In this document: positions 1 through 64,000 of the stretch, piece after piece
How positions within the stretch are numbered: the first letter of the stretch is position 1
How the letters are laid out: each line of letters starts with the position of its first letter
Assembly (NCBI GenBank): GCA_018063165.1
Contig: JAGOQU010000005.1
Coordinates: 1,674 to 65,673, forward strand
From: Minisyncoccota bacterium
GTDB taxonomy: Bacteria; Patescibacteriota; Minisyncoccia; Phycocordibacterales; UBA5272
Direction of reading: 5' to 3'
DNA length: 64,000 bases
Notes under the pieces: model-generated
Seen by the model: the letters and a program-made list of their open reading frames with translations, nothing else
What the model was told of the DNA's origin: nothing
Database searches by the model: none
Program-made: the position numbers and the translations under genes

Positions 1-60
1 GCACGTCGTTGCCAACCAAGGATTTTAAGTCCTTTATGTCTACCATTCCATCACCCGGGC
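1..60 (-). tRNA. tRNA-Leu(TAA), 5' portion only (gene runs off the window start)
   Basis: Reverse complement of 1-60 reads GCCCGGGTGATGGAATGGTAGACATAAAGGACTTAAAATCCTTGG...: acceptor, D-arm, anticodon stem AAGGA/TCCTT, loop CTTAAAA (anticodon TAA), start of a long variable arm. Confidence 0.6.
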
Positions 61-125
61 ATATTTTTTTAATAAACAAAATAACAAAACATATATTGTT
101 TTATTATTTTCAGCTACCATGTAAC

Positions 126-201
126 TGGAGACGCGGGTGGGATTTGAACCCACGAATGGCGGTTTTGCAAACCGCAGCGTTGAACCCCTTCGCCACCGCG
201 T
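126..201 (-). tRNA. tRNA-Cys(GCA)
   Basis: Reverse complement gives acceptor GACGCGG/CCGCGTC, anticodon loop TTGCAAA (GCA), T-arm GGTTCAAATCC, terminal CCA encoded. Confidence 0.8.
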
Positions 202-298
202 CTTATGTATATATGAACAGTATATATTCTATCATAAAAAAACAGAAGACTCTAGAAAAAAAATATATAATATGGTATAGTATACAAGTTATGTCAAT

Positions 299-371
299 GC
301 CCCTATAGCTCAGCTGGTAGAGCATCGGACTCTTAATCCGCAGGTCGTAGGTTCGATCCCTACTGGGGGCA
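299..371 (+). tRNA. tRNA-Lys(CTT)
   Basis: GCCCCTATAGCTCAGCTGGTAGAGCATCGGACTCTTAATCCGCAGGTCGTAGGTTCGATCCCTACTGGGGGCA: acceptor GCCCCTA/TGGGGGC, anticodon loop CTCTTAA, T-loop TTCGATC. Confidence 0.8.
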
Positions 372-380
372 CATACATTA

Positions 381-411
381 AAAAATACAGGTTCTTCCTG
401 TATTTTTTAAT
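381..411 (+). terminator. hairpin + T-run after tRNA-Lys
   Basis: aaaaatacagg-ttcttc-cctgtattttttaa inverted repeat followed by Ts. Confidence 0.6.
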
Positions 412-427
412 GTACAGTGACAACAGA

Positions 428-527
428 GAAAGTGACCTGCGTCACTTTCGTTAGGGATCGAATAGGGTTCGCGAACCTGCTTCGAGCAAAGCGAGGCAGG
501 TTTGTGAACGATCCCTACTGGGGGCAC
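428..527 (+). repeat. tRNA-linked structured element, copy 1
   Basis: Hairpin gaaagtgaCCTGCGtcactttc, core ttagggatcgaatagggttcgcgaacctgcttcgagcaaagcgaggcaggtttgtgaacg, then a copy of the tRNA-Lys 3' end gatccctactgggggca. Followed by its own terminator-like hairpin at 535-568. Confidence 0.6.
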
Positions 528-577
528 TATAATAAAAACATCTCTCATGTATTCGTGAGAGATGTTTTTATTATTAG

Positions 578-687
578 TAACAACAGAACACGACACCTGC
601 GTGTCGTGTGTTAGGGATCGAATAGGGTTCGCGAACATGCTTCGAGCAAAGCAAGGCAGGTTTGTGAACGATCCCTACTGGGAGCAC
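578..687 (+). repeat. tRNA-linked structured element, copy 2 (tandem)
   Basis: Hairpin acacgacaCCTGCGtgtcgtgt: same loop, fully compensatory stem change versus copy 1. Same core with 3 substitutions. Ends gatccctactgggagca. Terminator-like hairpin at 699-735. Confidence 0.6.
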
Positions 688-838
688 AGAAGTAAAGTAA
701 AAATCCACTTGGATTACCGAGTGGATTTATACTTTACATGTAAACCATTTTACTTTTGCACTGTTGTACGTGACGCAGAATAGTACGATAAATTTTTATC
801 TATAAACACTAATCACATATTTCTGATATAATTCTTAC

Positions 839-1540
839 ATGAAACTATTACTTACCTCAAACGGTATTACAAGTCCTGAAATTGAACAGGCATTTGAAAA
901 ATTAATAAATGATCGTACTAATTTAAAAGTTGCTATTATACCCACTGCAAGTGATCCAATTGAGTGGATTTTAGAAAAAGAAGGTGATGTCGCTCCATAT
1001 GATAGCGTTGCAAAATTAACAAAAGTGCGAGATGGTTTTGAAAATTGGCCACTTTATCTCTATTATAAAAATAAAGGTTTTGATGTCATCTTTGTTGATT
1101 TAAAGGAAGATCCACAAAGTATTAAAGAAAAACTACTTACTGTAGATATTATAGACATACCTGGTGGAGATGGAAATTGGTTACTCGATTGGGCAAAGAA
1201 ATCTGGTATTAGAGAATATTTAAAAGATCTTCTTGATAATGGTGTTATCTACATAGCCTCAAGTGCTGGAAATGGACTACTTATGCCTGATATTGGTCTT
1301 ACATGGTGGAACAAGAGATGGAAATTAGATCGTATTGGATTCGGAATAATTAACTTTGCTTTAGCTGTTCATCAAAATGAAAATGATTTAGTAAAAAATA
1401 AAAATAATCTTATTGAACTAAAAAAGAATTATCAAGCAGAATTTCCATGGAAAATATTTTTAGTGCAAGATGGTCAAGCAATTCTGGTTGATGGAGATAC
1501 AGTAGAACATATAGGTCCTGGAACAAAGGAATCAATCTAA
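839..1540 (+). CDS. peptidase E-like (S51 family) protein
   Basis: N-terminus MKLLLTSNGI... and overall layout typical of dipeptidase E / S51 family. 233 aa. Confidence 0.5.
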   Translation: MKLLLTSNGITSPEIEQAFEKLINDRTNLKVAIIPTASDPIEWILEKEGDVAPYDSVAKLTKVRDGFENWPLYLYYKNKGFDVIFVDLKEDPQSIKEKLLTVDIIDIPGGDGNWLLDWAKKSGIREYLKDLLDNGVIYIASSAGNGLLMPDIGLTWWNKRWKLDRIGFGIINFALAVHQNENDLVKNKNNLIELKKNYQAEFPWKIFLVQDGQAILVDGDTVEHIGPGTKESI

Positions 1541-1716
1541 ACATGAGAGTTGGTCGAGAACTGATCCCCTAAATATCAACTAACATACATTGAACGATAA
1601 AGGTATTAAAAGGTTGTGCCACATTTCAATACATAATAAAAAAAACTCGCAATACTGTATTGCGAGTTTTTGTAGTTATGTATACAAAAATGTTTATTTG
1701 TATTCTAACAACATTA

Positions 1717-2088
1717 TCAGGAAAAAATCTGAACTTTCATGTCGTTATATGCCTCACTTTGAGTAAGACACATAACAGCAGTTGCGCTGAGCGCCTTTTG
1801 AAATTTCGACATATCAGTCAAATCTTTTCCCATACTATATGATATAGGATCACCTATAGCTTTATGCCATTGATTACACACATGAGGTTTTTCACCATGA
1901 GGATTCTCGATTCGATGATCATCAAAAATAACAAAACGAACATGACCATCAGGAAGAGTACACTTTACTGTCACACACCTAACACTCTCTTTAATAGAAA
2001 ATGTAAATCCTTCAAGAAGACATAGTTCTAGGATACGCTGTTTGTTTTCATTAAGAAAATCACTGAAAGATTTCTTAACAGTCTGCAT
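1717..2088 (-). CDS. hypothetical protein
   Basis: ORF with a plausible start at MQTVKK. No family recognised. Confidence 0.3.
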   Translation of the reverse strand: MQTVKKSFSDFLNENKQRILELCLLEGFTFSIKESVRCVTVKCTLPDGHVRFVIFDDHRIENPHGEKPHVCNQWHKAIGDPISYSMGKDLTDMSKFQKALSATAVMCLTQSEAYNDMKVQIFS

Positions 2089-2425
2089 AGTTAAGTACTC
2101 CGTTTTGTGTTTGAAACTGAAAAAGAACAGCATTAAAACCGACAGGAGGATCAACAATTACATCACAACAATTTGCAAAAATTATTTTTTTACCATCAAA
2201 TAATTTTTCTTCAAGAACTTGTCTCATGCCGTCAGCGACCACACGTTTAATTTGTGCAGCGCATGCAGTTTTTGGATCTTCTTTGTAATGAATACCGACA
2301 GACAGATCTTTAAACCATTTATATGCAAGAGGAAGATCTGTTTTAATAGCTTCGAAAAGCGTATCTTTTAGTTGTTCTTCACTCATACAAGTGGTATCAA
2401 CATGGGCAATTGATGGGAGCGACAT
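2075..2425 (-). CDS. hypothetical protein
   Basis: ORF with a plausible start at MSLPSIAHV. Overlaps the downstream gene by ~14 nt. Confidence 0.3.
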   Translation of the reverse strand: MSLPSIAHVDTTCMSEEQLKDTLFEAIKTDLPLAYKWFKDLSVGIHYKEDPKTACAAQIKRVVADGMRQVLEEKLFDGKKIIFANCCDVIVDPPVGFNAVLFQFQTQNGVLNYADC

Positions 2426-2509
2426 ATACACACCTCTTTCTATTTGGTTACGTAAAAGGAACACTCAAACACTACAACTTTATTATATAAAGATGTAGTG
2501 TAAAGAATA

Positions 2510-3346
2510 TTACTTTGCTGTTTTCATTTCTTGAAAAGATTTAATAGAAGCTAAATTACCTCTTTTTCTCAATTGTTTAACCTTTTCAAGAATCAGAGAC
2601 ATGGCTTCTTTTGTTTCTTTCTTTACACTATCATATTCATAATTCATTATATTTTCATCAAAAGGAATTCTTCCTAATATCAAATTGCTATTATTGGCAA
2701 CAAAATTTTTATAGAAATCATTATCTACAGGTTTATTAATAACAGCAAAACATGGAATAAGAGACTTGCGACAAATATCTTGAATTTGTTCAAATACTTT
2801 AATGCTATTACGATGAGGCTCTACTACACCAATCACCGCATCAATACCAGCATACAAACCATAATTGAGCATATCAGCACCAGCAACACTATCTATAACA
2901 ACAAAATCATCTTTCTCATCAAGAAGACCCAAATAATACTTCAGTGGCCCAGAAAGTCCATGAGCACATTTACCAGAAAACATAACTTCAGGAGACCCAA
3001 GACCAATATTAATTAATGAAATAGTATCACTTACGTTTGCAGAAATACTAGCTGTATATGTATCTTGTGGTCGCATAGTAAAAGAAGGTAGTGATGTAGC
3101 ATCTTTAGTAAGAACGCTACTTACTTTTCCTTCTTCCAAAACACCGACATGTTCCATAAACTCTCTTTCAGTTTTATGCATCAAAGGAGTATTCTCAGGA
3201 TTAAGACCAAGATTACTTGTCAGATCCATATTATGATCAGCATCAACAGCAAGCACAAAAGAACCATTATCTTCTAATGTTCTTACTGCGAGCCATGACA
3301 CAGAGCTTTTTCCACTCCCCCCTTTTCCTACAAATGCTATTTTCAT
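2510..3346 (-). CDS. MinD/ParA/CooC-family P-loop ATPase
   Basis: N-terminal Walker A KIAFVGKGGSGKSS (deviant Walker A with the second Lys). 278 aa. Confidence 0.6.
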   Translation of the reverse strand: MKIAFVGKGGSGKSSVSWLAVRTLEDNGSFVLAVDADHNMDLTSNLGLNPENTPLMHKTEREFMEHVGVLEEGKVSSVLTKDATSLPSFTMRPQDTYTASISANVSDTISLINIGLGSPEVMFSGKCAHGLSGPLKYYLGLLDEKDDFVVIDSVAGADMLNYGLYAGIDAVIGVVEPHRNSIKVFEQIQDICRKSLIPCFAVINKPVDNDFYKNFVANNSNLILGRIPFDENIMNYEYDSVKKETKEAMSLILEKVKQLRKRGNLASIKSFQEMKTAK

Positions 3347-3380
3347 ATACTATATATACTACAATATATATCTATATATT

Positions 3381-3393
3381 GCAACTAAGTTGC
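3381..3393. promoter_or_regulatory. palindrome GCAACTAAGTTGC in the divergent promoter region upstream of the fur-family gene
   Basis: Perfect 6-1-6 inverted repeat between divergently transcribed genes. Candidate operator. Confidence 0.3.
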
Positions 3394-3416
3394 GTTAGTG
3401 ATAGAATACTTTCATC

Positions 3417-3845
3417 ATGAAATCGAAAGATACACTTATATCTGAAGCAATTTTGAAAGACAATGGATATCGTGTCACATCAGGAAGAATTGCTTTACTT
3501 ACTTTTTTAAGAAACATAAAAAAACCTGTAACCGTAAAAGATGTTCAAGAAGAACTTACTTATAGCATAGATAAAGTTACTCTATATAGAGCGCTTGAGG
3601 ATTTTACACAATCAAAAATAGTAATAAAAATAAATTTACAAAGCCCTGTTACGTATTATGAATTCCTATATAAGGATCACCATCACCATCATATTATTTG
3701 TGAAAAATGTGGAAAAATAGAAGATATAACAACATGTAATCAACATTCATTGCAAAAAGAAATGCTTACAAAATCACATAATTTTAAAAGTATTACATCT
3801 CATTCTCTTGAATTTTTTGGTATATGTAAAACATGTACACAGTAA
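3417..3845 (+). CDS. Fur-family metalloregulator (Fur/Zur/PerR)
   Basis: RVTSGRIALLTFL...VTLYRALEDF winged helix, then HHHHHIICEKCGKIED metal-binding segment and a C-terminal CxxC. Confidence 0.8.
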   Translation: MKSKDTLISEAILKDNGYRVTSGRIALLTFLRNIKKPVTVKDVQEELTYSIDKVTLYRALEDFTQSKIVIKINLQSPVTYYEFLYKDHHHHHIICEKCGKIEDITTCNQHSLQKEMLTKSHNFKSITSHSLEFFGICKTCTQ

Positions 3846-3863
3846 ACGTGTATACTTATACAT

Positions 3864-4991
3864 ATGAACTACAAAACAATACTTTTTTTACTATTCTGTA
3901 CTATATTCCTTGTGCCACACACAAGTTACGCAGAAGCTACACTTGTTATTGATAAAGAGGTATTTCAAAAAGCAAAAGTACTTGAAATAAAAAATCAAGC
4001 CACTAGCACTATTCCTGGAACTGATATTCTTTCTCATACCCAAGTAATTAAAATGAAAGTTTTAGATGGCGAGAACCTTGGAAAAGAAGTAACGTTTCAA
4101 AATGATTACACACAATTACATGAAGGTGATATTTTTTATGTTAGACATCAAACTAATCACCTCGATAATTCTGAATACTGGTCAGTGTCTGACCCCTACA
4201 GACTAGATAGCCTTCTACTGCTTACATTTATTTTTATAGCTCTTATATTTATTTTTGGAGGAATGCAAGGTGTTAGAGGGTTGGCAAGTTTAATAGGAAG
4301 TTTTGTTCTTATTTTTTATTTACTAATTCCTGGAATTTATGGAGGATATAACGCAATACTTATAAGTATAGGAGTTGCGTCTCTAATTATTATAGTTGGT
4401 TCTTATATTACACATGGTTTTAACAGGACCACATCTTCTGCAGTACTTGGTATGATTATTACAGTTATTATTACTGGTATAGGTGCTTACTATATAGTAC
4501 ACAAAACTCATTTAAGTGGTTACAGTTCTGAAGAAAGCACTTTCCTTACTCTTAATACTCGTGGTGCAATCGATATGATAGGGCTTCTTTTTAGTGGTAT
4601 CATGATTGGTCTTCTTGGTGTTCTTTATGATATTGCAATTGGACAAGCTATTGCTATCGAAGAATTATTTCGTGCAGGTAAACATCTTACACGTTTACAG
4701 GTATACAAAAGAGGTATACGAATTGGGAGAGAACACATAGGGGCACTTGTGAACACACTAGCAATTGCATATGTTGGAGCATCTCTACCTCTTTTATTAC
4801 TTATACAAAACTCAACAACTGATATTCTTTTTATTCTAAACAGTGAAGTCTTTTCAACTGAAATAATACGTATTCTTGTGGGAAGCATAGGGCTTGTTCT
4901 TGCTGTTCCTATTACAACACTTATAGCATCATATATGCTTCACGGAAGAAATTTAGAAAACACCGAAAGTCATCACGATCACACACACTAA
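3864..4991 (+). CDS. YibE/F-like polytopic membrane protein
   Basis: Signal/TM N-terminus, soluble N-domain, then ~7 hydrophobic helices and a His-rich C-terminus (HHDHTH). Located directly downstream of the Fur-family gene. Confidence 0.4.
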   Translation: MNYKTILFLLFCTIFLVPHTSYAEATLVIDKEVFQKAKVLEIKNQATSTIPGTDILSHTQVIKMKVLDGENLGKEVTFQNDYTQLHEGDIFYVRHQTNHLDNSEYWSVSDPYRLDSLLLLTFIFIALIFIFGGMQGVRGLASLIGSFVLIFYLLIPGIYGGYNAILISIGVASLIIIVGSYITHGFNRTTSSAVLGMIITVIITGIGAYYIVHKTHLSGYSSEESTFLTLNTRGAIDMIGLLFSGIMIGLLGVLYDIAIGQAIAIEELFRAGKHLTRLQVYKRGIRIGREHIGALVNTLAIAYVGASLPLLLLIQNSTTDILFILNSEVFSTEIIRILVGSIGLVLAVPITTLIASYMLHGRNLENTESHHDHTH

Positions 4992-5011
4992 AAATACATT
5001 GTATGTATATT

Positions 5012-5704
5012 TTATAAAATAAATATATCATCAAAAGGAACAGAAAAATCAAACACATCTCCTCTGTATACAAAAGAAAGTTTTTCAGCATGAAGCATAA
5101 TTCTTTTCGATGAAACAGAACTACCGTAAGCTATATCTCCAAGTATAGGATGACCAATAGAAGACATATGCGCTCTAAGTTGATGTGTTCTTCCGGTTTT
5201 TGGCATAAGTCTTACATGAGTAGTAGACACGTCTCGTAATATGACTTCAACATCAGTAATAGCACTTCTCGCCTCGCCTCGTATACGATGCAATTCCGTT
5301 GTTTGTTTGTAATCTTTTTTACCACGTCCAAGAGGAGCCTCTATTGTAAATGAATCTTCTTCTATTACCCCCTCAACACGCGCTATATATGTTTTCTGTG
5401 TACTATGATTTCTAAATTGTAAACGTAATTCATTAAAAGAATCTATGTGTTTAGCTATCACCATAACGCCAGAAGTATCTCTATCTAATTTATGTACAAT
5501 ACCACCAAGAGAAATATCTCTTCCATCTTGAAGAGTTACTGAATTATCAATAAGAAAAATATTAGGATATTTTTCTTTTAAAAAATCCATGAGTGTATAC
5601 TCTGTAGAATAATCAAAAGGATGTACAACAAGGCCAGACGGTTTATCTATGATTATAAAATCTTCATTTTCAAAAATAAGTAGAGGTATATGAGTATTTT
5701 CCAT
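5012..5704 (-). CDS. RluA-family pseudouridine synthase
   Basis: HKLDRDTSG catalytic Asp motif and KTGRTHQLRAH motif. Start inferred at MENTHIP. Confidence 0.85.
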   Translation of the reverse strand: MENTHIPLLIFENEDFIIIDKPSGLVVHPFDYSTEYTLMDFLKEKYPNIFLIDNSVTLQDGRDISLGGIVHKLDRDTSGVMVIAKHIDSFNELRLQFRNHSTQKTYIARVEGVIEEDSFTIEAPLGRGKKDYKQTTELHRIRGEARSAITDVEVILRDVSTTHVRLMPKTGRTHQLRAHMSSIGHPILGDIAYGSSVSSKRIMLHAEKLSFVYRGDVFDFSVPFDDIFIL

Positions 5705-5772
5705 GTACACTCGCACTATATCATAATTTCGTGTATAATCTCTAGACACACGTAATTATGTGTTAAAAAATA

Positions 5773-5854
5773 AGCCCGGGTGGCGAAATTGGTAGACGCA
5801 CTTGCCTTAGGAGCAAGCGCCGCAAGGCATGAAGGTTCAAGTCCTTTCCCGGGC
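5773..5854 (+). tRNA. tRNA-Leu(TAG)
   Basis: GCCCGGGTGGCGAAATTGGTAGACGCACTTGCCTTAGGAGCAAG + long variable arm CGCCGCAAGGCATG + GGTTCAAGTCCTTTCCCGGGCA. Confidence 0.8.
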
Positions 5855-5867
5855 ACAAAAAATAATG

Positions 5868-5900
5868 AACGCAACGTAACACGTTGCGTGATTTATTTTT
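5868..5900 (+). terminator. hairpin + T-run after tRNA-Leu(TAG)
   Basis: gaacgcaacgt-aaca-cgttgcgtga followed by tttatttttt. Confidence 0.6.
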
Positions 5901-6065
5901 TACCCGGGAAAGGACTTGAACTGAGACACTAGCGAAGCCAGTTTTTGAATCAGCAGATTCACGGCTTGGCCGTAAAAACTGTTGTGTCGAAGTCGGGGTC
6001 GCGAAACAATACTTTTACAAATGTATTCATTGTGTAAAAGTATATGTTTGGTGACCAAGTCCTGT
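5901..6065 (+). repeat. divergent tRNA-linked structured element (antisense copy of the tRNA-Leu 3' end plus family core)
   Basis: acccgggaaaggacttgaac is the exact reverse complement of the last 20 nt of tRNA-Leu(TAG). Downstream are ggggtcgcgaaac, a hairpin, then tttggtgaccaagtcct resembling the tRNA T-arm. Confidence 0.45.
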
Positions 6066-6118
6066 GACCTGCTGATTACTATTTGTGGACCACAAATAAT
6101 GCTAGTATATATGGATAA

Positions 6119-7003
6119 ATGAGAGAATATGTTAAAAAGTTAATTCTCAATATAGAGAGTGATAAAAGAGTTGCTTTTACTAAAAAGTACCCTTTTTTAC
6201 TTTTCCCGGTAATAGAAATGAAGAGGTTCTATAAAAAAGTAAACTATACATATCCTAATTCTTATAATTTAAAGCATACGAAAGTCTCAGTAGACCAAAA
6301 GTGGTTTCATATCACCGATCATTCCTCACCTTTATATAGAAAATATAACAAACGAGAATTAGATGATGGTAAAATTAAAAATATAAAAATTGCTATACAG
6401 AAAATTGATGGTCTTATATTAGAACCAAATCAAATATTTTCTTTTTGGAAACATGTAGGCAGAACGAGTAAAAATAGAGGCTTCTTAAAAGGTATAGTAT
6501 TATCTGATGGTAATTTAAAAGAAGATTTTGGTGGAGGTCTTTGTCAGTTATCTAATTTAATTGCATACATGTTCGCTTGTAGTGAGTGTACTTTTATAGA
6601 AAGAAAACATCACTCGAGAGATGTTTTTCCTGATAGCGGTAGAAATATTCCGTTTGCTAGTGGTGCAACTGTTTTTTATAATTTAATAGATTTAAAAATA
6701 AAAAATACATATAATTTCCCAATACGAATTAACATAAGAACTACTGATACACAATTAAGAGGTTCTTTATCTTCACCAAAACAACTTGATTATGAAGTAA
6801 AATTAGAAGAAAAAAATACAGGGTTTTTTAGATCATCAAGAACTAATCTGGTATACAGGTATAATCAATTATTGAGAGTATTTTATAAAAAAGGTAATTC
6901 AAAATTAGAAAAAGAAAAAATAAAAGAAGTCTTACTTTGGGAGAATATAGCAAAAGTTATATATAAAAGTAGTGAAATAAAAAAGAACATAGAAATAATT
7001 TAA
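6119..7003 (+). CDS. VanW-like protein
   Basis: GGGLCQLSN motif and length typical of VanW domain proteins. Confidence 0.55.
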   Translation: MREYVKKLILNIESDKRVAFTKKYPFLLFPVIEMKRFYKKVNYTYPNSYNLKHTKVSVDQKWFHITDHSSPLYRKYNKRELDDGKIKNIKIAIQKIDGLILEPNQIFSFWKHVGRTSKNRGFLKGIVLSDGNLKEDFGGGLCQLSNLIAYMFACSECTFIERKHHSRDVFPDSGRNIPFASGATVFYNLIDLKIKNTYNFPIRINIRTTDTQLRGSLSSPKQLDYEVKLEEKNTGFFRSSRTNLVYRYNQLLRVFYKKGNSKLEKEKIKEVLLWENIAKVIYKSSEIKKNIEII

Positions 7004-7058
7004 ACAATACAAAAAAATAAAAACGCAATCATATAATTGCGTTTTTATAACTTTAGTA

Positions 7059-7904
7059 TTAATTAGAGTTAGTATCCCTTCCAAAAATCATAGCATTGTT
7101 ACCGTTACCATGTACTACATATGACATCACTGTTGGGTTAACACCAACCATAGAAGCATACATAGAATACAATTCTACATCTGACATATTAGGAAAACTT
7201 ATTCTTAATGAACTCATTACAGTTTCCATATCTTTATTTCTTGCAAGCATGTCAAACTGTTCCATTGTTTTTTGGTTTACTTCAACAACTTTTGTAGAAA
7301 ACACTTGTATTTCTAAACCGTAAAAATCACTTTCACCAAACACATCTTCCACGGTTTCGGTAATATCCCAATTCGGATAATTAAGAAGAACTTCTCGAGT
7401 GTTACTATGTATATATCTTGCTATGGCTGTCATACAAAAACCAAGAGTCTGTTCCTGAACTCCTTCTTGTGACATTTTTGAAAGAAGTTGTACATTAACA
7501 GGTTTAGCTCTTCCTGTAGCAAATACCATCATTGAATGCCCTTCCATACTTCTATTTTGTGAAGAAACAGTAAAAGAAAAATGCTGTATTGATACTCTCT
7601 TCCATATACTCCAAAATGGCCGTGGTAAGAAAAGAAAATTACCTTCATTCCACACAACACCATTTTGAGCACCAAAAAATAATTGTATACCTTGTTCGTT
7701 TGGAAGTATTGGTAACTCATAACACCACCTTCCATAAAAACCAAACACTATAACACCTAGTGTCTTTGCCAACATATTTTTATTAATATCAAAAAAAAGA
7801 AATGAATACACCCCTTCTCCAGACATATATACATATGTAATAAAACCAAGAAGCAAACCAAAAATTATAACTAATATATGTGCATCTTGTTTAGAAAGTT
7901 TCAT
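7059..7904 (-). CDS. SPFH/band-7-like membrane protein
   Basis: N-terminal TM helix then a domain with a band-7-like pattern (GEGVYSF..F...LAKTLGV...). Weak call. Confidence 0.4.
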   Translation of the reverse strand: MKLSKQDAHILVIIFGLLLGFITYVYMSGEGVYSFLFFDINKNMLAKTLGVIVFGFYGRWCYELPILPNEQGIQLFFGAQNGVVWNEGNFLFLPRPFWSIWKRVSIQHFSFTVSSQNRSMEGHSMMVFATGRAKPVNVQLLSKMSQEGVQEQTLGFCMTAIARYIHSNTREVLLNYPNWDITETVEDVFGESDFYGLEIQVFSTKVVEVNQKTMEQFDMLARNKDMETVMSSLRISFPNMSDVELYSMYASMVGVNPTVMSYVVHGNGNNAMIFGRDTNSN

Positions 7905-8031
7905 ATATATCTCCTTATATGAAAAGAACAATTAACCACTTGAAATACTACTACAAAAGAAACACACTAACAAGTAGTGTGTCAAGAATATGATTGCTTT
8001 TATGCTATTTTATCTGTAGTATACAAAAAGT

Positions 8032-8799
8032 TTGCACATTGTAGACCAAAAGGAGATAGCTATGAGTTTCTTTAAAAATCTAGGAGATGAGCTTGGCACA
8101 GGTTTAGGTAAAGGAATTAATTCTTTTTTTTCATGGATATGTAGATGGGAAAAAGTTGAAGGAGAACATCAACTTCGTACAAATTCATTTAGAATTGCTG
8201 TTATATCATTTATACTTTCTGTTACATTTGTTCCAGGTCTTGTAACTTGCTCTTTCAAACCAAAAGAAACATTAGGTGCATATATTTCTTCTAATAATGA
8301 AAAAAAATATATTACTATAACAGTTCAACTAGGAAATAACGAGGGGTATATATTTCCAAGTGCCGACAGATTCATTCCAAAAGGTGATCATGAAACAATA
8401 TTATATTACTTCTACGAAGACCGTCCTATAGATATTCCTTATTTTTATTATCAAAAAAGAAATGACGCTAAAATTCCATTACTATATGTAAAAAATAATC
8501 TTTGTTCACTTGTACCATATGGGAAAGAAATACTACTAAAAACAGAAATGGTTCCAACATATGTTGCTAACATGAAAAATACTGTTCTCTATGTAAAAAA
8601 GAAAGAAACATTAACATGGTTCGAAAAAATAGAAATGTTTACAAGAGGTCAAGATATTTTTTTAAAAGAAGTCACATGGACTACATTAATAAATACATGG
8701 AGTAATGTAGATGCTAAAAAATACTCAATATTAGCACAAGCACTTGATGTGCATGAACTGGTAGAGAAAAAAGCAGGTGGAGGACTTGTTTGTTTTTAA
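8032..8799 (+). CDS. hypothetical membrane-anchored protein
   Basis: One TM helix (IAVISFILSVTFVPGLV). No family recognised. Confidence 0.4.
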   Translation: MHIVDQKEIAMSFFKNLGDELGTGLGKGINSFFSWICRWEKVEGEHQLRTNSFRIAVISFILSVTFVPGLVTCSFKPKETLGAYISSNNEKKYITITVQLGNNEGYIFPSADRFIPKGDHETILYYFYEDRPIDIPYFYYQKRNDAKIPLLYVKNNLCSLVPYGKEILLKTEMVPTYVANMKNTVLYVKKKETLTWFEKIEMFTRGQDIFLKEVTWTTLINTWSNVDAKKYSILAQALDVHELVEKKAGGGLVCF

Positions 8800-8876
8800 A
8801 TACACAACTCTTTTAAAATGACTATGAATATACATAGTCATTTTATTTTTTTACCTGTTATACTTTTATATAGAAC

Positions 8877-9773
8877 ATGGAAAAAACTATACAATGTATA
8901 CCACGTGAAGATTTCGCTACACACCCTCTTCTTGCCAGGCTTCTTGAACTTCACGATGTACCAAAAAAACTCTATATCATTGGAAATATTCCAGACGTTA
9001 CCATTGATCAGTATGGAAGATCAACACCAAGAATTCTCACCGTAGTCGGTTCGCGTAAAAACACACAATACGGTAAACATGTTTTAGAAAAATTACTCTC
9101 ATCTCTTAAAGGTTCCAATACCATAATTCTTTCTGGATTAGCGCTTGGTATTGATGGACTTGCTCATACTACTGCACTTAAACATACAATAACGACGCTC
9201 GCCATTCCAGGTAGCGGTCTTTCAAAAAAAGTATTATACCCCAGCACACATCTTCATCTCGCAGAAGATATTGTTGAATGTGGTGGTGCTCTTATATCAG
9301 AACTAGAACCAAATACATCAGCTGCACCATGGACTTTTCCTGCACGTAATCGTATTATGGCTGCATTATCTGATGCTATCCTTGTTGTAGAAGCAGAAGA
9401 AAAATCAGGTACATTAATTACAGCAAGACAAGCACTAGAACTTGGACGTGACATAGGAGCTATTCCAGGAGAAGTATTTTCTCCAACTTCCGCAGGAACA
9501 AATATGCTTATTCGAGAAGGTGCATACAGTATTACAAATGAAAAAGATCTTTATGAACTTCTACATTTATCTATAGATAAAAAAGATAAAGAAACTCTAA
9601 ATTTAACAGAAGATGAAGAAACAATCATGAATATTCTTTCTGAAACAACAGAAAAAGATACACTTCTTCTATTAAGTGAAATGCCTCTTGAATTATTTTT
9701 AACAACACTTAGTTCTCTTGAAATTAAAGGTTATATAGAAGAAATGTTTGGCGAAGTTAGACGTTTGGTGTAG
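8877..9773 (+). CDS. dprA: DNA processing protein DprA (Smf)
   Basis: VVGSRKNTQYG...LSGLALGIDGLAHTTAL...FPARNRIMAALSDAILVVEAEEKSGTLITARQALELGRDIGAIPG: Rossmann-like DprA core. Confidence 0.9.
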   Translation: MEKTIQCIPREDFATHPLLARLLELHDVPKKLYIIGNIPDVTIDQYGRSTPRILTVVGSRKNTQYGKHVLEKLLSSLKGSNTIILSGLALGIDGLAHTTALKHTITTLAIPGSGLSKKVLYPSTHLHLAEDIVECGGALISELEPNTSAAPWTFPARNRIMAALSDAILVVEAEEKSGTLITARQALELGRDIGAIPGEVFSPTSAGTNMLIREGAYSITNEKDLYELLHLSIDKKDKETLNLTEDEETIMNILSETTEKDTLLLLSEMPLELFLTTLSSLEIKGYIEEMFGEVRRLV

Positions 9774-9891
9774 AGTGTTGTAGACAAGCATAGTATCTAT
9801 ATATACAGATGTGTATGTAAAAAGATACATTAAGTATATTTTTATGCTAAGCTAGAAGCTACTACTATGTAGCTAAAAACTACAGCACACC

Positions 9892-12099
9892 ATGAAACTC
9901 TTAATTGTAGAAAGTCCTTCAAAGGCAAAAACAATAGCAAAATATCTAGGCGGATCATATGAGGTCCGTGCTTCTGTTGGTCATGTACGAGACTTACCAA
10001 AAAACAATAAAAAAGCTGTCGATATAGAGCATGGTTTTACTCCACACTATGAAGTGAGTGCTGGTAAAGAAAAAGTTATATCTGATATTAAAGCGCTTGC
10101 AAAAAAATCAAATGAGGTACTTCTCGCAACTGACCCCGACCGTGAAGGTGAAGCTATTGCATGGCATATACAAGAAGCGTGTCACCTTAAAGGAGCTAAG
10201 CGCGTTGCTTTTCATGAAATAACAGAGGAAGCAATAAAAGAAGCGTTAAAGCATCCAAGAGAAATAGACATGAATCTAAAAGAAGCTCAAGAAGCAAGAC
10301 GTGTTCTTGATCGTTTAGTTGGATATGATCTCTCTGGTGTTATATGGAAAAAAGTACGTTATGGGCTTTCAGCTGGACGTGTTCAATCTCCAGCTCTTCG
10401 TATCATCATGGAAAGAGAAAGAGAAATACGTGCTTTTATTCCTGTTACTTATTATGTAATAGTAGGAGAGTTTCAGACCATAGGACGCATGCAAGAAAGT
10501 AAAACATATCCACTTATCCTTGAATGCGAAACGCAACCAAATAGTAAAATAGAAGCAGACAGAATTGTTAAGGAAGGAAAAAACTCTTCTTGGGAAATAG
10601 TCTCTATAGAAAGTACAGAAGTATCTCGTTCACCAAAAGCACCTTTCACAACATCTACATTACAACAATCTGCTTCATCTCGTCTTGGGTATGCACCATC
10701 TCGCACTATGGGTATCGCTCAAAAACTATATGAAAAAGGTCTCATTACGTACATGCGTACAGATAGTACTAATCTTGGTGAACAAGCGATAGCAGAAATT
10801 AGTTCTGTGATAGAAAAAAATTATGGCAAAGAAAATATTGAAGTTCGCAGATATAAAACAAAATCAAAAAATGCTCAAGAAGCACATGAGGCAATAAGAC
10901 CAACTCATGCATCTCAAAGAAGTGGTGGAGTAACCGATGATGAAAAAAGACTGTACTCACTTATATGGGAAAGAACTGTTGCAAGCCAAATGAAAGATGC
11001 AAAAATGAAACGTAGTAAAGTAACAGCAAATATCCCTCTTAAAAGTATTCCTAATTTTTCTATTACAGGATCAGTATTACTTTCCCCAGGATGGCTAGCT
11101 GTTGATAAAGACGCTCGTGGGGATGATGTTATTTTACCTGACCTTAAAATGGGAGATGAACTCAATCTAAAGACACTTCAATCAACAGAGAAACAAACAG
11201 AGCCACCTCACAGATACAGTGAAGCAGGACTTATTAAAGAATTAGAGAAACGTGGCATTGGACGCCCTTCAACATATGCATCAACACTCTCAACCATAGA
11301 AGCTCGTGGTTATATAGAGAAAATAAATAAAACACTTCATCCAACAGACACTGGAGAAGTTGTAATTTCTTTTCTTGAAGAACATTTTGCGCATTACATT
11401 GGAGACACTTTTACTGCTGAAATGGAAGACAAATTAGACTTGATAGCAGATGGAAAAGCTACTTACTTAAAAACTCTTAAAGATTTTTATAAACCGTTCA
11501 TTGCAGATGTTAAAGCAAAAGATACTTTAGAAAAAGCTACAAGCATGGGAGATGCACCCGAAGGAATGCAATGCCCTCTTTGTGATGCAAATATGGTAAT
11601 CAAATTAGCAAAAAATGGGAAATTCTATTCTTGTGTTAGATACCCAGAATGTATGGGTGCTAGAAAGATAGACGGTGAAATAATGGAAGGTCCAAAAAAA
11701 TTAGGTAAAGCATGTCCAAAATGTGGAAAAGGAGAACTTATGGAGCGTGAAGGAAAATATGGTAGATTCATTGCGTGTGATAATTATCCAAAATGTAAAT
11801 ATATAGAACAAGACGAAGAATTAAGAAAAGCTAATTCAACAGGTGTTCACTGTAATAAATGTAAGGACGGTTACATGGAAGAAAGAAAAGGACGTTTTGG
11901 TATTTTTTATTCATGTTCAAATTACCCAGAATGTAAACATATTATAAAAACAAAACCAACAGGTAATAGATGCATCTTTAAAAAAACAGATGGTACAGAA
12001 TGTGGTGAACTCATGATGACAGGAACCAAGACAATACCAGAAAGATGTAGTGATAAAACCTGTCCAAACCACAACCCTCACAAGCTTGAGAAAAAATAA
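9892..12099 (+). CDS. topA: DNA topoisomerase I
   Basis: MKLLIVESPSKAKTIAKYLGG...VGHVRDLP Toprim N-terminus. 735 aa with several C-terminal CxxC...CxxC zinc ribbons. Confidence 0.95.
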   Translation: MKLLIVESPSKAKTIAKYLGGSYEVRASVGHVRDLPKNNKKAVDIEHGFTPHYEVSAGKEKVISDIKALAKKSNEVLLATDPDREGEAIAWHIQEACHLKGAKRVAFHEITEEAIKEALKHPREIDMNLKEAQEARRVLDRLVGYDLSGVIWKKVRYGLSAGRVQSPALRIIMEREREIRAFIPVTYYVIVGEFQTIGRMQESKTYPLILECETQPNSKIEADRIVKEGKNSSWEIVSIESTEVSRSPKAPFTTSTLQQSASSRLGYAPSRTMGIAQKLYEKGLITYMRTDSTNLGEQAIAEISSVIEKNYGKENIEVRRYKTKSKNAQEAHEAIRPTHASQRSGGVTDDEKRLYSLIWERTVASQMKDAKMKRSKVTANIPLKSIPNFSITGSVLLSPGWLAVDKDARGDDVILPDLKMGDELNLKTLQSTEKQTEPPHRYSEAGLIKELEKRGIGRPSTYASTLSTIEARGYIEKINKTLHPTDTGEVVISFLEEHFAHYIGDTFTAEMEDKLDLIADGKATYLKTLKDFYKPFIADVKAKDTLEKATSMGDAPEGMQCPLCDANMVIKLAKNGKFYSCVRYPECMGARKIDGEIMEGPKKLGKACPKCGKGELMEREGKYGRFIACDNYPKCKYIEQDEELRKANSTGVHCNKCKDGYMEERKGRFGIFYSCSNYPECKHIIKTKPTGNRCIFKKTDGTECGELMMTGTKTIPERCSDKTCPNHNPHKLEKK

Positions 12100-12160
12100 A
12101 ATATAAAAAGTACTATACAGCATTCTTCACAATTCTAAAAATATCTGGTATTGTAAGGTA

Positions 12161-13645
12161 ATGGCTTCTCAAAATTTTAATGATACTAATCCAGCTCGAA
12201 TATTTGCTCTTCTTCCTGATTTAAAAGATCACGATAAAGAACTCATTCTTAGAGCGTGTCACTTTGCAGAACAAGCACACAAAGGACAACTAAGAAAATC
12301 AGGAGAACCCTACTACAACCATGTATTTGCTACTGGTTTTAATCTTGCAACATTAAAAATGGACGCTGAAACAATTTCAGCCGGTATTATGCATGATGTT
12401 CTTGAAGATACAACAGTTACTCACGAAGAAATGGAAAAAGAATTCGGTGAACACATCACAAAACTAGTAGAAGGTGTTACAAAACTTGGAAAACTAAGAT
12501 ACTCAGGTGCAGAAAGACACGTAGAATCACTTCGCAAATTTTTCGTAGCAATGGCAGATGATATACGTGTCGTTGTTATTAAGCTGTGTGATAGATTACA
12601 TAATATTCAGACATTGCAATATGTTTCTCCAGAAAAACAAAAACGTATTGCTCTTGAAACATTAGAAATACACGCAAGACTTGCTGACCGTTTAGGTATG
12701 GGGCGTCTTAAAGCACAATTAGAAGACGCAGCATTTCCTTATGTATATCCAGATGATTATAAAAAAACTTTAGAGCTTTTTGAAAGTATCCGCCCTATCT
12801 CTGACGAACAATTAGAAAAAGTTGTAGCTACTCTTGAAGAAGAGCTTGTGACTTTTGATGTTGAGATAGAACGTATAGATCACAGAGTAAAACATCTCTA
12901 TTCTCTTTGTCAAAAATTAAAACGTTATAAAATGGACGCATCAAAAGTTCATGATATAGTTGCACTTCGTATCATCGTCCCTACTGTAGGAGATTGCTAT
13001 CAAGCACTTGGTGTTATCCATGGACTCTACCGTCCTTTCCCTGGACGTTTTAAAGATTACATAGCTGTACCAAAACCAAATGGTTACAAATCACTACACA
13101 CGACAATTTTTTCTGGTGACGGAAATACTCTAGAAATACAAATTAGAACAAAAGAAATGCATAGAGAAGCAGAATACGGTATTGCATCACATCTTTCATA
13201 TAAAGAGCTTGGTAAAAACATAGATAAAGAAGAAATACGTAAAAAAACAGGATGGACAAAAGAATTACTTGAATGGCAAGAAAATACTGAAAAAAATCAA
13301 GATTTTCTAAAACACTTAAAAGATGATTTTTTTCAATACAGAGTATTTATTCTTACACCTAAAGGTGATGTTATAGATCTTCCGGAAGGTTCTACACCAA
13401 TTGATTTTGCATACGCTGTTCATTCTGATATTGGAAACCATACAGCAGGAGCAAAAGTAAACGGAAAACTTGTCCCTTTGGATACAGTTTTAAAAAATCG
13501 TGACGTTGTAGATATTGATGTGAAAGAAAGCGCTTGCCCAAAACGTAAATGGATAGATATGTCAAAAACAACATTAGCAAAACGTAAAGTACGTAACTAT
13601 ATCAATGAACATGGAGGAGCAATAGATAAATTTTTGACACGATAA
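12161..13645 (+). CDS. rel: bifunctional (p)ppGpp synthetase/hydrolase, Rel/SpoT homolog
   Basis: HD domain (HDVLEDT), RelA_SpoT synthetase region (VHDIVALRIIV), TGS domain (RVFILTPKGDVIDLPEGSTPIDFAYAVHSDIG). Confidence 0.9.
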   Translation: MASQNFNDTNPARIFALLPDLKDHDKELILRACHFAEQAHKGQLRKSGEPYYNHVFATGFNLATLKMDAETISAGIMHDVLEDTTVTHEEMEKEFGEHITKLVEGVTKLGKLRYSGAERHVESLRKFFVAMADDIRVVVIKLCDRLHNIQTLQYVSPEKQKRIALETLEIHARLADRLGMGRLKAQLEDAAFPYVYPDDYKKTLELFESIRPISDEQLEKVVATLEEELVTFDVEIERIDHRVKHLYSLCQKLKRYKMDASKVHDIVALRIIVPTVGDCYQALGVIHGLYRPFPGRFKDYIAVPKPNGYKSLHTTIFSGDGNTLEIQIRTKEMHREAEYGIASHLSYKELGKNIDKEEIRKKTGWTKELLEWQENTEKNQDFLKHLKDDFFQYRVFILTPKGDVIDLPEGSTPIDFAYAVHSDIGNHTAGAKVNGKLVPLDTVLKNRDVVDIDVKESACPKRKWIDMSKTTLAKRKVRNYINEHGGAIDKFLTR

Positions 13646-13646
13646 A

Positions 13647-13676
13647 AAAGCGCGAGCCTTCGGCTCGCGCTTTCGC
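13647..13676. terminator. bidirectional rho-independent terminator
   Basis: aaaagcgcgagcc-ttcg-gctcgcgcttt. Confidence 0.7.
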
Positions 13677-13689
13677 ATGATACTACATA

Positions 13690-14046
13690 TCACATTTCTA
13701 CAGTACAAAGCTCAAATTTTTCAAAAAAATTACGAGCATCCATTATAAATGTTTTCTCTTTATAACTTCCACTTTTTGCTGTAATAACAAAAGATGGATG
13801 AGCAAGACCTGATGGTATATCAGAATAACCTACTTCATTTTGTCTTCCTTCTTTCCAATATTCTATACATGGATAGACGGCTTCAACTTTTACAAACACA
13901 TTTTTATCACTAATACTTTCAAATGTCTTACCTACAGCATTAGAGCAATGCTCATGAGGGCTATCATAATGAAACCATTGATGTAAATACGGTTTGCGTT
14001 GTGATTTCTTACTTTCTGTTGAGAGACCGTTATTTTCTAAATCCAT
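13690..14046 (-). CDS. hypothetical protein
   Basis: 118-aa ORF, no family recognised. Confidence 0.35.
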   Translation of the reverse strand: MDLENNGLSTESKKSQRKPYLHQWFHYDSPHEHCSNAVGKTFESISDKNVFVKVEAVYPCIEYWKEGRQNEVGYSDIPSGLAHPSFVITAKSGSYKEKTFIMDARNFFEKFELCTVEM

Positions 14047-14136
14047 ACCATACTCCTTTCACATTACATTCTAAAAGGAGTCTATCAGTTACACATATAG
14101 TTGTCTACGCAGATCTTTCACACATCATCATTTATT

Positions 14137-15300
14137 CTACAAAGAAAACTTAGTAAGATTGTACAAATCATCATTCTGCTCCTCTTCTTTTATTTCTTGT
14201 ATAGAGCGATCATCAAGTGATATATGTTCTTCATGTGTGTCAGTATCTACATATACATCTTGCTCCACTGCTTCACTTGAAGTCTGTGTCTCTTCTATAG
14301 GATTTACTTCTATATGTGTTACCTCTTTTACCAACTGAACCTCAGGAATGTTATCTTCACGAAGATGGGTAAATTCTGTAATTGGTTTTATATATCTTTC
14401 AGTGTCAGGAACAGCTTGTAATGTTTCCATGTCTTCTTCTTTAAGAGTATCAAACATTCCTTTGTGTGTTTTTTCTTCTCCGGCTTTACGAATAGCAATA
14501 GAAAGCGCAAGTAATTCTTCATGAGAAAAATAATCAATCCAAATACGACCACCACGTTCACGAGGTTCGATCTGTACACGTGTTCCAAGAGTCTCCGCAA
14601 GACTCTCTTCCATATCAACAACTTCAGGCGTCATAAATAGATCCTTCTTACGAACTTTTTCAAATGCGATACGACGAGCAATCTGTTCTGCTTCACGTAC
14701 AGTCATTTTACGAACCATCATTTCTTTAAAAAGTGTCATTTGTTCTGCTGGTCTATCTATAAGCATAAGAAGGGGCCGTGTATGACCTTCACTTATCTGT
14801 CTCTTAGAAAGAGCGTCTAATATATCTTGTGGAAGCATGAGTATACGTACTGTATTTGATACATATTCACGACTTTTTCCCATTTTACGACCAACATCTG
14901 CCCATGTTAACTTAAACTCATCTGCAAGACGTTGAAAAGATTGTGCACGCTCAACAGAATTAAGATCCTCTCTTTGAAGATTTTCTATAATCGCAAGCTC
15001 CAGCTTAGCTCTACTATCATCACCCGTACGCACAACAACAGGCACCTGAGTCAATTTTGCCAGCTTAGAAGCTCTTAAACGACGTTCCCCTGCTATTAGT
15101 TCATATTCTACTTTTACTCCTCCATTTTCTAGCATTGTTTCTTGTCTAGAAACAACAAGTGGTTGAAGTACCCCATACTGACGAATACTATCAGAAAGTT
15201 CTTTTAACCTATCCTCGTCAAATTCTCTTCTTGGTTGATACGGATTAGGTACTATTTTTTCTATTTCTATCCAAAAAATTGAGTTTTCTATGTTTCCCAT
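14137..15300 (-). CDS. parB: ParB/Spo0J-family partition protein with acidic C-terminal extension
   Basis: IEIEKIVPNPYQPRREFDEDRLKELSDSIRQYGVLQPLVV...YELIAGERRLRASKLA ParB box. Start inferred at MGNIENS. Confidence 0.85.
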   Translation of the reverse strand: MGNIENSIFWIEIEKIVPNPYQPRREFDEDRLKELSDSIRQYGVLQPLVVSRQETMLENGGVKVEYELIAGERRLRASKLAKLTQVPVVVRTGDDSRAKLELAIIENLQREDLNSVERAQSFQRLADEFKLTWADVGRKMGKSREYVSNTVRILMLPQDILDALSKRQISEGHTRPLLMLIDRPAEQMTLFKEMMVRKMTVREAEQIARRIAFEKVRKKDLFMTPEVVDMEESLAETLGTRVQIEPRERGGRIWIDYFSHEELLALSIAIRKAGEEKTHKGMFDTLKEEDMETLQAVPDTERYIKPITEFTHLREDNIPEVQLVKEVTHIEVNPIEETQTSSEAVEQDVYVDTDTHEEHISLDDRSIQEIKEEEQNDDLYNLTKFSL

Positions 15301-15457
15301 ATACATTAATACGTATAAGTATAGCACGCAAAATAATTTTAGTTGTGTACTACCAATTATACACATATGTGTATAATTGTATTATTCTATAAAGACACAT
15401 AACACTGTATACTGTATATACTTTATAAATCATTTTTAAATACACACTTTTTTACTT

Positions 15458-16036
15458 ATGGAATCAACAACATCTAAAACAACAGCTAATATACTTATTG
15501 TTCTTGCTATAGTTCTTATTGGTGGAAGCATAGCAACAACACTTAACAAAAAGGAAGAACCACTTCCCGTGGTAACAAATACTCCGGTTGTTACAAAAAA
15601 TGAAACACAAACACCTCCAGCACAAGAAAATACACCCACAGATGCTTCAAACACACCTTCTGTTTCATTACCAGTGAACATGCTATCTGCTGATTTTATT
15701 TCAAATATACTATCCAAAAAATGGACATGGGAAAAAAATATAGCTACCGATGGAACAGTAACTGTTACACCAAAAAAAATTGACGCCTTTAGTTTTACAT
15801 TAAAAGAAGATTCTTCTTTAAGTGGAACAACAGATTGCAATAGTTTCTTTGGTAGTTTTACAACAAATGCAGACAACCTTTCTTTTGGTCAATTAGGATC
15901 TACAATGATGTACTGTGAAGATGCCCAGGAAAGTACTTTTATGCAAGCATTACAAAATGTTACAAAATATACATTTAGTACTACAACAAAGAGCATGATA
16001 CTAATGACAGCTTCCGGAACAATGTATTTTAAATAA
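15458..16036 (+). CDS. META/HslJ-like (DUF306) membrane-anchored protein
   Basis: N-terminal TM, Thr/Pro-rich linker, then W.W.....G.....T.....CNSFFGSF...L.FG.L..T.M.C pattern of META domains. Confidence 0.5.
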   Translation: MESTTSKTTANILIVLAIVLIGGSIATTLNKKEEPLPVVTNTPVVTKNETQTPPAQENTPTDASNTPSVSLPVNMLSADFISNILSKKWTWEKNIATDGTVTVTPKKIDAFSFTLKEDSSLSGTTDCNSFFGSFTTNADNLSFGQLGSTMMYCEDAQESTFMQALQNVTKYTFSTTTKSMILMTASGTMYFK

Positions 16037-16037
16037 A

Positions 16038-16070
16038 ACAAAACCCACACAAAAGTGTGGGTTTTTATAT
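16038..16070 (+). terminator. rho-independent terminator
   Basis: aacaaaacccacac-aaaa-gtgtgggtttttata. Confidence 0.7.
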
Positions 16071-16092
16071 TCATTTTTTTATGCAAAAAGAA

Positions 16093-16428
16093 TTAAAAAG
16101 CGTTCTTGGTTTTTTTTGGTAAAATTTTTTCGATAATACCTTCTTGTACAAAATTAAGAAACGTTTCCATTTTTAATAATTCGTTAATATTACAAAACGT
16201 AAGTGCGACTACTCCATGGGTATATCCCCAGATTTGATTCTGAAGAACTGCCGAAACTAACATATCACTTCGGAAACAGAGCAACCCTTTTTCTGCACAT
16301 TCTTTCAAATATGCAAGAAATTTAATACCCTCTTTATCTTCCGCGATGTACAGAACACAAGGAGACCGAAGGACATCTTTAACACCTTCAATATCCTCAA
16401 CTGTCATTGTTTTTTCTGGGGATTGATT
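16093..16428 (-). CDS. hypothetical protein
   Basis: ORF with start inferred at MNQSPEK. Confidence 0.35.
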   Translation of the reverse strand, partial: NQSPEKTMTVEDIEGVKDVLRSPCVLYIAEDKEGIKFLAYLKECAEKGLLCFRSDMLVSAVLQNQIWGYTHGVVALTFCNINELLKMETFLNFVQEGIIEKILPKKTKNAF

Positions 16429-16602
16429 CATGCTCACCTCTTTCATTAGAAAAATAACAAAACACCAAACATAATTATAACCTACAATATTATAAAAGTC
16501 AATACTACTTTCTTTAAAAGCTATATATAATAAAGTTATAAAAAAATAAAAAACCATACGAAGTACATGTACTAATATGGTTTTTAAATATAGTGGACCA
16601 TC

Positions 16603-17019
16603 TTAAAATAAAGACAAAATGAAAATAGATTGATAACAAAATGTTATAAAAAATAAAACGAGGGTTATTTTTGAAAGCGTCGTATATTTTTTTACATCAT
16701 GCACACATGTCCATATAAATCTCAAAAGAAAAACAACACCAGAAAAACATAGTGACAGAAAAACATAAATAAAAAACAACAAAGACTCTTTTACAAAAAA
16801 TCCTTCTTGATAATATATGTATATCGTAAGACAGATAGAAATAAAAAAGATTTTTAAAAAAGAATCGGTATATTTTTTATGATGTCTAATAAAAGATATT
16901 CTCTGTTTTAAAACTTGCTCACCAAAATATAGGGATTTAAATAAATACAAAACTAGTACAACATTTAAGAAACAAACACTTACAAGTAATATAAACATAA
17001 AAATACTCATATAGTTCAC
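16603..17019 (-). CDS. hypothetical small membrane protein
   Basis: Very AT-rich, Phe/Leu/Ile-rich ORF with 3-4 hydrophobic segments. Could be non-coding. Confidence 0.25.
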   Translation of the reverse strand: MNYMSIFMFILLVSVCFLNVVLVLYLFKSLYFGEQVLKQRISFIRHHKKYTDSFLKIFFISICLTIYIYYQEGFFVKESLLFFIYVFLSLCFSGVVFLLRFIWTCVHDVKKYTTLSKITLVLFFITFCYQSIFILSLF

Positions 17020-17100
17020 CTTTTTATATAAAGAACAAGATAAAATACATACTACAACAAAAAAGAAAGAAAGACGAATCTATACAGAATTATAATAATT

Positions 17101-17230
17101 CAATCTTTATACCAATAACACCATATTTATCCTGATCTTCTACAGGATAAAATTTACAAATTTCATTAAGAAGAAACTCCTTTGAGTCTCCACCAAAATA
17201 ATTTGAAGGAAAATCAGAAAATAACTTTTC
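17101..17230 (-). pseudogene. 3' fragment of an ASCH-domain gene (degraded duplicate of the 3' end of 19095-19433)
   Basis: ~130 nt near-identical to 19098-19230 (caatctttataccaataacaccatatttatc...aaggaaaatcagaaaa) with no N-terminal part. Confidence 0.7.
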
Positions 17231-17289
17231 AAAAGAGAATAGGTTACAAAAGCACTAGCTTCGTTCAAGAAGCTTTCGAGACCCCAGTT

Positions 17290-17400
17290 CGTGTCGGTCA
17301 CGTACGAGACGCAGATTTGAGACTCGGTCACAAAACTACCTCGCTTCGCTCGAAGTAGTTTCGCGACCCCTATTCTCGTCTCACGTACATGACGCAGGTC
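17290..17400 (-). repeat. tRNA-linked structured element family member (degenerate 3' end)
   Basis: Minus-strand read: hairpin gtacatgaCCTGCGtcatgtac, then gagacgagaataggggtcgcgaaactacttcgagcgaagcgaggtagttttgtgaccgagtctc. Confidence 0.5.
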
Positions 17401-17706
17401 ATGTACTTCATACCCATCATGTGTGAAATAAAAGACCTCACTAAATCGTGAGGTCTTTTATTTCACACATGTGCACAAGATGGGTGGCTATCCGAACTTT
17501 TAAAGTGTGCTCTCTCAATCAAAACTTCTATAAAATCATTGGAAAATTCTCTAAATTTACCAAATACCAAACATTGACTACCTATTGTGTTAATGTTATT
17601 ATGTAGAAACTTCTCGAATAATCTTGAAGTATCCGCAGCTCTTTGCAAAACCCTTGAGTTACACAACTTGTTTTAACAAGCCAGTACTCATCACAGGAGA
17701 AATACC

Positions 17707-19047
17707 ATGACGAAAGTAAGCACTTTGATTCGCCCCGCAGAAATTAATGATTTCGAATGGGTGGCAGATCTTATGCACACCTCACTTGAACCATACTATG
17801 GTGGAGACCATAGAGCGCACGCGAAACGTATACTTGACGCCCATATTGATGGTGGCCATGATCGCGTTGGCTTCTTTTCATTTGAACAAAAAATGTTCAT
17901 TCTGGAAGTAGAAAACAAGAGCGCAGGAATTCTCCATCTAGTTGGCAAGAGACAGTCAACATATAAAATCAGTCCTCTAATCCTCGCCCAGGAATTCCAG
18001 GGTATAGGAGGGCTTGGTACAATGCTACTTGATTACGCAGAAAACCACGCACGCGAACATCAAGCACGACAACTCTACTGTACGGTAGCAGAAAAAAATA
18101 ATCTTGCGATGCAATTCTTTTTACGAAAGGGATTCATTCGTGCAGGAAGTTCTGATAGTCATTACAAAAATGATATTACGGAGACAATGCTTTACAAACC
18201 TCTACACGGAGAAAGTAAAATCCTGTCTCTTGACAAGATACATGTTTCTGTTTTACCACTTGAAAAAGTTGATTCGAAGGCAAAAGAAGAAGTTGCAAAG
18301 TTGTTGCTCGAAAAACTGCCAAACTCTTTTGAAGGTATAACCGACGAATGGGTGACAGCACTTTTTAATGGGTATGAGCGCCGAAACACTTCTGATATCA
18401 ACCTTAAATACAAATTAATTTTTGTTGCACTTGATAGTGATGGTTGTGTGATTGGTGTAGCAGGAGCAACACCTAAAAAAGGAAGCCCGATTAAAATCAT
18501 GCCTTTTATTGCAACTAATACTGTTGCTTTTGAAGCACTTTTAATTGATATTCCACATCAGTTAGTGCCATATGGCCATAAACTCTACACCCACATCAAC
18601 CCAACTCCAGAAGAAGTGGTTTCTCTTCAAAGGCTTGGGTGGAAACTTGATGCTGCACTACCGAATGCTTATTACTTGGGTGTTACTACCCAGCAATGGA
18701 GCATAAACATAAAGGAAACTCTTATGAGAACACTACGAATTAAACAAAGGTTTTTTAATCTGATTAAGTCAGGAAAGAAAACTCTCGAGGTTCGTGTTGG
18801 GTATGACACTATTAACCACATTCAAAGTGGTGAACAGATCAACCTAGTAACCCATACTAGCCAACTCAGTGTTCGAGTTAGTGCTATTCGTCGGTATAGC
18901 AACTTCAAAGAAATGCTTTTGAGTGAAAAGTTTTCAAGCATAGCTCCTGATGTTTCATCTTCAGAAGAATTGTTAACATTACTCAGAAACATCTATTCAC
19001 CTCACAAAGAACAGCTTGGTGTTGTGGTATTTGAGATCAAAAAATAA
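17707..19047 (+). CDS. GNAT-GNAT-ASCH fusion protein (tandem acetyltransferase-like domains + C-terminal ASCH domain)
   Basis: First GNAT block QEFQGIGGLGTMLLDYAENHAREHQARQLYCTVAEKNNLAMQFFLRKGF, second GNAT-like region, then C-terminal RIKQRFFNLIKSGKKTLEVRVGYD ASCH beta-barrel signature. Visibly higher G+C than flanking genes. Confidence 0.6.
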   Translation: MTKVSTLIRPAEINDFEWVADLMHTSLEPYYGGDHRAHAKRILDAHIDGGHDRVGFFSFEQKMFILEVENKSAGILHLVGKRQSTYKISPLILAQEFQGIGGLGTMLLDYAENHAREHQARQLYCTVAEKNNLAMQFFLRKGFIRAGSSDSHYKNDITETMLYKPLHGESKILSLDKIHVSVLPLEKVDSKAKEEVAKLLLEKLPNSFEGITDEWVTALFNGYERRNTSDINLKYKLIFVALDSDGCVIGVAGATPKKGSPIKIMPFIATNTVAFEALLIDIPHQLVPYGHKLYTHINPTPEEVVSLQRLGWKLDAALPNAYYLGVTTQQWSINIKETLMRTLRIKQRFFNLIKSGKKTLEVRVGYDTINHIQSGEQINLVTHTSQLSVRVSAIRRYSNFKEMLLSEKFSSIAPDVSSSEELLTLLRNIYSPHKEQLGVVVFEIKK

Positions 19048-19094
19048 GCTGTAATCAAAAACCCCTAGACAATATACTTGCCTAGGGGTTATTT

Positions 19095-19433
19095 TTATTC
19101 TAGCTCAATCTTTATACCAATAACACCATATTTATCTTGTTCTTCTTTGGGGTAAAATTTACAAATTTCATCAAGAAGAAACTCCTTTGAGTCTCCACCA
19201 AAATAATCTGAAGGAAAATCAGAAAACATCTTTTCAAATGATGGGTAACGATATAGTGCCGTCACTTTTGTTTTTACCATATTGTCAGGATTTTCATTTT
19301 GAGAGAAAATAACATCGTCGCCAATATTAATTATTGAACGTTTTTCGTCGAAAAGTCGTGACTCAATAATTTTTCTTCCGTTCACAATTTTTTCATAAGG
19401 CTCTTGAGTAAGCTTCATTTGATGTACAGACAT
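19095..19433 (-). CDS. ASCH-domain protein (YqfB-like size)
   Basis: 112 aa. MKLTQEPYEKIVNGRKIIESRLFDEKRSIINIGDDV ASCH signature. Confidence 0.6.
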   Translation of the reverse strand: MSVHQMKLTQEPYEKIVNGRKIIESRLFDEKRSIINIGDDVIFSQNENPDNMVKTKVTALYRYPSFEKMFSDFPSDYFGGDSKEFLLDEICKFYPKEEQDKYGVIGIKIELE

Positions 19434-19498
19434 ATTATATTAGAATTTATTATTATAAATATAAGAATACCATAAATATTTATAATTATTAAGAGCTG

Positions 19499-19601
19499 TG
19501 CTGGAGGAGAGACTTGGTCACAGTTTCTATTCCTCGCAAGCTCGTCATAATAGAAACCGCGACCCCTATTCTCGTCTCCGCAAGCAAAGCAGTTTGCTTG
19601 C
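19499..19601 (-). repeat. tRNA-linked structured element downstream of tRNA-Leu(CAA)
   Basis: Minus-strand read: hairpin gcaagcaaaCTGCtttgcttgc, then ggagacgagaataggggtcgcg, hairpin gtttctatt...aatagaaac, then tgtgaccaagtctctcctccagca mimicking the tRNA-Leu(CAA) 3' end. Confidence 0.55.
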
Positions 19602-19620
19602 TTCCTCATGAAACACAGTG

Positions 19621-19662
19621 ACCACAAAAACACCCAAGTAGCTACTTGGGTGTTTTTGTGGT
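19621..19662. terminator. long hairpin terminator 3' of tRNA-Leu(CAA)
   Basis: accacaaaaacacccaagtagctacttgggtgtttttgtggt perfect inverted repeat. Confidence 0.7.
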
Positions 19663-19666
19663 CATG

Positions 19667-19748
19667 TGCCGGAGGAGAGACTCGAACTCTCACACCTTGC
19701 GATACACGATTTTGAGTCGTGCGCGTCTACCATTCCGCCACTCCGGCA
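19667..19748 (-). tRNA. tRNA-Leu(CAA)
   Basis: Reverse complement GCCGGAGTGGCGGAATGGTAGACGCGCACGACTCAAAATCGTG + variable arm TATCGCAAGGTGTG + AGAGTTCGAGTCTCTCCTCCGGCA. Confidence 0.8.
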
Positions 19749-20026
19749 TATATTTAATTTTTAACCTTCATTACTTATAGAATATCAAATAAGTAATTTA
19801 TCTTTTCTCGGAATGGTAACCATTCTTTGGTCGTACGTCTGCTGACTTCCGACATCTTCGAGACCAAGTCTCTCGACCACTCCGGCATATATTTAATTTT
19901 TAACCTTCATTACTTATAGAATATCAAATAAGTAATTTATCTTTTCTCGGAATGGTAACCATTCTTTGGTCGTACGTCTGCTGACTTCCGACATCTTCGA
20001 GACCAAGTCTCTCGACCACTCCGGCA
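19749..20026. repeat. two perfect 139-bp tandem repeats, each ending in a copy of the first 11 nt of tRNA-Leu(CAA)
   Basis: Unit tatatttaatttttaacc...ggaatggtaaccattc...atcttcgagaccaagtctctcgaccactccggca at 19749-19887 and 19888-20026. A third partial start follows at 20027. Confidence 0.8.
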
Positions 20027-20136
20027 TATATTTAATTTTAATAAACAGTATGATTATACCACGTCATACCGTTTGTGTAATCTGTCTATTTTTTGTAGAA
20101 TACATTCCAGAAATACTTAGAAAAGGAGTTCTTTAT

Positions 20137-20550
20137 ATGACTACTGAAGTACTATCCCCAAAAGAACTTTATGAACTGCAAGAAAATGCAGAATACGGTG
20201 AATTAGATCATAGCACAGCTTCAAAAAGACACGCAAGAATACTCATGAGTCTTCATTTTGTATTAAGCACTAATGAAGAAATATGCAGTGTTCCTTATGC
20301 TAATATTGAGACAATACAAAAGTTAATCGAAAGATTTTTTGGAAAAAAATATAACATAGATACTTTAAAATACTGGATAGAAGATTTATTAAAAAGAGGT
20401 TACCTGTCAGAATATCATGATGAAATAGATCTAGAAAAAAATTTCTTCTCACTTACAGAATACGGTATAGCACTTTTCATAATTCTTTATGAAAGTCGTG
20501 AAGCACTGTTTGAATCAAATTCAAAAAATAGTATAGCTTTTCTTCATTAA
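20137..20550 (+). CDS. hypothetical protein
   Basis: Start at MTTEVLSP preceded by aaaggag RBS. The upstream part of the listed ORF lies in the tandem repeats. Confidence 0.45.
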   Translation: MTTEVLSPKELYELQENAEYGELDHSTASKRHARILMSLHFVLSTNEEICSVPYANIETIQKLIERFFGKKYNIDTLKYWIEDLLKRGYLSEYHDEIDLEKNFFSLTEYGIALFIILYESREALFESNSKNSIAFLH

Positions 20551-20645
20551 AAATGATCTATTTACATAAAGTACTATATGTAGTATTATAGAATACTGAC
20601 TTTCTAATTGGTTTAGAGAGCAGACTACTGAGGAGTTCTTTAATA

Positions 20646-20900
20646 ATGTCGAATAAAAAAATTGACTTTAAAATTGATGATCATGTTATTGTTCATCCAG
20701 GAATTATGTCTGATCCAGACAAAGCAAAAAAAATAACAAACAGAACAGGCCTTACAGGAGAAGAACTGTCTGAACCTATGCGAGTTATACATACGACAGA
20801 AGATCAACAAATTCATATCAAACACAAAAAACTCAAAAGAACATTGATCGTCCATTCAAAATTCATGACACACGCATCTCCGGTGTCTACGATGTCCTAA
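20646..20900 (+). CDS. hypothetical small protein
   Basis: 84 aa ORF with gaggag RBS. Followed by a terminator hairpin at 20915-20950. Confidence 0.4.
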   Translation: MSNKKIDFKIDDHVIVHPGIMSDPDKAKKITNRTGLTGEELSEPMRVIHTTEDQQIHIKHKKLKRTLIVHSKFMTHASPVSTMS

Positions 20901-20958
20901 CGTGCAACAACAAACCCGCTATATCACATATAATTATATAGCGGGTTTTTTTTATTTT

Positions 20959-21189
20959 TTAAAAAGCGTATTCACTAATATAATCTATAATATCATCTGA
21001 TTCACCCATTGAAATATTCGCTGTTGTATCTATTAGAAATGGCATAGACTTAATATTTTTTGTTTGCGCTTCAGCTAAAAATTCATCATTTTCGATATTT
21101 CTTTCTTCGTAAACTATACCCTTTTCAAGAAAAGCATTTTTTACTTTCTCACAATACATGCATTTATTTTTTGTATATAAAATTAACAT
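20959..21189 (-). CDS. glutaredoxin/NrdH-like thiol-disulfide protein
   Basis: MLILYTKNKCMYCEKVKNAFLEKGIVYEERNI: CxxC in glutaredoxin context. Confidence 0.65.
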   Translation of the reverse strand: MLILYTKNKCMYCEKVKNAFLEKGIVYEERNIENDEFLAEAQTKNIKSMPFLIDTTANISMGESDDIIDYISEYAF

Positions 21190-21231
21190 ACTATAGATAT
21201 TATAATAATACATGTTAGTATACTTTATACT

Positions 21232-22092
21232 ATGAACAAACTCCAATCGATATTTATAGTCACAGGACCAACAGCAAGTGGTAAAAGTGACTTCGCTGTA
21301 GAGTTAGCCTTAAAACATGACGGTGAAATTATCTCTGCAGACTCAAGACAGCTATACAAAGGATTAGATATTGGAACAGGTAAAATAACAAAAGAAGAGA
21401 TGAAAGGTGTTAAACATCACATGCTTGATGTATGTGAACTTAACGATGATTTTTCTGTAGCAACATATAAAAAAATGTCACAAAAAATACTTCACGATAT
21501 AATTAATAGAAATAAAACCCCTATTATTTGTGGAGGAACAGGACAATATATAGATACTTTTATAGTTAATCAAACTATTCCTGAAGTTGCTCCTAATAAA
21601 AAACTACGAGACTATTTAGAAACAAAAACAACCGAGGAATTATACCAAGAACTTTTACTAAAAGATGAAAATCGAGCAAAAAAAATAGATAAGCATAATA
21701 AGGTTCGCATCGTTCGAGCTCTTGAAATAATAGATACGTTAGGTTACGTACCTCAACAAGAAATCATAAAAAATAATAACCATATAACTCTTTATCTTAT
21801 GGACATAAAAAGAGAATTGTTGCGAAAAAAAATAACCAATCGGCTAGAAAAAAGATTGAAACAAGGTATGATTGAAGAAGTTAAAGAAGTTCTTAACAAA
21901 GGATATAACGTTACGGAGTGTAAAAAATTTGGCATTGAATACGTAGCAATAGCAAAATTATTACGTAACGAAATAACAGAAGAAGACATGAAAAATGAAA
22001 TTATTACACACTCTATGCAATATGCCAAAAGACAACAAACGTGGAATAAAAAATATAAAGAAAAAGCAATTCTAATAGAGGTGTTGCAATAA
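21232..22092 (+). CDS. miaA: tRNA dimethylallyltransferase
   Basis: IFIVTGPTASGKSDFAVELA...ISADSRQLYKGLDIGTGKIT P-loop and MiaA signature. Confidence 0.9.
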   Translation: MNKLQSIFIVTGPTASGKSDFAVELALKHDGEIISADSRQLYKGLDIGTGKITKEEMKGVKHHMLDVCELNDDFSVATYKKMSQKILHDIINRNKTPIICGGTGQYIDTFIVNQTIPEVAPNKKLRDYLETKTTEELYQELLLKDENRAKKIDKHNKVRIVRALEIIDTLGYVPQQEIIKNNNHITLYLMDIKRELLRKKITNRLEKRLKQGMIEEVKEVLNKGYNVTECKKFGIEYVAIAKLLRNEITEEDMKNEIITHSMQYAKRQQTWNKKYKEKAILIEVLQ

Positions 22093-22131
22093 AAAAACAA
22101 GGTTATATATAACCTTGTTTCATAGACCAAT

Positions 22132-22896
22132 CTACACTGTTTTCACAAACTGATTATTATTAGTTAAATGATTAACAAGTTGTTTTTCTTTTTCAAAACG
22201 ATCAAGTATCTTTTTCTCTTCATCGTAATGTTTAGTTATATGAAAAAAACGTAAACAAAGATCAAGTGTTTCTCTGTTATCAGATTTCGCATTATGCATT
22301 GCATAAAGCCATAAACGATCAGAAATATCTGGTGAATTTTTTAAGTCAATAATTTCATCTTTATATAATTCATACAACAAACTTTCAAAAACAAGAAGAG
22401 TAAGATTATGATCACCAAGATCTTTTAAACTAACATGAAGCATACCTTCTTTATTTTCTTTGTTTGCGTACATTTTTACCATATCAAAATCATCTTCTAA
22501 CATAGTAACTAACGTCTCTTTATATGAATTAAAAAAACGTAATAAAAACGTTTTCTTTAAAAAGAGAAGAATTTTAGCATACACCTTCACAAAAATAATA
22601 ATCTGCTCTGATGTATATTCTTTATGCCAAAAAGTCATCTCTTTTCGTATTTCAGACGTCCACATATACATACGATAACAAAGATACGGTATTCTCATTT
22701 TTTGTAAAAAATTACCTTTTTCCGAAAACTCGACAGACGCATAAAGAATCTTTACATACTCTATTGCAAGAAGTGTATCTCCCTCTTTCATATTACTTTC
22801 AGCTATGTAACCATATCTTTTTTCAAAGGTAGCAATTGCACCCTGCTCAGTAAAAAAACAGTTACGAGAAACCAAACAATGTATTACATTATCCAT
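22132..22896 (-). CDS. hypothetical protein
   Basis: ~255 aa ORF, no family recognised. Confidence 0.35.
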   Translation of the reverse strand: MDNVIHCLVSRNCFFTEQGAIATFEKRYGYIAESNMKEGDTLLAIEYVKILYASVEFSEKGNFLQKMRIPYLCYRMYMWTSEIRKEMTFWHKEYTSEQIIIFVKVYAKILLFLKKTFLLRFFNSYKETLVTMLEDDFDMVKMYANKENKEGMLHVSLKDLGDHNLTLLVFESLLYELYKDEIIDLKNSPDISDRLWLYAMHNAKSDNRETLDLCLRFFHITKHYDEEKKILDRFEKEKQLVNHLTNNNQFVKTV

Positions 22897-23025
22897 ACAA
22901 AGAACTACCTTTCTTACGACACACAACAAAAACTATTTTCTATTATACAATATAATACACATAAGTCAATTAATATATACTATTCTTTATATCTCTTTAA
23001 AAGAAAAGATCAAAATGGTATACTT

Positions 23026-24447
23026 ATGAACATGTCATCACCATACATCATAACAATAGGGCTCGAAATTCATGCAGAACTACACACATATAGTAAAATG
23101 TGGTGCGGTTGTAAAAATGACCCACAAGCAGAAAAACCTAATATCAACATATGTGAAATATGTATGGCACACCCAGGAACACTTCCTGTACCAAATAAAG
23201 AAGCTATAAAAAAAGTGATACAAGTTGGTCTTGCTACACATTCAACTATTGCTGATTTTACAGAATTTGATCGTAAGAATTATTTTTATCCAGATATTCC
23301 AAAAGGATACCAATTAACTCAATATAAATACCCTATTGTTTCAGGTGGTCAAATAAACGGGACAGAACTCACTCGTATACATTTGGAAGAAGATACTGCG
23401 AAATCATCTCATGAAAATGGTATTACTCTTGTGGACTATAATCGAGCAGGAGTTCCTCTTATGGAGCTTGTAACAGAACCTGTTATTCATTCTGCTGAGC
23501 AAGCTGTGGCTTTTGCAAAATCTCTCCAGCAAATACTTCGCTACACTGGAGCGTCTGAAGCAAATATGGAAATGGGTCAAATGCGTATCGAAGCAAACAT
23601 TTCTGTATCAAAAGATCCTAAGAAATTTGGAACTAAATGTGAAGTAAAAAATATTAATTCATTTGCTTCTGTAGAAGGTGCTATACGTTACGAAGTGGAA
23701 AGACATATTGCAACTCTCGAAGAAGGAGGCGTTATTATTCAAGAAACACGTGGCTGGGATGAAGTAAAATTAGAAACCTTTAGTCAAAGAAAAAAAGAAA
23801 ATGCACATGATTATAGATATTTTCCTGATCCAGACCTTCCAAAATTATACCTTTCAAAACTTTTTGATATAGAAGCATTACGTTTAGAAATACCAGAATT
23901 ACCTGAGGCAAGAAAAAAGAGAATGCTTGAAGCTGGTTTAAAAGAAGATGTTGTCGAAATTATTCTTAGTGATAAGAGTATAGCTGTGTATTTTGATGAA
24001 GTAACTAATGGACACGATACAACATATCAAACACTTGCAGCAAATTATCTTGTAGCAGATATATTCGGTATCCTCAAAAAAGAGAGTAAAACTATTACTG
24101 CAAACAACTTTCCTTCTTCTGTTTCGTTTAAAACTCTTTTAGAAATGATACAAAAAGGAGAACTTTCTTCACGTGGCGCAAAAGACCTTCTTCCGCTTAT
24201 GATCATAGATAAAACTATAGATGTAAAAAAAGTTGCAGAAGAAAAAGGAATGATACAAAAAAATGATCCAGAACTTCTTAAAACTATCGTACATGAAGTT
24301 ATAATAGAAAACCCTAATCAAGTAGCTGAATACAAAAATGGAAAAGAAAGTATGTTTATGTTTTTTGTTGGTCAGTGTATGAAGAAATCAAAAGGTGCAG
24401 GTAACCCGGGAGTATTTCAAGAACTCTTAAAGGAAATTCTTATCTAA
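23026..24447 (+). CDS. gatB: Asp-tRNA(Asn)/Glu-tRNA(Gln) amidotransferase subunit B
   Basis: IGLEIHAELHTYSKMWCGC...ICEICMAHPGTLPVPNKEAI GatB N-terminus. C-terminal GatB/YqeY domain. Confidence 0.9.
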   Translation: MNMSSPYIITIGLEIHAELHTYSKMWCGCKNDPQAEKPNINICEICMAHPGTLPVPNKEAIKKVIQVGLATHSTIADFTEFDRKNYFYPDIPKGYQLTQYKYPIVSGGQINGTELTRIHLEEDTAKSSHENGITLVDYNRAGVPLMELVTEPVIHSAEQAVAFAKSLQQILRYTGASEANMEMGQMRIEANISVSKDPKKFGTKCEVKNINSFASVEGAIRYEVERHIATLEEGGVIIQETRGWDEVKLETFSQRKKENAHDYRYFPDPDLPKLYLSKLFDIEALRLEIPELPEARKKRMLEAGLKEDVVEIILSDKSIAVYFDEVTNGHDTTYQTLAANYLVADIFGILKKESKTITANNFPSSVSFKTLLEMIQKGELSSRGAKDLLPLMIIDKTIDVKKVAEEKGMIQKNDPELLKTIVHEVIIENPNQVAEYKNGKESMFMFFVGQCMKKSKGAGNPGVFQELLKEILI

Positions 24448-24469
24448 TGATTATCTACGTATAGCTACA

Positions 24470-24503
24470 GAAAAATGCGGAACCGTACGGTTCCGCATTT
24501 ATT
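24470..24503. terminator. terminator hairpin
   Basis: aaaatgcggaaccgtacggttccgcatttatttt. Confidence 0.7.
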
Positions 24504-24525
24504 TTAAATATGTACACAGCATCTG

Positions 24526-25083
24526 CTATGATGGATTACCTGTACAACCATTTTCTTTCATAACATTAATTTGCTTTTTTTGTTGTATCTTTTGTCCTGG
24601 TTTAGTAATTTTCGATACATCCTTTTCATACCCCACATGAAAATCAGGATAATGATGAGTTCGAGTACTACTATTTTCTAAATCAGGAACAAAATCAATA
24701 TTAAAAGATAGTACATAATCACCACGATCTGATGTAATGGTTACAGGCACTCGAACAGTATCAGAAAAAATTAAAATACTATCTGGAATACAAGAAACAT
24801 CTAACACACCTTTAGACTCTTTAAGTATTCTTTCTGAAACAGGGATATCTCCTATTTTAAAAGAGTCAACAATCATTCTTGAAATAAGAGCTTTAGGAAT
24901 TGATTTTTCTCTTTCCATTTCGAGTGACTTTTTAAGTTCTTCAAGTTGTGATTCGAGGCGTTTCTTATCTTCTTCTAAATTTGAAATAGCGTAATCAAGC
25001 TCAACAACTCTTGTTGCATAACAGGCTACTACTTCAATCATCTTGAAGTGTTTTACGTCATTAGCATTAGAATTCGTGGACAT
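24526..25083 (-). CDS. hypothetical coiled-coil protein (paralog A)
   Basis: N-terminal coiled coil then a beta-rich domain KIGDIPVSERILKESKGVLDVSCIPDSILIFSDTVRVPVTITSD. Related to the 25289-25696 product. Confidence 0.45.
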   Translation of the reverse strand: MSTNSNANDVKHFKMIEVVACYATRVVELDYAISNLEEDKKRLESQLEELKKSLEMEREKSIPKALISRMIVDSFKIGDIPVSERILKESKGVLDVSCIPDSILIFSDTVRVPVTITSDRGDYVLSFNIDFVPDLENSSTRTHHYPDFHVGYEKDVSKITKPGQKIQQKKQINVMKENGCTGNPS

Positions 25084-25231
25084 ATTTTTTCCTTATGTAT
25101 AGAACAATATATCTATACAATATAGATATACCTCTAAAAAGAACACTATCACACTAAACTACAAAAATCAAAAAGATTAGAGAGTCAGATAGTATTTCAT
25201 GAATTACTTAAAATAGAACTTGCTTAATTCT

Positions 25232-25270
25232 ATATATAAAAAAACGGAAATCGTACGATTTCCGTTTTTT
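25232..25270. terminator. terminator hairpin (paralogous to 24470-24503)
   Basis: aaaaaaacggaaatcgtacgatttccgttttttaaa. Confidence 0.7.
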
Positions 25271-25288
25271 AAACGCTTTTCCACTTTT

Positions 25289-25696
25289 TTATACTTTTTC
25301 TTTGATCGAAAAAAAATATGTATGAGTAGAAGAATCATGTCTTCCTAAAGAAAAAGTAACATCTGCTGTCACAACCCCTTTTTCTCCAAAAAGAATATTT
25401 TCAGGTCCGCAATGAAGTGTTACAGAAAGAGCACTGTCAACGACATCTAACGGATAAGGAATTTTACCTAAGGCAAACTGTTCTTTAACAAATTCTGATA
25501 AATACCTTACAGGGATAGTTTTTGACAATTCATCTTTACTATCTTGAAATTCCTTTTCTAGAATTTTTATTTTTTCGAGAGACTCTAAATATGCTTTTCT
25601 GTATTTAAAACTTTCAAGCGTTAAATGAGTAATTATCTCTTTTGGATCAAAATCAGAAAGAGGTATATCTGGCATAAAATAACTCCTCAATGACAA
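25289..25696 (-). CDS. hypothetical coiled-coil protein (paralog B)
   Basis: LGKIPYPLDVVDSALSVTLHCGPENILFGEKGVVTADVTFSLGR aligns with paralog A. Same domain order. Confidence 0.45.
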   Translation of the reverse strand: MSLRSYFMPDIPLSDFDPKEIITHLTLESFKYRKAYLESLEKIKILEKEFQDSKDELSKTIPVRYLSEFVKEQFALGKIPYPLDVVDSALSVTLHCGPENILFGEKGVVTADVTFSLGRHDSSTHTYFFSIKEKV

Positions 25697-25771
25697 ATAG
25701 AATGCTGTACCACGTATGGTTCCAATATTAAGAATACCATACTTTTTTAAAAAGTCAAAGAAGCGAACAAA

Positions 25772-26740
25772 CTACTTAGTAAGAGTTTGTATCAACATAT
25801 CTCCAAAATTTTTAATAGTAGCATCTTCGTACAAAGAAAGTGTTACTATAGATTTTGATTTTGAAACTTTTTCCAATGCTTTTATTTTTTCTTTACAAGT
25901 TTTTTCATCAACAGTGTCTACTTTTGACAATACAATAACTTCTTCGCGATCAAGAAGCTTTTTATCATACTTTCCTAATTCTTCTCGTATTGTTGTATAC
26001 ACTTTTGCAACATCTTCATTTTCTGAAGAAATAAGATGCACCAGTGTATGTGTACGAGTTATATGACGAAGAAATTTATGACCAAGACCTTTTCCATCAC
26101 TAGCACCTTCGATAAGACCAGGAATATCCGCAAGTACATACGAAAAATATACACCAAGGTTAGGTTCAAGTGTAGTAAAAGGATAATCTCCAATCTTCGC
26201 ACCAGCACGAGTAAGTGCATTTAAAAGTGATGATTTACCTGCGTTAGGTAAACCAATTAGCCCCACATCAGCGATTAATTTAAGTTCTATATCAAATGTT
26301 GCAAACTCCCCTTTTTCACCTTTAGTAAATTCTTCTGGTGTACGATTAGTTGATGTCTTGAAGTTCTCATTACCAAGTCCACCTTTTCCACCACGAAGAA
26401 TGAGAATGTCACCTTCCTCGAGACATTCATATGTTTTGTCGTATTCACGATTATATATCACAGCACCAAGTGGAACTTGAAGAAAAAGATCTTTTGCATT
26501 ACTGCCATGCATACTACGTTTTTGTCCTGCTTCACCTATGTCTGCTGACCATTCTTTTTTGTGCTTATACACCGAAAGAGCTTGTATATCTCTAATAACA
26601 CGAAAATATACATCTCCACCTTTACCACCATCACCACCTGCAGGACCACCAAAAGGTATACCTTTTTCACGTCGCCATCTGACAACACCGTCACCACCTT
26701 TTCCTGCTTCTATTTTGAGTGTTACATGATCGATTAACAT
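25772..26740 (-). CDS. obg: GTPase Obg (minimal form)
   Basis: MLIDHVTLKIEAGKGGDGVVRWRREKGIPFGGPAGGDGGKGGDVYF Obg fold glycine-rich N-domain, then G-domain ADVGLIGLPNAGKSSLL. 322 aa. Confidence 0.9.
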   Translation of the reverse strand: MLIDHVTLKIEAGKGGDGVVRWRREKGIPFGGPAGGDGGKGGDVYFRVIRDIQALSVYKHKKEWSADIGEAGQKRSMHGSNAKDLFLQVPLGAVIYNREYDKTYECLEEGDILILRGGKGGLGNENFKTSTNRTPEEFTKGEKGEFATFDIELKLIADVGLIGLPNAGKSSLLNALTRAGAKIGDYPFTTLEPNLGVYFSYVLADIPGLIEGASDGKGLGHKFLRHITRTHTLVHLISSENEDVAKVYTTIREELGKYDKKLLDREEVIVLSKVDTVDEKTCKEKIKALEKVSKSKSIVTLSLYEDATIKNFGDMLIQTLTK

Positions 26741-26858
26741 CTACATATAATACCATATTTTAAAGACTTTTGCAAGTTTTTTAGATTCTTTTATATAACA
26801 ATTTTTGTTATTTTGTCAATTCTTGACGCTCAGATAAAGAAGTATACAATGAGTACAT

Positions 26859-27272
26859 ATGAAAACAATACAAAATATTCTTGTTGTTTCTGCAGTTTAT
26901 ATAGCTGGGACATTTTTTGCATCTGCTCAATATTATTATCAAAATCAATATCCTACGTATCAGTATCAAAATTACACTCAAGAAGTAAAACAACTTGGTA
27001 ATTGTTATTATACAAACACAAATCCTGCTGTGTATTATGGTAATTGTGTAGGAATAGCACCTTCATATTCATATACAAACACATACCAAGCACAATACCC
27101 TACATATCAAAACTATTATCAACCAACATCATATACACAATACTCACCATATTATACATATGGATATCAAGAAGGTAGATGGCATAGAGGATACACACAT
27201 AGTACTCTTGGTGATTTTTTTACTGGAGGAAGTAGATGTTACCAGCAAAACGGCTATACTGCTTGCTACTAA
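26859..27272 (+). CDS. secreted Tyr/Gln/Asn-rich low-complexity protein
   Basis: Signal peptide MKTIQNILVVSAVYIAGTFFASA, then a repetitive YQ/YT/NQ-rich sequence with 6 Cys. 137 aa. Confidence 0.5.
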   Translation: MKTIQNILVVSAVYIAGTFFASAQYYYQNQYPTYQYQNYTQEVKQLGNCYYTNTNPAVYYGNCVGIAPSYSYTNTYQAQYPTYQNYYQPTSYTQYSPYYTYGYQEGRWHRGYTHSTLGDFFTGGSRCYQQNGYTACY

Positions 27273-27280
27273 TATAACTA

Positions 27281-27318
27281 CTTAAAAAAATACTAGCTAC
27301 ATGCTAGTATTTTTTATT
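27281..27318. terminator. bidirectional terminator
   Basis: aaaaaaatactagctacatgctagtattttttatt. Confidence 0.7.
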
Positions 27319-27329
27319 GAGCACAAATA

Positions 27330-30064
<2,735 letters not shown>

Positions 30065-30067
30065 ATA

Positions 30068-30817
30068 TTATGCTCTAGGATGCAAGATATCACTAAACTT
30101 CATTGTTCTAATAACACCATTAGAACGTCTAAAGGAAACAGTTGCAGTTATTTCTAAATCATCTTGATATAATTCAAGATTTACAGGAGCAATAGGTACA
30201 ATATTCTCGTCGATTGTCGGTATTGATGTAATAAATATTTTTCGGGTATAGCTCGTCCTTCTTATATCTCTTGGTGTATCATTAAGTCGAATATCGTCAC
30301 TTTCTACACCACTACAAATATAATAATTCCTAACATCGTCATCATCTGCACCTAAAAAACCACGAAATATAGAAATATAAGGACATTCTGTACCAGTTGG
30401 CTCATATTTTGTAATAGAAGAAGGATTTATCATATCAAGAAAATCATATGAACAACCTTCATTATCAAAACAAGAAGGACCTGACGAAACATCACTTAAT
30501 CTTTCTTTTAATATTCTCCATGCTTTGTTTCCAGGAGATTCCCCAATCTCTGTAGCGATATCGCTACAAGGAGCAACATCATTAATACACGCTATATAAA
30601 GAGAATCATATTGAAAATGTATCAACTCAAAAGACTCTTGTGTTAAATACATAGTTGTAATAATATCTTTTGTTTGACGTGCAACAGCTGAAGCGTTAAC
30701 AGAAAATGTAAGCGGTCCCAAAATAACCAAAGTAACAATAGAAAAAGAAGTAAGAACTTCAAGAAGAGTGAAGGCTTGTATTTTTTTGTATGTTCGTTGT
30801 AGAAAAAATAAATGCAT
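30068..30817 (-). CDS. minor pilin / pseudopilin
   Basis: AFTLLEVLTSFSIVTLVIL prepilin-type N-terminal motif. Confidence 0.55.
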   Translation of the reverse strand: MHLFFLQRTYKKIQAFTLLEVLTSFSIVTLVILGPLTFSVNASAVARQTKDIITTMYLTQESFELIHFQYDSLYIACINDVAPCSDIATEIGESPGNKAWRILKERLSDVSSGPSCFDNEGCSYDFLDMINPSSITKYEPTGTECPYISIFRGFLGADDDDVRNYYICSGVESDDIRLNDTPRDIRRTSYTRKIFITSIPTIDENIVPIAPVNLELYQDDLEITATVSFRRSNGVIRTMKFSDILHPRA

Positions 30818-30823
30818 ATAGTT

Positions 30824-31525
30824 TTAATTATCAAGAAAACGAGATGATATACTTGTTTGCACTATAAATGGAGTCGTTGTTGATCCATCACTTAAAGGAA
30901 TTGTTTCTCCTGAAATAATCAACGATATAAGTGGTTGTATGTAATCGTTACTTCCTGGTATATCAATATTTAATAAAGTATCTTTTGTCAAAACAGTACT
31001 ACTAGCACCTGAAACATAAAACACAAGTGAGCTAATTTTTACGTCATTTGCAGTAACTTGATAAATACTTCTAACACCATTAGTATATTCTTCTTTTAAA
31101 ATAACATTACCAGCTGAAGTTGTTGATGCATAGTAAGCAACCCTGTCATTAACATTAACAGCGTCAACAGCTTTAAAAATAAGAACCTTTCCTCCATGAT
31201 TCATTCCTTCAGTTCCATAACTACAATTTCTTCTGTTTTGTACATATAAAACATAGTCGGCCCAAATACTTCTATTTAATGGTAGTGTGTCTAAACAATA
31301 AAATTTTGAACCATAACGAATATCTCTCGTAATTGTTTCTAAAGAAACACTCACATTATTAAGTACTGATTGAGATTCTTGCATTTTTACGTTAATTGCC
31401 TGCGTAGAATAAAGCACTCCAGTAGAAAGTGTCATAATAAAAGAAAAAAGCCCAAGAACTACAAGCATTTCAACAAGAGTGAATCCTTTTTTTATTTCAA
31501 CCTGTATATGCTTATAGTGTGTCAT
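30824..31525 (-). CDS. minor pilin / pseudopilin
   Basis: KKGFTLVEMLVVLGLFSFIM prepilin cleavage/methylation motif. Confidence 0.6.
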   Translation of the reverse strand: MTHYKHIQVEIKKGFTLVEMLVVLGLFSFIMTLSTGVLYSTQAINVKMQESQSVLNNVSVSLETITRDIRYGSKFYCLDTLPLNRSIWADYVLYVQNRRNCSYGTEGMNHGGKVLIFKAVDAVNVNDRVAYYASTTSAGNVILKEEYTNGVRSIYQVTANDVKISSLVFYVSGASSTVLTKDTLLNIDIPGSNDYIQPLISLIISGETIPLSDGSTTTPFIVQTSISSRFLDN

Positions 31526-31530
31526 ATTTT

Positions 31531-33285
31531 TTAATTACAAGGTTTTGTTGTTGTTGTTACAACACCAGAATGAAATACATGAACTGAACGAATATGGCCA
31601 AATGTTGGCGCCTTAAAAGAATTAAGCTCTATACAAGCATTTGAATATTCTTTAACTGTATCATTATTTATATAAATGTGAGCTGTTTGACTTGGTCGTA
31701 TAAAAGAAATAGTTAAAGTCTCAATAGGAATATTAGGAACACCGTCAACAAAACCACACATAAGACTTCCACCATTATCAGCTACACATAATTTTTTGAA
31801 AGTAAAACCATCTTTTAAAGTGATTACATCTTTTTCTTCATCCCCAGTTAATTGATTTGAGGTAAAAAGTCCATCCCCGATAGAAAAACCAGCACTGTTC
31901 TTAATCTCGCTACTACTAGTCTCATCATTTGCTGTTGCTCCTTTATCTACATATACAGAGCCAAGAGGAATTGTTACAATAGAAGGTCCGTTAATTGTAA
32001 TAGTAGGAGCTACAGTATCTTCTATATAATTATTGTAAACAGGAATCACTTTAATAATTCTTTGTTTAGTTTCTAAAGCACTATTACCCGCTTTGTCTGT
32101 TGCACCATACGTGATAACATATGTACCTACAGTATTGGTATCGACAAAACCAGTAGATGTTGCTACAAAAGCACCATCAACATCATCATTAGCGGTAGAT
32201 CCTTGCTCAATATAATCTTTACCAAGAGGGATTGTTCTTGAAGGAGAACCATTAACAGTAATAGTTGGGCCTACAGTATCAGGCAATATAGGAATAGGAG
32301 TATTAACAACAGTGACCGTTCTTTTTATGCCATTATTGCTAGCAGGATTATCAGCCATATCACTTCCAGAATAAGCAACTTCATATACGCCAACTACAGA
32401 CGTATTAACCGTAGAGACACCGTCAATTTGTTTTGCGCCATCAACATCATCATTAAGTGTTGCTCTCTTATCTGTGTATGTACTATTTTTATAAATAGTA
32501 AGCGAAGATGATCCGTTGACAGAAATAACAGGACTAACTACATCATTGCCTGTTACCCCTTCAAGCACATCTACTACATAGACTTTTCTTTCTACATCAT
32601 TAGCGTCGTGGCCAGCTACATCTTTTGCTGAATATACGATAGTGTATGTTCCTGTTGCATTTATATTTACACTGCCACTTATTGTTCCACTTTCCGATAC
32701 TAAACTAGGTGCATCAACATCATCTGAGACCATGGCATCTTGTTCTGTGTATACACTACCAATTACAATAGATTGTGATGCTGGACCTATTAATCTAATA
32801 ACAGGTTTAACTAAATCTACTTCTGCCGGTGGTGCCACCATATTAGGATCAACAATAACCGTTCTTGTCATTGTTCCTGAAACATTACCAGATGCATCCC
32901 TTGCTTGATATACAACATAATGAGGACCTTCGATACTGGTATCAATTATGTCCGAATTTAAAAGCACTTCTGCAGGAAAAGATGACTGTATTACATTGTC
33001 ACTACTATCACTAAAAAGAGTTACTATATTACTATCATGGGAAAAAGTTACTCCGTAACCTCCGATAGAACCATTATCTGATGCCACAGCACTTCCTTTC
33101 ATTTGAGCTTCACGGATAAGTAACGCAACATCATGTGTATTATTTAATAAATTTAGTCTTATTGTAGAATCTGGATAGTTAGCAAGAAGAAGTCCAGTAG
33201 ATACAGACATGATGAAAAGCGCTACCATGAGCTCTATAAGAGTAAAACCTCTAAAAGATTTTTTATGTAACAAAGATATTCTCAT
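31531..33285 (-). CDS. large pseudopilin with tandem repeat domains (adhesin-like)
   Basis: RGFTLIELMVALFIMSVSTG prepilin motif, then ~550 aa with recurring ...ANDDVDGAF / LNDDVDGAKQ / VSDDVDAPSL beta-rich repeats. Confidence 0.55.
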   Translation of the reverse strand: MRISLLHKKSFRGFTLIELMVALFIMSVSTGLLLANYPDSTIRLNLLNNTHDVALLIREAQMKGSAVASDNGSIGGYGVTFSHDSNIVTLFSDSSDNVIQSSFPAEVLLNSDIIDTSIEGPHYVVYQARDASGNVSGTMTRTVIVDPNMVAPPAEVDLVKPVIRLIGPASQSIVIGSVYTEQDAMVSDDVDAPSLVSESGTISGSVNINATGTYTIVYSAKDVAGHDANDVERKVYVVDVLEGVTGNDVVSPVISVNGSSSLTIYKNSTYTDKRATLNDDVDGAKQIDGVSTVNTSVVGVYEVAYSGSDMADNPASNNGIKRTVTVVNTPIPILPDTVGPTITVNGSPSRTIPLGKDYIEQGSTANDDVDGAFVATSTGFVDTNTVGTYVITYGATDKAGNSALETKQRIIKVIPVYNNYIEDTVAPTITINGPSIVTIPLGSVYVDKGATANDETSSSEIKNSAGFSIGDGLFTSNQLTGDEEKDVITLKDGFTFKKLCVADNGGSLMCGFVDGVPNIPIETLTISFIRPSQTAHIYINNDTVKEYSNACIELNSFKAPTFGHIRSVHVFHSGVVTTTTKPCN

Positions 33286-33372
33286 TACTATAATAATACC
33301 ATGCAATAGACCTCTATCCTTCACAAAATATATTATAAGTGTGAACAGTGAACATCTATTACCCGAAACTAT

Positions 33373-34152
33373 TTATCTAGCAAAAACAGACACAATAGAA
33401 AACAAATCTATATCAAAAAATAATACAAATAAAAACGCAAACACGATAAACGGCACAAAAGGAATAGCAATACCTACTTTTCCTTTTTGAGATGATATAT
33501 ATTTGATATATAAACCAAATAATGCACCTGACCAGATAGAGATAAGTAGTACAGCAATACCTTGACTTACTCCAAAAAACGCACCAACACCTAAGAATAA
33601 AAGCACATCACCAAAACCAAGTCCTTTTCCTTTAGTAATAAGCCAAATAATTAGAAAAGGTAAAGCCACAAGTAACGGAGCGAGTAAAAAGATAAGAATC
33701 GGTTCTCCGTTATATCTAACAAAAAACATAACAAGAGTCAGTAATGCATATACATACAAGAAAGACATGGGTATATATGTGTGCGCTTTATCATAGAGAG
33801 CTATAACACCCAGTGTACCAAATAATAATGTGTAATACAGAAGATACAAAAAAGAAAATAAAAGTGTCGACTGTCCAGCTAATACAAAGTGATACAGCGC
33901 AACAAACACAAAACCAAAAATACTTTCTACAACAAGAGATGAGTACCCGAAAGTAGACTTACAATAACGACACCTTCCTTTCAAAGTAAGACAGGAAACT
34001 ACCGGAATAAGATCAGAAATGCGAAGTGCCTCTCCGCAGGAGAGGCACTTACTTCTCCCCTTCATAATAGGTGCAACATGAAGCCTCGTAGCAATTACTT
34101 GTACAAAACTCCCTATTGAAGCACCAAAAATGAAAGAAAGAATTGAGAACAC
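33373..34152 (-). CDS. pilD: prepilin peptidase (A24 family)
   Basis: N-terminal CLSCGEALRISDLIPVVSCL...RCRYCKS zinc-binding tetracysteine. Polytopic membrane protein. Confidence 0.8.
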   Translation of the reverse strand: MFSILSFIFGASIGSFVQVIATRLHVAPIMKGRSKCLSCGEALRISDLIPVVSCLTLKGRCRYCKSTFGYSSLVVESIFGFVFVALYHFVLAGQSTLLFSFLYLLYYTLLFGTLGVIALYDKAHTYIPMSFLYVYALLTLVMFFVRYNGEPILIFLLAPLLVALPFLIIWLITKGKGLGFGDVLLFLGVGAFFGVSQGIAVLLISIWSGALFGLYIKYISSQKGKVGIAIPFVPFIVFAFLFVLFFDIDLFSIVSVFAR

Positions 34153-34169
34153 ATTAACAATATTTTAGA

Positions 34170-34889
34170 TTACTTAGGGTTAACATCAAAAATACATGTA
34201 ATCAGAGAAGATGAACAAACTCCAGCAAGACCTTCTTGTGTACCAGCTCCTCCAAAATCAGAACTTGAAGCAGTAATCGCTGCCTGATTTCCAGCACTAG
34301 CAGTTCCCCAGTTAGAAAATGCCAAGAAACCACCGGATATGGAACCACAAGCAGGACCAGCGATATTAGCCGGAGGATTAGCTCCTGTACCAGCTTCAAG
34401 TACAGCAAGCGGTGCAGTAGTATCTATCTCTGCCCATGCCGTTGTTGAATCAACCTTACCTATAACAGTAGCAGCTCCACCACTTCTTACACCACAGTCA
34501 GAATCTCCTTGCAGAGAAGCGTTCTGATTCTCAAGAGCAACTCCCAAGTGATAATTTACTATATTTCCTTGAGCATCAGCAAAAGTAACATACATAAATC
34601 TATCTCGAGTAGCACTTGTTGAAAGCATTTTTGCATCTGTCTTCATATAAGTTGGATCAAGATAATTTAAATAACTAGGATATTCTCCATTATTATCACC
34701 AGCAAATTGAATAAGAGCACCTTGAACCTGTGATAAATCAGAAATCTTACGTGTATCACGTCCTTTCTTGAGACCTGTTTGTACTGGCCCCATAATAGCA
34801 GTAGAAAGAAGACCGATAATAGCAATAACCACGAGAAGCTCGATAAGGGTAAAACCTCGTAAACTTGTTTTTGTAAATGTATTTGACAT
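34170..34889 (-). CDS. pilA: type IV major pilin
   Basis: LRGFTLIELLVVIAIIGLLSTAIMGPV class III signal/N-methylation motif. 239 aa with a Gly/Ala-rich C-terminal region. Confidence 0.8.
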   Translation of the reverse strand: MSNTFTKTSLRGFTLIELLVVIAIIGLLSTAIMGPVQTGLKKGRDTRKISDLSQVQGALIQFAGDNNGEYPSYLNYLDPTYMKTDAKMLSTSATRDRFMYVTFADAQGNIVNYHLGVALENQNASLQGDSDCGVRSGGAATVIGKVDSTTAWAEIDTTAPLAVLEAGTGANPPANIAGPACGSISGGFLAFSNWGTASAGNQAAITASSSDFGGAGTQEGLAGVCSSSLITCIFDVNPK

Positions 34890-35082
34890 AAATTATTTTC
34901 TATCTTTTGTAGATTATTTTAGTATATACCTTTTGAATTTAAAAAAGCAACTTTTATTAAAAAAAGTGTGGATAACCTACATATTTCATCTAGTCTTTGT
35001 TTATGCATACTTTTACATATAGAATAAATGATATACACATTTATTACTATTTGTACAAAGAGCTAGTGTTATACTCTGTAAT

Positions 35083-35580
35083 ATGTATAAATATCTTATT
35101 GTTCTTATCGCTCTTATGTTTATTGTTTCTGGTGGGTATTATATGAATCTAGCTGGTGGAGGTATGCTTGGTAATATTTTTACAGGAAATATCACCACAC
35201 AAGACACACTTGTGCCACTTGTCGTAGAAGATATTCCTGGAGTGTATACATGTAATTCTATTTCGACATGCAAAAATCTATACACTCTTATCTTAAGAGA
35301 AGATAATACTACAGAGCTACAAATAACACAAAAAGATAGCCTTAATGATAGTGATACTCCTGAAGAAATACAAATTTTCTCTGTTACAGAAAAAGGTGTA
35401 TGGCATATTGACGTAAAAAATATACTTGTTATCACTCTCACAGAAAAGGAAAGCGAGAACTATGACGTTCCTCAAAAAATAGTTATAAGCAATGTAAGAA
35501 AAAAGATTCTTTCAAAAATATCATATACAAAAAGTAATTACACAGATGTTTCTACTATGATTTTTATTAAGCAAGAATAA
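35083..35580 (+). CDS. hypothetical secreted/membrane-anchored protein
   Basis: N-terminal hydrophobic helix. 165 aa. Confidence 0.4.
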   Translation: MYKYLIVLIALMFIVSGGYYMNLAGGGMLGNIFTGNITTQDTLVPLVVEDIPGVYTCNSISTCKNLYTLILREDNTTELQITQKDSLNDSDTPEEIQIFSVTEKGVWHIDVKNILVITLTEKESENYDVPQKIVISNVRKKILSKISYTKSNYTDVSTMIFIKQE

Positions 35581-35644
35581 TTATATACAAAAAAATAAAC
35601 CTTACTTTTTGTAAGGTTAATTTTTTAAAATGTCTCCCATTCTC

Positions 35645-36862
35645 CTACCCTATTTGTGACGACATAGAATACATAGGAAGTAACACTGCAGATACAAGTA
35701 CGCCTACACCAAGACCTAGGGATACAATCATGGCTGGCTCGATAAGACCAATCATGGTATCTATTGTTGTCTCAAGTTCTCGACGATAGAATTCTGCCAA
35801 ATTCTTTAAAATATACCCTAATTCTCCTGTTTCTTCTCCGATATGTACCATTTGAACTAGAATATTTGGCACAAGAGGTTCCTCATAAAGAGATTTTGAC
35901 AGTGACTTACCTACCTGAACTTTTTGAGACACTCTTTGAGCTACTTGTTTATATACTCTATTTTCAATAATTGAAGCTGTAATATCGAGGGCTTTTACAA
36001 TAGGTACACCATTTGAAAGCATAGTGTTCATGTTGTCAGCAAAACGTTGCAAAAAAATTCTCTGCTGCAACGTTTTAAGAACAGGAACTTTTGTACTAAA
36101 ATCGTCAAGTGTTGTGGCACCATCTTCTGTTTTTGACCATTTATAGAAAATAAAAGCAAGCACAGCAATAGTCGGAAAAGAAACAGCCCAATATTTTACG
36201 AAAAGATTAGAAATAAACACAACAACAACTGTTACCGTAGGAAGCTTTGCTTCTGATTCGGCAAAAAGTGCTGTCATCTTAGGAATAACAAATGTAAGCA
36301 TACCTATCATAATCACAAAGAAAGTACCAATAACGAATGCTGGATATGTAAGTGCTTTCTTTATTTTTTGACTCATTTCATACTCTCTATCAAGATAATC
36401 AGCCAAGAAAAGGAACACTTCATTTAGTTTTCCACTTTCCTCACCAGCTTTAACCATGTTAACGTAAAAATTAGAGAAGAGTTCAGGACGTCTTGAAAGA
36501 GCTTCTGAAAGAGAGACACCTCCTTCTATATCATCAGAAACACCAATCAACTGTTCCTGTAATGTTTCGTTTTCATTTTCTTGAGCAAGTAATCTAAAAG
36601 CTTTAAGCGCAGACACTCCAGCCTGAAACAACGTAGCAACCTGACGAGAAAAAACAACAATATCTTTTGTGGTTATTTTTTTCTTAAATAATTTTATATT
36701 TCCAAAAATATCATCATTCTCCTCATTATTTTTTTCTACTATACTTACTACGGTAATACCTTTTTTTTGTAATAGTGAAATAGCATTATCAAGAGACATT
36801 CCTTCAATGTCACCTTCTATTGTTTTTCCATCTTGTGCTAACGAGGTGTAATGATAAAGCAT
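35645..36862 (-). CDS. pilC: type IV pilus platform protein (GspF/PilC family)
   Basis: Two T2SF repeats, three TM helices. 405 aa. Confidence 0.85.
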   Translation of the reverse strand: MLYHYTSLAQDGKTIEGDIEGMSLDNAISLLQKKGITVVSIVEKNNEENDDIFGNIKLFKKKITTKDIVVFSRQVATLFQAGVSALKAFRLLAQENENETLQEQLIGVSDDIEGGVSLSEALSRRPELFSNFYVNMVKAGEESGKLNEVFLFLADYLDREYEMSQKIKKALTYPAFVIGTFFVIMIGMLTFVIPKMTALFAESEAKLPTVTVVVVFISNLFVKYWAVSFPTIAVLAFIFYKWSKTEDGATTLDDFSTKVPVLKTLQQRIFLQRFADNMNTMLSNGVPIVKALDITASIIENRVYKQVAQRVSQKVQVGKSLSKSLYEEPLVPNILVQMVHIGEETGELGYILKNLAEFYRRELETTIDTMIGLIEPAMIVSLGLGVGVLVSAVLLPMYSMSSQIG

Positions 36863-36879
36863 ATATACTATAGCTATTT

Positions 36880-37938
36880 TTAAATAAGTCTTTCAAACAA
36901 ACCTTTTCTACGTGCAAAAGAATATGCAATATCACGAGCAACTTGACCAGACCTTACAAGCTCTGCTAAATATCTATCTAAATCTATCATCCCCTCCTGT
37001 GATCCTGTTTCTATAAGTACATCAATTTCATGTGTTCTTCTTTCTCGTATTAAATTGGAAACAGCATTAGTATTAAGAAGAAGTTCAAACGCAGGAACAA
37101 GACCACCTGATATAGAAGGTATAAGTCGTTGTGATAAAACACCTAGCAATGATGAAGCAAGTTGAAGGCGTATCTGATCTTGCTGATCACCTGGGAATGT
37201 ATCTATAATACGATCAATTGTCTGTGCTGCTGAGTTAGTGTGAAGTGTAGAGAGTACAAGATGACCAGTTTCTGCTGCGGTAACAGCTGCAGAAATAGTC
37301 TCTCTCCCTCTCATTTCTCCTATCATAATAACATCTGCGTCTTGGCGGAATATATGAATAAGAGCTGTATTAAAATCTGCAGTATCAACACCTACTTCTC
37401 GTTGTTCTATAAGAGATTTTCCATTATCAAATCTAAATTCTATAGGGTCTTCAATTGTTACCACATGACGTTTTGATTCTGTGTTAATCATTTCTATCAT
37501 TGCAGCTAACGTTGTTGATTTTCCTTGACCTACAGGCCCAACAACCAAAAAGAAACCCTGTCTTTCTCGTGATATCTGTGCTATTTGTTCAGGCAACTTC
37601 AAATCTGCCATACTTTTTACTTTTGGAATAAGACGAAGTGCTATAGTAATAACTCCACGCTGAAAAGAAGCATTGCCTCGAAGGCGATATTCTCTTCGGT
37701 GCTGATACGAAAAATCAAGTTCTTGTGTCACAACAAAATTAGTAAGTGTTTTTTCTCCAACCATTTGACGCAAAAAACCGAGTGTATCTTCTGCGGTGAG
37801 TTCTTTTTTTCTTGTAAGAGGTATCAAATCACGATTAATACGCACCGTTGGAAATGATCCAACGTTAAGATGAAGATCTGAACCCGCTTCTTTTACGAGT
37901 GTCATAATTAAGTCATCAAGTTCTACTTCATAATTCAT
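36880..37938 (-). CDS. pilT: twitching motility ATPase PilT
   Basis: Walker A GPVGQGKSTT, Asp box, Walker B and His box of PilT/GspE ATPases. ~352 aa. Confidence 0.85.
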   Translation of the reverse strand: MNYEVELDDLIMTLVKEAGSDLHLNVGSFPTVRINRDLIPLTRKKELTAEDTLGFLRQMVGEKTLTNFVVTQELDFSYQHRREYRLRGNASFQRGVITIALRLIPKVKSMADLKLPEQIAQISRERQGFFLVVGPVGQGKSTTLAAMIEMINTESKRHVVTIEDPIEFRFDNGKSLIEQREVGVDTADFNTALIHIFRQDADVIMIGEMRGRETISAAVTAAETGHLVLSTLHTNSAAQTIDRIIDTFPGDQQDQIRLQLASSLLGVLSQRLIPSISGGLVPAFELLLNTNAVSNLIRERRTHEIDVLIETGSQEGMIDLDRYLAELVRSGQVARDIAYSFARRKGLFERLI

Positions 37939-37997
37939 ATATGTAAGTATAGCAAGCAATTAGATAAGAGCAATTGTATAAGGTGGATAGAATGTGT

Positions 37998-39752
37998 TTA
38001 TAATTCAGCTAATTCAATAAATGGTATCTTACCAGCAAAACATTTCATCATAGCATCTTCTTTTATCGTAACCATACCATCCTTACGTGCTATTTTCCAT
38101 ATCTCTTCCTCACCTTTACTACGAAGTATTGCTTCTTCTATATCATCAGTTATATTAAGAACTTCAAACACAGGAAGACGCCCCTTCATACCTGACGGGA
38201 ATTGAGCATTTCCTTTTGCTTCATACAACGGTCTTGTTAAATCCATTTTTACTCTAAATTCTTCTGGCATATCTTCAAATTGTCTTGTTACAAGCTCTTT
38301 AAGTGCAGGAGTCATTTCCATAGGAACGCCACATCCTTCTGCTATTTGTCTTGAAAGTCTTTGACCAAGAGCTGCAATAAGCACCGGTGCAATAAGATAA
38401 TGTTCTACACCCATATCAAGAAGACGTGTAACAACCCCCACTGATGTGTTGGTGTGTATTGTAGAAAACACTAGATGTCCAGTAAGAGCAGCTTGAATAG
38501 CAAGTCCAGCCGTCTCGCCATCACGAATTTCTCCCACCATGATAATATCAGGATCTTGACGAAGTATAGAACGAAGGCCAGATGCGAATGTATATCCGAT
38601 ATCTGGAAACACCTGAGACTGATTCATACCACCTATATTGTACTCTACTGGATCTTCAAGAGACACAACATTCTTATGATCTCTATCTAGTTCATTTAAC
38701 ATAGAATAAAGTGTTGTGGTCTTTCCTGATCCAGTAGGACCAGAAATAAGTACCATTCCATATGGTGCACCTAATGCATTTCGCACATGTTTCATTTGAA
38801 GTTCAGAAAAACCAAGATCATCTAATTTTCTAACACCTCGTATACTATCTAGAATACGAATCACGATCTTTTCTCCATAATACCCAGGAAATGATGACAC
38901 ACGGTAATCAATCTTTCTATCTCCAAACTTAGTACTAAAACGACCATCTTGAGGTTTTCGTTTTTCGTCTAATTTCATTGCACATAAAATCTTAACACGA
39001 GCAATAACCATGGGGTGCATTTTGTTTGGTAATGCTGCAATCTCTTCTAGACGCCCATCCATACGCACACGTATACGTACATTAAGACCAACATGTTCTA
39101 TATGTATATCACTGGCATTATTATCAATAGCGTAACGAAGTATCACACTAAATATTTCAGGTATTGGCAACTTTGCAAGATTTTTATCAAGTGTAGCTGT
39201 AGTATTATCAAGGTCAAGATCTTCATCAGAAATTTCATCACTTTCTTTGTCGACATCTTCTTTTGCTATATACGAAATATCCGCCTGATCAACTTGAGTA
39301 GTAACACTTACTTCTTTTTCTGCTATAGCTTCACCATCTTTTATACCAAAATGACGCTTGTATGCTTCGTAGGTAATAAGATACACCTTATATGCCTGAT
39401 GGGTAGATCCAAATAAAAATTGAAGACTATCTAAAACATTTGCACGTTCAGGATCAACCACCCCAATAAAAAGAACACCGTCTTTCATCTCAAGAGGAAC
39501 CACAAGAAGCTGTTTTGATTGAACTATACTAATAAATGACGTTAATTCTTTATTTTCCACAACCTCCTTTGTATAAATAGGTATACCGTGTAAGATACTT
39601 CTCACCTCTGTAACCTCATCATTGGTAATGTGTTTCTTCAATAGAAAATCATCTACAAGAAATTCATCATGTAGAGAAGCATCAGCATCGATTTCTTTTG
39701 CTTCAATGTCAGTTAGTTTATTTTGACTAACAAATAAGTCTAGGAGAAGCAT
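37998..39752 (-). CDS. pilB: type IV pilus assembly ATPase PilB (GspE family)
   Basis: N-terminal GSPII domains then Walker A GPTGSGKTTT and the rest of the secretion ATPase core. 584 aa. Confidence 0.9.
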   Translation of the reverse strand: MLLLDLFVSQNKLTDIEAKEIDADASLHDEFLVDDFLLKKHITNDEVTEVRSILHGIPIYTKEVVENKELTSFISIVQSKQLLVVPLEMKDGVLFIGVVDPERANVLDSLQFLFGSTHQAYKVYLITYEAYKRHFGIKDGEAIAEKEVSVTTQVDQADISYIAKEDVDKESDEISDEDLDLDNTTATLDKNLAKLPIPEIFSVILRYAIDNNASDIHIEHVGLNVRIRVRMDGRLEEIAALPNKMHPMVIARVKILCAMKLDEKRKPQDGRFSTKFGDRKIDYRVSSFPGYYGEKIVIRILDSIRGVRKLDDLGFSELQMKHVRNALGAPYGMVLISGPTGSGKTTTLYSMLNELDRDHKNVVSLEDPVEYNIGGMNQSQVFPDIGYTFASGLRSILRQDPDIIMVGEIRDGETAGLAIQAALTGHLVFSTIHTNTSVGVVTRLLDMGVEHYLIAPVLIAALGQRLSRQIAEGCGVPMEMTPALKELVTRQFEDMPEEFRVKMDLTRPLYEAKGNAQFPSGMKGRLPVFEVLNITDDIEEAILRSKGEEEIWKIARKDGMVTIKEDAMMKCFAGKIPFIELAEL

Positions 39753-39767
39753 ACGAAGATAGAAAAG

Positions 39768-40085
39768 TTATGGCATCCAAAAAGGATTAGGTCTACCAGT
39801 TGGGTCTATTGTTGGTATTTCTACTGTATGATCCACAAGCTCTTCATAAAAATGCTTTTTCAAAAAAGCTGTATCTTTTTCTTGTATTTTAATTTTATCT
39901 TTCATGCCATAAAACTCTTTTAAGTCTTTATTGGTTAAAAGACTAACATTGATACCGGCAGTTTTATCAACAGAATCTAACTCTTTTTTTAAATTATAAA
40001 AGGCATATCCACCAAACACCATAAGTGAAAGAATAAGAACTACAATAATAATACTATTTTTTTGTGATAATAATTTTTCTTGCAT
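39768..40085 (-). CDS. small TM protein (PilP-like position)
   Basis: Single TM helix. 105 aa, between pilO-like gene and pilB. Confidence 0.35.
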   Translation of the reverse strand: MQEKLLSQKNSIIIVVLILSLMVFGGYAFYNLKKELDSVDKTAGINVSLLTNKDLKEFYGMKDKIKIQEKDTAFLKKHFYEELVDHTVEIPTIDPTGRPNPFWMP

Positions 40086-40088
40086 ACA

Positions 40089-40628
40089 TTATTTCATATA
40101 ATAGGTATTAAGTGATACATTAAACTTAACCTCTTCTTCCTCTGTTTTACCAGGAGAAAAACTAACGGAATCTATTGTAAAAAGACGCATGCTCTTTTCC
40201 CAGACATTCATAATTTTTTTAAAATTAGTATATGTAGTGTTTACACTAAATGAAACAATGTACACACCTTTTTCTTTGTCTTTTATACCCATATTATCTA
40301 TTGGAACACCAGATTCAACACCTATATTTGTAAGTTCACTCATAAGTTTTATATTATCAACTGATGTAGGAACCATAACAAGTATATTCTTTCTATCATT
40401 TTCAGAAATATCACCATATTGTTTTTCTGCCACCTCTGCTTGTTTAATTACTTTTGGTATTTCTTGTAAAATTTTGTCATAATCATTTCGTTTCTTTATA
40501 AGCTCTTTAAATCCTTGGCCTTCTTTAAAAATAAAAGAACTTTTTCCTGAATAAAGTGGATCAACTACGTACATATATAAAAAAACAGACAACGCTATTA
40601 ATAAAATGTTTAAATTTTTTGGTGTCAT
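40089..40628 (-). CDS. pilO: PilO-like pilus assembly protein
   Basis: N-terminal TM, coiled coil, ferredoxin-like C-domain. Position in the pilMNO operon. Confidence 0.5.
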   Translation of the reverse strand: MTPKNLNILLIALSVFLYMYVVDPLYSGKSSFIFKEGQGFKELIKKRNDYDKILQEIPKVIKQAEVAEKQYGDISENDRKNILVMVPTSVDNIKLMSELTNIGVESGVPIDNMGIKDKEKGVYIVSFSVNTTYTNFKKIMNVWEKSMRLFTIDSVSFSPGKTEEEEVKFNVSLNTYYMK

Positions 40629-40641
40629 AATTTTAATATAA

Positions 40642-41442
40642 TTATTGAATCACATCCACAATCGAAGTTGTAGTTGACGATGCTGTTACAGGATCGCTTG
40701 AAGATGCAACTTCTAGAGTGCTTGATGCTTTCAAACTTGCTATAGCAGAAAACCCTGCAGGATCTATACTGCCGATAGCAATACTAGCATTAACCTTAAA
40801 ACTAGTAACACCTTTTTTATCAAGAGGACCTATACCAGTTATCTCAAGTTTTGGTAAATAATTTTTAAACCATTTACTGTTAATCACTTCTATTTGTTGA
40901 TAGAGAGCTTTATAGCTATTAGTTTGACCAGAGAATGCAAGATCATAATTTTTATCTTTTTTACTCTTTGAAAGAGAAAACTTATCATACACAACAGGAC
41001 TATTAATACTCTCTTCTAGAATAGTAAACGCTGTATTTACTGATACACGCTCGTCAATTATTTTATTTATTAACGCAAGTCTAGCAGATAATTTTCGTAT
41101 CTCTTCTAAATCTTTTGGTTTTTTAAAAGTTTCTTCTAAGGCAGTTAACTCATCCTTTCTATTATCAATTTGTACCTTAATAGAACTTTGATACACAAAG
41201 AGAATGACACTAGCAATCACTAAACTTAGAAATACAAAAAAAATAGCACCTTGTACATAGACACCAAATTTTGATTTATTTCTATTTTTATATGCAAACG
41301 GAGAAATAACCTCTGCGACAGGCGTAAGGGTTATAACTGGCGCAGGCACAACAAGAGCAGGAACACCATTACTGTTTGTTTGTGTTACTTGTTGAGCTGG
41401 AGCACTTGCTTGTTCTTGATTAGGGTTAAATGAAAATGCCAT
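40642..41442 (-). CDS. pilN: PilN-like pilus assembly protein
   Basis: Short cytoplasmic N-terminus, TM helix (GAIFFVFLSLVIASVILF), periplasmic domain. Immediately downstream of pilM. Confidence 0.5.
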   Translation of the reverse strand: MAFSFNPNQEQASAPAQQVTQTNSNGVPALVVPAPVITLTPVAEVISPFAYKNRNKSKFGVYVQGAIFFVFLSLVIASVILFVYQSSIKVQIDNRKDELTALEETFKKPKDLEEIRKLSARLALINKIIDERVSVNTAFTILEESINSPVVYDKFSLSKSKKDKNYDLAFSGQTNSYKALYQQIEVINSKWFKNYLPKLEITGIGPLDKKGVTSFKVNASIAIGSIDPAGFSAIASLKASSTLEVASSSDPVTASSTTTSIVDVIQ

Positions 41443-41451
41443 GTATATATT

Positions 41452-42519
41452 TTAGGTAACTAATTTTTTGAGCGCACATCCAAGCGCTATTGCATATGAC
41501 GGACCTATTCTTTCTATCATTTCTGAAAGAAATTCTGGAACCTTCACACGCTCAAAAGGTGTAGCAATTCTTCCTGCGATATGTACCGTCTGACTATATA
41601 CGTCAAGAACACCCATAACGCGAGCACCACCTCCTGATAAAATTATTCCCTCTATATGTTGATTATACTTTCTTTCGTACATTAGGGATAGTCTTGCAAC
41701 CTCACCAAACAGTGGATAACTAGAAAGTTGCATAATATCTTTTAGATAAGGATTAGAAAAATCACCTTTATATCCAAACGTGCGTTTTGTTTCTTCTGCT
41801 GTATCTATTGGTACAGACAACGCTTTTGACAATTGAACAGTTCCCTCTTGTGATCCATGACTAATTACATGCATATCAAGTACTATACCTTGAAAAACTA
41901 GTGATAGTGTCGTTATTTGTGCACCGATATCGACATACAAAACCATCTTATGAGTGTGGGGGGAAGAACTTCTAACCAAACTATATCCATGAATCTCATA
42001 CTCTACATTAGTTAAATTCATTTTCTTTACTAATCTATCGTACATACCAAGAGTTTCATTATTAACAGCAGCGAGCACTATATTAACCAGTTCGTCATTT
42101 GCTCCAATATTAATAGTGGTGGGAATATGCCACCAATCCATTTGAACTTCCGTAAGAGGTATCGGTATATATTTACGTGCTTCTATTGGTATCATTGTTC
42201 GCAACTGATCATCGTCAACTTTTGGTACTTTAATAAGAGAAACATACGTTGACGAAGGGTCTATAGCAACCACTGTATTTGTAGCAGTTACTTTTGCTTC
42301 TTTAAAAAGGTCTTGTACTGCTTCGAGTAACTTCTCTTCACCTAGGTGTATAGCTTGACCTACAAACGCACCACCATAAGGCCCCATAGGAACCTCTCCA
42401 TATGTATCTAAAATAATAATATCCTTTTCACGTCTAAGTTGAACCACTTTAATTGATGACGTACCAATATCAAGACCAATAGCTTGACCAACTTCTTCTT
42501 TTTTGAAAAGCTCAAACAT
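41452..42519 (-). CDS. pilM: type IV pilus assembly protein PilM (actin-like ATPase)
   Basis: IGLDIGTSSIKVVQL phosphate-1 motif, and the ASKHSP/FtsA-like fold pattern. Confidence 0.8.
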   Translation of the reverse strand: MFELFKKEEVGQAIGLDIGTSSIKVVQLRREKDIIILDTYGEVPMGPYGGAFVGQAIHLGEEKLLEAVQDLFKEAKVTATNTVVAIDPSSTYVSLIKVPKVDDDQLRTMIPIEARKYIPIPLTEVQMDWWHIPTTINIGANDELVNIVLAAVNNETLGMYDRLVKKMNLTNVEYEIHGYSLVRSSSPHTHKMVLYVDIGAQITTLSLVFQGIVLDMHVISHGSQEGTVQLSKALSVPIDTAEETKRTFGYKGDFSNPYLKDIMQLSSYPLFGEVARLSLMYERKYNQHIEGIILSGGGARVMGVLDVYSQTVHIAGRIATPFERVKVPEFLSEMIERIGPSYAIALGCALKKLVT

Positions 42520-42557
42520 ATATCTTATAGTATACACCCATACACAGACTGTTTTAT

Positions 42558-43205
42558 GTGTATACTCACATTATGAGTATTCTCTTTTCTTTCTATCATT
42601 CTTTACTTCAGCTACTTTTTCCAGAATCATGTTTTTTGTGTAAAAAATCTGGAACACCTTTATGTAAAAAATGTATACACACTTTTAAAAAAAACATAGA
42701 CACTCCTCTAACGTACGCACACAGCACATATTCTTTTCATGACATTCGAGTTAAAAAAATAATTCACGCTATTAAATATTTCCATAGAAAAGATTTAATT
42801 ATGCCCCTTGTTGCATCCATGGAAAATGACATCAATTATTTTAAAAATAATCACCAGACATATACACTTATTCCTATTCCAATGCCAAAAATAAGAAAAT
42901 TGATACGAGGGTATAATCAAGCAGAATGGATAGCAAGCCATGTATCTGAAAAAACTTCTAATACAATAGTAGATTTTTCTATACTCAAACGATCAAGAAC
43001 ACCTGAACGCCAAGCAACAACAAAAACAAGATCAGAACGCCTAAAAAACCAACATAACAGCTTTTATGTATCAAAAGATGTCTCAGGGCTACATATCATA
43101 CTTATCGATGATGTGATGACCACAGGAGCAACACTCTCAGAAGCAAGAAATATATTACTAAAACATGGTGCAAAAGAGGTATATGCGCTTACAATAGCAC
43201 ATTAA
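42558..43205 (+). CDS. comFC: competence protein ComFC (phosphoribosyltransferase family)
   Basis: N-terminal CxxC...CxxC zinc finger then PRTase motif ILIDDVMTTGATLSEA. Confidence 0.8.
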   Translation: MYTHIMSILFSFYHSLLQLLFPESCFLCKKSGTPLCKKCIHTFKKNIDTPLTYAHSTYSFHDIRVKKIIHAIKYFHRKDLIMPLVASMENDINYFKNNHQTYTLIPIPMPKIRKLIRGYNQAEWIASHVSEKTSNTIVDFSILKRSRTPERQATTKTRSERLKNQHNSFYVSKDVSGLHIILIDDVMTTGATLSEARNILLKHGAKEVYALTIAH

Positions 43206-43263
43206 TATGTTTATACTTTTTGAATATTGTTCGCATCTTCTATATTTGATATAGTATACGCAT

Positions 43264-43992
43264 ATGTCAGAAATAACTATTTCAAATGTATCAAAATGGT
43301 ACGGAACAAAAACAAAAGGTAAGTATTCTGTAAAAAACCTAAACCTCTCAATTAAAAAAGGTAGTGTTTTTGGTTTTCTTGGGCCAAACGGCGCAGGGAA
43401 AACAACAACCATAAAAATGCTTGTTGGCCTTGCTAAACCCACAGAAGGTACAATAACTATCGGAACAGGAAAACCAGACGATATGCATGTAAAGCAAAAG
43501 ATAGGTTTTATGCCAGAGTCCCCTTCTTTTTATCTCTATTTAACAGGGAGAGAATTTTTAACGTTTATTGCAGAGATTTTTGCATTACAACAATATAAAG
43601 GAAAAATAAATGAATTACTTGAATCAGTTGAACTTCTTGATGCAGCAGATAGACAAATAAGAACGTATTCAAAAGGAATGCTTCAACGTCTTGGACTTGC
43701 CCAAGCACTTATCAATGATCCAGATATACTCTTTCTTGACGAACCGTTAGATGGACTCGACCCTTTAGGTAGAGCAGAGATAAAAAAAATAATCCTTCAA
43801 CTTAAAGGGAAAAATAAGACGATATTCCTTAATTCACACATACTTTCAGACGTGGCAGAATTATGTGACCAAGTAGGAATTATAGACAAAGGAGAATTAC
43901 TTATTGTTGATTCACCAAAAAATATCACAGCTAATCACAAGGACTTAGAAGAAGCTTTCGTGTCACTTATTACCACAAGAAGAACTAAATAA
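43264..43992 (+). CDS. ABC transporter ATP-binding protein
   Basis: Walker A GPNGAGKTT, signature YSKGMLQRLGLAQAL, Walker B ILFLDEP. Confidence 0.9.
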   Translation: MSEITISNVSKWYGTKTKGKYSVKNLNLSIKKGSVFGFLGPNGAGKTTTIKMLVGLAKPTEGTITIGTGKPDDMHVKQKIGFMPESPSFYLYLTGREFLTFIAEIFALQQYKGKINELLESVELLDAADRQIRTYSKGMLQRLGLAQALINDPDILFLDEPLDGLDPLGRAEIKKIILQLKGKNKTIFLNSHILSDVAELCDQVGIIDKGELLIVDSPKNITANHKDLEEAFVSLITTRRTK

Positions 43993-44002
43993 ATACACAA
44001 TC

Positions 44003-44773
44003 ATGATGCATCATATTTTCACTATCGCAAAAAATACATTCAGGGAGACAATGCGTGATCGTATTGTACTTGCGGCATGCGCCCTTGTATTCCTCATGAT
44101 AGGCTTTTCTCTCTTTATAGGTACTATTTCTATAGATCAAGATATTAGGGTTATTATTAATTTTTCACTAACCTCAATATACATACTTCAGATGTTTATT
44201 GCTATTTTTATTGGTTCAATGCTTATCTATAAAGAAGTTGAGAGAAAATCATTTTTTCTCATCCTTCCAAAACCAATAAAAACAGAAGCTATTATCATTG
44301 GTAAATGTTTAGGACTCACTGCAACAACCACCGTTGTTACTGTTATATCTACTATAGCTTTATATATAATTCTATTTTTTAAAGGTGGAAATATATTCTT
44401 TGTTCCGATATTACTCTCTATGTTATTCAGCATACTCGAATCTAGTATTATCATATTACTTTCTATACTATTTTCAGGAATGACATCTCCTATACTTTCA
44501 GCTGTTTATACAGTAGGATTCTTTTTAATTGGACATTCCACAGAAATATATCGTTCTTTTATGTTTCAAATGGCTCCATCATTAAAATTATATATTTTAC
44601 AATCTGCGTATTATCTACTTCCAAATTTAGAAAAATTCAATATCCGTAATGACGTTGTGTATGAAAAGATACCAACACTCTATTCTATTTTCTTAACACT
44701 AGTATATGCACTATGTGTTGCGATTGTTATATTTATGTTAGCTAAAATAAATTTTAAAAAGAAAGAATTTTAA
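44003..44773 (+). CDS. ABC-2 family permease
   Basis: Six hydrophobic helices. Directly follows the ABC ATPase. Confidence 0.7.
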   Translation: MMHHIFTIAKNTFRETMRDRIVLAACALVFLMIGFSLFIGTISIDQDIRVIINFSLTSIYILQMFIAIFIGSMLIYKEVERKSFFLILPKPIKTEAIIIGKCLGLTATTTVVTVISTIALYIILFFKGGNIFFVPILLSMLFSILESSIIILLSILFSGMTSPILSAVYTVGFFLIGHSTEIYRSFMFQMAPSLKLYILQSAYYLLPNLEKFNIRNDVVYEKIPTLYSIFLTLVYALCVAIVIFMLAKINFKKKEF

Positions 44774-44785
44774 GGAAGGAGTATT

Positions 44786-45646
44786 ATGAATCCATTGCAA
44801 AAAAACATATATACGTTGACAAGAAATTTTCTTATACTGAGTCTTTTTGTCTGTATCGTATTAATACAACGTACCTATGACAAAATTGAACACCCTCATA
44901 TACTTTTTACAACAGAGACACGGTATATCCTTCCTGCTTCTGTAGTAAAAAACCTATCTTTTGGTTTTAAAAATAGCATAGCAGATCTTTATTGGGTAAA
45001 AGCTATACAAGATTTTTCTATATGGGATGGAAGAGATCCTTTTTATGTAAAAGAATATGAAAACATTGCAACTCTTGATCCAAAATTTTCATACCCTTAT
45101 CTTCTCGCTATATTAACCTTCACATCAACAGCAGTAAATAACAAAAACGCAGATCCTCACATTTTAGAAACAATTGAACCTCTCATACAAAAAGGAATGA
45201 AAAATCTTCCAGATAACTGGGAAATACCTTTCTATTTAGGTACAGGTTTTCAATTAACAAAAAATACAGAAAAAGCACTATATTATCTAAGTATTGCTTC
45301 ATCCAACAAGGATGCACCTGAGATTATTCATAAAGTGTACGCCACACATCTCAAAAACACCATTTCAGGAAAATCTGCATCAGGTAAAGACCTTGTAAAA
45401 GCAATCTACGACACCACAACAAGTGAAACAACAAAAAAGATGCTAGAAGAAGGTATAAAAATAGATATCTTAAAGGAAACACTCGAAACAATAAGCCGTG
45501 ATTTCAAGAAAAAATATGGGGTATACCCATCTTCTCTTAACGATCTTACATCTCGTAAAATACTTCAAGTTGGCCAAGACTTTAAAAATGAATTTGATAT
45601 TACCTTCAATAGATACACCGGTGAAGTTACGGTAAAAGCAAAATAA
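44786..45646 (+). CDS. hypothetical membrane-anchored protein (co-operonic with the ABC transporter)
   Basis: N-terminal TM helix. 286 aa. Confidence 0.4.
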   Translation: MNPLQKNIYTLTRNFLILSLFVCIVLIQRTYDKIEHPHILFTTETRYILPASVVKNLSFGFKNSIADLYWVKAIQDFSIWDGRDPFYVKEYENIATLDPKFSYPYLLAILTFTSTAVNNKNADPHILETIEPLIQKGMKNLPDNWEIPFYLGTGFQLTKNTEKALYYLSIASSNKDAPEIIHKVYATHLKNTISGKSASGKDLVKAIYDTTTSETTKKMLEEGIKIDILKETLETISRDFKKKYGVYPSSLNDLTSRKILQVGQDFKNEFDITFNRYTGEVTVKAK

Positions 45647-45810
45647 AGGATAAATAAAAAAAATCACAAGATAATCTTGTAATTGTTTTTTCTGCGGTGA
45701 ATATGGGTTAAGTACCCACACTCTCAAGTGTTATAAGGGTATTTTAGCACACTTTTGGTATGTAAAACTAGGATAGTGGGTCGGGGTGTAAATGCCAACA
45801 AATGCCAATT

Positions 45811-46413
45811 TTAACTAGAGCTATCTTTTTTATAATGTATGGCAAATAGATAAAGAATACTCGATACTGTAATTATTATTGATAGTATTATATTTAAAAT
45901 AGATAGACCAAAATAACTAGAACTATATGTTTTTATTTCTAATACTGTTTTAGTTATTACGATTAATATTAATCCTAAAGGAAATACCCATGTATAAAGT
46001 ATCCATGTCCAGTTTGAGAATTTTGGATATCTATCTAAGTATCCGGCACCCTCTCTTTTAAAAATATCACCACCAATTTCTTTATCTATTAATGGCTCTA
46101 AGGAATGTATATAGCTATATTGGCGTTCAATTTGGATACAAATCTGAAAATACCTTATACTAATAATAGTAAGTAGACCCCATGTCAAACTAAGAAATCC
46201 AGAAAAGCTTATATTAAAACTAGATCCAAATTTATATTCTATCGCTTTACTGATGGCATTAATAGCTTGATCTGGAGAATAAAACTGTATACTAAATAGT
46301 GTTAAAATTAGAAGTATATAAATTATAAGTTTCTCTCTTTTATTTTCTAAATCCTTATTATTTAAACAAGTCTCCTTGTAATGATCGTAAAGTATTTCTA
46401 TTTCTTTTTTCAT
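45811..46413 (-). CDS. 4-TM membrane protein (candidate effector of the TIR operon)
   Basis: ~27-aa cytoplasmic N-terminus then four hydrophobic helices. Start codon 2 nt after the stop of the TIR-like gene. Confidence 0.5.
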   Translation of the reverse strand: MKKEIEILYDHYKETCLNNKDLENKREKLIIYILLILTLFSIQFYSPDQAINAISKAIEYKFGSSFNISFSGFLSLTWGLLTIISIRYFQICIQIERQYSYIHSLEPLIDKEIGGDIFKREGAGYLDRYPKFSNWTWILYTWVFPLGLILIVITKTVLEIKTYSSSYFGLSILNIILSIIITVSSILYLFAIHYKKDSSS

Positions 46414-46415
46414 GT

Positions 46416-46850
46416 TTAAAAAATAAAAGGCGCTTGATTTATTGCATTAATTATATTCTGATGGGTAAAGGAATTAGCTGTAGAGTATTTTGCACCAACA
46501 AGCGTTGTGGGTATTTGTGATAAAAAATTTATTTTAATTACCGCAATCCTCTTTTTATAAGACACAGCTTGATATGATTCAAAGTTAATCCAATTAACAT
46601 GACCTATTAAACTTCTATTTCTGTGCGGAGTGTTTGTATGCCCACCTGAAATAACTAGGACATGAGTAGACTCTTTTATCTTATTAGTTAGTGCTGCTTT
46701 TATTCTTCCTATATTGTTAGAATTTATTTCCTCTGAGGAGTAATCGTCAAATACTAAATCAAATTCCTTATTAGCATTCCAAGCTTCTAATAAAAACTTA
46801 TAATGCTTATCATGTTCGTAGTCAAAACTTACAAATATCTTTGGCTTCAT
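46416..46850 (-). CDS. TIR-like domain protein (ThsB/DUF1863-like)
   Basis: KIFVSFDYEHDKHYKFLLEAW...HVLVISGGHT...RSLIGHVNWINFESYQAVSYKKRIAVIKI parallels the ThsB pattern (FxSFxYxD...W...vLIg....R.WV.yEi.....IIgI.I). Confidence 0.55.
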   Translation of the reverse strand: MKPKIFVSFDYEHDKHYKFLLEAWNANKEFDLVFDDYSSEEINSNNIGRIKAALTNKIKESTHVLVISGGHTNTPHRNRSLIGHVNWINFESYQAVSYKKRIAVIKINFLSQIPTTLVGAKYSTANSFTHQNIINAINQAPFIF

Positions 46851-46853
46851 ATA

Positions 46854-47480
46854 TTACTTTAAATTAGGTTTTTTAATAACATCTACAACCTTTCCATTTA
46901 TGAGAAATTGATCATCCTCATGAATATAAATAGGGCTGTAAAATTTTGTAGACTCTGGCATTAAAAGTATTTGGTTATTATTTTTTCTGTCATCTACATA
47001 TTTTTTTATTGTCCCTCCTCCGTTTATAACAGCGAGAACAATTTCTCCATCTTTTGGATTAACTTGAGTTTTATCTACAAGTACAAAATCTCCATCTTCT
47101 ATTTTTTTATCAGTACCATACACAACTGCTTTGTTCATAGAATCTCCTTCAGCTCTTACTGCAAAAATATTTTTTACATTTTTTATTTTATGTAAAAAGC
47201 TTTTTGATACAACAACAAAACCTTCGTAATTTTGTTCTGCAAAAACAGAAGCATCTCCGCAATCAGCAGTACCAACTAATGGTATTTGGACAAACAGATC
47301 AGAAGGCTTACTTTTTTTATATACATCAAACCCTTTTTTCACTAATTGCTCTATATGGTGCTTAATTTTCTGTGGTGAGCTATTTTTTTCTCCTATTTTT
47401 TCAGCAATCTCCCTTAAGGTTAGTTTACTAAGGTCTGCAGACTTAGAAAGAGTTAAAATATCGTTTTGTATTTTGTGCAT
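46854..47480 (-). CDS. LexA/CI-like repressor (HTH + S24 peptidase)
   Basis: N-terminal wHTH (LTLREIAEKIG), C-terminal S24 with catalytic Ser in GDSM and Lys in TIKKY. 208 aa. Confidence 0.75.
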   Translation of the reverse strand: MHKIQNDILTLSKSADLSKLTLREIAEKIGEKNSSPQKIKHHIEQLVKKGFDVYKKSKPSDLFVQIPLVGTADCGDASVFAEQNYEGFVVVSKSFLHKIKNVKNIFAVRAEGDSMNKAVVYGTDKKIEDGDFVLVDKTQVNPKDGEIVLAVINGGGTIKKYVDDRKNNNQILLMPESTKFYSPIYIHEDDQFLINGKVVDVIKKPNLK

Positions 47481-47762
47481 ATGTGTAGATTATAGCAAAA
47501 ATATTATATTTTTGTCAATCTATTTTAGGTATTATATCTTAACAAAACTTAATTCTTGACAATGAAAATTCATTTTGTTAAAATAGAAGTAATGTACAGA
47601 AACTATTCTTACAGATTATTAAATAAACAAGCTTAAACTTATGGCAAAACAACGTGACTGGAAAAAAGAGCAACCTCATAAAGCAAATAATGGACAAATA
47701 GCTTCTAGAGAATATGCTAAAAAACATCCAGAAAAAGTTACTTGGGTTAAAGTAGACTAAAT

Positions 47763-48179
47763 ATGAAAACAGTAAATATCGCAATGGCTCATAAAGTAAT
47801 TCACCCACCTAAACATGGGGATATTATTTTACAAGTAACAGATATTCAAGCTCATACTAGTTTATTTAGAACATCCGACTTTGCAAAAACTGTTGAAAAA
47901 TCAACAAAAAAGAAAGAAGGAGGTAGGCTATTCTCTACTTTTAGTAGAGAAACTAATCAGATAATATCTGTTTTTGAAGATGGTGTTATAAAAAGCACAC
48001 TACCTTATTTAGATCAAACTCAACTGACTTCTCTAGTTAAAAAATACGAACAAGAAGGAAAAAGAGTTTATCTATCAATTCCTAATGGGTTAACTCTAAC
48101 ACCAGGAAAAGATGCTGTTGAATTCATGAACAGTAAAAATGGAAAAAGACTCGTAAGAGGGATGAATAAAAACAATTAA
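47763..48179 (+). CDS. hypothetical protein
   Basis: 138 aa. First of a co-directional series of small genes. Confidence 0.4.
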   Translation: MKTVNIAMAHKVIHPPKHGDIILQVTDIQAHTSLFRTSDFAKTVEKSTKKKEGGRLFSTFSRETNQIISVFEDGVIKSTLPYLDQTQLTSLVKKYEQEGKRVYLSIPNGLTLTPGKDAVEFMNSKNGKRLVRGMNKNN

Positions 48180-48333
48180 ATACTAATTACTCTGCGTAGT
48201 AAAAAGTAGAATAGTGTATCGCCTAAGAAACCATGCCTATTCCGCGCAAGAAACAGAAGGAACTTCGAATTCTCTTGTTTCGTGTGTGGAATAGGCTTTT
48301 TCTTATTCCACATATTAATTAAACAAAATTAAT

Positions 48334-49638
48334 ATGGCTAAAAAAATACAACAAAAACTAACATGGTCACTCACTACACGCAAAGTAAATGACCTCACAA
48401 AAAACGGATACAATCCGAGAAAGATAAGCGAGAATGAAAAAAGAGATTTAGAAAACTCTGTTAAAGAGTTTGGTACGGTTGTACCTGTAATTCTAAACAT
48501 CGGTAAAAGAAATAACATTATTATTGGTGGTGAGCAAAGAGTTAAAGTCTATGCTGACCTCGGTATAGAAAGTATTGAGTGCATGACTCCTTCTCGGGAA
48601 CTTACTCTTACAGAAGAAAAGGAATTAAATCTAAGGCTCAATAAAAATACTGGATCTTGGGATGAAAACCTCTTGAAAGATTTTGATATAGACATGCTTT
48701 TAGATGTTGGTTTTGGAGATGAGGAATTACAAAGCATGTTTGATGATGTAAACATGATCGAAGATGATTATGATATAGAAAAAGCAGTAAAAGAAACTAT
48801 TACTCCCAAAGTAAAACTTGGCGAGATTTGGGAACTTGGAAAACATAGGCTACTCGTGGGAGATTCAACTGATCTTGCTTCTGTACAAAAACTAATGGAT
48901 GGGAATTTAGCAGATATCATTTACTGTGACCCGCCATATAATATTGGACTCGACTACTCTAAGGGTGTGGGAAATACAGAAAAGTATGGAGGGTCATATT
49001 CTGCAAAAGATGATTCAAAGACCAAAAAAGAATATGAAGCTTTCATAGATACAAGTATGGAAGTAGCCAAGTCTATTGCTAAAAAAGATAGCCACTTTTT
49101 CTATTGGGGAGATTCTTCATTTATTGGAATGCTCCAATCTCTCTACCTAAAACATAAAGTAGATAGTAAAAGGGTTTGCATGTGGATTAAGAATAATCAA
49201 AACCCAACTCATAAAATTGCATTCAACAAAGTCTATGAGCCTTGTGTATATGGCACTCTTGGTAAACCCTATCTTAATTCTTCGATGAATAACACCAATG
49301 AAATACTTAATCAAGAAGTAACTACCGGCAATCAAGTTCATGATGAAATACTCGACATGATAGATATATGGATTGAAAAAAGAGACAGTGCTCAAACTTA
49401 TCAACATCCGACACAGAAGCCAGTTACTCTAAACGAAAAGCCATTCAAGAGATGCAGTGCTCCACTTCATGTTATTTATAGTGGTTTTGGTGGTAGTGGT
49501 TCTGATCTCATTGCCTGCGAGCAACTAAATAGAGTTTGGCGTGGGGTCGAAAAAGATTTGGTATTTGCTACCGTGATTATAGATAGATGGGAAAAGTTTA
49601 CAGGACTTAAAGCAATGAGAATATATGAAAGTAAATAA
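48334..49638 (+). CDS. ParB-like nuclease domain fused to DNA methyltransferase (N6-adenine/N4-cytosine, DPPY type)
   Basis: N-terminal ParBc-like segment (KISENEKRDLENSVKEFGTVVPVILNIG...IIGGEQRV), then IIYCDPPYNIGLDY and C-terminal SGFGGSGSDLIACEQLNR AdoMet motif. Confidence 0.8.
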   Translation: MAKKIQQKLTWSLTTRKVNDLTKNGYNPRKISENEKRDLENSVKEFGTVVPVILNIGKRNNIIIGGEQRVKVYADLGIESIECMTPSRELTLTEEKELNLRLNKNTGSWDENLLKDFDIDMLLDVGFGDEELQSMFDDVNMIEDDYDIEKAVKETITPKVKLGEIWELGKHRLLVGDSTDLASVQKLMDGNLADIIYCDPPYNIGLDYSKGVGNTEKYGGSYSAKDDSKTKKEYEAFIDTSMEVAKSIAKKDSHFFYWGDSSFIGMLQSLYLKHKVDSKRVCMWIKNNQNPTHKIAFNKVYEPCVYGTLGKPYLNSSMNNTNEILNQEVTTGNQVHDEILDMIDIWIEKRDSAQTYQHPTQKPVTLNEKPFKRCSAPLHVIYSGFGGSGSDLIACEQLNRVWRGVEKDLVFATVIIDRWEKFTGLKAMRIYESK

Positions 49639-50377
49639 AGGAGATATATTCACAATTGGTAATCACACTGTGGGGTGTGGCGACTCTACGGATAGAGAGT
49701 TTGTCAGTAAAGTTATTGGGAAAAATAAGATACGAGCAATAGTTACAGACCCTCCATATGGTGTTGCGTATGTAGAAAATAAAAAAGACTTTTTAAAACT
49801 TGGAGTGAAAGATGAAAAGAAAATTGCAGGAGATCATATACAATCGGACTCTGAATATACTGACTTTACTCAAAAGTATTTAGGAGCAGTGGTTCCGTAT
49901 CTAGAGGATTATAATGCTTGCTATATATTCAATGCTGACCTCATGTATCCGTCACTTAGAGTTGGTATGACTAACAGGGGATTCTATTATAGTCAGATGC
50001 TCATTTGGGTTAAAAATCAACCAGTCATGAGTCGTAAAGATTATTTATCTCAATATGAACTCATTGCATATGGATGGTTTGGAAAGCATAAAACAGAAAG
50101 GTCTAAGTCAAAGAACGTCATATACCACCCAAGACCAAATAAATCTAAACTGCATCCAACTCAAAAACCGATAGGTTTACTTCGTAGACTTATCCCAGAC
50201 AATACTGTTATTGGTGACATGGTCTATGATCCATTTCTAGGAAGTGGTTCAACCGCTATTGCTTGTGAACACTTAGGTCGAAAATGTATTGGTATAGAGC
50301 TCGACGTTAAGTATGTAGAAATAATACTACAAAGACTTGAAAAGCTTACTGGCGAAAAAGCCATAAAGAGTAATTAA
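49625..50377 (+). CDS. DNA methyltransferase (orphan, DPPY type)
   Basis: IVTDPPYGVAYV, HPTQKPIGLLRRLI, DPFLGSGSTAIACEHLGRKCIGIELD. Confidence 0.8.
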   Translation: MKVNKGDIFTIGNHTVGCGDSTDREFVSKVIGKNKIRAIVTDPPYGVAYVENKKDFLKLGVKDEKKIAGDHIQSDSEYTDFTQKYLGAVVPYLEDYNACYIFNADLMYPSLRVGMTNRGFYYSQMLIWVKNQPVMSRKDYLSQYELIAYGWFGKHKTERSKSKNVIYHPRPNKSKLHPTQKPIGLLRRLIPDNTVIGDMVYDPFLGSGSTAIACEHLGRKCIGIELDVKYVEIILQRLEKLTGEKAIKSN

Positions 50378-50381
50378 AAAT

Positions 50382-50756
50382 ATGAAGGAAGAAGAATTCA
50401 TAAAAGATCCATACAAGAAACAAACATATGAAAGCTATGCTCTTTGGAAGTCCCTTCCTTCATTTTTAAAGGGTCAACCAAGAGTAAGTCTTGAAAAGTT
50501 TGGTATCAACGAAGAAATAATCTTTGATTTACTTGCAATCAAAACTCAAGCTGAGTTTTCTAAAACATACAGCATTGATGTTGGTACGCTCACGGACTGG
50601 AATAAGAGGTTGGAAAAGGATGGGCTCAGTAAAGACATCAATGCGTGGGCAAGAAAGCTAACTCCTAATGTCATTTTTGCACTGTACAAAAACATTACTA
50701 AAAATGGTCGTGCTCACGAGGTGCGAGCTTGGTATGAATTAATTGAAAACAACTAA
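50382..50756 (+). CDS. hypothetical protein
   Basis: 124 aa. Confidence 0.4.
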   Translation: MKEEEFIKDPYKKQTYESYALWKSLPSFLKGQPRVSLEKFGINEEIIFDLLAIKTQAEFSKTYSIDVGTLTDWNKRLEKDGLSKDINAWARKLTPNVIFALYKNITKNGRAHEVRAWYELIENN

Positions 50757-50952
50757 TATGAAAGATATTAACTTAGAAGAAATAAATACAATACTATCTG
50801 ACACGTTAAGAAAAGTAGTAGATAGAGATATCTCACATAAGCAAGCGACGATGATTGCAAAACTAGCCTCTACACTTTCTAAAAATATAGTGAGTGTAGA
50901 ACTAAAAGACAGAGTCGAATTACTAGAACAAACTCTCAAAAGAAGAAAATAA
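50743..50952 (+). CDS. hypothetical small protein
   Basis: 69 aa, overlaps the neighbour by 14 nt. Confidence 0.3.
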   Translation: MKTTNMKDINLEEINTILSDTLRKVVDRDISHKQATMIAKLASTLSKNIVSVELKDRVELLEQTLKRRK

Positions 50953-50955
50953 TAT

Positions 50956-51948
50956 ATGCAAAAATTATCAAACATTTTAGGGTCTGGAAACATGACCCCA
51001 AAAGAAAGAATACTGGCTCAAGTCAAGCATTATCTACACCTTGAAAGAACAGGAGCAGAAATACTCTCTGAGTCTGATATTTATGCTTTGAGTCAAGGAT
51101 GGAAGCCAAAAACTCAAGCTGAGGTTAATGAATACAATAAATATCTAGATGGCATGAAGACGGAAAATTTAATGAAGGTAGATATACAGTTTGAGTATCT
51201 ACAAGCTCAGTTAAAGTTAGCCAGAGTATCACGCGTCCTTGATTATGCTATGTTTAGTGGGTATAAAAACATCAAAGCTCATGATATTTTATTGTCCGAC
51301 GGTTTGGTTTCAGAAGAAGAGATAACAGACTTTTTGCTAGAAAATAGTGGTTTCAACTATGACAGTATTGTAGTAGAATACCCTAAATTTAAAAGCGAAC
51401 TAGATACTCTTATAAAACAAAATAAACTCATCATCTACACTTTTGAAGACCAAATCCTAGACATGAAGCGAACGGTAAGTTTAATTACTGGAGAAAGTAT
51501 AATGTCTCTACCTCACACACACATTCTTAAGACTGAGTACAAGAAACAGTTGGAATACTATAAATATTTTGCTAATGTTTTTCTGTTTATACAAAAGTCG
51601 CAGTTATTTAAAATTTATGGCGAGATACTAGCACTGCAAGATATATATAAAGTTCTGCTTGAACTTTATGACGCAGATATAGGCTATTATCTATCTGACT
51701 TATTGAGTGAATTAGATGAATCAATACACCAGCTAAATATGGAAGTGGTGTATTTCTTATCTAGAATGGAGGATGAGCTTTATGATAAACATAAGCCCAA
51801 ATTCTTTTTAGATATTCAGATAAGAAAAGTCCTATTTGAAAAACCAATCAGAGAATATACTGGAAATATTTATAGAAAATACATTGAGCAATTTAGAGAG
51901 CTTTTTGATTATGAGTTTAGAGAAAAAAGCAATACTTTATTGCATTAG
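50956..51948 (+). CDS. hypothetical protein
   Basis: 330 aa, no family recognised. Confidence 0.4.
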   Translation: MQKLSNILGSGNMTPKERILAQVKHYLHLERTGAEILSESDIYALSQGWKPKTQAEVNEYNKYLDGMKTENLMKVDIQFEYLQAQLKLARVSRVLDYAMFSGYKNIKAHDILLSDGLVSEEEITDFLLENSGFNYDSIVVEYPKFKSELDTLIKQNKLIIYTFEDQILDMKRTVSLITGESIMSLPHTHILKTEYKKQLEYYKYFANVFLFIQKSQLFKIYGEILALQDIYKVLLELYDADIGYYLSDLLSELDESIHQLNMEVVYFLSRMEDELYDKHKPKFFLDIQIRKVLFEKPIREYTGNIYRKYIEQFRELFDYEFREKSNTLLH

Positions 51949-52067
51949 AAGGACTAATGTAGCCCCCAAAGTATTGACTTAATATACAAAGTATGCTATG
52001 ATGTATTAAGCTGTAAACTACAGCTACTGACCAAGCAGATTCTTGGTGTTCTTTTAAAAAGGAAAAG

Positions 52068-52925
52068 ATGATGACTGAAAAGATCACGTCGAATCAACGT
52101 AAACAAATCGTTCGATTCGTGGAGGATGGCATTGATGCCGTGAACCTTCAAAAAGACGGCGCACAGCGCCTTATCGAAAACGGAGGAGAATTCCAAAGCG
52201 AGCTGAAAAAGCTTGTTGAACGTTTCTCCATTACCAACCAGTACGCGGACGAAGAAGTGAAATCCAGCTACGGCTACCTGTCGGGCTACACGCCCAAGGG
52301 TATCACCGAGCAGACCAACTTACTCCGCGCCCTGTTCCCTGGTATCGGCTACGCCAACGAAAAGCTTGCCGAAGCTGGTCTGCCCGAAAACGCCGAAGGA
52401 TGGTTCGCCATTCCGCGGTGGGAAAAGGTTGCCCCGACTTATGGCGAAGCGGTGCAGAAGGTGCTCGATCTGATCAAGCAAACCAGAAACGGTGCGTTCT
52501 ACAACTACCGTGAAGGTCAACTTGGTCCGAACCAGCTCCGTCAGTCCGCGAAAGCAAAGTCAATGTTCCAAATGCTCGGTGGCGAGCAAAAAGATCAGGA
52601 CATTCTGGTGGTACCTGCCCAATTCGGTATCCGTCATCGCGGTCGCTCGGTTCGCCGTGCCCGCGCGCTAATGAACGCAAACGAATGCGGTCTGGGTGCA
52701 TTTGCCATCGGCATCATGCTCCTGACTCATCCTGAGCGTCTTCAGCACTTTGATGATCTCTGGATTGACTCCGCTGGTGACGAGTTTGCTCCGCATGCCG
52801 ATGGTGACTTCTCGAGGTCTCCGTACTTCAGGTTCTTTGACGACGAGGTCGAGTTCGACACCAACGATGTTTTCATTGCTTACGCCTACTATGGTTCGGC
52901 TTCGGTGTGTCTTCCGCAAGGTTGA
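52068..52925 (+). CDS. DGR target protein (variable region at C-terminus)
   Basis: 285-aa ORF, markedly GC-rich versus flanks. Last ~45 codons form the VR matching the downstream TR with adenine-specific mismatches. Confidence 0.7.
   Translation: MMTEKITSNQRKQIVRFVEDGIDAVNLQKDGAQRLIENGGEFQSELKKLVERFSITNQYADEEVKSSYGYLSGYTPKGITEQTNLLRALFPGIGYANEKLAEAGLPENAEGWFAIPRWEKVAPTYGEAVQKVLDLIKQTRNGAFYNYREGQLGPNQLRQSAKAKSMFQMLGGEQKDQDILVVPAQFGIRHRGRSVRRARALMNANECGLGAFAIGIMLLTHPERLQHFDDLWIDSAGDEFAPHADGDFSRSPYFRFFDDEVEFDTNDVFIAYAYYGSASVCLPQG
52784..52921 (+). repeat. DGR variable repeat (VR)
   Basis: Aligned by hand to 53289-53426 at a constant offset of 505 bp. Confidence 0.7.
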
Positions 52926-52984
52926 TACTTGTTCTTTGGGATCTTGAGTCTTTTGATTTTTTGATCCTTGAATCCTTGAGTGGG

Positions 52985-53012
52985 TTTGCGAAAGCAAACC
53001 CACTTTTTTTAT
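52985..53012 (+). terminator. terminator after DGR target gene
   Basis: gtgggtttgc-gaaa-gcaaacccac followed by tttttttatt. Confidence 0.7.
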
Positions 53013-53288
53013 TTGCCGAAGGCAATTTTTGTATTTTTATGGTAAAATAAGTTTGAGTCTAGGTTAGTGTATAGTAGTTTACGGATTACTATCACCGAAC
53101 TCTTTCTCCTATGAGAAATCACAATCAGCATCACAAAGACCAAGGTTTCTGTGACAGTGTTGTTGCTCTAGAGATACTGCTTACTATTTTCTAAGACAAA
53201 CAAGTAATTGTGTTGTTGGATTAAATACAGAATCGTGATTTATGTGCAATATCATACTTCGTGGTTTGTGGTCTGGATGGAAAATAGT

Positions 53289-53426
53289 AAAAGCTCCGAA
53301 TGCCGATGGTGACTTCTCGAAGTCTCCGTACTTCAAGTTCAATGACGACAAGGTCAAGTTCGACACCAACGATGTTGACAATGCTAACGACAACTATGGT
53401 TCGGCTTCGGTGTGTCTTCCGAAGTA
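53289..53426 (+). repeat. DGR template repeat (TR)
   Basis: Non-coding copy of the VR. 13 of 14 mismatches are A in this copy versus C/G/T in the VR. Followed by hairpin ggtatcc-atatcg-gatacc at 53440-53468. Confidence 0.7.
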
Positions 53427-53472
53427 TCAATTAAGCACAAAAGGTATCCATATCGGATACCTTTTGCTTTAT

Positions 53473-53817
53473 TTACTTTTGGAACTTTATCCACCCACCA
53501 AGCATACGACCAATTTCATCAATGATTCCTTGGAGAAGTGTGTACTTCTTTAGATCGAGACTTCTACTTTCTTTCATAAGACGAATAAAAAACCTTATGA
53601 TATTAAGTTTTACACTCGTCTTTTCTAGAAGAATTATTTTTCTTTCTTTTGAAACATAACTTGCTTCAAGAACTAATTCAAGGATATCTATAATTATATT
53701 TTCTGTACGCTCGTAAACAGAGAATCTGTCTTGTTTTGGAACCAGATTTCTGTACTCATGAAATGTTTTGTACAACTCATGAATCTTACGAAGTATTGGC
53801 ACATCATTATCATTCAT
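53473..53817 (-). CDS. avd: Avd-like accessory variability determinant (four-helix-bundle family)
   Basis: 114-aa helical ORF ending IDEIGRMLGGWIKFQK. Lies between TR and RT. Opposite strand to the RT is atypical. Confidence 0.5.
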   Translation of the reverse strand: MNDNDVPILRKIHELYKTFHEYRNLVPKQDRFSVYERTENIIIDILELVLEASYVSKERKIILLEKTSVKLNIIRFFIRLMKESRSLDLKKYTLLQGIIDEIGRMLGGWIKFQK

Positions 53818-54873
53818 ATGAGAATATATACTAATTTATTTAATAAACTTGTTACTCCAGAAAACCTATTTTCTGCATGGGAGGATTTTCGACGTGATAA
53901 AAAAAAGAAAGTAGATGTACTTATTTTTGAGAAAAATCTCGAGCAAGAAATATTCTCTATTCACAGAGAATTGACTTCTGACACTTACAAGCACAGTGGC
54001 TATACTTCTTTTTATCTTTCAGATCCGAAACGTCGACATATACACAAAGCCTTAGTTCGTGACCGAGTACTTCATCATGCGATTATGGGTATTTTGTATC
54101 CTTTGTACGACAAAACCTTTATTCATAATTCTTTTTCTTGTCGTGTTGGGAAAGGAACTCATAAAGGTGTTGATGCACTACGATCCATGCTTTACAAAGC
54201 AAGTAAAAATAATACAAGAAATGTGTATATTTTAAAGTGCGATATAGAGAAGTTTTTTGATTCTATTTCTCACGAGATCTTGCTTGACGCTCTTCACTCA
54301 CGAATCAAAGATCAAAAACTTATGGACTTACTCACTGAAGTAATCGGAAGCTTTTCGAGTTATAAGTCTAATCTTTTCGGATTGTGCGGTGTACCTATTG
54401 GTAATTTAACCTCTCAATTATTCGCTAATGTTTACATGGATATTTTTGATCAGTTCATGAAACATGAACTTAAAGTAAAATATTATGCACGGTATACCGA
54501 TGATTTTGTAATAGTTAGTGAGAATAAAGAATATCTAATAGACTTATTACCCAAAATACAATTGTTTTTAAATGAGAAGTTAAAGTTACAGACACATCCC
54601 AAGAAAATTATCCTAACAAAGTTCGCACTAGGCATTGATTATCTTGGATATGTTTTGTTCCCACACTTCACTTTAGTTCGTAAACTCACTCAAAAATGTG
54701 CTTTTAGAAAAATAAACGAAAAGATATCTTTGTGCAAGCAACAAGAGATTTCAAAAGATAAAGTACATGCAACCTTAATGTCTTATCTTGGTGTTTTATC
54801 TCATGCAGATACTTATAAAGTATCTAATAAATTAAAGAATGATTATTTCTTTAATATGAGTAACATTGACTAA
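53818..54873 (+). CDS. DGR reverse transcriptase
   Basis: Start inferred at MRIYTNLFNKLVTPENLFSAWEDF. RT motifs include GVPIGNLTSQLFANVYM (DGR-type [I/L]GxxxSQ) and YARYTDDFVIV (YxDD). No maturase/endonuclease domain. Confidence 0.8.
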   Translation: MRIYTNLFNKLVTPENLFSAWEDFRRDKKKKVDVLIFEKNLEQEIFSIHRELTSDTYKHSGYTSFYLSDPKRRHIHKALVRDRVLHHAIMGILYPLYDKTFIHNSFSCRVGKGTHKGVDALRSMLYKASKNNTRNVYILKCDIEKFFDSISHEILLDALHSRIKDQKLMDLLTEVIGSFSSYKSNLFGLCGVPIGNLTSQLFANVYMDIFDQFMKHELKVKYYARYTDDFVIVSENKEYLIDLLPKIQLFLNEKLKLQTHPKKIILTKFALGIDYLGYVLFPHFTLVRKLTQKCAFRKINEKISLCKQQEISKDKVHATLMSYLGVLSHADTYKVSNKLKNDYFFNMSNID

Positions 54874-54893
54874 AAAAGTTCGACCGGGCTTCT

Positions 54894-57239
54894 TTAGTCA
54901 TTCATGTTTTCAAGACTTTTCCCAAGCGATTCTAATTTCTCTATATCTTTTATTAGATGCCACTCACCAGTTTTAAATATAACAACTCCACCAAATAGTT
55001 TCTGTGCTTTTCGTGTTTTATTTTCTTTCTTTACATATTCTTGCAAGGCTTCATTTTTTGCTTTTGTATACGTATCTTTATCTCTGTCGTTCTCATCTTT
55101 TGTTTCAAAAATACCAATTCTTCCATCAGAAAGCTCAACAATATAGTCAGGATAGAAAGTGTGTACTTCTGATTGATATTCGTATCTGATACCAAAATAG
55201 TCCCTCCTCATTTCACCATTTTTATACCACCAATTTACAGCAATAAGTAATTCAAGATACTTTTCAAACTCTTGCTCTGGTTTAGATCTAGTTTTTGAAA
55301 GATAGCAAGGTTGTAAAACACATTTTGCATAGTTTTTTTCTTCGTCTACTTCTTTATTAAAGTAGTCTTTTTCTATTATTTCAAAACCTGTAATAACATG
55401 TTCGGTCTCTTCTTTTGCTTTCTTTGCACGAACCAAGGAGTATGTCTGTACTGCATCTAAAAAGATAGGTTTAATTTTATCTTTATTTAAAATGAGAAAT
55501 GCTTGAGAGCTAAGTGTTCCATTATTTATTATCTCATCACCAAAGAGTTCACGGCATACTAAAAACCAAGCAGTATTCATAGACGGTACCGAACGAGCGA
55601 TGTTAGTAAATGGAGCCATCATACTTTTAAAGAGACTGCGTGAAATAAATTCAATCTGGCGCTCATTTATTTTAAGAGACTGCACATCGCCGTCATCGTC
55701 TTCGAAAACATTTTTATAATTGTCTACCTCTGTAACATCAAGAGACAGATCCTTTATAACTGTATGTAGTATCTCTTCAGTACCAAATTGCCATCCTAAA
55801 TCAGATGTAGTTGTAGGTTTTACTTTTTTGAGTTTACTTATATTATTTTTATACTCACCCTGAACAAGACCAAGTTTAGTAGATATGGTTTCTAACAAAA
55901 CTTTCCGAAAGTCAGCTTTAATATCTTGGTAATCGGCACGTTCTCTATAAAAAGATGTTAAGTTTATCGGGTTATACGACGGCAGTCTCTTTGCAGGCTG
56001 ATCACCCAGTATCTTTGGGCTGTAACTTTCAATGTCAAAACTCGCACTACTTGTATTGGTGTATACATAAGCTTTATTAAGAGCTTCTACTTCATAGTGT
56101 TTTTGCTCAGGCATACGAAGTATTCTTCCTAATACTTGTATATTAAATACTTCACTTTCACTTTCTCTAAATTTAAGTAGTATCTGTGCACGAGGGCAAT
56201 CCCAGCCAGTATCAATTGCTTGTTTAAAAAGTAAGTATTCTTGTGGGGCGGTATTGTCGGATATTTTATCCAAATTCCTATCTATTTTATTTTCATCGTC
56301 TAACCATACTGACAACTTGTCATCACCCAAAGAGACACCTCTAGTATTTTTAAGTTGTTCTAAAACAACAGACTTTACCACTTCACCATTTGCGCTGTTG
56401 GGTAGCTGTATAAGAAGTAAAGGATTTACATCTATATTATTTTCTTTATACAGCCTAGCGAGTTCATCTCTTTTATTGATTGCAGTACGAAGTATCGCTT
56501 CGTCACTATCGTCTGTATCTTTAAAATCAAAATCAAAGTTAACGAGAATTTGATCTTTTATCATTTGTTCGTCAATAACATCTTGAGGTTTAATTTTTTC
56601 TATCCAACCATTACCTGCAATTACATCTTCTGCTGACAAAATCAATTTCGGAGTTGCTGATACCTCTATCGTGACAGTCGGATTTATGAGATGAATTATA
56701 TCTTCGGCAATCTTTGTCTTTGTATTGCTGTGAGCTTCGTCAATAATGAGAATTATTTTTCTATGAATACTGGTGGTGTTTAAAAGTATTTCCCTAAAGT
56801 TAGTTTGTTCACCATCTTTCATAATAATGTTTTTCCACTCCTGTGTCTTACCATCTTTCGAACGTATCTTTTCCCAGTTTACAACCATAACTGAGTCTTT
56901 TAAAAGTTCATATTGTGAAGTACCAAAAACACCATCTACACTTTGAACTATAGGGAATCCATCAAATACTCTTTCAAGACTTCTCCTGCTTTGATTGTGT
57001 AGATCTCCTTTACCGATAGAGAGCCATACAAAAGTAAAATCAAGAGAGCTTTCACTTTCTTTATTTTTGTTTATCAGTGACTCTATAAAACTTGCCACCA
57101 TAATAGTCTTACCTGATCCAGTAGGAGCTTGGAGAACAGCGGTCTTTTTGTGGTCATTATTACTGTCTAAAAAGAGTGACACTTTTTCAGTAAGCGTATC
57201 GACAGCTTTTTGTTGATAGTCTTTTAAAATTATTTTCAT
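54894..57239 (-). CDS. res: type III restriction enzyme Res subunit
   Basis: SF2 helicase motifs VLQAPTGSGKTIM (I) and LIIDEAHS (II). Follows a Mod gene. Start inferred at MKIILKDYQQ. Confidence 0.8.
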   Translation of the reverse strand: MKIILKDYQQKAVDTLTEKVSLFLDSNNDHKKTAVLQAPTGSGKTIMVASFIESLINKNKESESSLDFTFVWLSIGKGDLHNQSRRSLERVFDGFPIVQSVDGVFGTSQYELLKDSVMVVNWEKIRSKDGKTQEWKNIIMKDGEQTNFREILLNTTSIHRKIILIIDEAHSNTKTKIAEDIIHLINPTVTIEVSATPKLILSAEDVIAGNGWIEKIKPQDVIDEQMIKDQILVNFDFDFKDTDDSDEAILRTAINKRDELARLYKENNIDVNPLLLIQLPNSANGEVVKSVVLEQLKNTRGVSLGDDKLSVWLDDENKIDRNLDKISDNTAPQEYLLFKQAIDTGWDCPRAQILLKFRESESEVFNIQVLGRILRMPEQKHYEVEALNKAYVYTNTSSASFDIESYSPKILGDQPAKRLPSYNPINLTSFYRERADYQDIKADFRKVLLETISTKLGLVQGEYKNNISKLKKVKPTTTSDLGWQFGTEEILHTVIKDLSLDVTEVDNYKNVFEDDDGDVQSLKINERQIEFISRSLFKSMMAPFTNIARSVPSMNTAWFLVCRELFGDEIINNGTLSSQAFLILNKDKIKPIFLDAVQTYSLVRAKKAKEETEHVITGFEIIEKDYFNKEVDEEKNYAKCVLQPCYLSKTRSKPEQEFEKYLELLIAVNWWYKNGEMRRDYFGIRYEYQSEVHTFYPDYIVELSDGRIGIFETKDENDRDKDTYTKAKNEALQEYVKKENKTRKAQKLFGGVVIFKTGEWHLIKDIEKLESLGKSLENMND

Positions 57240-57249
57240 AGTGTTTTTG

Positions 57250-58986
57250 TTATCTGCGATTATTTCGCTTATAAATAGTTTCGTATATTTCAAGTATTTT
57301 TTCTGGTACTTCTTCGATATGTATTCCTTTCCATTTACGATAGTCATCTATAAAATCAGAGACACTTCGAAGAGAGAAAATATAGGCAGTCTTGTGTGAA
57401 TCTTCATATTGTTTTAACTCACTTCGCATATCTTCGAGATAACTATCATCAAGATCATAATACACACCCATATAATGTTTTACGGTAGTACTGTCGCCCT
57501 CTTGAGATATAACCTTTATTCCGCTATAAATACGATACATGAGAGTGTCGCCATCTTTTACTTCTTTTTCTAGATTAAAAGTATTCTCCTTAAGACAAAG
57601 CATTTCACTACAGGCTCGCATGAGTCTCATTTTCATATTGTCACTATGGCGAGTCTTGTCTATGTATTCGCATTTTAAATACTCCAAATTACCACCAAAA
57701 CCCTCGATGTTTTCTCCTTTTTTGTTTGTGTAGCCTTTAATCACTCTCTTGAGTCTTTCATAGGTTACTTCTTCACAAATATTATTCTCATTATTAGTAC
57801 AGAGAATATATTGGCGATTACCGCCATCCTCTTTATTTAATTCCATAACAGCATGGCCAGTTGTACCAGAGCCTGCCATGAAGTCTAAGACTACGGAGTT
57901 TTTATCTTGATGAAAATCTACTAAGTCTTTAATTAACAAGTATGGCTTTGAGTAATTAAAAACTTTTGATTTAAAAATATTTTCGAGTTGCTTGGTAGCC
58001 ATTGTACTGGAATAACTTGATATGACAGCTATTGGAGTTTTTGAACGTTCTATCAAATTTCCCTCATTATCACAGTTAAAATATTGCTTGGTATATACAT
58101 TACCATTCTTAAAAACTATAAAATCATTTTCTAATCCCCATAAAAATTTATTTTCAGACCACCTCCAACACCCCTTCTTCCCATCTTCTGAAGGCATTTT
58201 AGTTTCTCCATTTGGCAGAATGATTGGATAGTCAAGGCTTTTAGAATACTGAATACTAAAACTATTCAACTTAATCAACTTGTATCTTCCTCGTATTTCT
58301 AAATAGTTGTCTTCAAAAGTATAACCATTATCATTTTCTATTTTTAAATTTTTTATAACAACTAAATCTTTTTTCAAACCATAAACCAAAATGTATTCAT
58401 GTTTAATCTTGAAATGTGCACTATCAGATCCGCCACCTCCTTCTTTATTTTCCCATATTAAATTTGCTATAAAATTATGTTCCCCGAGTATTGAGTCACA
58501 CAAAAGTTTTAATTGTGCCTGCTCATTATCATCAATAGATATAAAAATTGCACCACTATCTTTTAGTAGGTCTTTTGCAAGTCTTAGTCTCTTCTCTATA
58601 AAAGACAACCACTTAGAATGTCTAAAGCTATCCTCTCTATCTACATAATCATCATTATATATAAAGTCTTTATTCCCAGTATTGTATGGCGGATCAATAT
58701 AGATGACATCAATCTTACCCTTATGGGTATAATTCAAAACAGAAAGAGCGTGATAATTGTCTCCCTCAATCAATAAGTTCGTTGGGCGAGTATTATCTGT
58801 AACGATTTTTCTATTTTTAATTTCTTTAAGCACTGGAATTTGCTTTTCACATTGAAGTACCACATCCTCTGGTTTATCTTCCCAGACGAGTCCATATTTT
58901 TTACGAGACTTGAGTTTTTTCATTTCTTCCTCAAGTTCTTTGATGCGAGCAAAAAGCTCTTGTTGTGAGTTTGTGTTTGATGACAT
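57250..58986 (-). CDS. mod: type III R-M Mod subunit (N6-adenine DNA methyltransferase)
   Basis: LIEGDNYHALSVL, IDVIYIDPPYNTG, C-terminal FMAGSGTTGHAV. Confidence 0.85.
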   Translation of the reverse strand: MSSNTNSQQELFARIKELEEEMKKLKSRKKYGLVWEDKPEDVVLQCEKQIPVLKEIKNRKIVTDNTRPTNLLIEGDNYHALSVLNYTHKGKIDVIYIDPPYNTGNKDFIYNDDYVDREDSFRHSKWLSFIEKRLRLAKDLLKDSGAIFISIDDNEQAQLKLLCDSILGEHNFIANLIWENKEGGGGSDSAHFKIKHEYILVYGLKKDLVVIKNLKIENDNGYTFEDNYLEIRGRYKLIKLNSFSIQYSKSLDYPIILPNGETKMPSEDGKKGCWRWSENKFLWGLENDFIVFKNGNVYTKQYFNCDNEGNLIERSKTPIAVISSYSSTMATKQLENIFKSKVFNYSKPYLLIKDLVDFHQDKNSVVLDFMAGSGTTGHAVMELNKEDGGNRQYILCTNNENNICEEVTYERLKRVIKGYTNKKGENIEGFGGNLEYLKCEYIDKTRHSDNMKMRLMRACSEMLCLKENTFNLEKEVKDGDTLMYRIYSGIKVISQEGDSTTVKHYMGVYYDLDDSYLEDMRSELKQYEDSHKTAYIFSLRSVSDFIDDYRKWKGIHIEEVPEKILEIYETIYKRNNRR

Positions 58987-59283
58987 AGGGTAGACGTCTA
59001 TGCCTCAGCTTAAAACCAAAAATGGGTAGCCGAGTGTCTACCCATAACTAGAGTCGCAAGGAGTCCAATCATGGAACTCAGCTACCCGTTTCTGTCCACG
59101 ATTGGATACAGAAAAACAGATAGCCTTGCGACTTTTTAAAAACTAATTATGGGTAGACTGTTACATAATAGCATAAAAACGGCTTTTTATGAAGGGTTTA
59201 GGGACTACTTATCAACTTATAAGGACAAAAGAACGCCTAGACTTCCTATGTGGTTTGCGTCATTAATGTGTATATAAAAACAT
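58987..59283. promoter_or_regulatory. cluster of inverted/direct repeats upstream of the serine recombinase gene (candidate recombination site)
   Basis: gggtagac / gtctaccc motifs at about 58989, 59024-59046, 59080, 59150. Inverted repeat gagtcgcaagg...ccttgcgactt at about 59050 and 59120. Confidence 0.35.
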
Positions 59284-60612
59284 ATGAAAATAGATGCACC
59301 AAAAGGATATGAAGTACCTATAACACTTCAAACAAAAGAAGTTAAAGCAAGATATTGTTTGTATGCAAGAAAATCAACAGAGTCAGAAGAAAGACAAGTA
59401 CTTTCAATTGATTCGCAAATTAAAGAAATGCTCGAGCTTGCAGAAAGAGAAGGTCTTGAAATAGTTGCTATGAAGCGAGAGTCCCACTCAGCAAAAGAAC
59501 AAGGACAGCGTCCTGTATTTAATGAAATAGTCGATGAAATCAAAGCTAAGAAATATAATGCAATACTCACATGGGCACCAGATCGTATTAGTAGAAATGC
59601 GGGAGATCTCGGAAAGATAGTAGACCTCATGGATGCGGGACTGCTTCATGAAATACGCACCTATGGGCAAAAGTTTTCAAACAACCCTAATGAGAAGTTC
59701 TTGCTGATGATACTGGGCTCACAAGCAAAGCTAGAAAATGATAACAGAGGTGTGAATGTGAAGCGTGGACTTCGCACAAGAGCTGAGATGGGACTATGGG
59801 CAGGTACAGCACCACTCGGATATTTAAATCAAAGACATATGGATAGAAAGTGCCAAGTAGTCATAGATCCTGATAGAGCTCCTGTAGTAAAGAAAATGTT
59901 TGAGAAAGTAGCATACGAAAAATGGTCGGGAAGAAAGGTGTACAATTGGCTTCGTTTTGAAGCCAATTTTTATACGAGAGGCAATAAGCCTCTTACACTA
60001 AGCGGTGTCTACAGAGTGCTCACTCACAGCTTTTATTATGGAGTTTTTGAAAGACCTAAAAATAGCGGCAACTGGTATCAAGGTAAACATGAGCCGATTA
60101 TAACAAAAGAGTTATTTGATCAAGTACAAGCACAACTGAAGCGAGATAATATACAGAGAGAAAATAAAGAATTTGCTTTCACTAAACTATTTACTTGTGG
60201 ATATTGTGGTAGCGGTATATCGGCAGAAGAAAAGTGGAAAGATTTAAAAGATGGTACACATGCAAAATACATATACTACTCCTGTAGTAGGGCGAGGGAT
60301 AGAAACTGTAAGAATAAATATATTAGAGAAGAAGAATTGATTGGGGAACTACTCAAAATGCTAGACAAGGTAGATATTAACGAGCTTGGCATGAGACAAA
60401 AGCTCGAGGAAGAAATAGCAAGATTTAATATATTCCAAAGATCAGTGTTACAAACGACAGTAAAGTCAGACAAAGATCATGTCACTGATATTCGTAACTA
60501 TGCGAAGTATATTCTTAAGGAAGGTACAGTGATGGAAAAGCGTGAGTTACTTGCTAATTTAAGGAGCAGGATTGTGTATAAGGATAAGGAGTTAAAATTA
60601 AACAATTGCTAA
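59284..60612 (+). CDS. large serine recombinase
   Basis: N-terminal resolvase domain with catalytic Ser in YARKSTESEERQVLSIDSQ, recombinase domain, C-terminal zinc ribbon CGYCGSGISAEE...YYSCS. 442 aa. Confidence 0.9.
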   Translation: MKIDAPKGYEVPITLQTKEVKARYCLYARKSTESEERQVLSIDSQIKEMLELAEREGLEIVAMKRESHSAKEQGQRPVFNEIVDEIKAKKYNAILTWAPDRISRNAGDLGKIVDLMDAGLLHEIRTYGQKFSNNPNEKFLLMILGSQAKLENDNRGVNVKRGLRTRAEMGLWAGTAPLGYLNQRHMDRKCQVVIDPDRAPVVKKMFEKVAYEKWSGRKVYNWLRFEANFYTRGNKPLTLSGVYRVLTHSFYYGVFERPKNSGNWYQGKHEPIITKELFDQVQAQLKRDNIQRENKEFAFTKLFTCGYCGSGISAEEKWKDLKDGTHAKYIYYSCSRARDRNCKNKYIREEELIGELLKMLDKVDINELGMRQKLEEEIARFNIFQRSVLQTTVKSDKDHVTDIRNYAKYILKEGTVMEKRELLANLRSRIVYKDKELKLNNC

Positions 60613-61418
60613 TCAAAAACTTTAGACAACATAGCGCTAAAATCAGGGTTTGTTTTTGGATTTGGTATAGCAACTATCCCATAACCAATAGAACTACCAT
60701 CTTTTTTACTTCTTCTAACTTTATTTCTTAGATATTGTGAGTAAATGTCTGTGGAGGTTTTATATTCTCTTAGTGTCCCACTTATTGCACCGATAATAAA
60801 ATCTGCAATCTGGATACCAATATTTAAATTTGAAAATTCAATAAAGAGGTTATCAACAATGAGATTGTAATCTTTTATAAAGGAATCACTGTTAATTATT
60901 TCTTTGTAAACTTCTTTTTTAATTTTATCATCCTTAGATGAATTTTCGTTTTCATGGACAAGAATTGTTACAAAATGATTTTCCTGCCCAGCGAACTGAC
61001 ACCTCTGCATAAGATTTTGGAGTTGCATTTTTACAAAAGAATCTTGTCTTTTAATTACTTTTATTAAATCGCTTTTTCTTGAGACATTAGTAACTATTTT
61101 TATATCAAAATCAGAAATAATTTTAAAAAATGAATCTAGATACTCATGCAATTCTTTAATGCTAAATTTATCAAGGTAAAGAATGTCCTCATTAAGAGCT
61201 TTATTTTTATTTTTTAAAAAAATTGCAGATGAAATATGAGACCACTTTATTTCTTTTGTTTCTTTAAGAAAATCAAGATTAAGTTTCTTTATTTTCTTAT
61301 TTAGTTTTAAATAGTCATGAATATCAATCATGTAACCTCCTCTCAGTAACCACTCGTGATCATTGTTAAGTGTTCCTTGTTCATCTATAAAGAAAAATTT
61401 GGTTGTGTTATTTATCAT
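60609..61418 (-). CDS. DUF3800-like protein
   Basis: N-terminal FFIDEQGTL (DUF3800 starts with a similar I/YxDESG). 269 aa. Confidence 0.45.
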   Translation of the reverse strand: MINNTTKFFFIDEQGTLNNDHEWLLRGGYMIDIHDYLKLNKKIKKLNLDFLKETKEIKWSHISSAIFLKNKNKALNEDILYLDKFSIKELHEYLDSFFKIISDFDIKIVTNVSRKSDLIKVIKRQDSFVKMQLQNLMQRCQFAGQENHFVTILVHENENSSKDDKIKKEVYKEIINSDSFIKDYNLIVDNLFIEFSNLNIGIQIADFIIGAISGTLREYKTSTDIYSQYLRNKVRRSKKDGSSIGYGIVAIPNPKTNPDFSAMLSKVFD

Positions 61419-61542
61419 AAAGACATTTTACTCTTTCTAAAACAAAACACACGAAGCGTCGTGTGTTTTGCGATAACTTATGTACTCGGATCGCTACCAT
61501 CTCGTGAGAATATGGGAACACTCCGATACTAAGTTGTCAAGG

Positions 61543-61630
61543 CGGAGACGATGAGATTCGAACTCATGAGGGTATTACTACCCTGCCTCGTTAGCAGTGA
61601 GGTGCCTTCGACCAGCTCAGCCACGTCTCC
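61543..61630 (-). tRNA. tRNA-Ser(GCT)
   Basis: Reverse complement GGAGACGTGGCTGAGCTGGTCGAAGGCACCTCACTGCTAACGAGG + long variable arm CAGGGTAGTAATACCCTCATG + AGTTCGAATCTCATCGTCTCC. Confidence 0.75.
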
Positions 61631-61699
61631 ATTCTGTTATTTTTTCTACCGACAATTATTCGTACACGTTTTTATAGTTGTGACGACCAGACTCGCATC

Positions 61700-61754
61700 C
61701 TAAAACTGCTGTTTTCGGATATCTTCGAAGCCAAGCTTCTCGAGCCACGTCTCC
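61700..61754 (-). repeat. partial copy of the tRNA-Ser 5' end linked to conserved motif
   Basis: Minus-strand read GGAGACGTGGCTCGAGAAGCTTGGCTTCGAAGATATCCGAAAACAGCAG. The first 13 nt equal the tRNA-Ser 5' end. The remainder parallels the 139-bp repeat units at 19749-20026. Confidence 0.5.
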
Positions 61755-61942
61755 CTATTTTTTGCATAAAAATCCCGTCAAAATTAGCAAATTTTGACGT
61801 AACTTACTAGCTCACTTCCACATTCTTAAACTTAACATTTCAATGTAACTCAATATACCTAACAAAAACATTCTATCATATTTAACTATAGCTTTCTATT
61901 GTTTTATTACGTATACTTATACTATACAAACTAAAAAATTTT

Positions 61943-62248
61943 ATGAAAGAATTTATTACATTTATACGTGAGAAAGGTGTACTTGGTCTTGCTGTTGGTA
62001 TTATCATGGGTGGCGCTGTTACAAAATTGGTTACGAGTATCGTAGACAATCTTATCAATCCACTCATAGGTGCAGTAACCGGTGCGGCAGGAAGCCTTAT
62101 AACATTAGAATACACCGTTCCTCTAACTACAATTAGCTTTAAGTATGGTGCTTTTATTTCAAGTTTAATTGATTTTATCGCTGTACTTGCTGTGGTATAT
62201 TTTGTTTTTGTTAAATCTCCTATTAATAAAATAGACAAAAAAGATTAG
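61943..62248 (+). CDS. mscL: large-conductance mechanosensitive channel
   Basis: FIREKGVLGLAVGIIMGGAVTKLVTSIVDNLINPLIG: MscL TM1 and signature. 101 aa. Terminator hairpin at 62262-62298. Confidence 0.85.
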   Translation: MKEFITFIREKGVLGLAVGIIMGGAVTKLVTSIVDNLINPLIGAVTGAAGSLITLEYTVPLTTISFKYGAFISSLIDFIAVLAVVYFVFVKSPINKIDKKD

Positions 62249-62332
62249 AAATACAAACCTATACCAAAAAGAACAGTACATTTGTACTGTTCTTTTTGTT
62301 TTACTCTGGTATTGAGTACGAGACGATACATT

Positions 62333-62869
62333 TTAATCTGTATCAGTCTCGATCATATTCATAATTGCGAAAACTTCATCAGGATAACTTGGAAGTACTG
62401 TACCATTATAATAATACAATTTTTGCATAGTAGTTTTTCCTGCATAATAACTAGCTGTACGAGGCGCAGCACCACCTAAATTCTTACCGAGAGATTCAAT
62501 AGCTTGTTCATAACTTACGAAATTATGTAACTTACATGACCCCCAACCAAATGGATTGTTTCCACAAGCTTGCTTACCACCAGAAGATTCACGAACAGAA
62601 ATGGCTGGAAGAAGTCTCCAATCAAGACCATATTTTTCGGCAACAAGTATAAACGTCATACCTGTTCCTTCAAGGGGCATATTACGACGCTTAAAAAAAG
62701 AATCTATTTTTTCAGCTTTCTCTTTACGTAAATCGTTCACAGAGATCTCAACCTTTGTTACTGGGTTGATATCAAGGGAACCAATATGTGAGGATAATGA
62801 GACACTTGGTATTGCCATAAATGGAACAAATGCAAGCATCCGAGTAACCTTATAAATATTTTTTATCAT
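62333..62869 (-). CDS. glucosaminidase-domain (FlgJ/mannosyl-glycoprotein endo-beta-N-acetylglucosaminidase-like) protein
   Basis: LLPAISVRESSGGKQACGNNPFGWGS matches the glucosaminidase catalytic region pattern. N-terminal signal/TM. Confidence 0.5.
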   Translation of the reverse strand: MIKNIYKVTRMLAFVPFMAIPSVSLSSHIGSLDINPVTKVEISVNDLRKEKAEKIDSFFKRRNMPLEGTGMTFILVAEKYGLDWRLLPAISVRESSGGKQACGNNPFGWGSCKLHNFVSYEQAIESLGKNLGGAAPRTASYYAGKTTMQKLYYYNGTVLPSYPDEVFAIMNMIETDTD

Positions 62870-63143
62870 AATTGCGGTGATTACGCTTCACCAACGATTC
62901 GAATCTGGAATTTTAGTAAAAAATAAAATACCTACTTGGTAATTTATTGACTTTTTACTTTAATATTGTGTAATGTAATTATAGCACCTTTAGAAGCAAA
63001 AGTCAAGCATTACACAATAAAATAACAGTAGATGTCAATAGTATTGACTAAAAAAAGCCTATTTTACAACACTTTCTTGCAAAAGGACAAAAAGTGTGTT
63101 ATTATTGATTTTGTATAATTTTAATAAATATACACTACTCTAT

Positions 63144-63215
63144 GGCCTCATCGTCTATCGGCTAGGACACAGGCTTCTCATGCCTGGAAGCGGAGTTCGA
63201 TTCTCCGTGAGGTCA
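63144..63215 (+). tRNA. tRNA-Glu(CTC)
   Basis: GGCCTCATCGTCTATCGGCTAGGACACAGGCTTCTCATGCCTGGAAGCGGAGTTCGATTCTCCGTGAGGTCA: anticodon stem CAGGC/GCCTG, loop TTCTCAT. Confidence 0.75.
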
Positions 63216-63225
63216 CACATCCACA

Positions 63226-63258
63226 AAAATACACAGATTCTTTCTGTGTATTTTTGTT
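63226..63258 (+). terminator. terminator after tRNA-Glu
   Basis: aaaaatacacaga-ttcttt-ctgtgtatttttg. Confidence 0.7.
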
Positions 63259-63276
63259 GACTGTAATCAAAAGAAG

Positions 63277-63378
63277 TAAGTGGCCTACGTCACTTACGGG
63301 AGAATCGAATACGATGTCGCGAAACCAACTCGAGGAGTTTATGACGAGGAGTTCCATATCCGTTCTCCGTAGGGTCAC
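63277..63378 (+). repeat. tRNA-linked structured element downstream of tRNA-Glu
   Basis: Hairpin gtaagtgGCCTACGtcacttac, then acgggagaatcgaatacgatgtcgcgaaaccaactcgaggagtttatgacgaggagtt, then ccatatccgttctccgtagggtcaca mimicking the tRNA-Glu 3' end gattctccgtgaggtcaca. Confidence 0.55.
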
Positions 63379-63523
63379 AAAACTTGACAAATATACAAAA
63401 AAGAGTAGTGTGAAAAATACCAAAAGTTGTTATTTTTTGTACCATTAAAATACACAAATACACTTCTTTGGACATGTTCTTTAACATAGAAAATAGTGCC
63501 TAAATGGCGTAGAAAGGTTTGTT

Positions 63524-64000
63524 ATGGCTAAGTTTTTAATGTTACCTGTCATTCTTTCAACATTACTTATAGCATGTGGTGGAGGAGGAAGTGAACAAGT
63601 AACCCCTGTTACACCGCCCGTTGTAACTCCAGAACCGTTACCAATAGTAACGATGATGGCTACACCTGATTCGTGTATTATTCCTGTTAATAAAGGATCT
63701 TGTTCTGTTTCTGTTACGTACAGTACAGTAAATAGTTCAAACGTTTCACTATTTTCGGAACAAGGCGCTGTGTTGTCTACTAATTTAAATGACACAATAC
63801 CTGTTGCAGTTATCAATGGAAATAACGTTTTTACGCTTAATACCAAAGGTAATAGTGGTTCTGTTGTTACATCTCTTACAGTGAAAGGCTCTTGTGAAGT
63901 ACCAAGTATTCTTGATACAGTAACTTCAGTATGCATAATACCTCCAAATATTTGCGATGAAGGTAAAACATGGAATACCGCTTTAAAAAGCTGTATCGCT
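63524..64000 (+). CDS. lipoprotein (partial, continues beyond the window)
   Basis: MAKFLMLPVILSTLLIACGGGG: signal peptide with lipobox L-I-A-C. Open reading frame to the window end. Preferred over the antisense ORF 63481-63936. Confidence 0.5.
   Translation, partial: MAKFLMLPVILSTLLIACGGGGSEQVTPVTPPVVTPEPLPIVTMMATPDSCIIPVNKGSCSVSVTYSTVNSSNVSLFSEQGAVLSTNLNDTIPVAVINGNNVFTLNTKGNSGSVVTSLTVKGSCEVPSILDTVTSVCIIPPNICDEGKTWNTALKSCIA

Follow-up and report, generated by a model that had tools for sequence, protein, structure and literature searches.

Hairpin-bearing modules repeated behind tRNA genes of a Minisyncoccota bacterium resemble miniature insertion cassettes more than small RNA genes

CPR bacteria (Patescibacteria) have tiny genomes in which few mobile elements have been recognised, and gene exchange in these organisms is poorly understood. 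In integrase islands, in the tycheposons of Prochlorococcus and in CIMEs, which are integrase-less elements of streptococci, repeats of the tRNA 3' part bound the elements, arrays push older members outward, cargo is present in some members and absent from others, and distal ones decay. SCC elements, with their Ccr recombinases, form tandem arrays at the 3' end of the housekeeping gene rlmH, recombinase-less members included. Integron attC and CTXphi attP(+) are folded single-stranded recombination substrates, in which an imperfect palindrome rebuilds a duplex site. MITEs and REPIN-like repeats are small, non-coding, multi-copy and self-complementary, with flanking direct repeats and presence/absence polymorphism. 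Arrays of partial tRNA copies beside tRNA genes are, from work on tycheposons, a known outcome of serial integration (bioRxiv 10.1101/2020.12.28.424599).

The window analysed here (the whole stretch of 64,000 nucleotides) carries two modules of ~155-160 bp each downstream of tRNA-Lys, and related units behind other tRNA genes. These units share with islands, tycheposons and CIMEs the properties listed above. In contrast to tRNA-gene islands, they can be only ~155 bp long, have no nearby integrase, use one scaffold for at least six tRNA species, and interweave two conserved hairpins with an inverted att core copy. With attC and attP(+) they share strand-asymmetric mismatches and cassette arrays in which single genes may be enclosed and some members are ORF-less, and like attC/CALIN-type sites they are imperfect palindromes, arranged in arrays, whose structure is kept while the sequence is free. 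Unlike attC, they lack RYYYAAC/GTTRRRY core sites, an integron integrase and an attI; they are anchored in a tRNA gene, their stem copies the target's own 19 nt, and a branch hairpin (V) interrupts one strand. An assignment to integron attC/CALIN sites was rejected, as GTTAGGG occurs only in some tRNA-Lys units, those at tRNA-Leu, tRNA-Cys and tRNA-Glu having GTCGGGA, GTAAGGA or GGGAGAA in its stead.

The units resemble MITEs and REPIN-like repeats in all the properties given for these above; their size is 110-160 bp, they have no ORF, they number 20 copies, and they end in terminal inverted repeats made of the inverted and the direct tRNA copy (b'a' against a b, as defined below; perfect in the related locus L011). 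In contrast to MITEs, the inverted repeat, the "target duplication" and the neighbouring tRNA end are one and the same sequence, which changes with the locus, and insertion is strictly site-specific. MITEs were rejected on the grounds that the 19-nt "duplication" is always the adjacent tRNA end, that the sites are only tRNA 3' ends, and that no transposase was found among the window ORFs scanned. The design is unusual in that one conserved hairpin scaffold bears arms both identical and complementary to the adjacent tRNA. A literature search found no description of such an architecture, and the cassettes are apparently a family of Nomurabacteria-like bacteria, located behind many tRNA genes and undescribed so far.

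Anatomy of the modules at tRNA-Lys

Each module at tRNA-Lys (Table 1) consists, in this order, of an A/T-rich terminator hairpin (T), a 9-bp hairpin with a CTGC loop (V), an 18-bp hairpin (H) and a 19-nt copy of the tRNA 3' end. Across the family, the order of the parts is T, b', V, a', TAGG, H and a b, where "a b" denotes the direct tRNA copy, which starts at T-loop position 56 and includes one base past the discriminator, and b' and a' denote its reverse complement. A unit is thus an inverted tRNA 3' end split by hairpin V, followed by GAATAGG, hairpin H and the direct tRNA 3' end. The last 19 nt of tRNA-Lys (354-372), from T-loop C56 to one base beyond the discriminator, recur in each module; this repeat, CGATCCCTACTGGGGGCAC, occurs three times at the locus, against 0.01 copies expected from shuffles.

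Table 1. Positions of the tRNA-Lys modules and of the further units of the window
Feature	Position	Strand	Remarks
tRNA-Lys(CTT)	299..372	+	ARAGORN, Rfam
T1	374..414	+	perfect 18-bp A-tract/hairpin/T-tract intrinsic-terminator shape; opens module 1; -21.5 kcal/mol, z = -7.9
b' remnant, unit 1 (GTGACAACAG)	417..426	+	7/10 match to expectation
Hairpin V, unit 1: GAAAGTGAC-CTGC-GTCACTTTC	428..449	+	
a' of unit 1 and conserved TAGG	452..466	+	TAGGGATCGAA = reverse complement of tRNA nt 54-64, 11/11 match
Hairpin H, unit 1	467..509	+	18-bp stem (467-484 / 492-509), loop AGCAAAG
Direct copy 1 of tRNA-Lys 3' end (a b)	509..527	+	closes module 1
T2	529..574	+	terminator-shaped hairpin; opens module 2; -27.2 kcal/mol, z = -10.6
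b' remnant, unit 2 (GTAACAACAG)	577..586	+	
Hairpin V, unit 2: ACACGACAC-CTGC-GTGTCGTGT	588..609	+	
a' of unit 2 and TAGG	612..626	+	
Hairpin H, unit 2	627..669	+	two pair-breaking substitutions (637 A, 653 A)
Direct copy 2 of tRNA-Lys 3' end	669..687	+	one mismatch, G683A
T3	692..737	+	terminator-shaped hairpin; -27.0 kcal/mol, z = -9.9; probably the displaced original terminator of tRNA-Lys
Variant behind tRNA-Leu(TAG)	5857..6064	+	weak match of covariance model R1, on H
Second Leu(CAA)-type unit	17308..17417	-	T before it (17418-17475); R1 86.2 bits
Unit downstream of tRNA-Leu(CAA) (19666-19747, -)	19498..19612	-	follows T hairpin (19613-19665); R1 70.5 bits, E = 1e-17
Decayed unit downstream of tRNA-Glu (63144-63216)	63265..63378	+	follows T hairpin; R1 28.5 bits, E about 1e-5

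A first-pass annotation of the locus had described two structured repeats after tRNA-Lys, and the features that it listed are all present, either where it placed them or 1-2 nt away. Among them are the copy of the tRNA-Lys 3' end in each unit, the flanking terminator-like hairpins, which have perfect terminator shapes (T1 to T3), and a 5' segment complementary to the tRNA-derived 3' segment, in which TAGGGATC (452-459) pairs with GATCCCTA (510-517). The hairpin with a constant loop and compensated stems gains a closing C-G pair over the 8 bp first given, and its stems differ between the two units at five of nine positions, all five compensated. The two cores do differ in only three places (C>A at 477/637, G>A at 493/653 and at 523/683). 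In unit 2, two of these changes disrupt pairing; at the counterpart of 653, a 99% relative (L001) has retained G. The two units have hairpin H and the arms in common, and differ in V and T.

Other parts of that description had to be revised. The supposed palindrome GGTTCGCGAACC is the left foot of the 18-bp hairpin, and as a palindrome it is not conserved, relatives carrying GGGGTCGCGAAA. In unit 1, hairpin H has a conserved foot (GKTCGCG/TGTGRMC) with two G.T wobbles, and three G.U pairs on the + strand within its stem; GAATAGG forms a bulge in the folded unit. The "CAACAGA" said to precede both units is indeed there, but relatives show that it is b', in which the reverse complement of the acceptor 3' strand of the tRNA has decayed; L011 and L012 have GTGCCCCCAG there. 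This 5' arm, which would close an acceptor-like helix, has three A.G mismatches in the window, and unit 2 has three disruptive changes. A free tRNA-like 3' end, as initially proposed, is consistent with the decayed copies of the window but not with L011, whose unit is a closed three-way junction.

A family of folded units behind tRNA genes

The covariance model R1 recovered five units in the window, i.e. the tRNA-Lys pair and three more, and 20 units at E<1e-8 in about 143 kb, to which the decayed tRNA-Glu unit and the tRNA-Leu(TAG) variant are additional. In the variant, a T hairpin is followed by the inverted copy of the tRNA 3' end in one piece (5900-5918), 75 nt of inserted sequence, H (5996-6056) and a direct copy that is truncated. 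At tRNA-Leu(CAA), tRNA-Glu and loci of relatives, too, elements are bounded by direct repeats of the tRNA 3' end; the ends of tRNA-Ser and tRNA-Cys have no direct repeat in the window, and neither direct-repeat nor R1 searches found a unit at tRNA-Ser. With the downstream peptidase gene as anchor, the tRNA-Lys locus was recovered only in the 99% relative, synteny not being conserved, and the DUF2238 neighbour of L012 was used instead to reach related loci.

Wherever the sequence upstream of a unit is available (L002 is cut at the contig start), the unit follows a gene for tRNA-Lys, Cys, Leu(TAA), Leu(TAG), Leu(CAA) or Glu, and most tRNA genes examined in the lineage carry at least one cassette, some with cargo genes. 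One scaffold is found at these six tRNA species, and its arms fit the adjacent tRNA: a' matches its own tRNA at 11/11 positions in 10 of 17 units and other tRNAs at only 5-8 of 11, except for Cys against Leu(TAA) (8-10). The b' segment is decayed in most copies, and distal copies show decay, truncations and pair-breaking changes. Five discrete types of H top are common to units at different tRNAs and in different genomes (e.g. L026 Leu(TAG) = L012 Lys; L026 Lys = L022 Cys = L020 Leu(TAG)). The tRNA of L022 carries an acceptor variant (A71) that recurs in the direct copy of the unit, which implies exchange between both copies. Since b' always adjoins the right arm of T and a' precedes H, each inverted segment continues a hairpin, and the palindromes formed by b-T-b' are perfect, with arms of up to about 30 bp.

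Across the 20 units, 95.4% of cells are paired, against 74.4% in shuffles, and double, compensatory changes affect 22 of 29 pairs. The stems are thus constrained for pairing and do not decay at random, in agreement with the selection on structure first postulated, against which random stem changes in related genomes would have spoken. Hairpin V is paired in 100% of cells across 18 units, with seven of its nine pairs covarying. Its stems are almost purely Watson-Crick (1 G.U in 162 cells), and so are the perfect T stems (410 Watson-Crick and 7 G.T of 417 pairs), which makes them more palindrome-like than typical RNA helices. On the tRNA-sense strand the units have 43 G.T against 7 A.C, two conserved columns supplying 30 of the 43 G.T cells. 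Loops and bulge are kept while stems vary, GAATA being unchanged across 14 units. A constant loop, free stems and a conserved G.T foot fit a folded-strand substrate and not a duplex binding site.

Folding, another check proposed at the outset, gave -54.4 kcal/mol for unit 1 (z = -6.9) and -42.9 kcal/mol for unit 2 (z = -4.0); the L011 unit, at -64.6 kcal/mol (z = -7.9), closes into a perfect three-way junction. In the window units and L011, the opposite strand folds more weakly than the tRNA-sense strand by 8-14 kcal/mol (8-13 kcal/mol in the window). A minus-strand reading, with V and TCTGTTGTT as terminator, was rejected because of this weaker fold and because the conserved G.T pairs become A.C mismatches. 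The T hairpins have an A-rich left arm and a T-rich right arm on the tRNA strand in all 23 examined, and they have the features of an intrinsic terminator (a hairpin with G+C, then a T-run on the transcribed strand); a simple terminator scanner missed them, the T-run being inside the extended stem. A terminator-shaped hairpin in the right orientation follows nearly every full unit examined, and each unit begins directly 3' of a strong terminator.

A one-module indel, cargo and the search for an enzyme

The contig L001 (Logan, SRR12762274) carries a peptidase gene 99% identical to that of the window. Here, the tRNA T-arm is joined straight to T2 and unit 2, and exactly 155 bp are missing, which correspond to module 1 (373-527); SRR12762274 contains both alleles. 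Close relatives hence differ by the presence or absence of a whole element with its boundaries in the repeat. A deletion between the 19-nt repeats is indistinguishable from excision in this comparison, and the indel could be a simple deletion. In the sublocation classes that Williams is said to have drawn up in 2002, a direct repeat starting in the T-loop is reportedly the classical signature of integration into tRNA genes, and the 19-nt repeat that bounds each module carries this signature. The first-pass annotation had held that the units were not duplicates of att sites, and had named flanking duplications as evidence against its own reading; the 19-nt direct repeats around each module, together with the 155-bp module absent from a 99%-identical strain, speak against its view, as do the arrays with cargo and the occurrence of one scaffold, with arms fitted to the neighbouring tRNA, behind six tRNA species.

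Several arrays contain genes. Between the two tRNA-Leu(CAA) units lie an ASCH gene (19095-19430, -) and a GNAT+ASCH gene (17707-19047, +), and farther on there is a duplicated fragment of a gene. In L026, the tRNA-Leu(TAG) units flank an ORF of 100 aa, and in L020 a 4.2-kb serine-recombinase element is found between tRNA-Leu(TAG) and T plus unit.

A scan of about 36 ORFs of the window detected no tyrosine recombinase, nor did the Pfam lists for related loci, about 100 kb in all, contain one; no recombinase was consistently linked to the units. Scans of viral contigs with different unit parts, including degenerate gapped scaffold patterns, gave 0 matches, and phage and plasmid collections had no blastn match to a unit; these searches thus found neither a free, circular, phage-borne or plasmid-borne copy nor a parental element with the scaffold next to an integrase. 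The pattern AATAGGGTTCGCGAACNTGC, which is too window-specific, had one chance match in genome contigs, in a SusD-like ORF of a Bacteroidetes MAG.

Insertion cassettes weighed against other readings

The units behave more like miniature insertion modules than independent small-RNA genes. We give a probability of roughly one half to the reading in which they are non-autonomous cassettes anchored in the tRNA T-loop, with a hairpin scaffold that works in folded single-stranded form. This reading builds on the anatomy, the structural constraint, the tRNA-specific arms, the direct repeats, the exact one-module indel and the cargo arrays, all of them observed. The ~155-bp module would be a miniature non-coding insertion cassette on the tRNA gene 3' end. 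When one strand folds, a'/a and b'/b would rebuild a duplex mimicking the end of the tRNA gene, with H and T as caps and V as a branch. In a circularised module every base would lie inside this structure, with ...GGGGGCAC running on into the module's own T at the junction. Supplied in trans, a recombinase would exchange strands within the 19-nt identity, after which the tRNA would keep an intact 3' end and a fresh terminator T, the old 3' end being shifted downstream. Repeated insertions would produce tandem arrays, genes between "a b" and T might travel or become trapped as cargo, and distal copies such as unit 2 would subsequently decay. We infer that the active substrate is the folded form, as ssDNA or RNA, and that movement occurs by site-specific recombination, not homologous exchange. 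If the folded form is the substrate, the cassettes would constitute a site-specific system with a rewritable target written in the element, of mechanistic and tool interest. The matching of a' and b' to each new tRNA counts against the cassette reading, which offers no explanation for it. So do the negative results of the searches above for a consistently linked recombinase and for a free, circular, phage-borne or plasmid-borne copy.

A bolder proposal, to be taken as tentative, is that the cassettes form a tRNA-anchored cassette-capture system of CPR bacteria, with a self-folding, target-mimicking site in which both strands of the last ~20 nt of the respective tRNA are placed on a common scaffold. 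One recombinase, or an enzyme guided by RNA or ssDNA, could then insert or swap terminator-only and gene-bearing cassettes at many tRNA T-loops. Such a system would be retargetable, integron-like or bridge-RNA-like, and not described before.

The independent small RNA genes of the first-pass annotation belong to a broader alternative, which we consider unlikely, in which the units encode structured RNAs or processed domains of such RNAs. A three-way-junction tRNA mimic would combine an acceptor-like b'/b helix with an extended "T-arm" made of a'/a and H; a protein would read the CUGC loop, the GAAUAGG bulge and the G.U foot, and mobility would be secondary or RNA-mediated. The extent of pairing and compensation, the better fold and the G.T excess of the tRNA-sense strand, the closed junction of L011, the conserved loops and bulge between variable stems and the terminator-shaped hairpins all speak for it. 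The covariation, the two conserved G.U on the tRNA-sense strand and the terminators after full units would suit an RNA product equally well, which counts against the cassette reading. The tRNA-like domain of tmRNA, viral TLS, mitochondrial t-elements and YrlA share with the units an acceptor-like helix stacked on a T-arm-like helix and a tRNA-identical 3' end. In contrast to these RNAs, the units have no T-loop/D-loop mimic (the T-loop bases are paired), and with b' decayed in most copies the acceptor-like helix is often not maintained. Moreover, no promoter match was found upstream of either tRNA-Lys unit in a consensus scan, nor a conserved -35 by eye, and the units begin right after a strong terminator. 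Most of the G.T excess comes from just two columns, V and T are nearly devoid of G.U, and distal copies bear truncations and pair-breaking changes. An RNA function alone would also leave the direct repeats, the cargo and the one-module indel unaccounted for. If the units are RNAs, they would represent a new class of tRNA-mimicking RNA.

The comparison with Rfam, also suggested at the outset, assigned the units to none of its families. At Rfam 15 gathering thresholds, only tRNAs pass in the window and four related loci. A permissive search returned TD-2 (28.9 bits against a cut-off of 48.7, minus strand over T1 and V), which was rejected as noise; other sub-threshold matches over units were an L10 leader (E = 8) and a microRNA precursor (E = 0.21). 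Retron msr/msd has a similar topology (P1, a small hairpin and a long hairpin), but was rejected, the units being multi-copy, behind tRNAs and 35-53 kb from the only RT of the window. An analogy with a primer-binding site was dropped because b' would pair with the gene-encoded ...CAC rather than with the mature CCA end, and one with k-turns because the defining features are absent. TIGR arrays, known from Parcubacteria, adjoin a Tas gene, and their units combine box C/D-like motifs with dual spacers in the loops (PMC12045711). Compared by description, the units are no such arrays, with a V loop of only 4 nt and no box C/D-like motifs, and the general scan of window ORFs reported no Tas-like (Nop-domain) match.

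That the units are passive scars, i.e. attR-side arms of larger integrative elements that were serially integrated and then deleted, with hairpins left over from terminators or binding sites and a similarity between neighbours kept by gene conversion, seems decidedly doubtful. Tycheposon-type arrays of partial tRNA copies and the decay of distal copies agree with it, and the two tRNA-Lys units, which share H and the arms and not V or T, suggest patchy gene conversion. Yet a tight minimal module recurs at many loci without spare sequence, independent deletions would not recreate b-T-b' palindromes, and the structure is kept through many compensatory changes. The searches for a parental element with scaffold and integrase, as reported above, also tell against scars.

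An att architecture for Ccr-like large serine recombinases is improbable. Such enzymes do lie beside tRNA-Ser in the window and adjoining tRNA-Leu(TAG) in L020, and "a b" and b'a' would be dyad half-sites of about 20 bp each. In att sites of serine recombinases, the half-sites are of such a length and dyad symmetry, and the fit extends to SCC islands, whose tandem arrays, some of them recombinase-less, are likewise bounded by repeats of a conserved gene's 3' end. In contrast to SCC, the geometry of the units is unsuited to a contiguous serine-recombinase site, their half-sites being 40-50 bp apart (across T) or split by H. The junctions of the L020 element (after gggCAC and after ctGCAC) place it between b and T, and it looks inserted beside the unit and not defined by it. 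The two tRNA-adjacent recombinases are only 28% identical, and tRNA-Ser has no unit in the searches described above. The junction geometry thus gives no support to a large serine recombinase as the enzyme at work, and this candidate was rejected. Replication template switching at terminator hairpins, a palindrome extension that would invert the tRNA end without any dedicated function or mobility, is very improbable: it would fit inverted segments that continue T and H and, as DNA-level symmetrisation, the near-absence of G.T in V and T, but it does not account for the homology of the scaffold, conserved loops and linkers included, across six tRNA species, for the discrete H types shared between loci and genomes or for the downstream direct copy.

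Within the lineage, the cassettes may mark main landing pads for gene gain and loss. As to genome assembly and annotation, several contigs start or end within units, i.e. the units break assemblies, and they could be mis-annotated as partial tRNAs.

Architecture of the units behind tRNA-Lys

In this A+T-rich window (GC about 0.33), tRNA-Lys(CTT) is followed by two modules with periods of 155 and 160 bp, each made of a terminator-shaped hairpin (T) and a unit (W1 or W2). GCA_017992935.1, probably the same genome, carries an identical array. Judging by the names of homologues, the source is a Patescibacteria/'Candidatus Nomurabacteria'-like organism. A 19-nt repeat is found in 3 copies for 0.01 expected, and all hairpins of the array fold far more stably than shuffled sequences (z -4 to -10.6). 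The two units had been accurately described in the first-pass annotation, apart from three corrections: hairpin V is present, with a stem of 9 bp and a CTGC loop; GGTTCGCGAACC, reported as a palindrome, actually forms the left foot of a hairpin whose 18 bp include three G.U pairs; and the cores do differ at 3 positions, two of which break pairs in unit 2. The window itself begins inside a minus-strand tRNA-Leu(TAA) gene directly downstream of tRNA-Cys, with a terminator-like hairpin alone in between and no unit, whereas relatives do have units there.

Coordinates of the array and of other features in the window and in related loci (L-numbers)
Feature	Sequence	Position (strand)
tRNA-Lys(CTT)	window	299-372
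Module 1, hairpin T1	window	374-414
Module 1, b' remnant	window	417-426
Module 1, hairpin V	window	428-449
Module 1, a' and TAGG	window	452-466
Module 1, hairpin H	window	467-509
Module 1, direct tRNA 3'-end copy	window	509-527
Module 2, same part order as module 1	window	529-687
Hairpin T3, after module 2	window	692-737
tRNA-Leu(TAA), partial	window	1-60 (-)
tRNA-Cys	window	126-202 (-)
ASCH 3' fragment duplication	window	17090-17222 vs 19095-19216 (-)
ParB-N-fused DNA methyltransferase, then second type II-like methyltransferase	window	48334-50377 (+)
ORF with reverse-transcriptase domain	window	53731-54873 (+)
Ccr-like large serine recombinase	window	59284-60612 (+)
DUF3800 protein	window	60609-61418 (-)
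tRNA-Ser	window	61541-61630 (-)
308-aa ORF	L011	372-1298 (-)
Second scaffold type	L020	10784-10934; 9040-9217 (-)
Second scaffold type	L022	7940-8125
Tiny hairpin motif	L022	12983-13173; ~7590, 7965, 8330
Tiny hairpin motif	L012	~95-110 (-)
Tiny hairpin motif	L020	~9905
tRNA-Cys 5'-end duplication	L020	9281-9300 vs 9395-9418
tRNA-Cys 5'-end duplication	L022	7497-7512 vs 7716-7730

A metagenome scan with the stem TAGGGATCG...CGATCCCTACTGG as query returned two loci (L011 and L012), and at each of them one unit accompanies tRNA-Lys and a T hairpin. Both units start with GTGCCCCCAG, the exact reverse complement of tRNA CTGGGGGCAC, so CAACAGA in the window corresponds to this segment, altered by three C>A changes. 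In full, the design comprises b' (complement of tRNA nt 65-74), AG, V, (C)GT, a' (complement of nt 54-64), TAGG, hairpin H and the direct copy 'a b' (nt 56-74); in L011, the unit folds as a closed three-way junction (-64.6 kcal/mol, z = -7.9). Units with the same scaffold, their arms made from the adjacent tRNAs, were found in L012 behind tRNA-Leu(TAA) and, in variant form, tRNA-Cys. In three more genomes, loci reached via a neighbouring DUF2238 gene have units downstream of tRNA-Lys, Cys, Leu(TAA) and Leu(TAG).

W1 and W2 are almost identical in b', a', H and 'a b', but their V stems and T hairpins are unrelated, V and T being family-wide the least sequence-constrained parts of an otherwise conserved scaffold. 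The H of W1 is nearer to that of W2 than either is to its orthologues, suggesting that H was subject to local gene conversion or came recently from a common source. The contrast noted earlier is thus real, and it reflects a mosaic: the scaffold is constrained or homogenised, whereas the stems are free in sequence but stay paired. Drift in one young duplicate does not account for it.

Distribution of the family and matching to neighbouring tRNAs

The covariance-model search suggested by the first-pass annotation, conducted with a model (R1) built from an alignment of 14 units, identified 20 units across about 143 kb (E<1e-8). In the window, the model locates five with filters off: besides the two Lys units, a minus-strand pair behind tRNA-Leu(CAA) and one decayed copy downstream of tRNA-Glu. 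Together with a variant behind tRNA-Leu(TAG), whose inverted copy is uninterrupted, 4 of the 6 complete tRNA genes in the window are occupied, and all matches with upstream sequence available sit downstream of a tRNA gene. Over the 20 units, 95.4% of cells are paired, versus 74.4% when shuffled and 37-45% with partners slid; compensatory double changes occur at 22 of 29 pairs, and V is paired in every sequence. The arms track the neighbouring tRNA: in 10 of 17 units, a' matches the reverse complement of the adjacent tRNA in full (11/11), versus 5-8/11 for most other tRNAs, while b' is perfect in three units, one off in two more and decayed in the rest.

A second, larger scaffold type with two inner hairpins (...GAGCGGTCGGCGAG...ACTTGTCGAAGA), picked up only weakly or not at all by R1, occupies the stretch between a' and 'a b' downstream of tRNA-Leu(TAA) and tRNA-Cys. 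A tiny hairpin motif, YGATTAGTAAATCR then CGYCGRGAGRCGCT, is nested in one unit in the V loop, the TAGG|H junction and the H loop, and turns up again close to tRNA-Cys genes; the motif resembles a second invasive element of still smaller size.

Apparent insertions and exchanges

Several observations are signs of insertion and exchange. A contig from SRR12762274, whose downstream peptidase gene is 99% identical to that of the window, is without exactly module 1 (155 bp): tRNA GGTCGTAGGTT is joined directly to CGATCC...GCAC, T2 and unit 2, the remainder being nearly identical. The top of H falls into about five discrete sequence types, each recurring behind different tRNAs and in different genomes, and the type differs between orthologous Lys units. 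The direct copy of the L022 unit shares with tRNA-Lys an acceptor-stem variant (A71). Distal copies are mutated or truncated.

Cargo is always located between 'a b' and T, T lying always directly against b'. Examples are a 100-aa ORF between Leu(TAG) units (L026), a large serine recombinase within a 4.2-kb segment that separates tRNA-Leu(TAG) from T plus unit (L020) and, in the window, an ASCH and a GNAT-ASCH gene bracketed by the two Leu(CAA) units. A 3' fragment of the ASCH gene is duplicated beyond the second of these units, suggesting that a resident copy was truncated and displaced when a cassette with an ASCH gene came in. The G+C-rich 308-aa ORF right after the Lys unit of L011, an otherwise A+T-rich contig, has no Pfam match and is probably foreign cargo. 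In two loci, a second copy of the tRNA-Cys 5' end and of the bases preceding it lies about 115-220 nt upstream, and a decayed 5' half of tRNA-Cys intervenes; rearrangement in this clade has therefore also reached the 5' sides of tRNA genes.

Candidate mechanism and enzymes

Constant loops with free stems argue for a folded strand, ssDNA or RNA, rather than a duplex protein-binding site. The main rival reading, a structured tRNA-mimic RNA, is in our view unlikely. The earlier proposal of independent small RNA genes is supported only in part. In favour of an RNA, or of a strand-specific fold, the tRNA-sense strand folds better, G.T cells outnumber A.C cells (43 vs 7, though two conserved columns at the H foot account for 30 of the 43), the stems vary, unlike the conserved loops and GAATAGG bulge, and a hairpin of terminator polarity follows nearly every full unit examined, T hairpins having A-rich left and T-rich right arms in 23/23 cases. 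However, a consensus scan gave no promoter match upstream of the units, every unit starts immediately downstream of a strong terminator, most copies do not keep the acceptor-like helix, and there is no Rfam match. V and T are moreover almost purely Watson-Crick (1 G.U in 162 cells; 7 G.T in 417 pairs), a pattern resembling that of palindromic DNA.

The best reading, to which we assign a probability of roughly 0.5, is that of tRNA-anchored miniature insertion cassettes, a new variant with a structure-dependent, target-mimicking site. A module circularised through the 19-nt repeat would place every base in one rod, running from the T loop and stem through b/b', a branch point with V, a/a' and the GAATAGG bulge to the H stem and loop, in which the a/a'-b/b' duplex would copy the end of the tRNA gene. 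A comparable copying of the target is found in folded attC sites and in the CTXphi attP(+) hairpin. We therefore propose a non-autonomous cassette that would recombine, via this fold, with the segment from T-loop to 3' end of the tRNA, supplying a fresh 3' end and terminator and pushing the old one away. We infer a folded substrate, site-specific rather than homologous exchange, an enzyme and a way for the arms to come to match a new tRNA.

Serial integration scars at tRNA genes are known, e.g., from tycheposon islands (bioRxiv 10.1101/2020.12.28.424599). The closest kinds are such scars and CIMEs lacking an integrase, recombination sites that fold from a single strand (integron attC, CTXphi), palindromic repeats of the MITE/REPIN type and SCC composite arrays; the units share traits with every one of these kinds but lack a trait that defines it. 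A limited literature search returned no description of tRNA-flanking units of such design, and an earlier one may exist.

No tyrosine recombinase was detected in the window ORFs scanned or in related loci. Ccr-like serine recombinases adjoin two tRNAs, but their geometry and divergence (28% identity) give no tie to the units: one, with a DUF3800 protein, adjoins tRNA-Ser in the window, and the other abuts L020 tRNA-Leu(TAG) within the 4.2-kb insert. Both loci are probably separate integrated elements also using tRNA ends. The window reverse-transcriptase ORF has a group II intron RT/maturase as best named match (134 bits vs a cut-off of 300), also resembles defence-type UG17 and Drt3a RTs, and sits in a patch of GC 0.43 (52000-54000; genome 0.33); an Rfam search gave no group II intron RNA. 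Together with the two methyltransferases and the recombinase, it may form an island of ~14 kb ending at tRNA-Ser.

Follow-up and report, generated by a model that had tools for sequence, protein, structure and literature searches.

In the analysed window, a stretch of DNA of 64 kb, a 19-nt segment is antisense to the 3' end of tRNA-Leu(UAG). With good support, it can be assigned to a large family of foldback elements as the 5' arm of a member of type B. It is likewise well supported that these elements, which measure ~110-180 nt, lie directly 3' of tRNA genes in CPR/Patescibacteria. The family is apparently undescribed: the literature searched on tRNA-flanking repeats, MITEs, folded attP sites and tRNA-like RNAs yielded no earlier description of a CPR family trailing tRNA genes, and a comparison of the window with Rfam 15 returned only tRNAs at the gathering score, while E-values up to 10 added hairpin noise only. 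The antisense copy is a standard arm of a repeated element, and probably not a regulator special to tRNA-Leu.

The tRNA-Leu(UAG) gene, whose CCA end is not encoded, contributes its positions 53-71 (GTTCAAGTCCTTTCCCGGG, 5835-5853 of the plus strand) as partner of the antisense arm. This inverted match is exact over 19 of 19 nt, with no match in 100 dinucleotide-preserving shuffles. The last four nucleotides of the arm, GAAC, are complementary to the universal G53-T54-T55-C56, and the complementarity of the arm stops at tRNA position 71, because nucleotide 5902 is an "a" where pairing with c5854 (C72) needs a "g"; the sequence upstream of the arm is TTTTTTA, not TGGT. A previous sequence-only reading of this DNA had rightly recognized an antisense copy of the tRNA-Leu 3' end, but had described it as 20 nt long, located at 5901-5920 and ~45 nt after the tRNA. 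Since the 20th position fails and the match covers 5903-5921, these coordinates were off by 1-2 nt; the arm begins 47 nt past the tRNA end, behind a terminator-like hairpin. The hairpin scores as an intrinsic terminator on both strands and represents the tip of a long palindrome that spans the tRNA 3' end and the antisense arm. In the orthologous spacer of L070 the flanks are kept and the stem carries compensatory changes. No promoter-like (sigma-70-like) site was found on the plus strand between the terminator and the element. The suggestion that the arm could pair with the tRNA 3' end if transcribed, as in a read-through transcript, is supported by the predicted minimum-energy fold of 5774-6075 as a single precursor, which contains a long helix between the two (z = -10.95); the element alone is predicted to fold as a three-way junction (z = -5.4). 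The coordinates of all features are collected in the table.

Table. Features of the tRNA-Leu(UAG) locus, other copies of the element family in the window, and whole-element direct repeats.
Feature	Position	Strand	Basis or remark
tRNA-Leu(UAG) (tag) gene	5774-5855/6	+	ARAGORN; Rfam tRNA model, 58 bits
Spacer: A-run, GC-rich hairpin (stem 5869-5889, 9 bp), T-run	5856-5902	+	terminator scan, both strands
5' antisense arm, CCCGGGAAAGGACTTGAAC	5903-5921	+	exact reverse complement of 5835-5853
Type B insert domain	5922-5994	+	six aligned type B members with their consensus fold; single-sequence fold
Conserved core hairpin	5995-6056	+	box search; consensus folds
GGGGTCGCGAAAC box	5995-6007	+	box search
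AT-rich variable stem-loop P3	~6008-6046 (hairpin ~6009-6043)	+	sequence, consensus folds
TTTGGTGACC	6047-6056	+	sequence; with AAGTCCT spans 6047-6063
3' sense arm AAGTCCT	6057-6063	+	copy of tRNA positions 57-63 (T-loop, T-stem 3' strand)
Degenerate tail: GTGACCTGCTGATTAC, then small hairpin (TATTTGTGG ACC ACAAATA)	6064-6098	+	comparison with L085, L070
Family copies in window	410-529, 570-689, 63258-63380, 5995-6058	+	
Family copies in window	17306-17424, 17237-17295, 19496-19619	-	
Direct-repeat examples	window 19.6-17.2 kb; L087 (190-nt repeats, 99% identical); L076/L031		
Direct-repeat islands	L041, with gpII-like (Phage_CRI-family) replication-protein fragment; L096, with serine recombinase		

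The insert domain of the Leu(UAG) element replaces the branch hairpin P1 known from type A members. It opens directly after the arm with TGAG (5922-5925), is closed by a helix of GACAC (5925-5929) with GTGTC (5984-5988) that covaries in the type B alignment, and contains two CGAAG motifs as well as an inner hairpin, TGAATC-AGCA-GATTCA. The core hairpin begins with the GGGGTCGCGAAAC box, which occurs five times in the window at up to two mismatches, compared with 0.16 expected occurrences; within the core, GGTCGC pairs with G(T)GACC, including a G.T wobble on the plus strand. The sense arm AAGTCCT can pair with AGGACTT at 5911-5917, corresponding to helix P2 of the type B consensus fold, which shows compensatory changes between tRNA types. 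The box, the AT-rich hairpin and the echo of the T-arm are all found where the sequence-only reading had put them. A copy of the acceptor strand is absent from the tail of the element, and CTGCTGATT within this tail appears, by sequence comparison, to match a CTGC-loop hairpin inside the type C 3' arm (L085 and the tRNA-Leu(taa) locus of L070).

All members of the family share the same anatomy. Their 5' arm is antisense to the upstream tRNA in its T-loop, its T-stem and the 3' strand of its acceptor, and ends in GAAY, which is complementary to the universal GTTC. The other parts are a branch hairpin, a conserved core hairpin of the form GGGGTCGCG...(T/G)GTGACC, and a sense copy of the tRNA T-loop and 3' end. 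Eight copies are present in the window at five sites, four directly behind tRNA genes, and most tRNA genes of the 64 kb carry copies. The elements occur on both strands and follow the orientation of their respective tRNA, and thus, unlike IS200/IS605 elements, show no consistent relation to one replication strand; the GC-skew profile also contains no strand switch to explain the two orientations. One pattern scan of CPR genome assemblies produced ~94 loci, and 77 of 111 elements are located 30-130 nt behind a tRNA gene on the same strand, representing at least 14 amino-acid specificities. The helices P1, P2 and P3 covary strongly, the tRNA-sense strand has two invariant G.U pairs, and the type A core is more stable on the sense strand in all 109 members. 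The loops and linkers CUGC, CGU and GAAUAGG are conserved; readings of the latter as a K-turn or T-loop motif were discarded.

The type B subfamily comprises six loci from genomes and ~15 from metagenomes. Its arm is contiguous, covers tRNA positions 53 to ~71 and ends in GAAC, followed by TGAG; among 14 metagenome loci, nine have an arm with an exact match of 16-19 nt, and contiguous arms are also present in the type B members L025, L030, L034 and L094. Apart from the Leu(UAG) copy, the type B elements start 45-63 nt (or ~170-220 nt) after the tRNA, and in their layout a helix-closed insert domain with CGAAG motifs precedes GGGGTCGCGAAA, which is followed by a variable stem, by TTTGGTGACC and finally by the T part copied in sense orientation. 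As judged from a regex search and the six-member alignment, the Leu(UAG) copy agrees with this subfamily in its position, its arm and the layout of insert and core. The covariance model built from type A elements gives only 11.2 bits at its core (E = 0.27), so that its membership rests on the type B alignment and on orthology; the previous description as a divergent member of an element family is supported. In type A, the same antisense arm is split by a hairpin, and the internal domains of types A, B and C are radically different, only the principle of sense and antisense arms being kept. The orthologous tRNA-Leu(tag) locus in L070 holds a canonical type A element. Such palindromes break assemblies, as in the case of the Logan contig L102, which starts inside the antisense arm.

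The arm tracks the genuine upstream tRNA throughout the family. Its anti-acceptor block is exact against the tRNA over at least 8 nt in 27 of 77 elements, compared with 1.0 in the shuffled control and 9 for the own tail, and the anti-T-arm block is perfect (8/8) against the tRNA in 23 elements and against the own 3' arm in six. This contradicts the previous assumption that only the Leu(UAG) copy pairs with a genuine tRNA and the others with their own 3' ends, since arms across the family match the upstream tRNA at least equally well; nor is the arm special to this copy, as it defines subfamily B and recurs in split form in type A. The acceptor cctggg of the tRNA in L030 is met by CCCAGG in the arm, and the acceptor cccagg in L081 by CCTGGG. 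Exact complementarity of the arm persists while the neighbouring A/T-rich spacer drifts. As judged from the sequences, the complementarity between arm and tRNA is maintained and not accidental. A helix between the anti-acceptor block and the own 3' tail was also considered as a general feature, but is clear in only ~13 of 109 members, which means that a full tRNA-like acceptor stem within the element is not general.

According to the most likely reading, which is put forward tentatively, the elements may be strand-specific DNA hairpin modules, i.e. non-autonomous insertion or attachment-site elements that target tRNA 3' ends. Upon folding as a single strand, the antisense and sense arms would rebuild a duplex and, together with the branch hairpin, form a three-way junction that imitates the targeted tRNA gene in its acceptor/T-arm part. 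If insertion or recombination took place behind the GTTC of the T-loop, the tRNA would receive a replacement 3' end and a terminator, and the old 3' end would be displaced beyond the element and decay there; the terminator would also prevent the harmful antisense arm from entering the tRNA transcript. A tyrosine recombinase that acts on folded DNA and an HUH nuclease are both conceivable as the enzyme involved.

Several observations are in accordance with such a module. Orthologous sites differ in occupancy: L070 and the window have an empty tRNA-Cys site, which in L030 is occupied by an insert of 84 nt and an 18-nt duplication of the tRNA end. Tandem copies, e.g. LysA and LysB, carry unrelated spacers, and the branch hairpin (P1) and variable stem (P3) reassort as modules between elements: a P3 of at least 90% identity is shared by 7.6% of the elements of different tRNAs in one genome (an enrichment of ~2.5-fold), and by 3.1% of those of the same tRNA in different genomes, compared with a background of 3.0%. 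Whole-element direct repeats flank accessory genes of 1.3-6 kb behind tRNAs (see table), and at nine or more loci, GTTC and a false tRNA 3' end stand before distal or ectopic copies. The displaced sense copy ends at the T part in many elements; the direct repeat of the tRNA 3' segment is of full length in about one third of them and amounts to 7 nt at Leu(UAG). A terminator is located between tRNA and element in 44 of 77 cases and after the element in 16 of 77, as against 9 of 77 random windows, and together with the absence of an evident promoter this argues against routine transcription. The G.T pairs and the hairpin stability favour one strand only.

Other results sit less easily with an inserting module. 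No recombinase, HUH nuclease or reverse transcriptase is enriched among the 915 clustered ORFs near elements, the clusters of which represent housekeeping functions only (RluA-like, YraN, topoisomerase, CCA-adding enzyme), and none of these enzymes or TnpA was seen among the 10 window ORFs checked. The 2.9 million viral contigs of IMG/VR contain no match to the type A/B patterns or to the replication protein of L041, homologues of which occur only on ~1 kb contigs that give no context. A free circular form or an excision junction was not observed, and closely related strains revealed no clean insertion, the two other contigs obtained by exact-protein look-up being identical at the locus. The conservation of the core across distant CPR lineages, the invariant G.U pairs and the co-orientation with the tRNA would be equally compatible with a functional RNA. 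At some of the Cys, Thr and Gly loci there is no real terminator between tRNA and element, so co-transcription must occur there. The occurrence of the window elements on both strands, in line with tRNA orientation, also belongs here. Finally, the sense arm of type B usually spans just 6-9 nt, which fits poorly with a simple model of the old tRNA end following the element.

A view on known systems shows partial resemblances to several of them. The attC sites of integrons (e.g. the Vibrio cholerae repeats), imperfect palindromes of ~60-130 nt acting as one folded single strand, are similar to the CPR elements in their conserved structure with varying stems, extra-helical bases and variable terminal hairpins. 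Both systems form arrays downstream of a fixed anchor and can flank promoter-less accessory genes, in the case of the CPR repeats with a cargo of 1.3-6 kb. In contrast to attC, the CPR elements lack RYYYAAC/GTTRRRY boxes, their arms ending in GAAC or GAAT as read from the sequence; their tRNA-copying arms are variable and their centre is conserved, the reverse of the situation in attC; and they are anchored at a tRNA gene instead of attI, most units carrying no gene. No IntI-like integrase was seen in the 915 ORFs near elements or the 10 window ORFs. The folded attP of XerCD-dependent filamentous phages of the CTX-phi type also contains two inverted target copies, ~60-90 nt apart, which anneal in the single strand and mimic a double-stranded chromosomal site with a mismatched centre; further similarities are effectively irreversible integration and tandem arrays. 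The basis of this comparison is reportedly to be found in Val et al. 2005. The antisense and sense arms of the CPR elements indeed pair (P2), covary with the tRNA type and favour one strand. However, CTX-phi targets dif via XerC/XerD and the CPR elements a tRNA 3' end, and the latter are non-coding units of ~110-190 nt for which no phage or circular contig was found in IMG/VR; the replication-protein fragment in the L041 island (gpII/Phage_CRI family) is the sole locus recalling filamentous phages. The similarity of AATAGGGGTC to the f1 gpII nick region is presumably no better than chance and was not used.

The att sites of T-loop-targeting integrases share with the CPR elements a duplication of the tRNA from T-loop to 3' end beyond the insert, as well as a functional tRNA that keeps an intact 3' end and gains a terminator, the displaced copy decaying. 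Unlike these sites, the CPR unit is a tiny non-coding insert of 110-190 nt without integrase, the only one seen being in the L096 island, and it contains an extra inverted tRNA copy and a conserved hairpin core; since the identity starts only after C56, the full 7-bp overlap in the T-loop is not shared. The PATEs derived from IS200/IS605 and the REP/BIME sequences are likewise small, non-coding, hairpin-rich and strand-specific repeats inserted beside a short fixed left flank, and GTTC precedes even ectopic CPR copies; the GAAY located 5' of the right-end hairpin and complementary to the left flank is also PATE-like. IS200/IS605 derivatives have subterminal hairpins at both ends, which a Y1 HUH transposase recognizes, and hairpins are present in the CPR elements as well. 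The CPR elements differ in having left and right hairpins unrelated to each other, in copying ~18 nt of the target, in an orientation that follows the tRNA and not the direction of replication, and in that no TnpA or RAYT gene was seen.

Among the alternatives, the main rival is an action at the RNA level, which is less likely but possible. The element would then be a structured ncRNA, or a cis-acting 3' trailer generated by read-through or co-transcription, with an antisense or tRNA-mimic function. Its arm might pair with the 3' third of the tRNA or pre-tRNA; pairing with the sense arm of the element itself would instead create a three-way junction resembling a circularly permuted tRNA. Such an RNA might serve as a switch or a decoy, guide a protein or control the quality of read-through transcripts. 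The massive covariation of P1, P2 and P3 with the two invariant G.U pairs, the preference of the core for the sense strand, the conserved loops and linkers, the constant co-orientation with the tRNA, the loci without an intervening terminator, both predicted folds and the covariation of the arm with the tRNA acceptor strand across genomes all speak for it, but the frequent terminators before the arm and the lack of a sigma-70-like promoter do not. Neither do the patchy distribution over orthologous tRNAs, with decayed copies in the same genome (x17D, Glu with 33 bits, the Leu(tag) tail), the reassortment of modules between tRNA loci or the radically different internal domains. In addition, pairing with a folded mature tRNA requires unfolding of its acceptor and T arm. 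It appears improbable that the elements are passive scars, i.e. inactive attL/attR arm remnants of islands, phages or plasmids at tRNA 3' ends which have lost their interior. Direct repeats of the tRNA 3' end, said to be a hallmark of integration into tRNA genes (reportedly Williams 2002), are indeed present, the DNA between tRNA and element contains an island with a serine recombinase in L096 and one with a replication-protein fragment in L041, and distal copies decay. However, compensatory changes in the helices and a core nearly invariant across distant lineages are not expected of dead scars, the arm stays exactly complementary next to a drifting spacer, ~8 copies per 64 kb occur at most tRNA genes of the window, and the majority of copies have no adjacent island.

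The sequence-only reading had also considered an inversion between tRNA-derived repeats. An inverted tRNA fragment of this origin, or a pseudo-tRNA on the minus strand, is very improbable, even if a second tRNA-Leu with the same acceptor (gcccggg) is present on the minus strand at the window start and integrase-driven inversions between tRNA-derived sites are known in Thermococcales (PMC5495485). The homology ends exactly at G53 without any further minus-strand tRNA sequence, ARAGORN and Rfam call nothing there, and the arrangement is the regular architecture of the family, recurring at unrelated tRNAs in ~20 other genomes or metagenomes. Orthologous tRNA-Leu loci, at which the antisense segment might have been lacking, carry it in L070, L051, L030 and L081. 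Hardly credible is a primer-binding site, at which the arm would anneal to the mature tRNA-Leu 3' end and prime reverse transcription as in LTR retroelements. The arm, located beside a structured element, does share with such sites a complementarity of ~18-19 nt to the 3' part of a tRNA. It pairs only up to position 71, however, leaving the discriminator base without complement and showing T's where the TGG complementary to CCA is needed, and this missing complement to CCA led to the rejection of the candidate; moreover, with its arm at the 5' end, the element offers no template for copying, and no reverse transcriptase was found in the ORF clusters near elements.

It is rather unlikely that the elements constitute either an unrecognized tRNA-anchored recombination platform of CPR bacteria or a set of antisense/guide RNAs, one per tRNA, acting on 3' ends. 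The modules of such a platform, small and folding as single strands that imitate the acceptor/T-arm of a specific tRNA gene, would insert at the universal T-loop GTTC, provide the tRNA with a renewed 3' end and capture or shuffle accessory cassettes in an integron-like manner, with a tRNA as anchor. If the family is what it seems to be, a conserved structured module follows over half of the tRNA genes in certain ultra-small CPR genomes. It would then stand for a hairpin recombination site of a new type or for a tRNA-mimicking RNA of a new class, and the family could explain the accessory and defence genes sitting behind tRNA genes in these organisms. On the practical side, palindromes of this kind break assemblies and could confuse the annotation of tRNAs and pseudo-tRNAs.

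The antisense match behind the tRNA-Leu(UAG) gene is real and far from chance, with none of 100 dinucleotide-preserving shuffles yielding an equal inverted match. The sequence-only reading had described a perfect 20-nt antisense copy at 5901-5920; an exact inverted copy of the tRNA 3' part is indeed present, but it is 19 nt long (5903-5921), and because position 5902 is an 'a' where pairing needs a 'g', those coordinates were shifted by 1-2 nt. The proposed capacity of this arm to pair with the 3' end of the genuine tRNA-Leu holds over the 19 nt, and the box, hairpin and T-arm echo seen further downstream are all present in that order. Since a terminator hairpin lies between the two inverted copies, 5835-5921 forms a single long near-perfect palindrome with the terminator at its tip; a terminator scan recognizes the hairpin with its flanking A- and T-runs as an intrinsic terminator on either strand. 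The window organism is that of GCA_017992935.1, and the locus is identical in this assembly and in one Logan contig. An independent assembly of the same organism, Logan contig SRR11088409_115784, starts inside the antisense arm at CGGGAAAGG, presumably because the palindrome interrupts short-read assembly. A minus-strand tRNA-Leu(UAA) gene, cut by the window start (1-59), has the same acceptor 5' strand (gcccggg) as tRNA-Leu(UAG).

Coordinates of the tRNA-Leu(UAG) locus and of the family copies in the window
Feature	Position	Strand	Basis
tRNA-Leu(UAG) gene	5774-5855	+	ARAGORN, Rfam
tRNA-Leu(UAG) 3' part GTTCAAGTCCTTTCCCGGG (tRNA positions 53-71)	5835-5853	+	sequence
Spacer between the tRNA-end copies: A-run, 9-bp GC-rich hairpin, T-run	hairpin 5869-5889	+	sequence
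Antisense arm, exact reverse complement of GTTCAAGTCCTTTCCCGGG	5903-5921	+	sequence comparison
Leu(UAG) core	5995-6058	+	covariance model, only 11 bits, E = 0.27
Box GGGGTCGCGAAAC	5995-6007	+	sequence, box search
AT-rich hairpin	between 6007 and 6047	+	sequence
TTTGGTGACC	6047-6056	+	sequence
AAGTCCT, sense copy of tRNA T-loop and T-stem 3' strand	6057-6063	+	sequence
tRNA-Lys(CUU) elements, two tandem copies	410-529, 570-689	+	covariance model, 109 and 102 bits
Orphan pair without adjoining tRNA (x17C intact, x17D degenerate)	17237-17424	-	covariance model, 101 and 17 bits
tRNA-Leu(CAA) element, full type A	19496-19619 (or to 19621)	-	covariance model, 97 bits
tRNA-Leu(CAA) gene preceding this element	19666-19747	-	window
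tRNA-Glu(CUC) element	63258-63380	+	covariance model, 33 bits, E = 3e-7

The view that the window harbors an element family with the Leu(UAG) copy as a divergent member is borne out by the copies behind tRNA-Lys, tRNA-Leu(CAA) and tRNA-Glu and by the low score of the Leu(UAG) core with a covariance model derived from type A members of the wider family. The tRNA-Leu(CAA) element had been overlooked in the earlier box search because the variable stem of its core hairpin (P3) is flipped, reading GCGGTTTC...GAAAC where others have GCGAAAC...GTTT, and this in its own right is a clear compensatory change. No family element was found behind tRNA-Cys and tRNA-Ser(GCU) in the window. Behind the latter (region 61430-61540, -) come about 80 nt that match nothing recognizable, in which the family model scores only weakly (12.1 bits, E = 0.16 on the plus strand; 9.8 bits, E = 0.66 on the minus strand), then by a terminator, and the next gene encodes a DUF3800 protein (60609-61418, -).

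Scanning 185,579 species genomes with the pattern GAATAGGGKTCGCG-N25-37-TGTGAMC yielded 100 loci, comprising 6 chance matches in unrelated taxa and about 94 real loci, all from CPR/Patescibacteria genome assemblies (labeled Paceibacterota, Nomurabacteria, Parcubacteria, Gracilibacteria, "Saccharibacteria" or just "bacterium"). A same-strand tRNA lies 30-130 nt upstream of 77 of 111 elements, representing at least 14 amino-acid specificities, and the sequence after the core agrees with this tRNA from the T-loop onward, often 18/18. Rfam 15 (gathering score and E up to 10) returned no family matching the element, and no earlier account of such a family was found in the literature searched. Apparently, these are widespread, previously undescribed tRNA-flanking foldback elements of CPR bacteria.

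In type A elements, the tRNA is followed by a spacer, usually with a terminator hairpin between A- and T-runs, a block antisense to the acceptor 3' strand, an AG-type linker, the branch hairpin P1 (CTGC tetraloop; highly variable, perfectly paired stem), CGT, a block antisense to T-stem and T-loop, GAAT, AGG, the core hairpin (GGTCGCG, P3, TGTGACC), and, in sense orientation, a copy of the tRNA starting at position 57. A consensus fold of 109 sequences (RNAalifold) supports P1, the core hairpin and the helix P2 between antisense and sense arms, with compensatory changes at 19 of 26 pairs. Two G.T/G.U pairs of the core are invariant, and the tRNA-sense strand is the more stable one in 109/109, these invariants being partly forced by the scan pattern. 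At many loci (e.g., L037, L039, L046, L048, and L099), a full terminator is often replaced in the spacer by AAAATAAGCGAAGCGTTTTTT, a sequence that includes the very stable GCGAAGC mini-hairpin; at Cys loci, the end of the tRNA folds back directly via a GAA triloop.

Pairing with the genuine tRNA had been regarded as special to the Leu(UAG) copy, but the antisense blocks match the genuine tRNA across elements, which makes the pairing a trait of the family. The universal G53-T54-T55-C56 has its complement in GAAT (GAAC in type B) and is present in the genuine tRNA, whereas the element's own sense arm has GACC there instead. An exact match of the anti-acceptor block to the upstream tRNA over at least 8 nt occurs in 27/77 elements, compared to 1.0 with tRNAs shuffled among loci and 9 for the element's own tail, while the anti-T-arm block complements the tRNA perfectly (8/8) in 23 elements versus 6 for the element's own arm.

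Rather than being peculiar to tRNA-Leu(UAG), the 19-nt segment is the antisense arm that type B members regularly carry. At the orthologous locus L070, a related terminator is followed by ACCCGG-AAAG, P1, CGT-AAGGACTT-GAAT and a type A core, and the tRNA-Leu(UAG) loci of L051, L030, and L081 are similar. In the window copy, both antisense blocks are fused with no P1 between them, GAAC is followed by TGAG and by a distinct hairpin domain containing CGAAG motifs, and the 3' part consists of GGGGTCGCGAAA, an AT-rich stem, TTTGGTGACC and a short sense arm. The same architecture recurs in L030, where tRNA-Leu(UAG) is also followed by a second element, with an arm (GCCCAGGAAAGGACTTGAAC) fitting cctggg of that locus's own tRNA, and further members adjoin tRNA-Lys (L030), Val(GAC) (L025 and L034), and Val(UAC) (L094); the consensus structure of this type is a three-way junction whose helices covary. 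Searching metagenomes for GAACTGAG-N42-72-GGGGTCGCGAAA returned 38 loci, of which about 15 are real; there, a Val, Ser, Leu, or Lys tRNA lies 60-63 nt (or about 220 nt) upstream, and 9 of 14 metagenome loci have a contiguous arm that is exact over 16-19 nt. An inversion between tRNA-derived repeats, of which the segment would be the scar, is not supported in view of this recurring architecture and of the related elements at the four orthologous loci, and is considered very improbable. A third type starts with GAAC-CGCGGG and carries a CTGC-loop hairpin within the sense arm (L085, L019, and L070 Leu(UAA)); the tail of the window Leu(UAG) copy, CTGCTGATT, is similar to this hairpin.

Several features point to a mobile or recombining element at the DNA level, including accessory genes bracketed by element copies. 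Orthologous sites are filled or empty, as tRNA-Cys is followed by P1, anti-T block, core and an 18-nt duplicate in L030, whereas L070 and the window lack any such sequence there. In tandem units the bodies are nearly identical but the spacers unrelated, and P1 and P3 are discrete sequence variants that reassort: P3 identity of at least 90% amounts to 3.1% for the same tRNA in different genomes versus a background of 3.0%, and to 7.6% (2.5 times background) for different tRNAs of one genome. At nine loci or more, GTTC, a false tRNA 3' end (19-25 nt) and a hairpin stand in front of a distal or ectopic copy, and the false end of the window orphan copy (ACCCATC) is still complementary to the element 5' region (GATGGGT). 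The displaced sense copy is bimodal, either ending near the end of the T-part or running at full length on into the spacer. Finally, a terminator-like hairpin lies between tRNA and element in 44/77 cases, while a terminator follows the element in only 16/77 (9/77 for random windows), and no promoter-like site was found on the plus strand between terminator and element at the window Leu(UAG) locus. This fits a terminator that would shield the tRNA transcript by excluding the antisense arm, which, if transcribed, is predicted to capture the tRNA 3' end.

The terminator counts and the missing promoter also speak against an RNA-level role, although covariation, conserved loops and one-strand bias suit a functional RNA equally well, and at some loci, which lack a terminator, the element must be co-transcribed. 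Counting against the DNA model, elements occur on both strands within 64 kb, genes for recombinases, HUH nucleases or reverse transcriptases were not enriched near elements (915 ORFs; 10 window ORFs), IMG/VR viral contigs contained no copy, and neither a circle nor a clean strain-level insertion was seen, the only other assemblies of the organism being identical at the locus. From this evidence for and against the DNA level, a mobile or recombining DNA hairpin module of presumed mechanism is regarded as a serious possibility, short of probable; an RNA-level role appears rather unlikely, inert scars are doubtful, and a primer-binding site is as improbable as the inversion.

With regard to the DNA-level module, two copies with the same arms bracket 1.3-6 kb of accessory genes behind a tRNA in at least five genomes. 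Those of the window code for a GNAT-ASCH fusion (17707-19047, +) and an ASCH protein (19095-19433, -) and lie between two element sites in what looks like a cassette arrangement; the orphan pair has Leu(CAA)-type arms, is located 2.3 kb downstream of the tRNA-Leu(CAA) element, and has a false tRNA 3' end, GTTCGGATAGCCACCCATCTTGTGCAC, together with a terminator in front of it (region 17230-17510, -). The flanking repeats of L087 are 190 nt long and 99% identical. In contig JBAYGN010000001 (32001-48000; L076 and L031), tRNA-Gln and its element are followed by about 6 kb of genes and a near-identical copy, in which the element is repeated along with the spacer and the final 7 nt of the tRNA; the genes, read by eye, include a P-loop-motif protein of 584 aa, an apparent HerA-type ATPase judging from its sequence, a partner of 382 aa and another protein of 631 aa. 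L041 (399-3544) contains a 3-kb insert between tRNA-Leu(CAA) and a perfect-armed element, coding for a gpII/Phage_CRI-family rolling-circle replication protein fragment (31.8 bits) and an S51 peptidase similar to window ORF 839-1540. L096 (5561-7147) looks like an island having replaced a tRNA 3' end: a large serine recombinase gene (Resolvase, Recombinase, and Zn_ribbon_recom domains) overlaps the 3' end of a tRNA-Ser encoding CCA, which is unusual in these genomes, and at a distance of 5.7 kb there is a family element whose Ser-type arms are different.

In its presumed working, the element would come closest to the attC sites of integrons and to the folded attP of CTX-phi, in which inverted target copies likewise anneal in one strand; however, it contains neither the RYYYAAC/GTTRRRY boxes of the former nor the dif-like site of the latter. 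Attachment sites of T-loop-targeting integrases share the duplicated tRNA 3' end, whereas no integrase is present inside the element unit, so that the defining sequence or enzyme features of all three systems are missing. IS200/IS605-derived miniature elements share hairpin ends and a fixed left flank, but neither a transposase nor a replication-strand bias was seen for the element. The window also encodes DprA (8877-9773, +) and a PilT/T2SSE-type ATPase (36880-37959, -), parts of the single-stranded DNA uptake machinery, which would be worth noting should the elements work in a folded single-stranded form.

Follow-up and report, generated by a model that had tools for sequence, protein, structure and literature searches.

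In one clade of the ultra-small Patescibacteria (CPR), the 3′ ends of most tRNA genes in the sampled loci carry a modular hairpin structure of ~125 bases, in which forward and reverse-complement copies of the tRNA's own 3′ end are arranged around a conserved hairpin. The element matches no catalogued family (Rfam, viral, phage and plasmid collections) and marks sites at which extra genes have accumulated. As the best explanation we tentatively propose, at somewhat less than even probability, a recombination or insertion site that folds from a single strand and mimics the end of a tRNA gene. The window denotes the whole 64-kb stretch of DNA that was analyzed.

Architecture and covariation of the element

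On the tRNA-sense strand, the element begins with a guide (the antisense of tRNA gene positions 54–74, usually split at 65/66 by hairpin 1 with its CTGC loop), followed by an AATAG bulge, a conserved stem (GGTCGCG/TGTGACC) bearing the variable hairpin 2, and a sense copy of tRNA positions 56–74 (the tail). When the single strand folds, the guide pairs with the sense copy, giving a duplex replica of the tRNA gene end beside a conserved bulged hairpin; the predicted fold, in DNA or RNA, includes a conserved 5-nt bulge and two G·T pairs. Bases conserved across the family are GAATAGGGGTCGCG...TGTGACC, and the 13-nt core, bulge and tetraloop are kept in 30 tRNA types and ~45 genomes. The antisense 5′ half takes in 1–2 gene-flank bases and not CCA, and forms perfect pairs where the tRNA has G·U. 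The acceptor-side guide is poorly complementary in ~45% of copies; a hypothesized anticorrelation between a complete tail and a mismatched guide was not significant (Spearman −0.11, p = 0.37).

The covariation that the sequence-only reading had proposed to look for is present: compensatory changes were found at 22 of 27 pairs, with all pairs of hairpin 1 (9/9) covarying across the family, and pairing amounts to 95.7%, compared with 75% in shuffles and ~40% with the partners slid. Fold z-scores range from −5 to −7. Also borne out across the family was the claim that the loop of the first hairpin is conserved while its stem differs, the stem being freely variable. Pairs of G·T and A·C are similarly frequent in hairpin 1 (21 vs 18), without an excess of the former, and number 20 vs 11 where the conserved stem varies. 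In this the stems resemble palindromes in DNA; the two conserved G·T pairs and the bulge are nevertheless strand-specific. Terminators, strong and bidirectional, stand between tRNA and element, and no promoter consensus was found upstream of the element.

Inspection of the sequences gave no fit of hairpin 1 to an anticodon arm (its loop has 4 nt and is not an anticodon loop) or of the bulge to a kink-turn.

Copies in the window and the tRNA-Leu(CAA) locus

The covariance model R1 matched six places in the window at E ≤ 0.0013, and a motif count gave 7 matches vs 0.41 expected by chance (Table 1). Six copies had been proposed to form one family from the letters of the DNA; five of them are indeed united by this one model (E ≤ 0.0013), whereas the copy at 5901–6065 matches only partially (E = 0.08). 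This "type 2" copy is made up of an unbroken 20-nt antisense to the tRNA end, then TGAGA, an additional hairpin, TCGAAGTCGGGGTCGCG, hairpin 2 and GGTGACC, and last a short tail, an architecture also present in L031. The two copies after tRNA-Lys(CTT) are each trailed by their own terminator, and their tails match the tRNA at 18/18 and 17/18 bases.

Table 1. Features of the element family and its surroundings in the window.
Feature	Position	Strand	Evidence or remarks
Two tandem copies after tRNA-Lys(CTT)	409–529 and 569–689	+	Model R1, 111.2 and 104.2 bits
Variant (type 2) copy after tRNA-Leu(TAG)	5901–6065	+	Sequence; partial model match 5995–6058
Duplicated ASCH gene 3′ fragment, abutting E′	17100–17236	−	126/137 bases identical to 3′ part of 19095–19433
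Degenerate third copy (E′)	17237–17295	−	Model R1, 18.9 bits, E = 0.0013; sequence
Copy E2	17313–17425	−	Model R1, 94.8 bits; fold z = −5.4
E2 conserved stem and hairpin 2	17326–17368	−	
E2 hairpin 1	17385–17406	−	
Long hairpin directly upstream of E2, at the terminator's place in other units	17422–17467	−	Sequence
GNAT acetyltransferase–ASCH fusion gene, cargo between E1 and E2	17707–19047	+	Pfam Acetyltransf_1 and ASCH
ASCH-domain gene, cargo between E1 and E2	19095–19433	−	Pfam ASCH, E = 3.5e-9
Copy E1, complete three-way-junction element	19496–19620	−	Model R1, 92.8 bits, E = 3e-24
E1 tail, sense copy of tRNA positions 57–74 (AAGTCTCTCCTCCAGCAC)	19498–19515	−	Comparison with tRNA 3′ end
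E1 conserved stem GGTCGCG/TGTGACC, two conserved G·T pairs, variable hairpin 2 as cap	19516–19564	−	Alignment, covariation, fold
E1 anti-T segment (GGAGACGAG) and conserved AATAG bulge	19566–19579	−	Sequence; alignment columns invariant
E1 hairpin 1, 9-bp stem, CTGC loop	19580–19601	−	Fold
E1 5′ strand, partial antisense of acceptor 3′ strand (GTG...GAGGA), middle mismatched	19603–19618	−	Comparison with tRNA 3′ end
Terminator hairpin between tRNA-Leu(CAA) and E1, 20-bp palindromic, A-tract and T-tract within stem	19619–19664	−	Terminator scan; sequence
tRNA-Leu(CAA) gene, array anchor	19666–19747	−	ARAGORN; Rfam tRNA, 60.3 bits
Two identical 139-nt units of the 5′-side family, upstream of tRNA-Leu(CAA)	19762–20039	−	
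Divergent copy after tRNA-Glu(CTC)	63257–63380	+	Model R1, 35.4 bits, E = 3e-8

The two copies that the sequence-only reading had placed downstream of tRNA-Leu(CAA), at 19601–19499 and 17400–17290, are real: they fall inside model matches and start at hairpin 1, and all sequence details quoted for them were confirmed. The locus contains the hairpins GCAAGCAAA-CTGC-TTTGCTTGC and GTACATGAC-CTGC-GTCATGTAC, as well as the conserved GAGACGAGAATAGGGGTCGCG. E1 folds with a minimum free energy of −52.7 kcal/mol (z = −5.0), and its tail differs from the last 18 bases of tRNA-Leu(CAA) at two positions, the first base and an A for G in ...CCAGCA. The tail of E2 (17319–17325) is cut after its T-stem part, and this truncated tail meets E′ near the would-be hairpin 1 loop of E′; the long hairpin region upstream of E2 gave only spurious hairpin matches in Rfam.

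The inserted block between E1 and E2 had been described as GC-enriched and as possibly having displaced the second copy. The ASCH and GNAT-ASCH genes do lie there, but the enrichment was overstated, GC being 0.38 compared with about 0.33, which is mild. Displacement is supported by synteny, since the interval from tRNA-Leu(CAA) to parB measures about 0.2–0.7 kb in relatives and about 4.2 kb in the window, and E2 shares an identical hairpin 1 and anti-T module with the copy nearest the tRNA in L085. The degenerate copy (17237–17295), the duplicated ASCH 3′ end (17100–17236), the two 139-nt repeats upstream of the tRNA and the antisense nature of the 5′ half had not been noted in the sequence-only reading, which put forward no function.

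Distribution across genomes and linkage to tRNA genes

Across ~45 Patescibacteria genomes, the covariance model found 175 copies in 93 loci. Within these loci, which were selected for carrying the element, a copy immediately follows 126 of 181 tRNA genes (30 anticodons), an occupancy of ~70%. The association with tRNA genes seen in the window extends beyond this genome: 137 of the 158 evaluable copies directly follow a tRNA gene or another copy, always on the strand of the tRNA. The tail and the neighboring tRNA's 3′ end are the same in dozens of copies over 30 anticodons, often at 18/18 bases. Orthologous tRNA loci in different genomes often hold related copies, as expected if a resident functional element were passed down vertically, and a metagenome scan aimed at free or plasmid forms again gave copies in a chromosomal context linked to tRNA genes.

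The main rival to the recombination-site reading is a non-coding RNA derived from the tRNA transcription unit through terminator read-through or processing, which we consider unlikely. In such an RNA, the 5′ half might pair with the 3′ half of the neighboring pre-tRNA while the element's own tail competes, making a switch or decoy, and a protein might sit on the conserved bulge and G·U stem; this arrangement appears no likelier than the RNA itself. The same low expectation attaches to roles of the switch or decoy in tRNA maturation, in quality control of read-through transcripts or in expression of the downstream gene. The constant placement on the tRNA's strand and the conservation at orthologous loci in ~45 genomes would suit an RNA, but strong bidirectional terminators intervene, without a conserved promoter. 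Similarly, the very strong covariation, conserved tetraloop, 5-nt bulge and two conserved G·U pairs are as expected, whereas the lack of a G·U excess over A·C in the variable stems (hairpin 1) is unusual in a selected RNA helix. The antisense fits the precursor or gene (flank bases rather than CCA), as pairing in cis predicts, and where tails are truncated, the antisense to the tRNA acceptor strand is often still perfect; however, a role as shape or decoy leaves module-swapped arrays, chimeric copies and island-flanking repeats unaccounted for. At all four element-bearing tRNA loci of the window (4/4) the next downstream gene is on the same strand, yet the downstream genes are unrelated accessory genes.

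Arrays, flanked islands and module reshuffling

Tandem copies bear non-homologous terminators and hairpin 1 sequences, and truncated tails join close to the hairpin 1 loop of the next copy; in L078 a chimeric copy is interrupted within its core by an insertion. A single hairpin 1 sequence is shared by 13 genomes, where it is combined with 11 tRNA types and 14 hairpin 2 sequences. Islands of accessory genes are flanked by copies as direct repeats of 170–190 bp: a 3.2 kb cargo in L101 lies between 190-bp repeats (98.9% identical), and ~6 kb with HerA and Schlafen-type genes in JBAYGN01 between 168-bp repeats (98.8% identical). Distal copies bound islands in L014, L051, L101 and JBAYGN01. The cargo genes examined encode ASCH, GNAT, methyltransferase, IucA/IucC, HerA, Schlafen, M23 and S51 proteins.

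Another prospect, which we judge improbable, is that of passive by-products without function: leftovers of tRNA gene duplication or of conventional integrase insertion (displaced 3′ ends), turned into hairpins by template-switch "palindrome correction" at terminator hairpins. Integration into tRNA genes classically leaves direct repeats of the tRNA 3′ end as its scar, and the island-distal copies are preceded by displaced and decayed "pseudo 3′ ends"; the tails, however, remain perfect while these neighboring pseudo-ends decay. Strictly Watson–Crick stems fit the maintenance of palindromes at the DNA level, but the stems are upheld by compensatory changes, and neutral scars would not keep a 13-nt core, bulge and tetraloop over 30 tRNA types and ~45 genomes. 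By-products of integration would also accord with a large serine recombinase island at the window's tRNA-Ser (with homologs in L011, L111 and L049; neither this island nor the retroelement reverse transcriptase among the window ORFs is linked to the elements) and with a truncated Phage_CRI Rep in the L051 interval, a filamentous-phage remnant and the sole phage gene found; against them, the element follows most tRNA genes of the sampled loci.

A mirror-image family at the 5′ side of tRNA genes

A family with the same sense/antisense logic, in mirror image, occurs at the 5′ side of tRNA genes. Each of the 139-nt units in the window includes a promoter and the first 10 nt of tRNA-Leu(CAA), conserved TCGAG...CGAAGATGTC hairpins and a D-loop-like sense/antisense hairpin, and hairpin modules are common to the 3′-side and 5′-side families.

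Repetitive extragenic palindromes (REP) of enterobacteria are grouped into mosaic elements (BIMEs). A chromosomal structural element of comparable kind behind highly transcribed tRNA genes, serving as a site for a nucleoid or topology protein or as a transcription insulator and occasionally spread by a domesticated transposase, is in our estimation very improbable. Mosaic modular hairpins shared between the two families, DNA-like stems and a position beside terminators at the 3′ ends of transcription units would all be in keeping with it, but a topology or insulator role needs no sense and antisense copies of the neighboring tRNA end, and REP/BIME elements are not confined to tRNA genes as the element is; furthermore, reading the sequences revealed no GTAG-hairpin signature of REP type, and the loci showed no gene for a REP-associated transposase.

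Searches for known families and enzymes

At the gathering threshold of Rfam 15, only six tRNAs pass in the window; permissive scans of 17000–20000 and 373–720 returned sub-threshold unrelated families only, mostly of spurious hairpin/miRNA type, and no tRNA call by ARAGORN or Rfam RF00005 overlaps any copy. Three hits to viral contigs were all chance matches, and BLAST of phage and plasmid records gave no match. A full-text literature search found no description of such elements, nor did the passages reached by term search in a paper on gene exchange in Patescibacteria.

In a survey of neighboring genes (591 ORFs clustered, 78 cluster representatives compared with Pfam), the recurrent neighbors were syntenic housekeeping genes, and no recombinase, transposase or HUH gene recurred near the copies. 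No tyrosine recombinase was present among the recurrent neighbors or annotated window ORFs, and integron integrase and XerCD/dif were likewise not found; no Y1 HUH transposase (TnpA or a related gene) was seen in the 93 loci of 8 kb or in the 64-kb window. The bounded DNA holds no integrase gene in the cargo examined, and only L111 has a serine recombinase in its interval.

Further origins were rejected. In place of a copy of the tRNA 5′ strand, as in a tRNA pseudogene, the 5′ strand is a perfect complement of the 3′ strand. Insertion at the T-loop with a simple 5-bp CGAAT target duplication would give a repeat, whereas the left flank at tRNA-Lys is the reverse complement of the right. Copying of mature tRNA by reverse transcriptase does not agree with an antisense that spans gene-flank bases instead of CCA, plus the whole T-loop.

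A proposed folded recombination or insertion site

Under the recombination-site reading, we infer that the fold would act in DNA and that the unit would be mobile. The mobile unit would comprise the tRNA end, the terminator, optional cargo, the guide and the hairpins, and its fold would be read by a putative enzyme encoded elsewhere in the genome, possibly an HUH enzyme or a tyrosine recombinase that reads hairpins. (HUH enzymes are a family of nucleases and transposases that cut single-stranded DNA, named for a His-hydrophobic-His motif.) The unit may enter a tRNA gene through the T-loop or the 3′ end, or use the identical tail of a copy already in place; insertion would renew the tRNA 3′ end and terminator and move the old 3′ end downstream as the tail, and repeated insertions would produce arrays. 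The 170–190 bp units might then double as portable homology for islands of accessory genes.

Support for this recombination-site reading comes from the match to the target (a tail equal to the tRNA 3′ end and a 5′ half that forms its Watson–Crick antisense) and from the single-strand fold, with its pairing, compensatory pairs and z-scores. It is also supported by the palindrome-like stems, the intervening terminators and absent promoter consensus, and by the arrays and their junctions, flanked islands, module reshuffling and 5′-side mirror family. Against it stand the lack of a recurrent recombinase, transposase or HUH neighbor and of a free, plasmid or viral form in the searches above, the pattern of vertical inheritance, and the ~45% of guides that are poorly complementary; the occupancy of ~70%, coming from loci selected for a copy, is also counted against it. 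The reading gives no account of how a guide matched to a new tRNA would be acquired. The two conserved G·U pairs, conserved loop and bulge would be just as characteristic of an RNA bound by protein, and the flanked islands could come from homologous recombination between repeats alone, with no need of a dedicated site-specific reaction.

A bolder proposal, which we think quite unlikely, is that the 3′ elements and the 5′ mirror family are footprints of an undescribed guide-directed insertion system, in which the ~20-nt antisense would pick a tRNA gene end by pairing and a putative hairpin-reading enzyme would insert the unit and rebuild the gene end. Such a system would provide natural long-guide, programmable targeting by a protein and a DNA fold (or RNA), and a platform for gene-cassette capture in Patescibacteria.

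If the element is a recombination site, it would represent a new way of choosing an integration target, by a 20-nt antisense "address" and a duplex replica of the target and not by a protein-read sequence, and would explain how defence and accessory genes are gained beside tRNA genes in gene-poor, integrase-poor Patescibacteria. Should it be an RNA, a new and widespread class would be at hand whose members pair with the 3′ half of the adjacent tRNA and follow most tRNA genes of a clade. Either way, the family offers a marker, at sequence level, of insertion hotspots in these genomes, a covariance model for use in annotation, and a concrete, testable question concerning an enzyme or RNA-binding partner.

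Comparison with known systems

Integron attC sites and the attP of CTX (cholera-toxin phage) fold from one specific DNA strand. As proposed for the element, their paired arms rebuild a target-like duplex, conserved bulged bases set the strand, and new units stack beside the target; as in the element, the central hairpin is variable and the cargo consists of promoterless or accessory genes. Unlike attC, the element has no GTTRRRY/RYYYAAC core (no GTTRRRY was seen by eye on the alignment against the consensus RYYYAAC...GTTRRRY), its target-like duplex of 19–21 bp is specific to a tRNA gene whereas attC sites share a 7-bp core, and many of its units have no gene; unlike CTX-type attP, it lacks a single-stranded-phage gene set, apart from the one Rep remnant in L051.

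Displaced repeats of tRNA 3′ ends are known at integrase-borne genomic islands, and 178-bp repeats, each with the tRNA-Tyr 3′ end, lie downstream of E. coli tyrT. These share with the element a tRNA 3′ end as a downstream direct repeat, in tandem and with accessory genes between; as in integrase scars, a tRNA 3′-end direct repeat bounds the inserted DNA, the tails matching at up to 18/18 bases. They differ in lacking a conserved structured core common to different tRNA genes, an antisense copy and covarying hairpins. Enterobacterial BIMEs and pneumococcal BOX are mosaic intergenic repeats, which resemble the element in their freely combining hairpin modules, their position at the 3′ ends of transcription units and their many copies per genome, but have no tie to tRNA genes and no sequence copied from a neighboring gene.

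IS200/IS605 single-strand transposons recognize their cleavage and target sites by pairing with an internal guide beside a hairpin, which can be reprogrammed (PMC5934647; PMC5027513), and their non-autonomous copies depend on a single transposase encoded at another genomic site (PMC6006769; PMC8266576). IS200/IS605, their hairpin-only derivatives (PATEs) and the REP elements mobilized by REP-associated tyrosine transposases are strand-specific and carry two hairpins. The element has two hairpins that covary on the tRNA-sense strand and may likewise be read on one strand; its internal antisense of ~20 nt, which might serve as such a guide, has a match in the tRNA end upstream and another in its own tail. 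In contrast to IS200/IS605, the guide has ~20 nt and not 4, the element's hairpins differ from one another, a variable terminator forms the left end of the unit, and the target, a tRNA gene end, is duplicated, whereas IS200/IS605 make no duplication.

Architecture of the tRNA-associated elements

On the strand of the tRNA gene that it follows, a copy of the element consists of a 5' antisense strand, hairpin 1, an antisense of the T-arm (anti-T), the motif AATAG, a conserved stem with hairpin 2, and a sense copy of the gene end (tail). The 5' strand is antisense to the tRNA acceptor 3' strand and the following 1-2 gene bases; A(G) precedes hairpin 1 (9-bp stem, CTGC loop), which is followed by CG(T) and a segment antisense to the T-loop and to the 3' strand of the T-stem. 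AATAG is unpaired, 5' of the conserved stem (GGTCGCG/TGTGACC, with the pairs G.T, C-G, and G.T) that continues into the variable hairpin 2, and the tail copies tRNA positions 56-74. As the 5' strand and anti-T together cover positions 54-74, the antisense spans this stretch, and its pairing with the tail produces a three-way junction, for which predicted free energies lie between -50 and -59 kcal/mol and z-scores between -5 and -7. The antisense fits the gene including its flank bases, with no CCA end matched; it is perfect on the acceptor side in about a third of copies and has mid-segment mismatches in about 45%. That the antisense copies the 5' strand of the tRNA was ruled out, because it has a Watson-Crick base where the tRNA's own acceptor stem has G.U. 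A variant (type 2), present at window 5901-6065 and in locus L031, has an unbroken antisense of about 20 nt and then an extra hairpin.

Family size and tRNA linkage

A core-pattern scan of one genome per species yielded 115 loci, of which 93 belong to Patescibacteria (about 45 genomes, including that of the window); the other loci are chance matches in GC-rich genomes. With 88 copies as its basis, a covariance model matched six window copies at E <= 0.0013 and the type-2 copy partially (E = 0.08), and found 175 copies in 676 kb of Patescibacteria loci. Downstream sequence was long enough to evaluate 181 tRNA genes, and 126 of them (30 anticodons) are followed within 250 nt, on the same strand, by a copy; this occupancy of 70% is too high because the loci were selected for carrying a copy. 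Most evaluable copies (137/158) are directly 3' of a tRNA gene or of another copy, and many tails are identical to the adjacent tRNA at 18/18 bases. The same linkage was seen in a metagenome scan, which added tRNA-Tyr and tRNA-Ile. Rfam contains no matching family, viral contigs, phage records, and plasmid records gave no match, and the text returned by a full-text literature search and a term search of one relevant paper held no description of such elements.

The exact identity between tail and neighbouring gene is most readily accounted for if the two share an origin, by recombination or duplication at the end of that gene; if only shape mattered, helices of any sequence would serve. A structural DNA repeat is a reading that we consider improbable and place below a non-coding RNA.

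Selection on the fold

Among 150 aligned copies, 95.7% of cells were paired versus 75.1% in shuffles (0/500 as high), and pairing fell to 37-46% when partners were slid. Compensatory changes occurred in 22/27 pairs of this alignment, which was fitted to the model and so favours structure, and in 20/27 pairs of an independent MAFFT/RNAalifold run, bearing out the stem covariation proposed in the sequence-only reading. Conservation of core, bulge, and loop, together with the maintained pairing, shows that the fold itself is selected. Passive scars are unlikely, and less likely than a non-coding RNA.

In selected RNA helices, G.U is normally far better tolerated than A.C. The variable stems showed no excess of G.T over A.C (hairpin 1, 21 vs 18; stretch extending the conserved stem, 20 vs 11), and the only strand-specific G.T pairs are the two conserved ones; this balance therefore points weakly to a DNA-level hairpin. 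A strong rival reading, somewhat less probable than the DNA site favoured below, is a non-coding RNA pairing with the pre-tRNA of its own locus.

The tRNA-Leu(CAA) locus and its surroundings

The window is bacterial chromosomal DNA of low GC content (about 33%) and has genes for topoisomerase I, RelA/SpoT, ParB, DprA, DNA ligase, and type IV pili, and its nearest relatives among the fetched loci are metagenome-assembled Patescibacteria genomes. Three copies follow tRNA-Leu(CAA), namely E1, E2, and the degenerate E', and all sequence details reported by the sequence-only reading were found there. A long hairpin separates the GNAT-ASCH gene from E2. In a related locus (L085), it is the tRNA-proximal copy that has E2's module of hairpin 1 and anti-T; thus, E1 and the ASCH/GNAT block separate an older copy from the tRNA, in agreement with the earlier proposal that the second copy was displaced by an inserted block. 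The ASCH 3' fragment adjoining E' is the trace of an earlier, since disrupted, arrangement of element and ASCH gene.

Features of the window
Feature	Position	Strand	Remarks
ASCH 3' end duplicate (137 nt)	17100-17236	minus	92% identical to 19095-19433; adjoins E'
E', degenerate third copy	17237-17295	minus	
E2, second element	17313-17425	minus	
GNAT-ASCH gene	17707-19047	plus	between E1 and E2; opposite strand to ASCH gene
ASCH gene	19095-19433	minus	between E1 and E2
E1, 125-nt element	19496-19620	minus	next after terminator
Palindromic terminator (20 bp)	19619-19664	minus	3' of tRNA-Leu(CAA)
tRNA-Leu(CAA)	19666-19747	minus	
Two identical 139-nt tandem mirror units	19762-20039	minus	upstream of tRNA-Leu(CAA)
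Variable repeat of retroelement	52788-52916		3' end of GC-rich ORF 52068-52925
Template repeat of retroelement	53293-53421		
Reverse transcriptase ORF of retroelement	53731-54873		
Large serine recombinase	59284-60612	plus	island 59284-61630, directly 3' of tRNA-Ser(GCT)
DUF3800 gene	60609-61418	minus	same island
Mirror unit	about 61640-61755	minus	upstream of tRNA-Ser(GCT)

The tRNA-Ser(GCT) island looks like a conventional integrated island; a 3'-side element and a second tRNA 3' end copy are absent from it, and homologues of its recombinase occur in three other loci (L011, L111, and L049). A diversity-generating retroelement (52068-54873) has 12/13 template-to-variable differences at template adenines. 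Flanking it are a gene for a ResIII/SNF2-type helicase and two for N6/N4 DNA methylases, one of which carries a fused ParB-like N-terminal domain (48334-50377, 54894-57347); this is probably a restriction-modification or defence cluster. The window start truncates a tRNA gene at 1-62 (minus), located 3' of tRNA-Cys and in the same orientation; this gene resembles tRNA-Leu (gcccgggtgatggaatggtagac...), and its 3' side, a possible site for an element, is beyond the window edge.

Arrays, module exchange, and islands

The modules of copies reassort. Tandem copies, such as those after the window tRNA-Lys, have core and hairpin 2 in common and differ in terminator and hairpin 1; a single hairpin 1 sequence recurs across 13 genomes, at 11 tRNA types and combined with 14 hairpin 2 sequences, and 5 genomes share an identical 33-nt hairpin 2 at 5 different tRNA types. 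At some junctions (E2 to E' in the window; loci L007, L031, L014, and L016) the tail is cut past its T-stem part and fused near the hairpin 1 loop of the next copy. Locus L078 holds a chimeric copy, with an insertion of roughly 100 nt within the core and halves that match different tRNA-Leu alleles.

Among relatives, the tRNA-Leu(CAA)-parB interval varies in length between about 0.2 and about 4.2 kb, with unrelated cargo. Direct repeats composed of acceptor end, terminator, element, and tail bracket accessory islands: one of 3.2 kb in locus L101 (190-bp repeats, 98.9% identical; IucA/IucC and hydrolase genes) and one of about 6 kb in genome JBAYGN01 (loci L088 and L039; JBAYGN010000001.1, 37.8-44.2 kb; 168-bp repeats, 98.8% identical; HerA, Schlafen-AlbA2, and M23 peptidase genes). 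In both, the distal repeat is preceded by a 'pseudo' tRNA 3' end that has diverged, and neither contains an integrase. Other cargo includes a methyltransferase, S51 peptidase, IucA/IucC, and a filamentous-phage Rep remnant. The last, the sole such case found, is a truncated replication protein with a Phage_CRI N-terminal domain (E = 1.5e-7; L051 751-1419, minus); it has tRNA-Leu(CAA) on one side and, on the other, a distal element whose tail is perfect.

Mirror units on the 5' side

A mirror family lies about 100-140 nt 5' of some real tRNA genes, each unit comprising a copy of the tRNA promoter and first 10-14 nt, the conserved TCGAGAAGCTTGGCTTCGAAGATGTC, and a hairpin; in those of tRNA-Leu(CAA), this is followed by an additional D-loop-like sense/antisense hairpin. 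The family also occurs in L021, L031, L041, L085, L099, L102, L109, L115, L125, and other loci. Part of it is homologous to the type-2 extra hairpin, and in L032 its conserved motif lies between two 3'-side copies; thus, both families use one pool of hairpin modules. Their common logic is a displaced gene end and its antisense around a conserved hairpin.

Possible function

Based on the selected fold, the arrays, chimeras, and bracketed islands, the terminators that precede the element, and the DNA-like stems, we tentatively favour a putative single-strand-folded recombination or insertion site, which forms a replica of the tRNA gene end and would be read by a putative enzyme encoded elsewhere in the genome. 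We hold this reading only tentatively because no free form of the element was found; among neighbour genes of the sampled loci, no recombinase recurs beside the copies. Conceptually, the putative site may be likened to integron attC sites and to the folded attP of CTX phage, as well as to the guide-to-target pairing of IS200/IS605 (PMC5934647, PMC5027513, PMC6006769).
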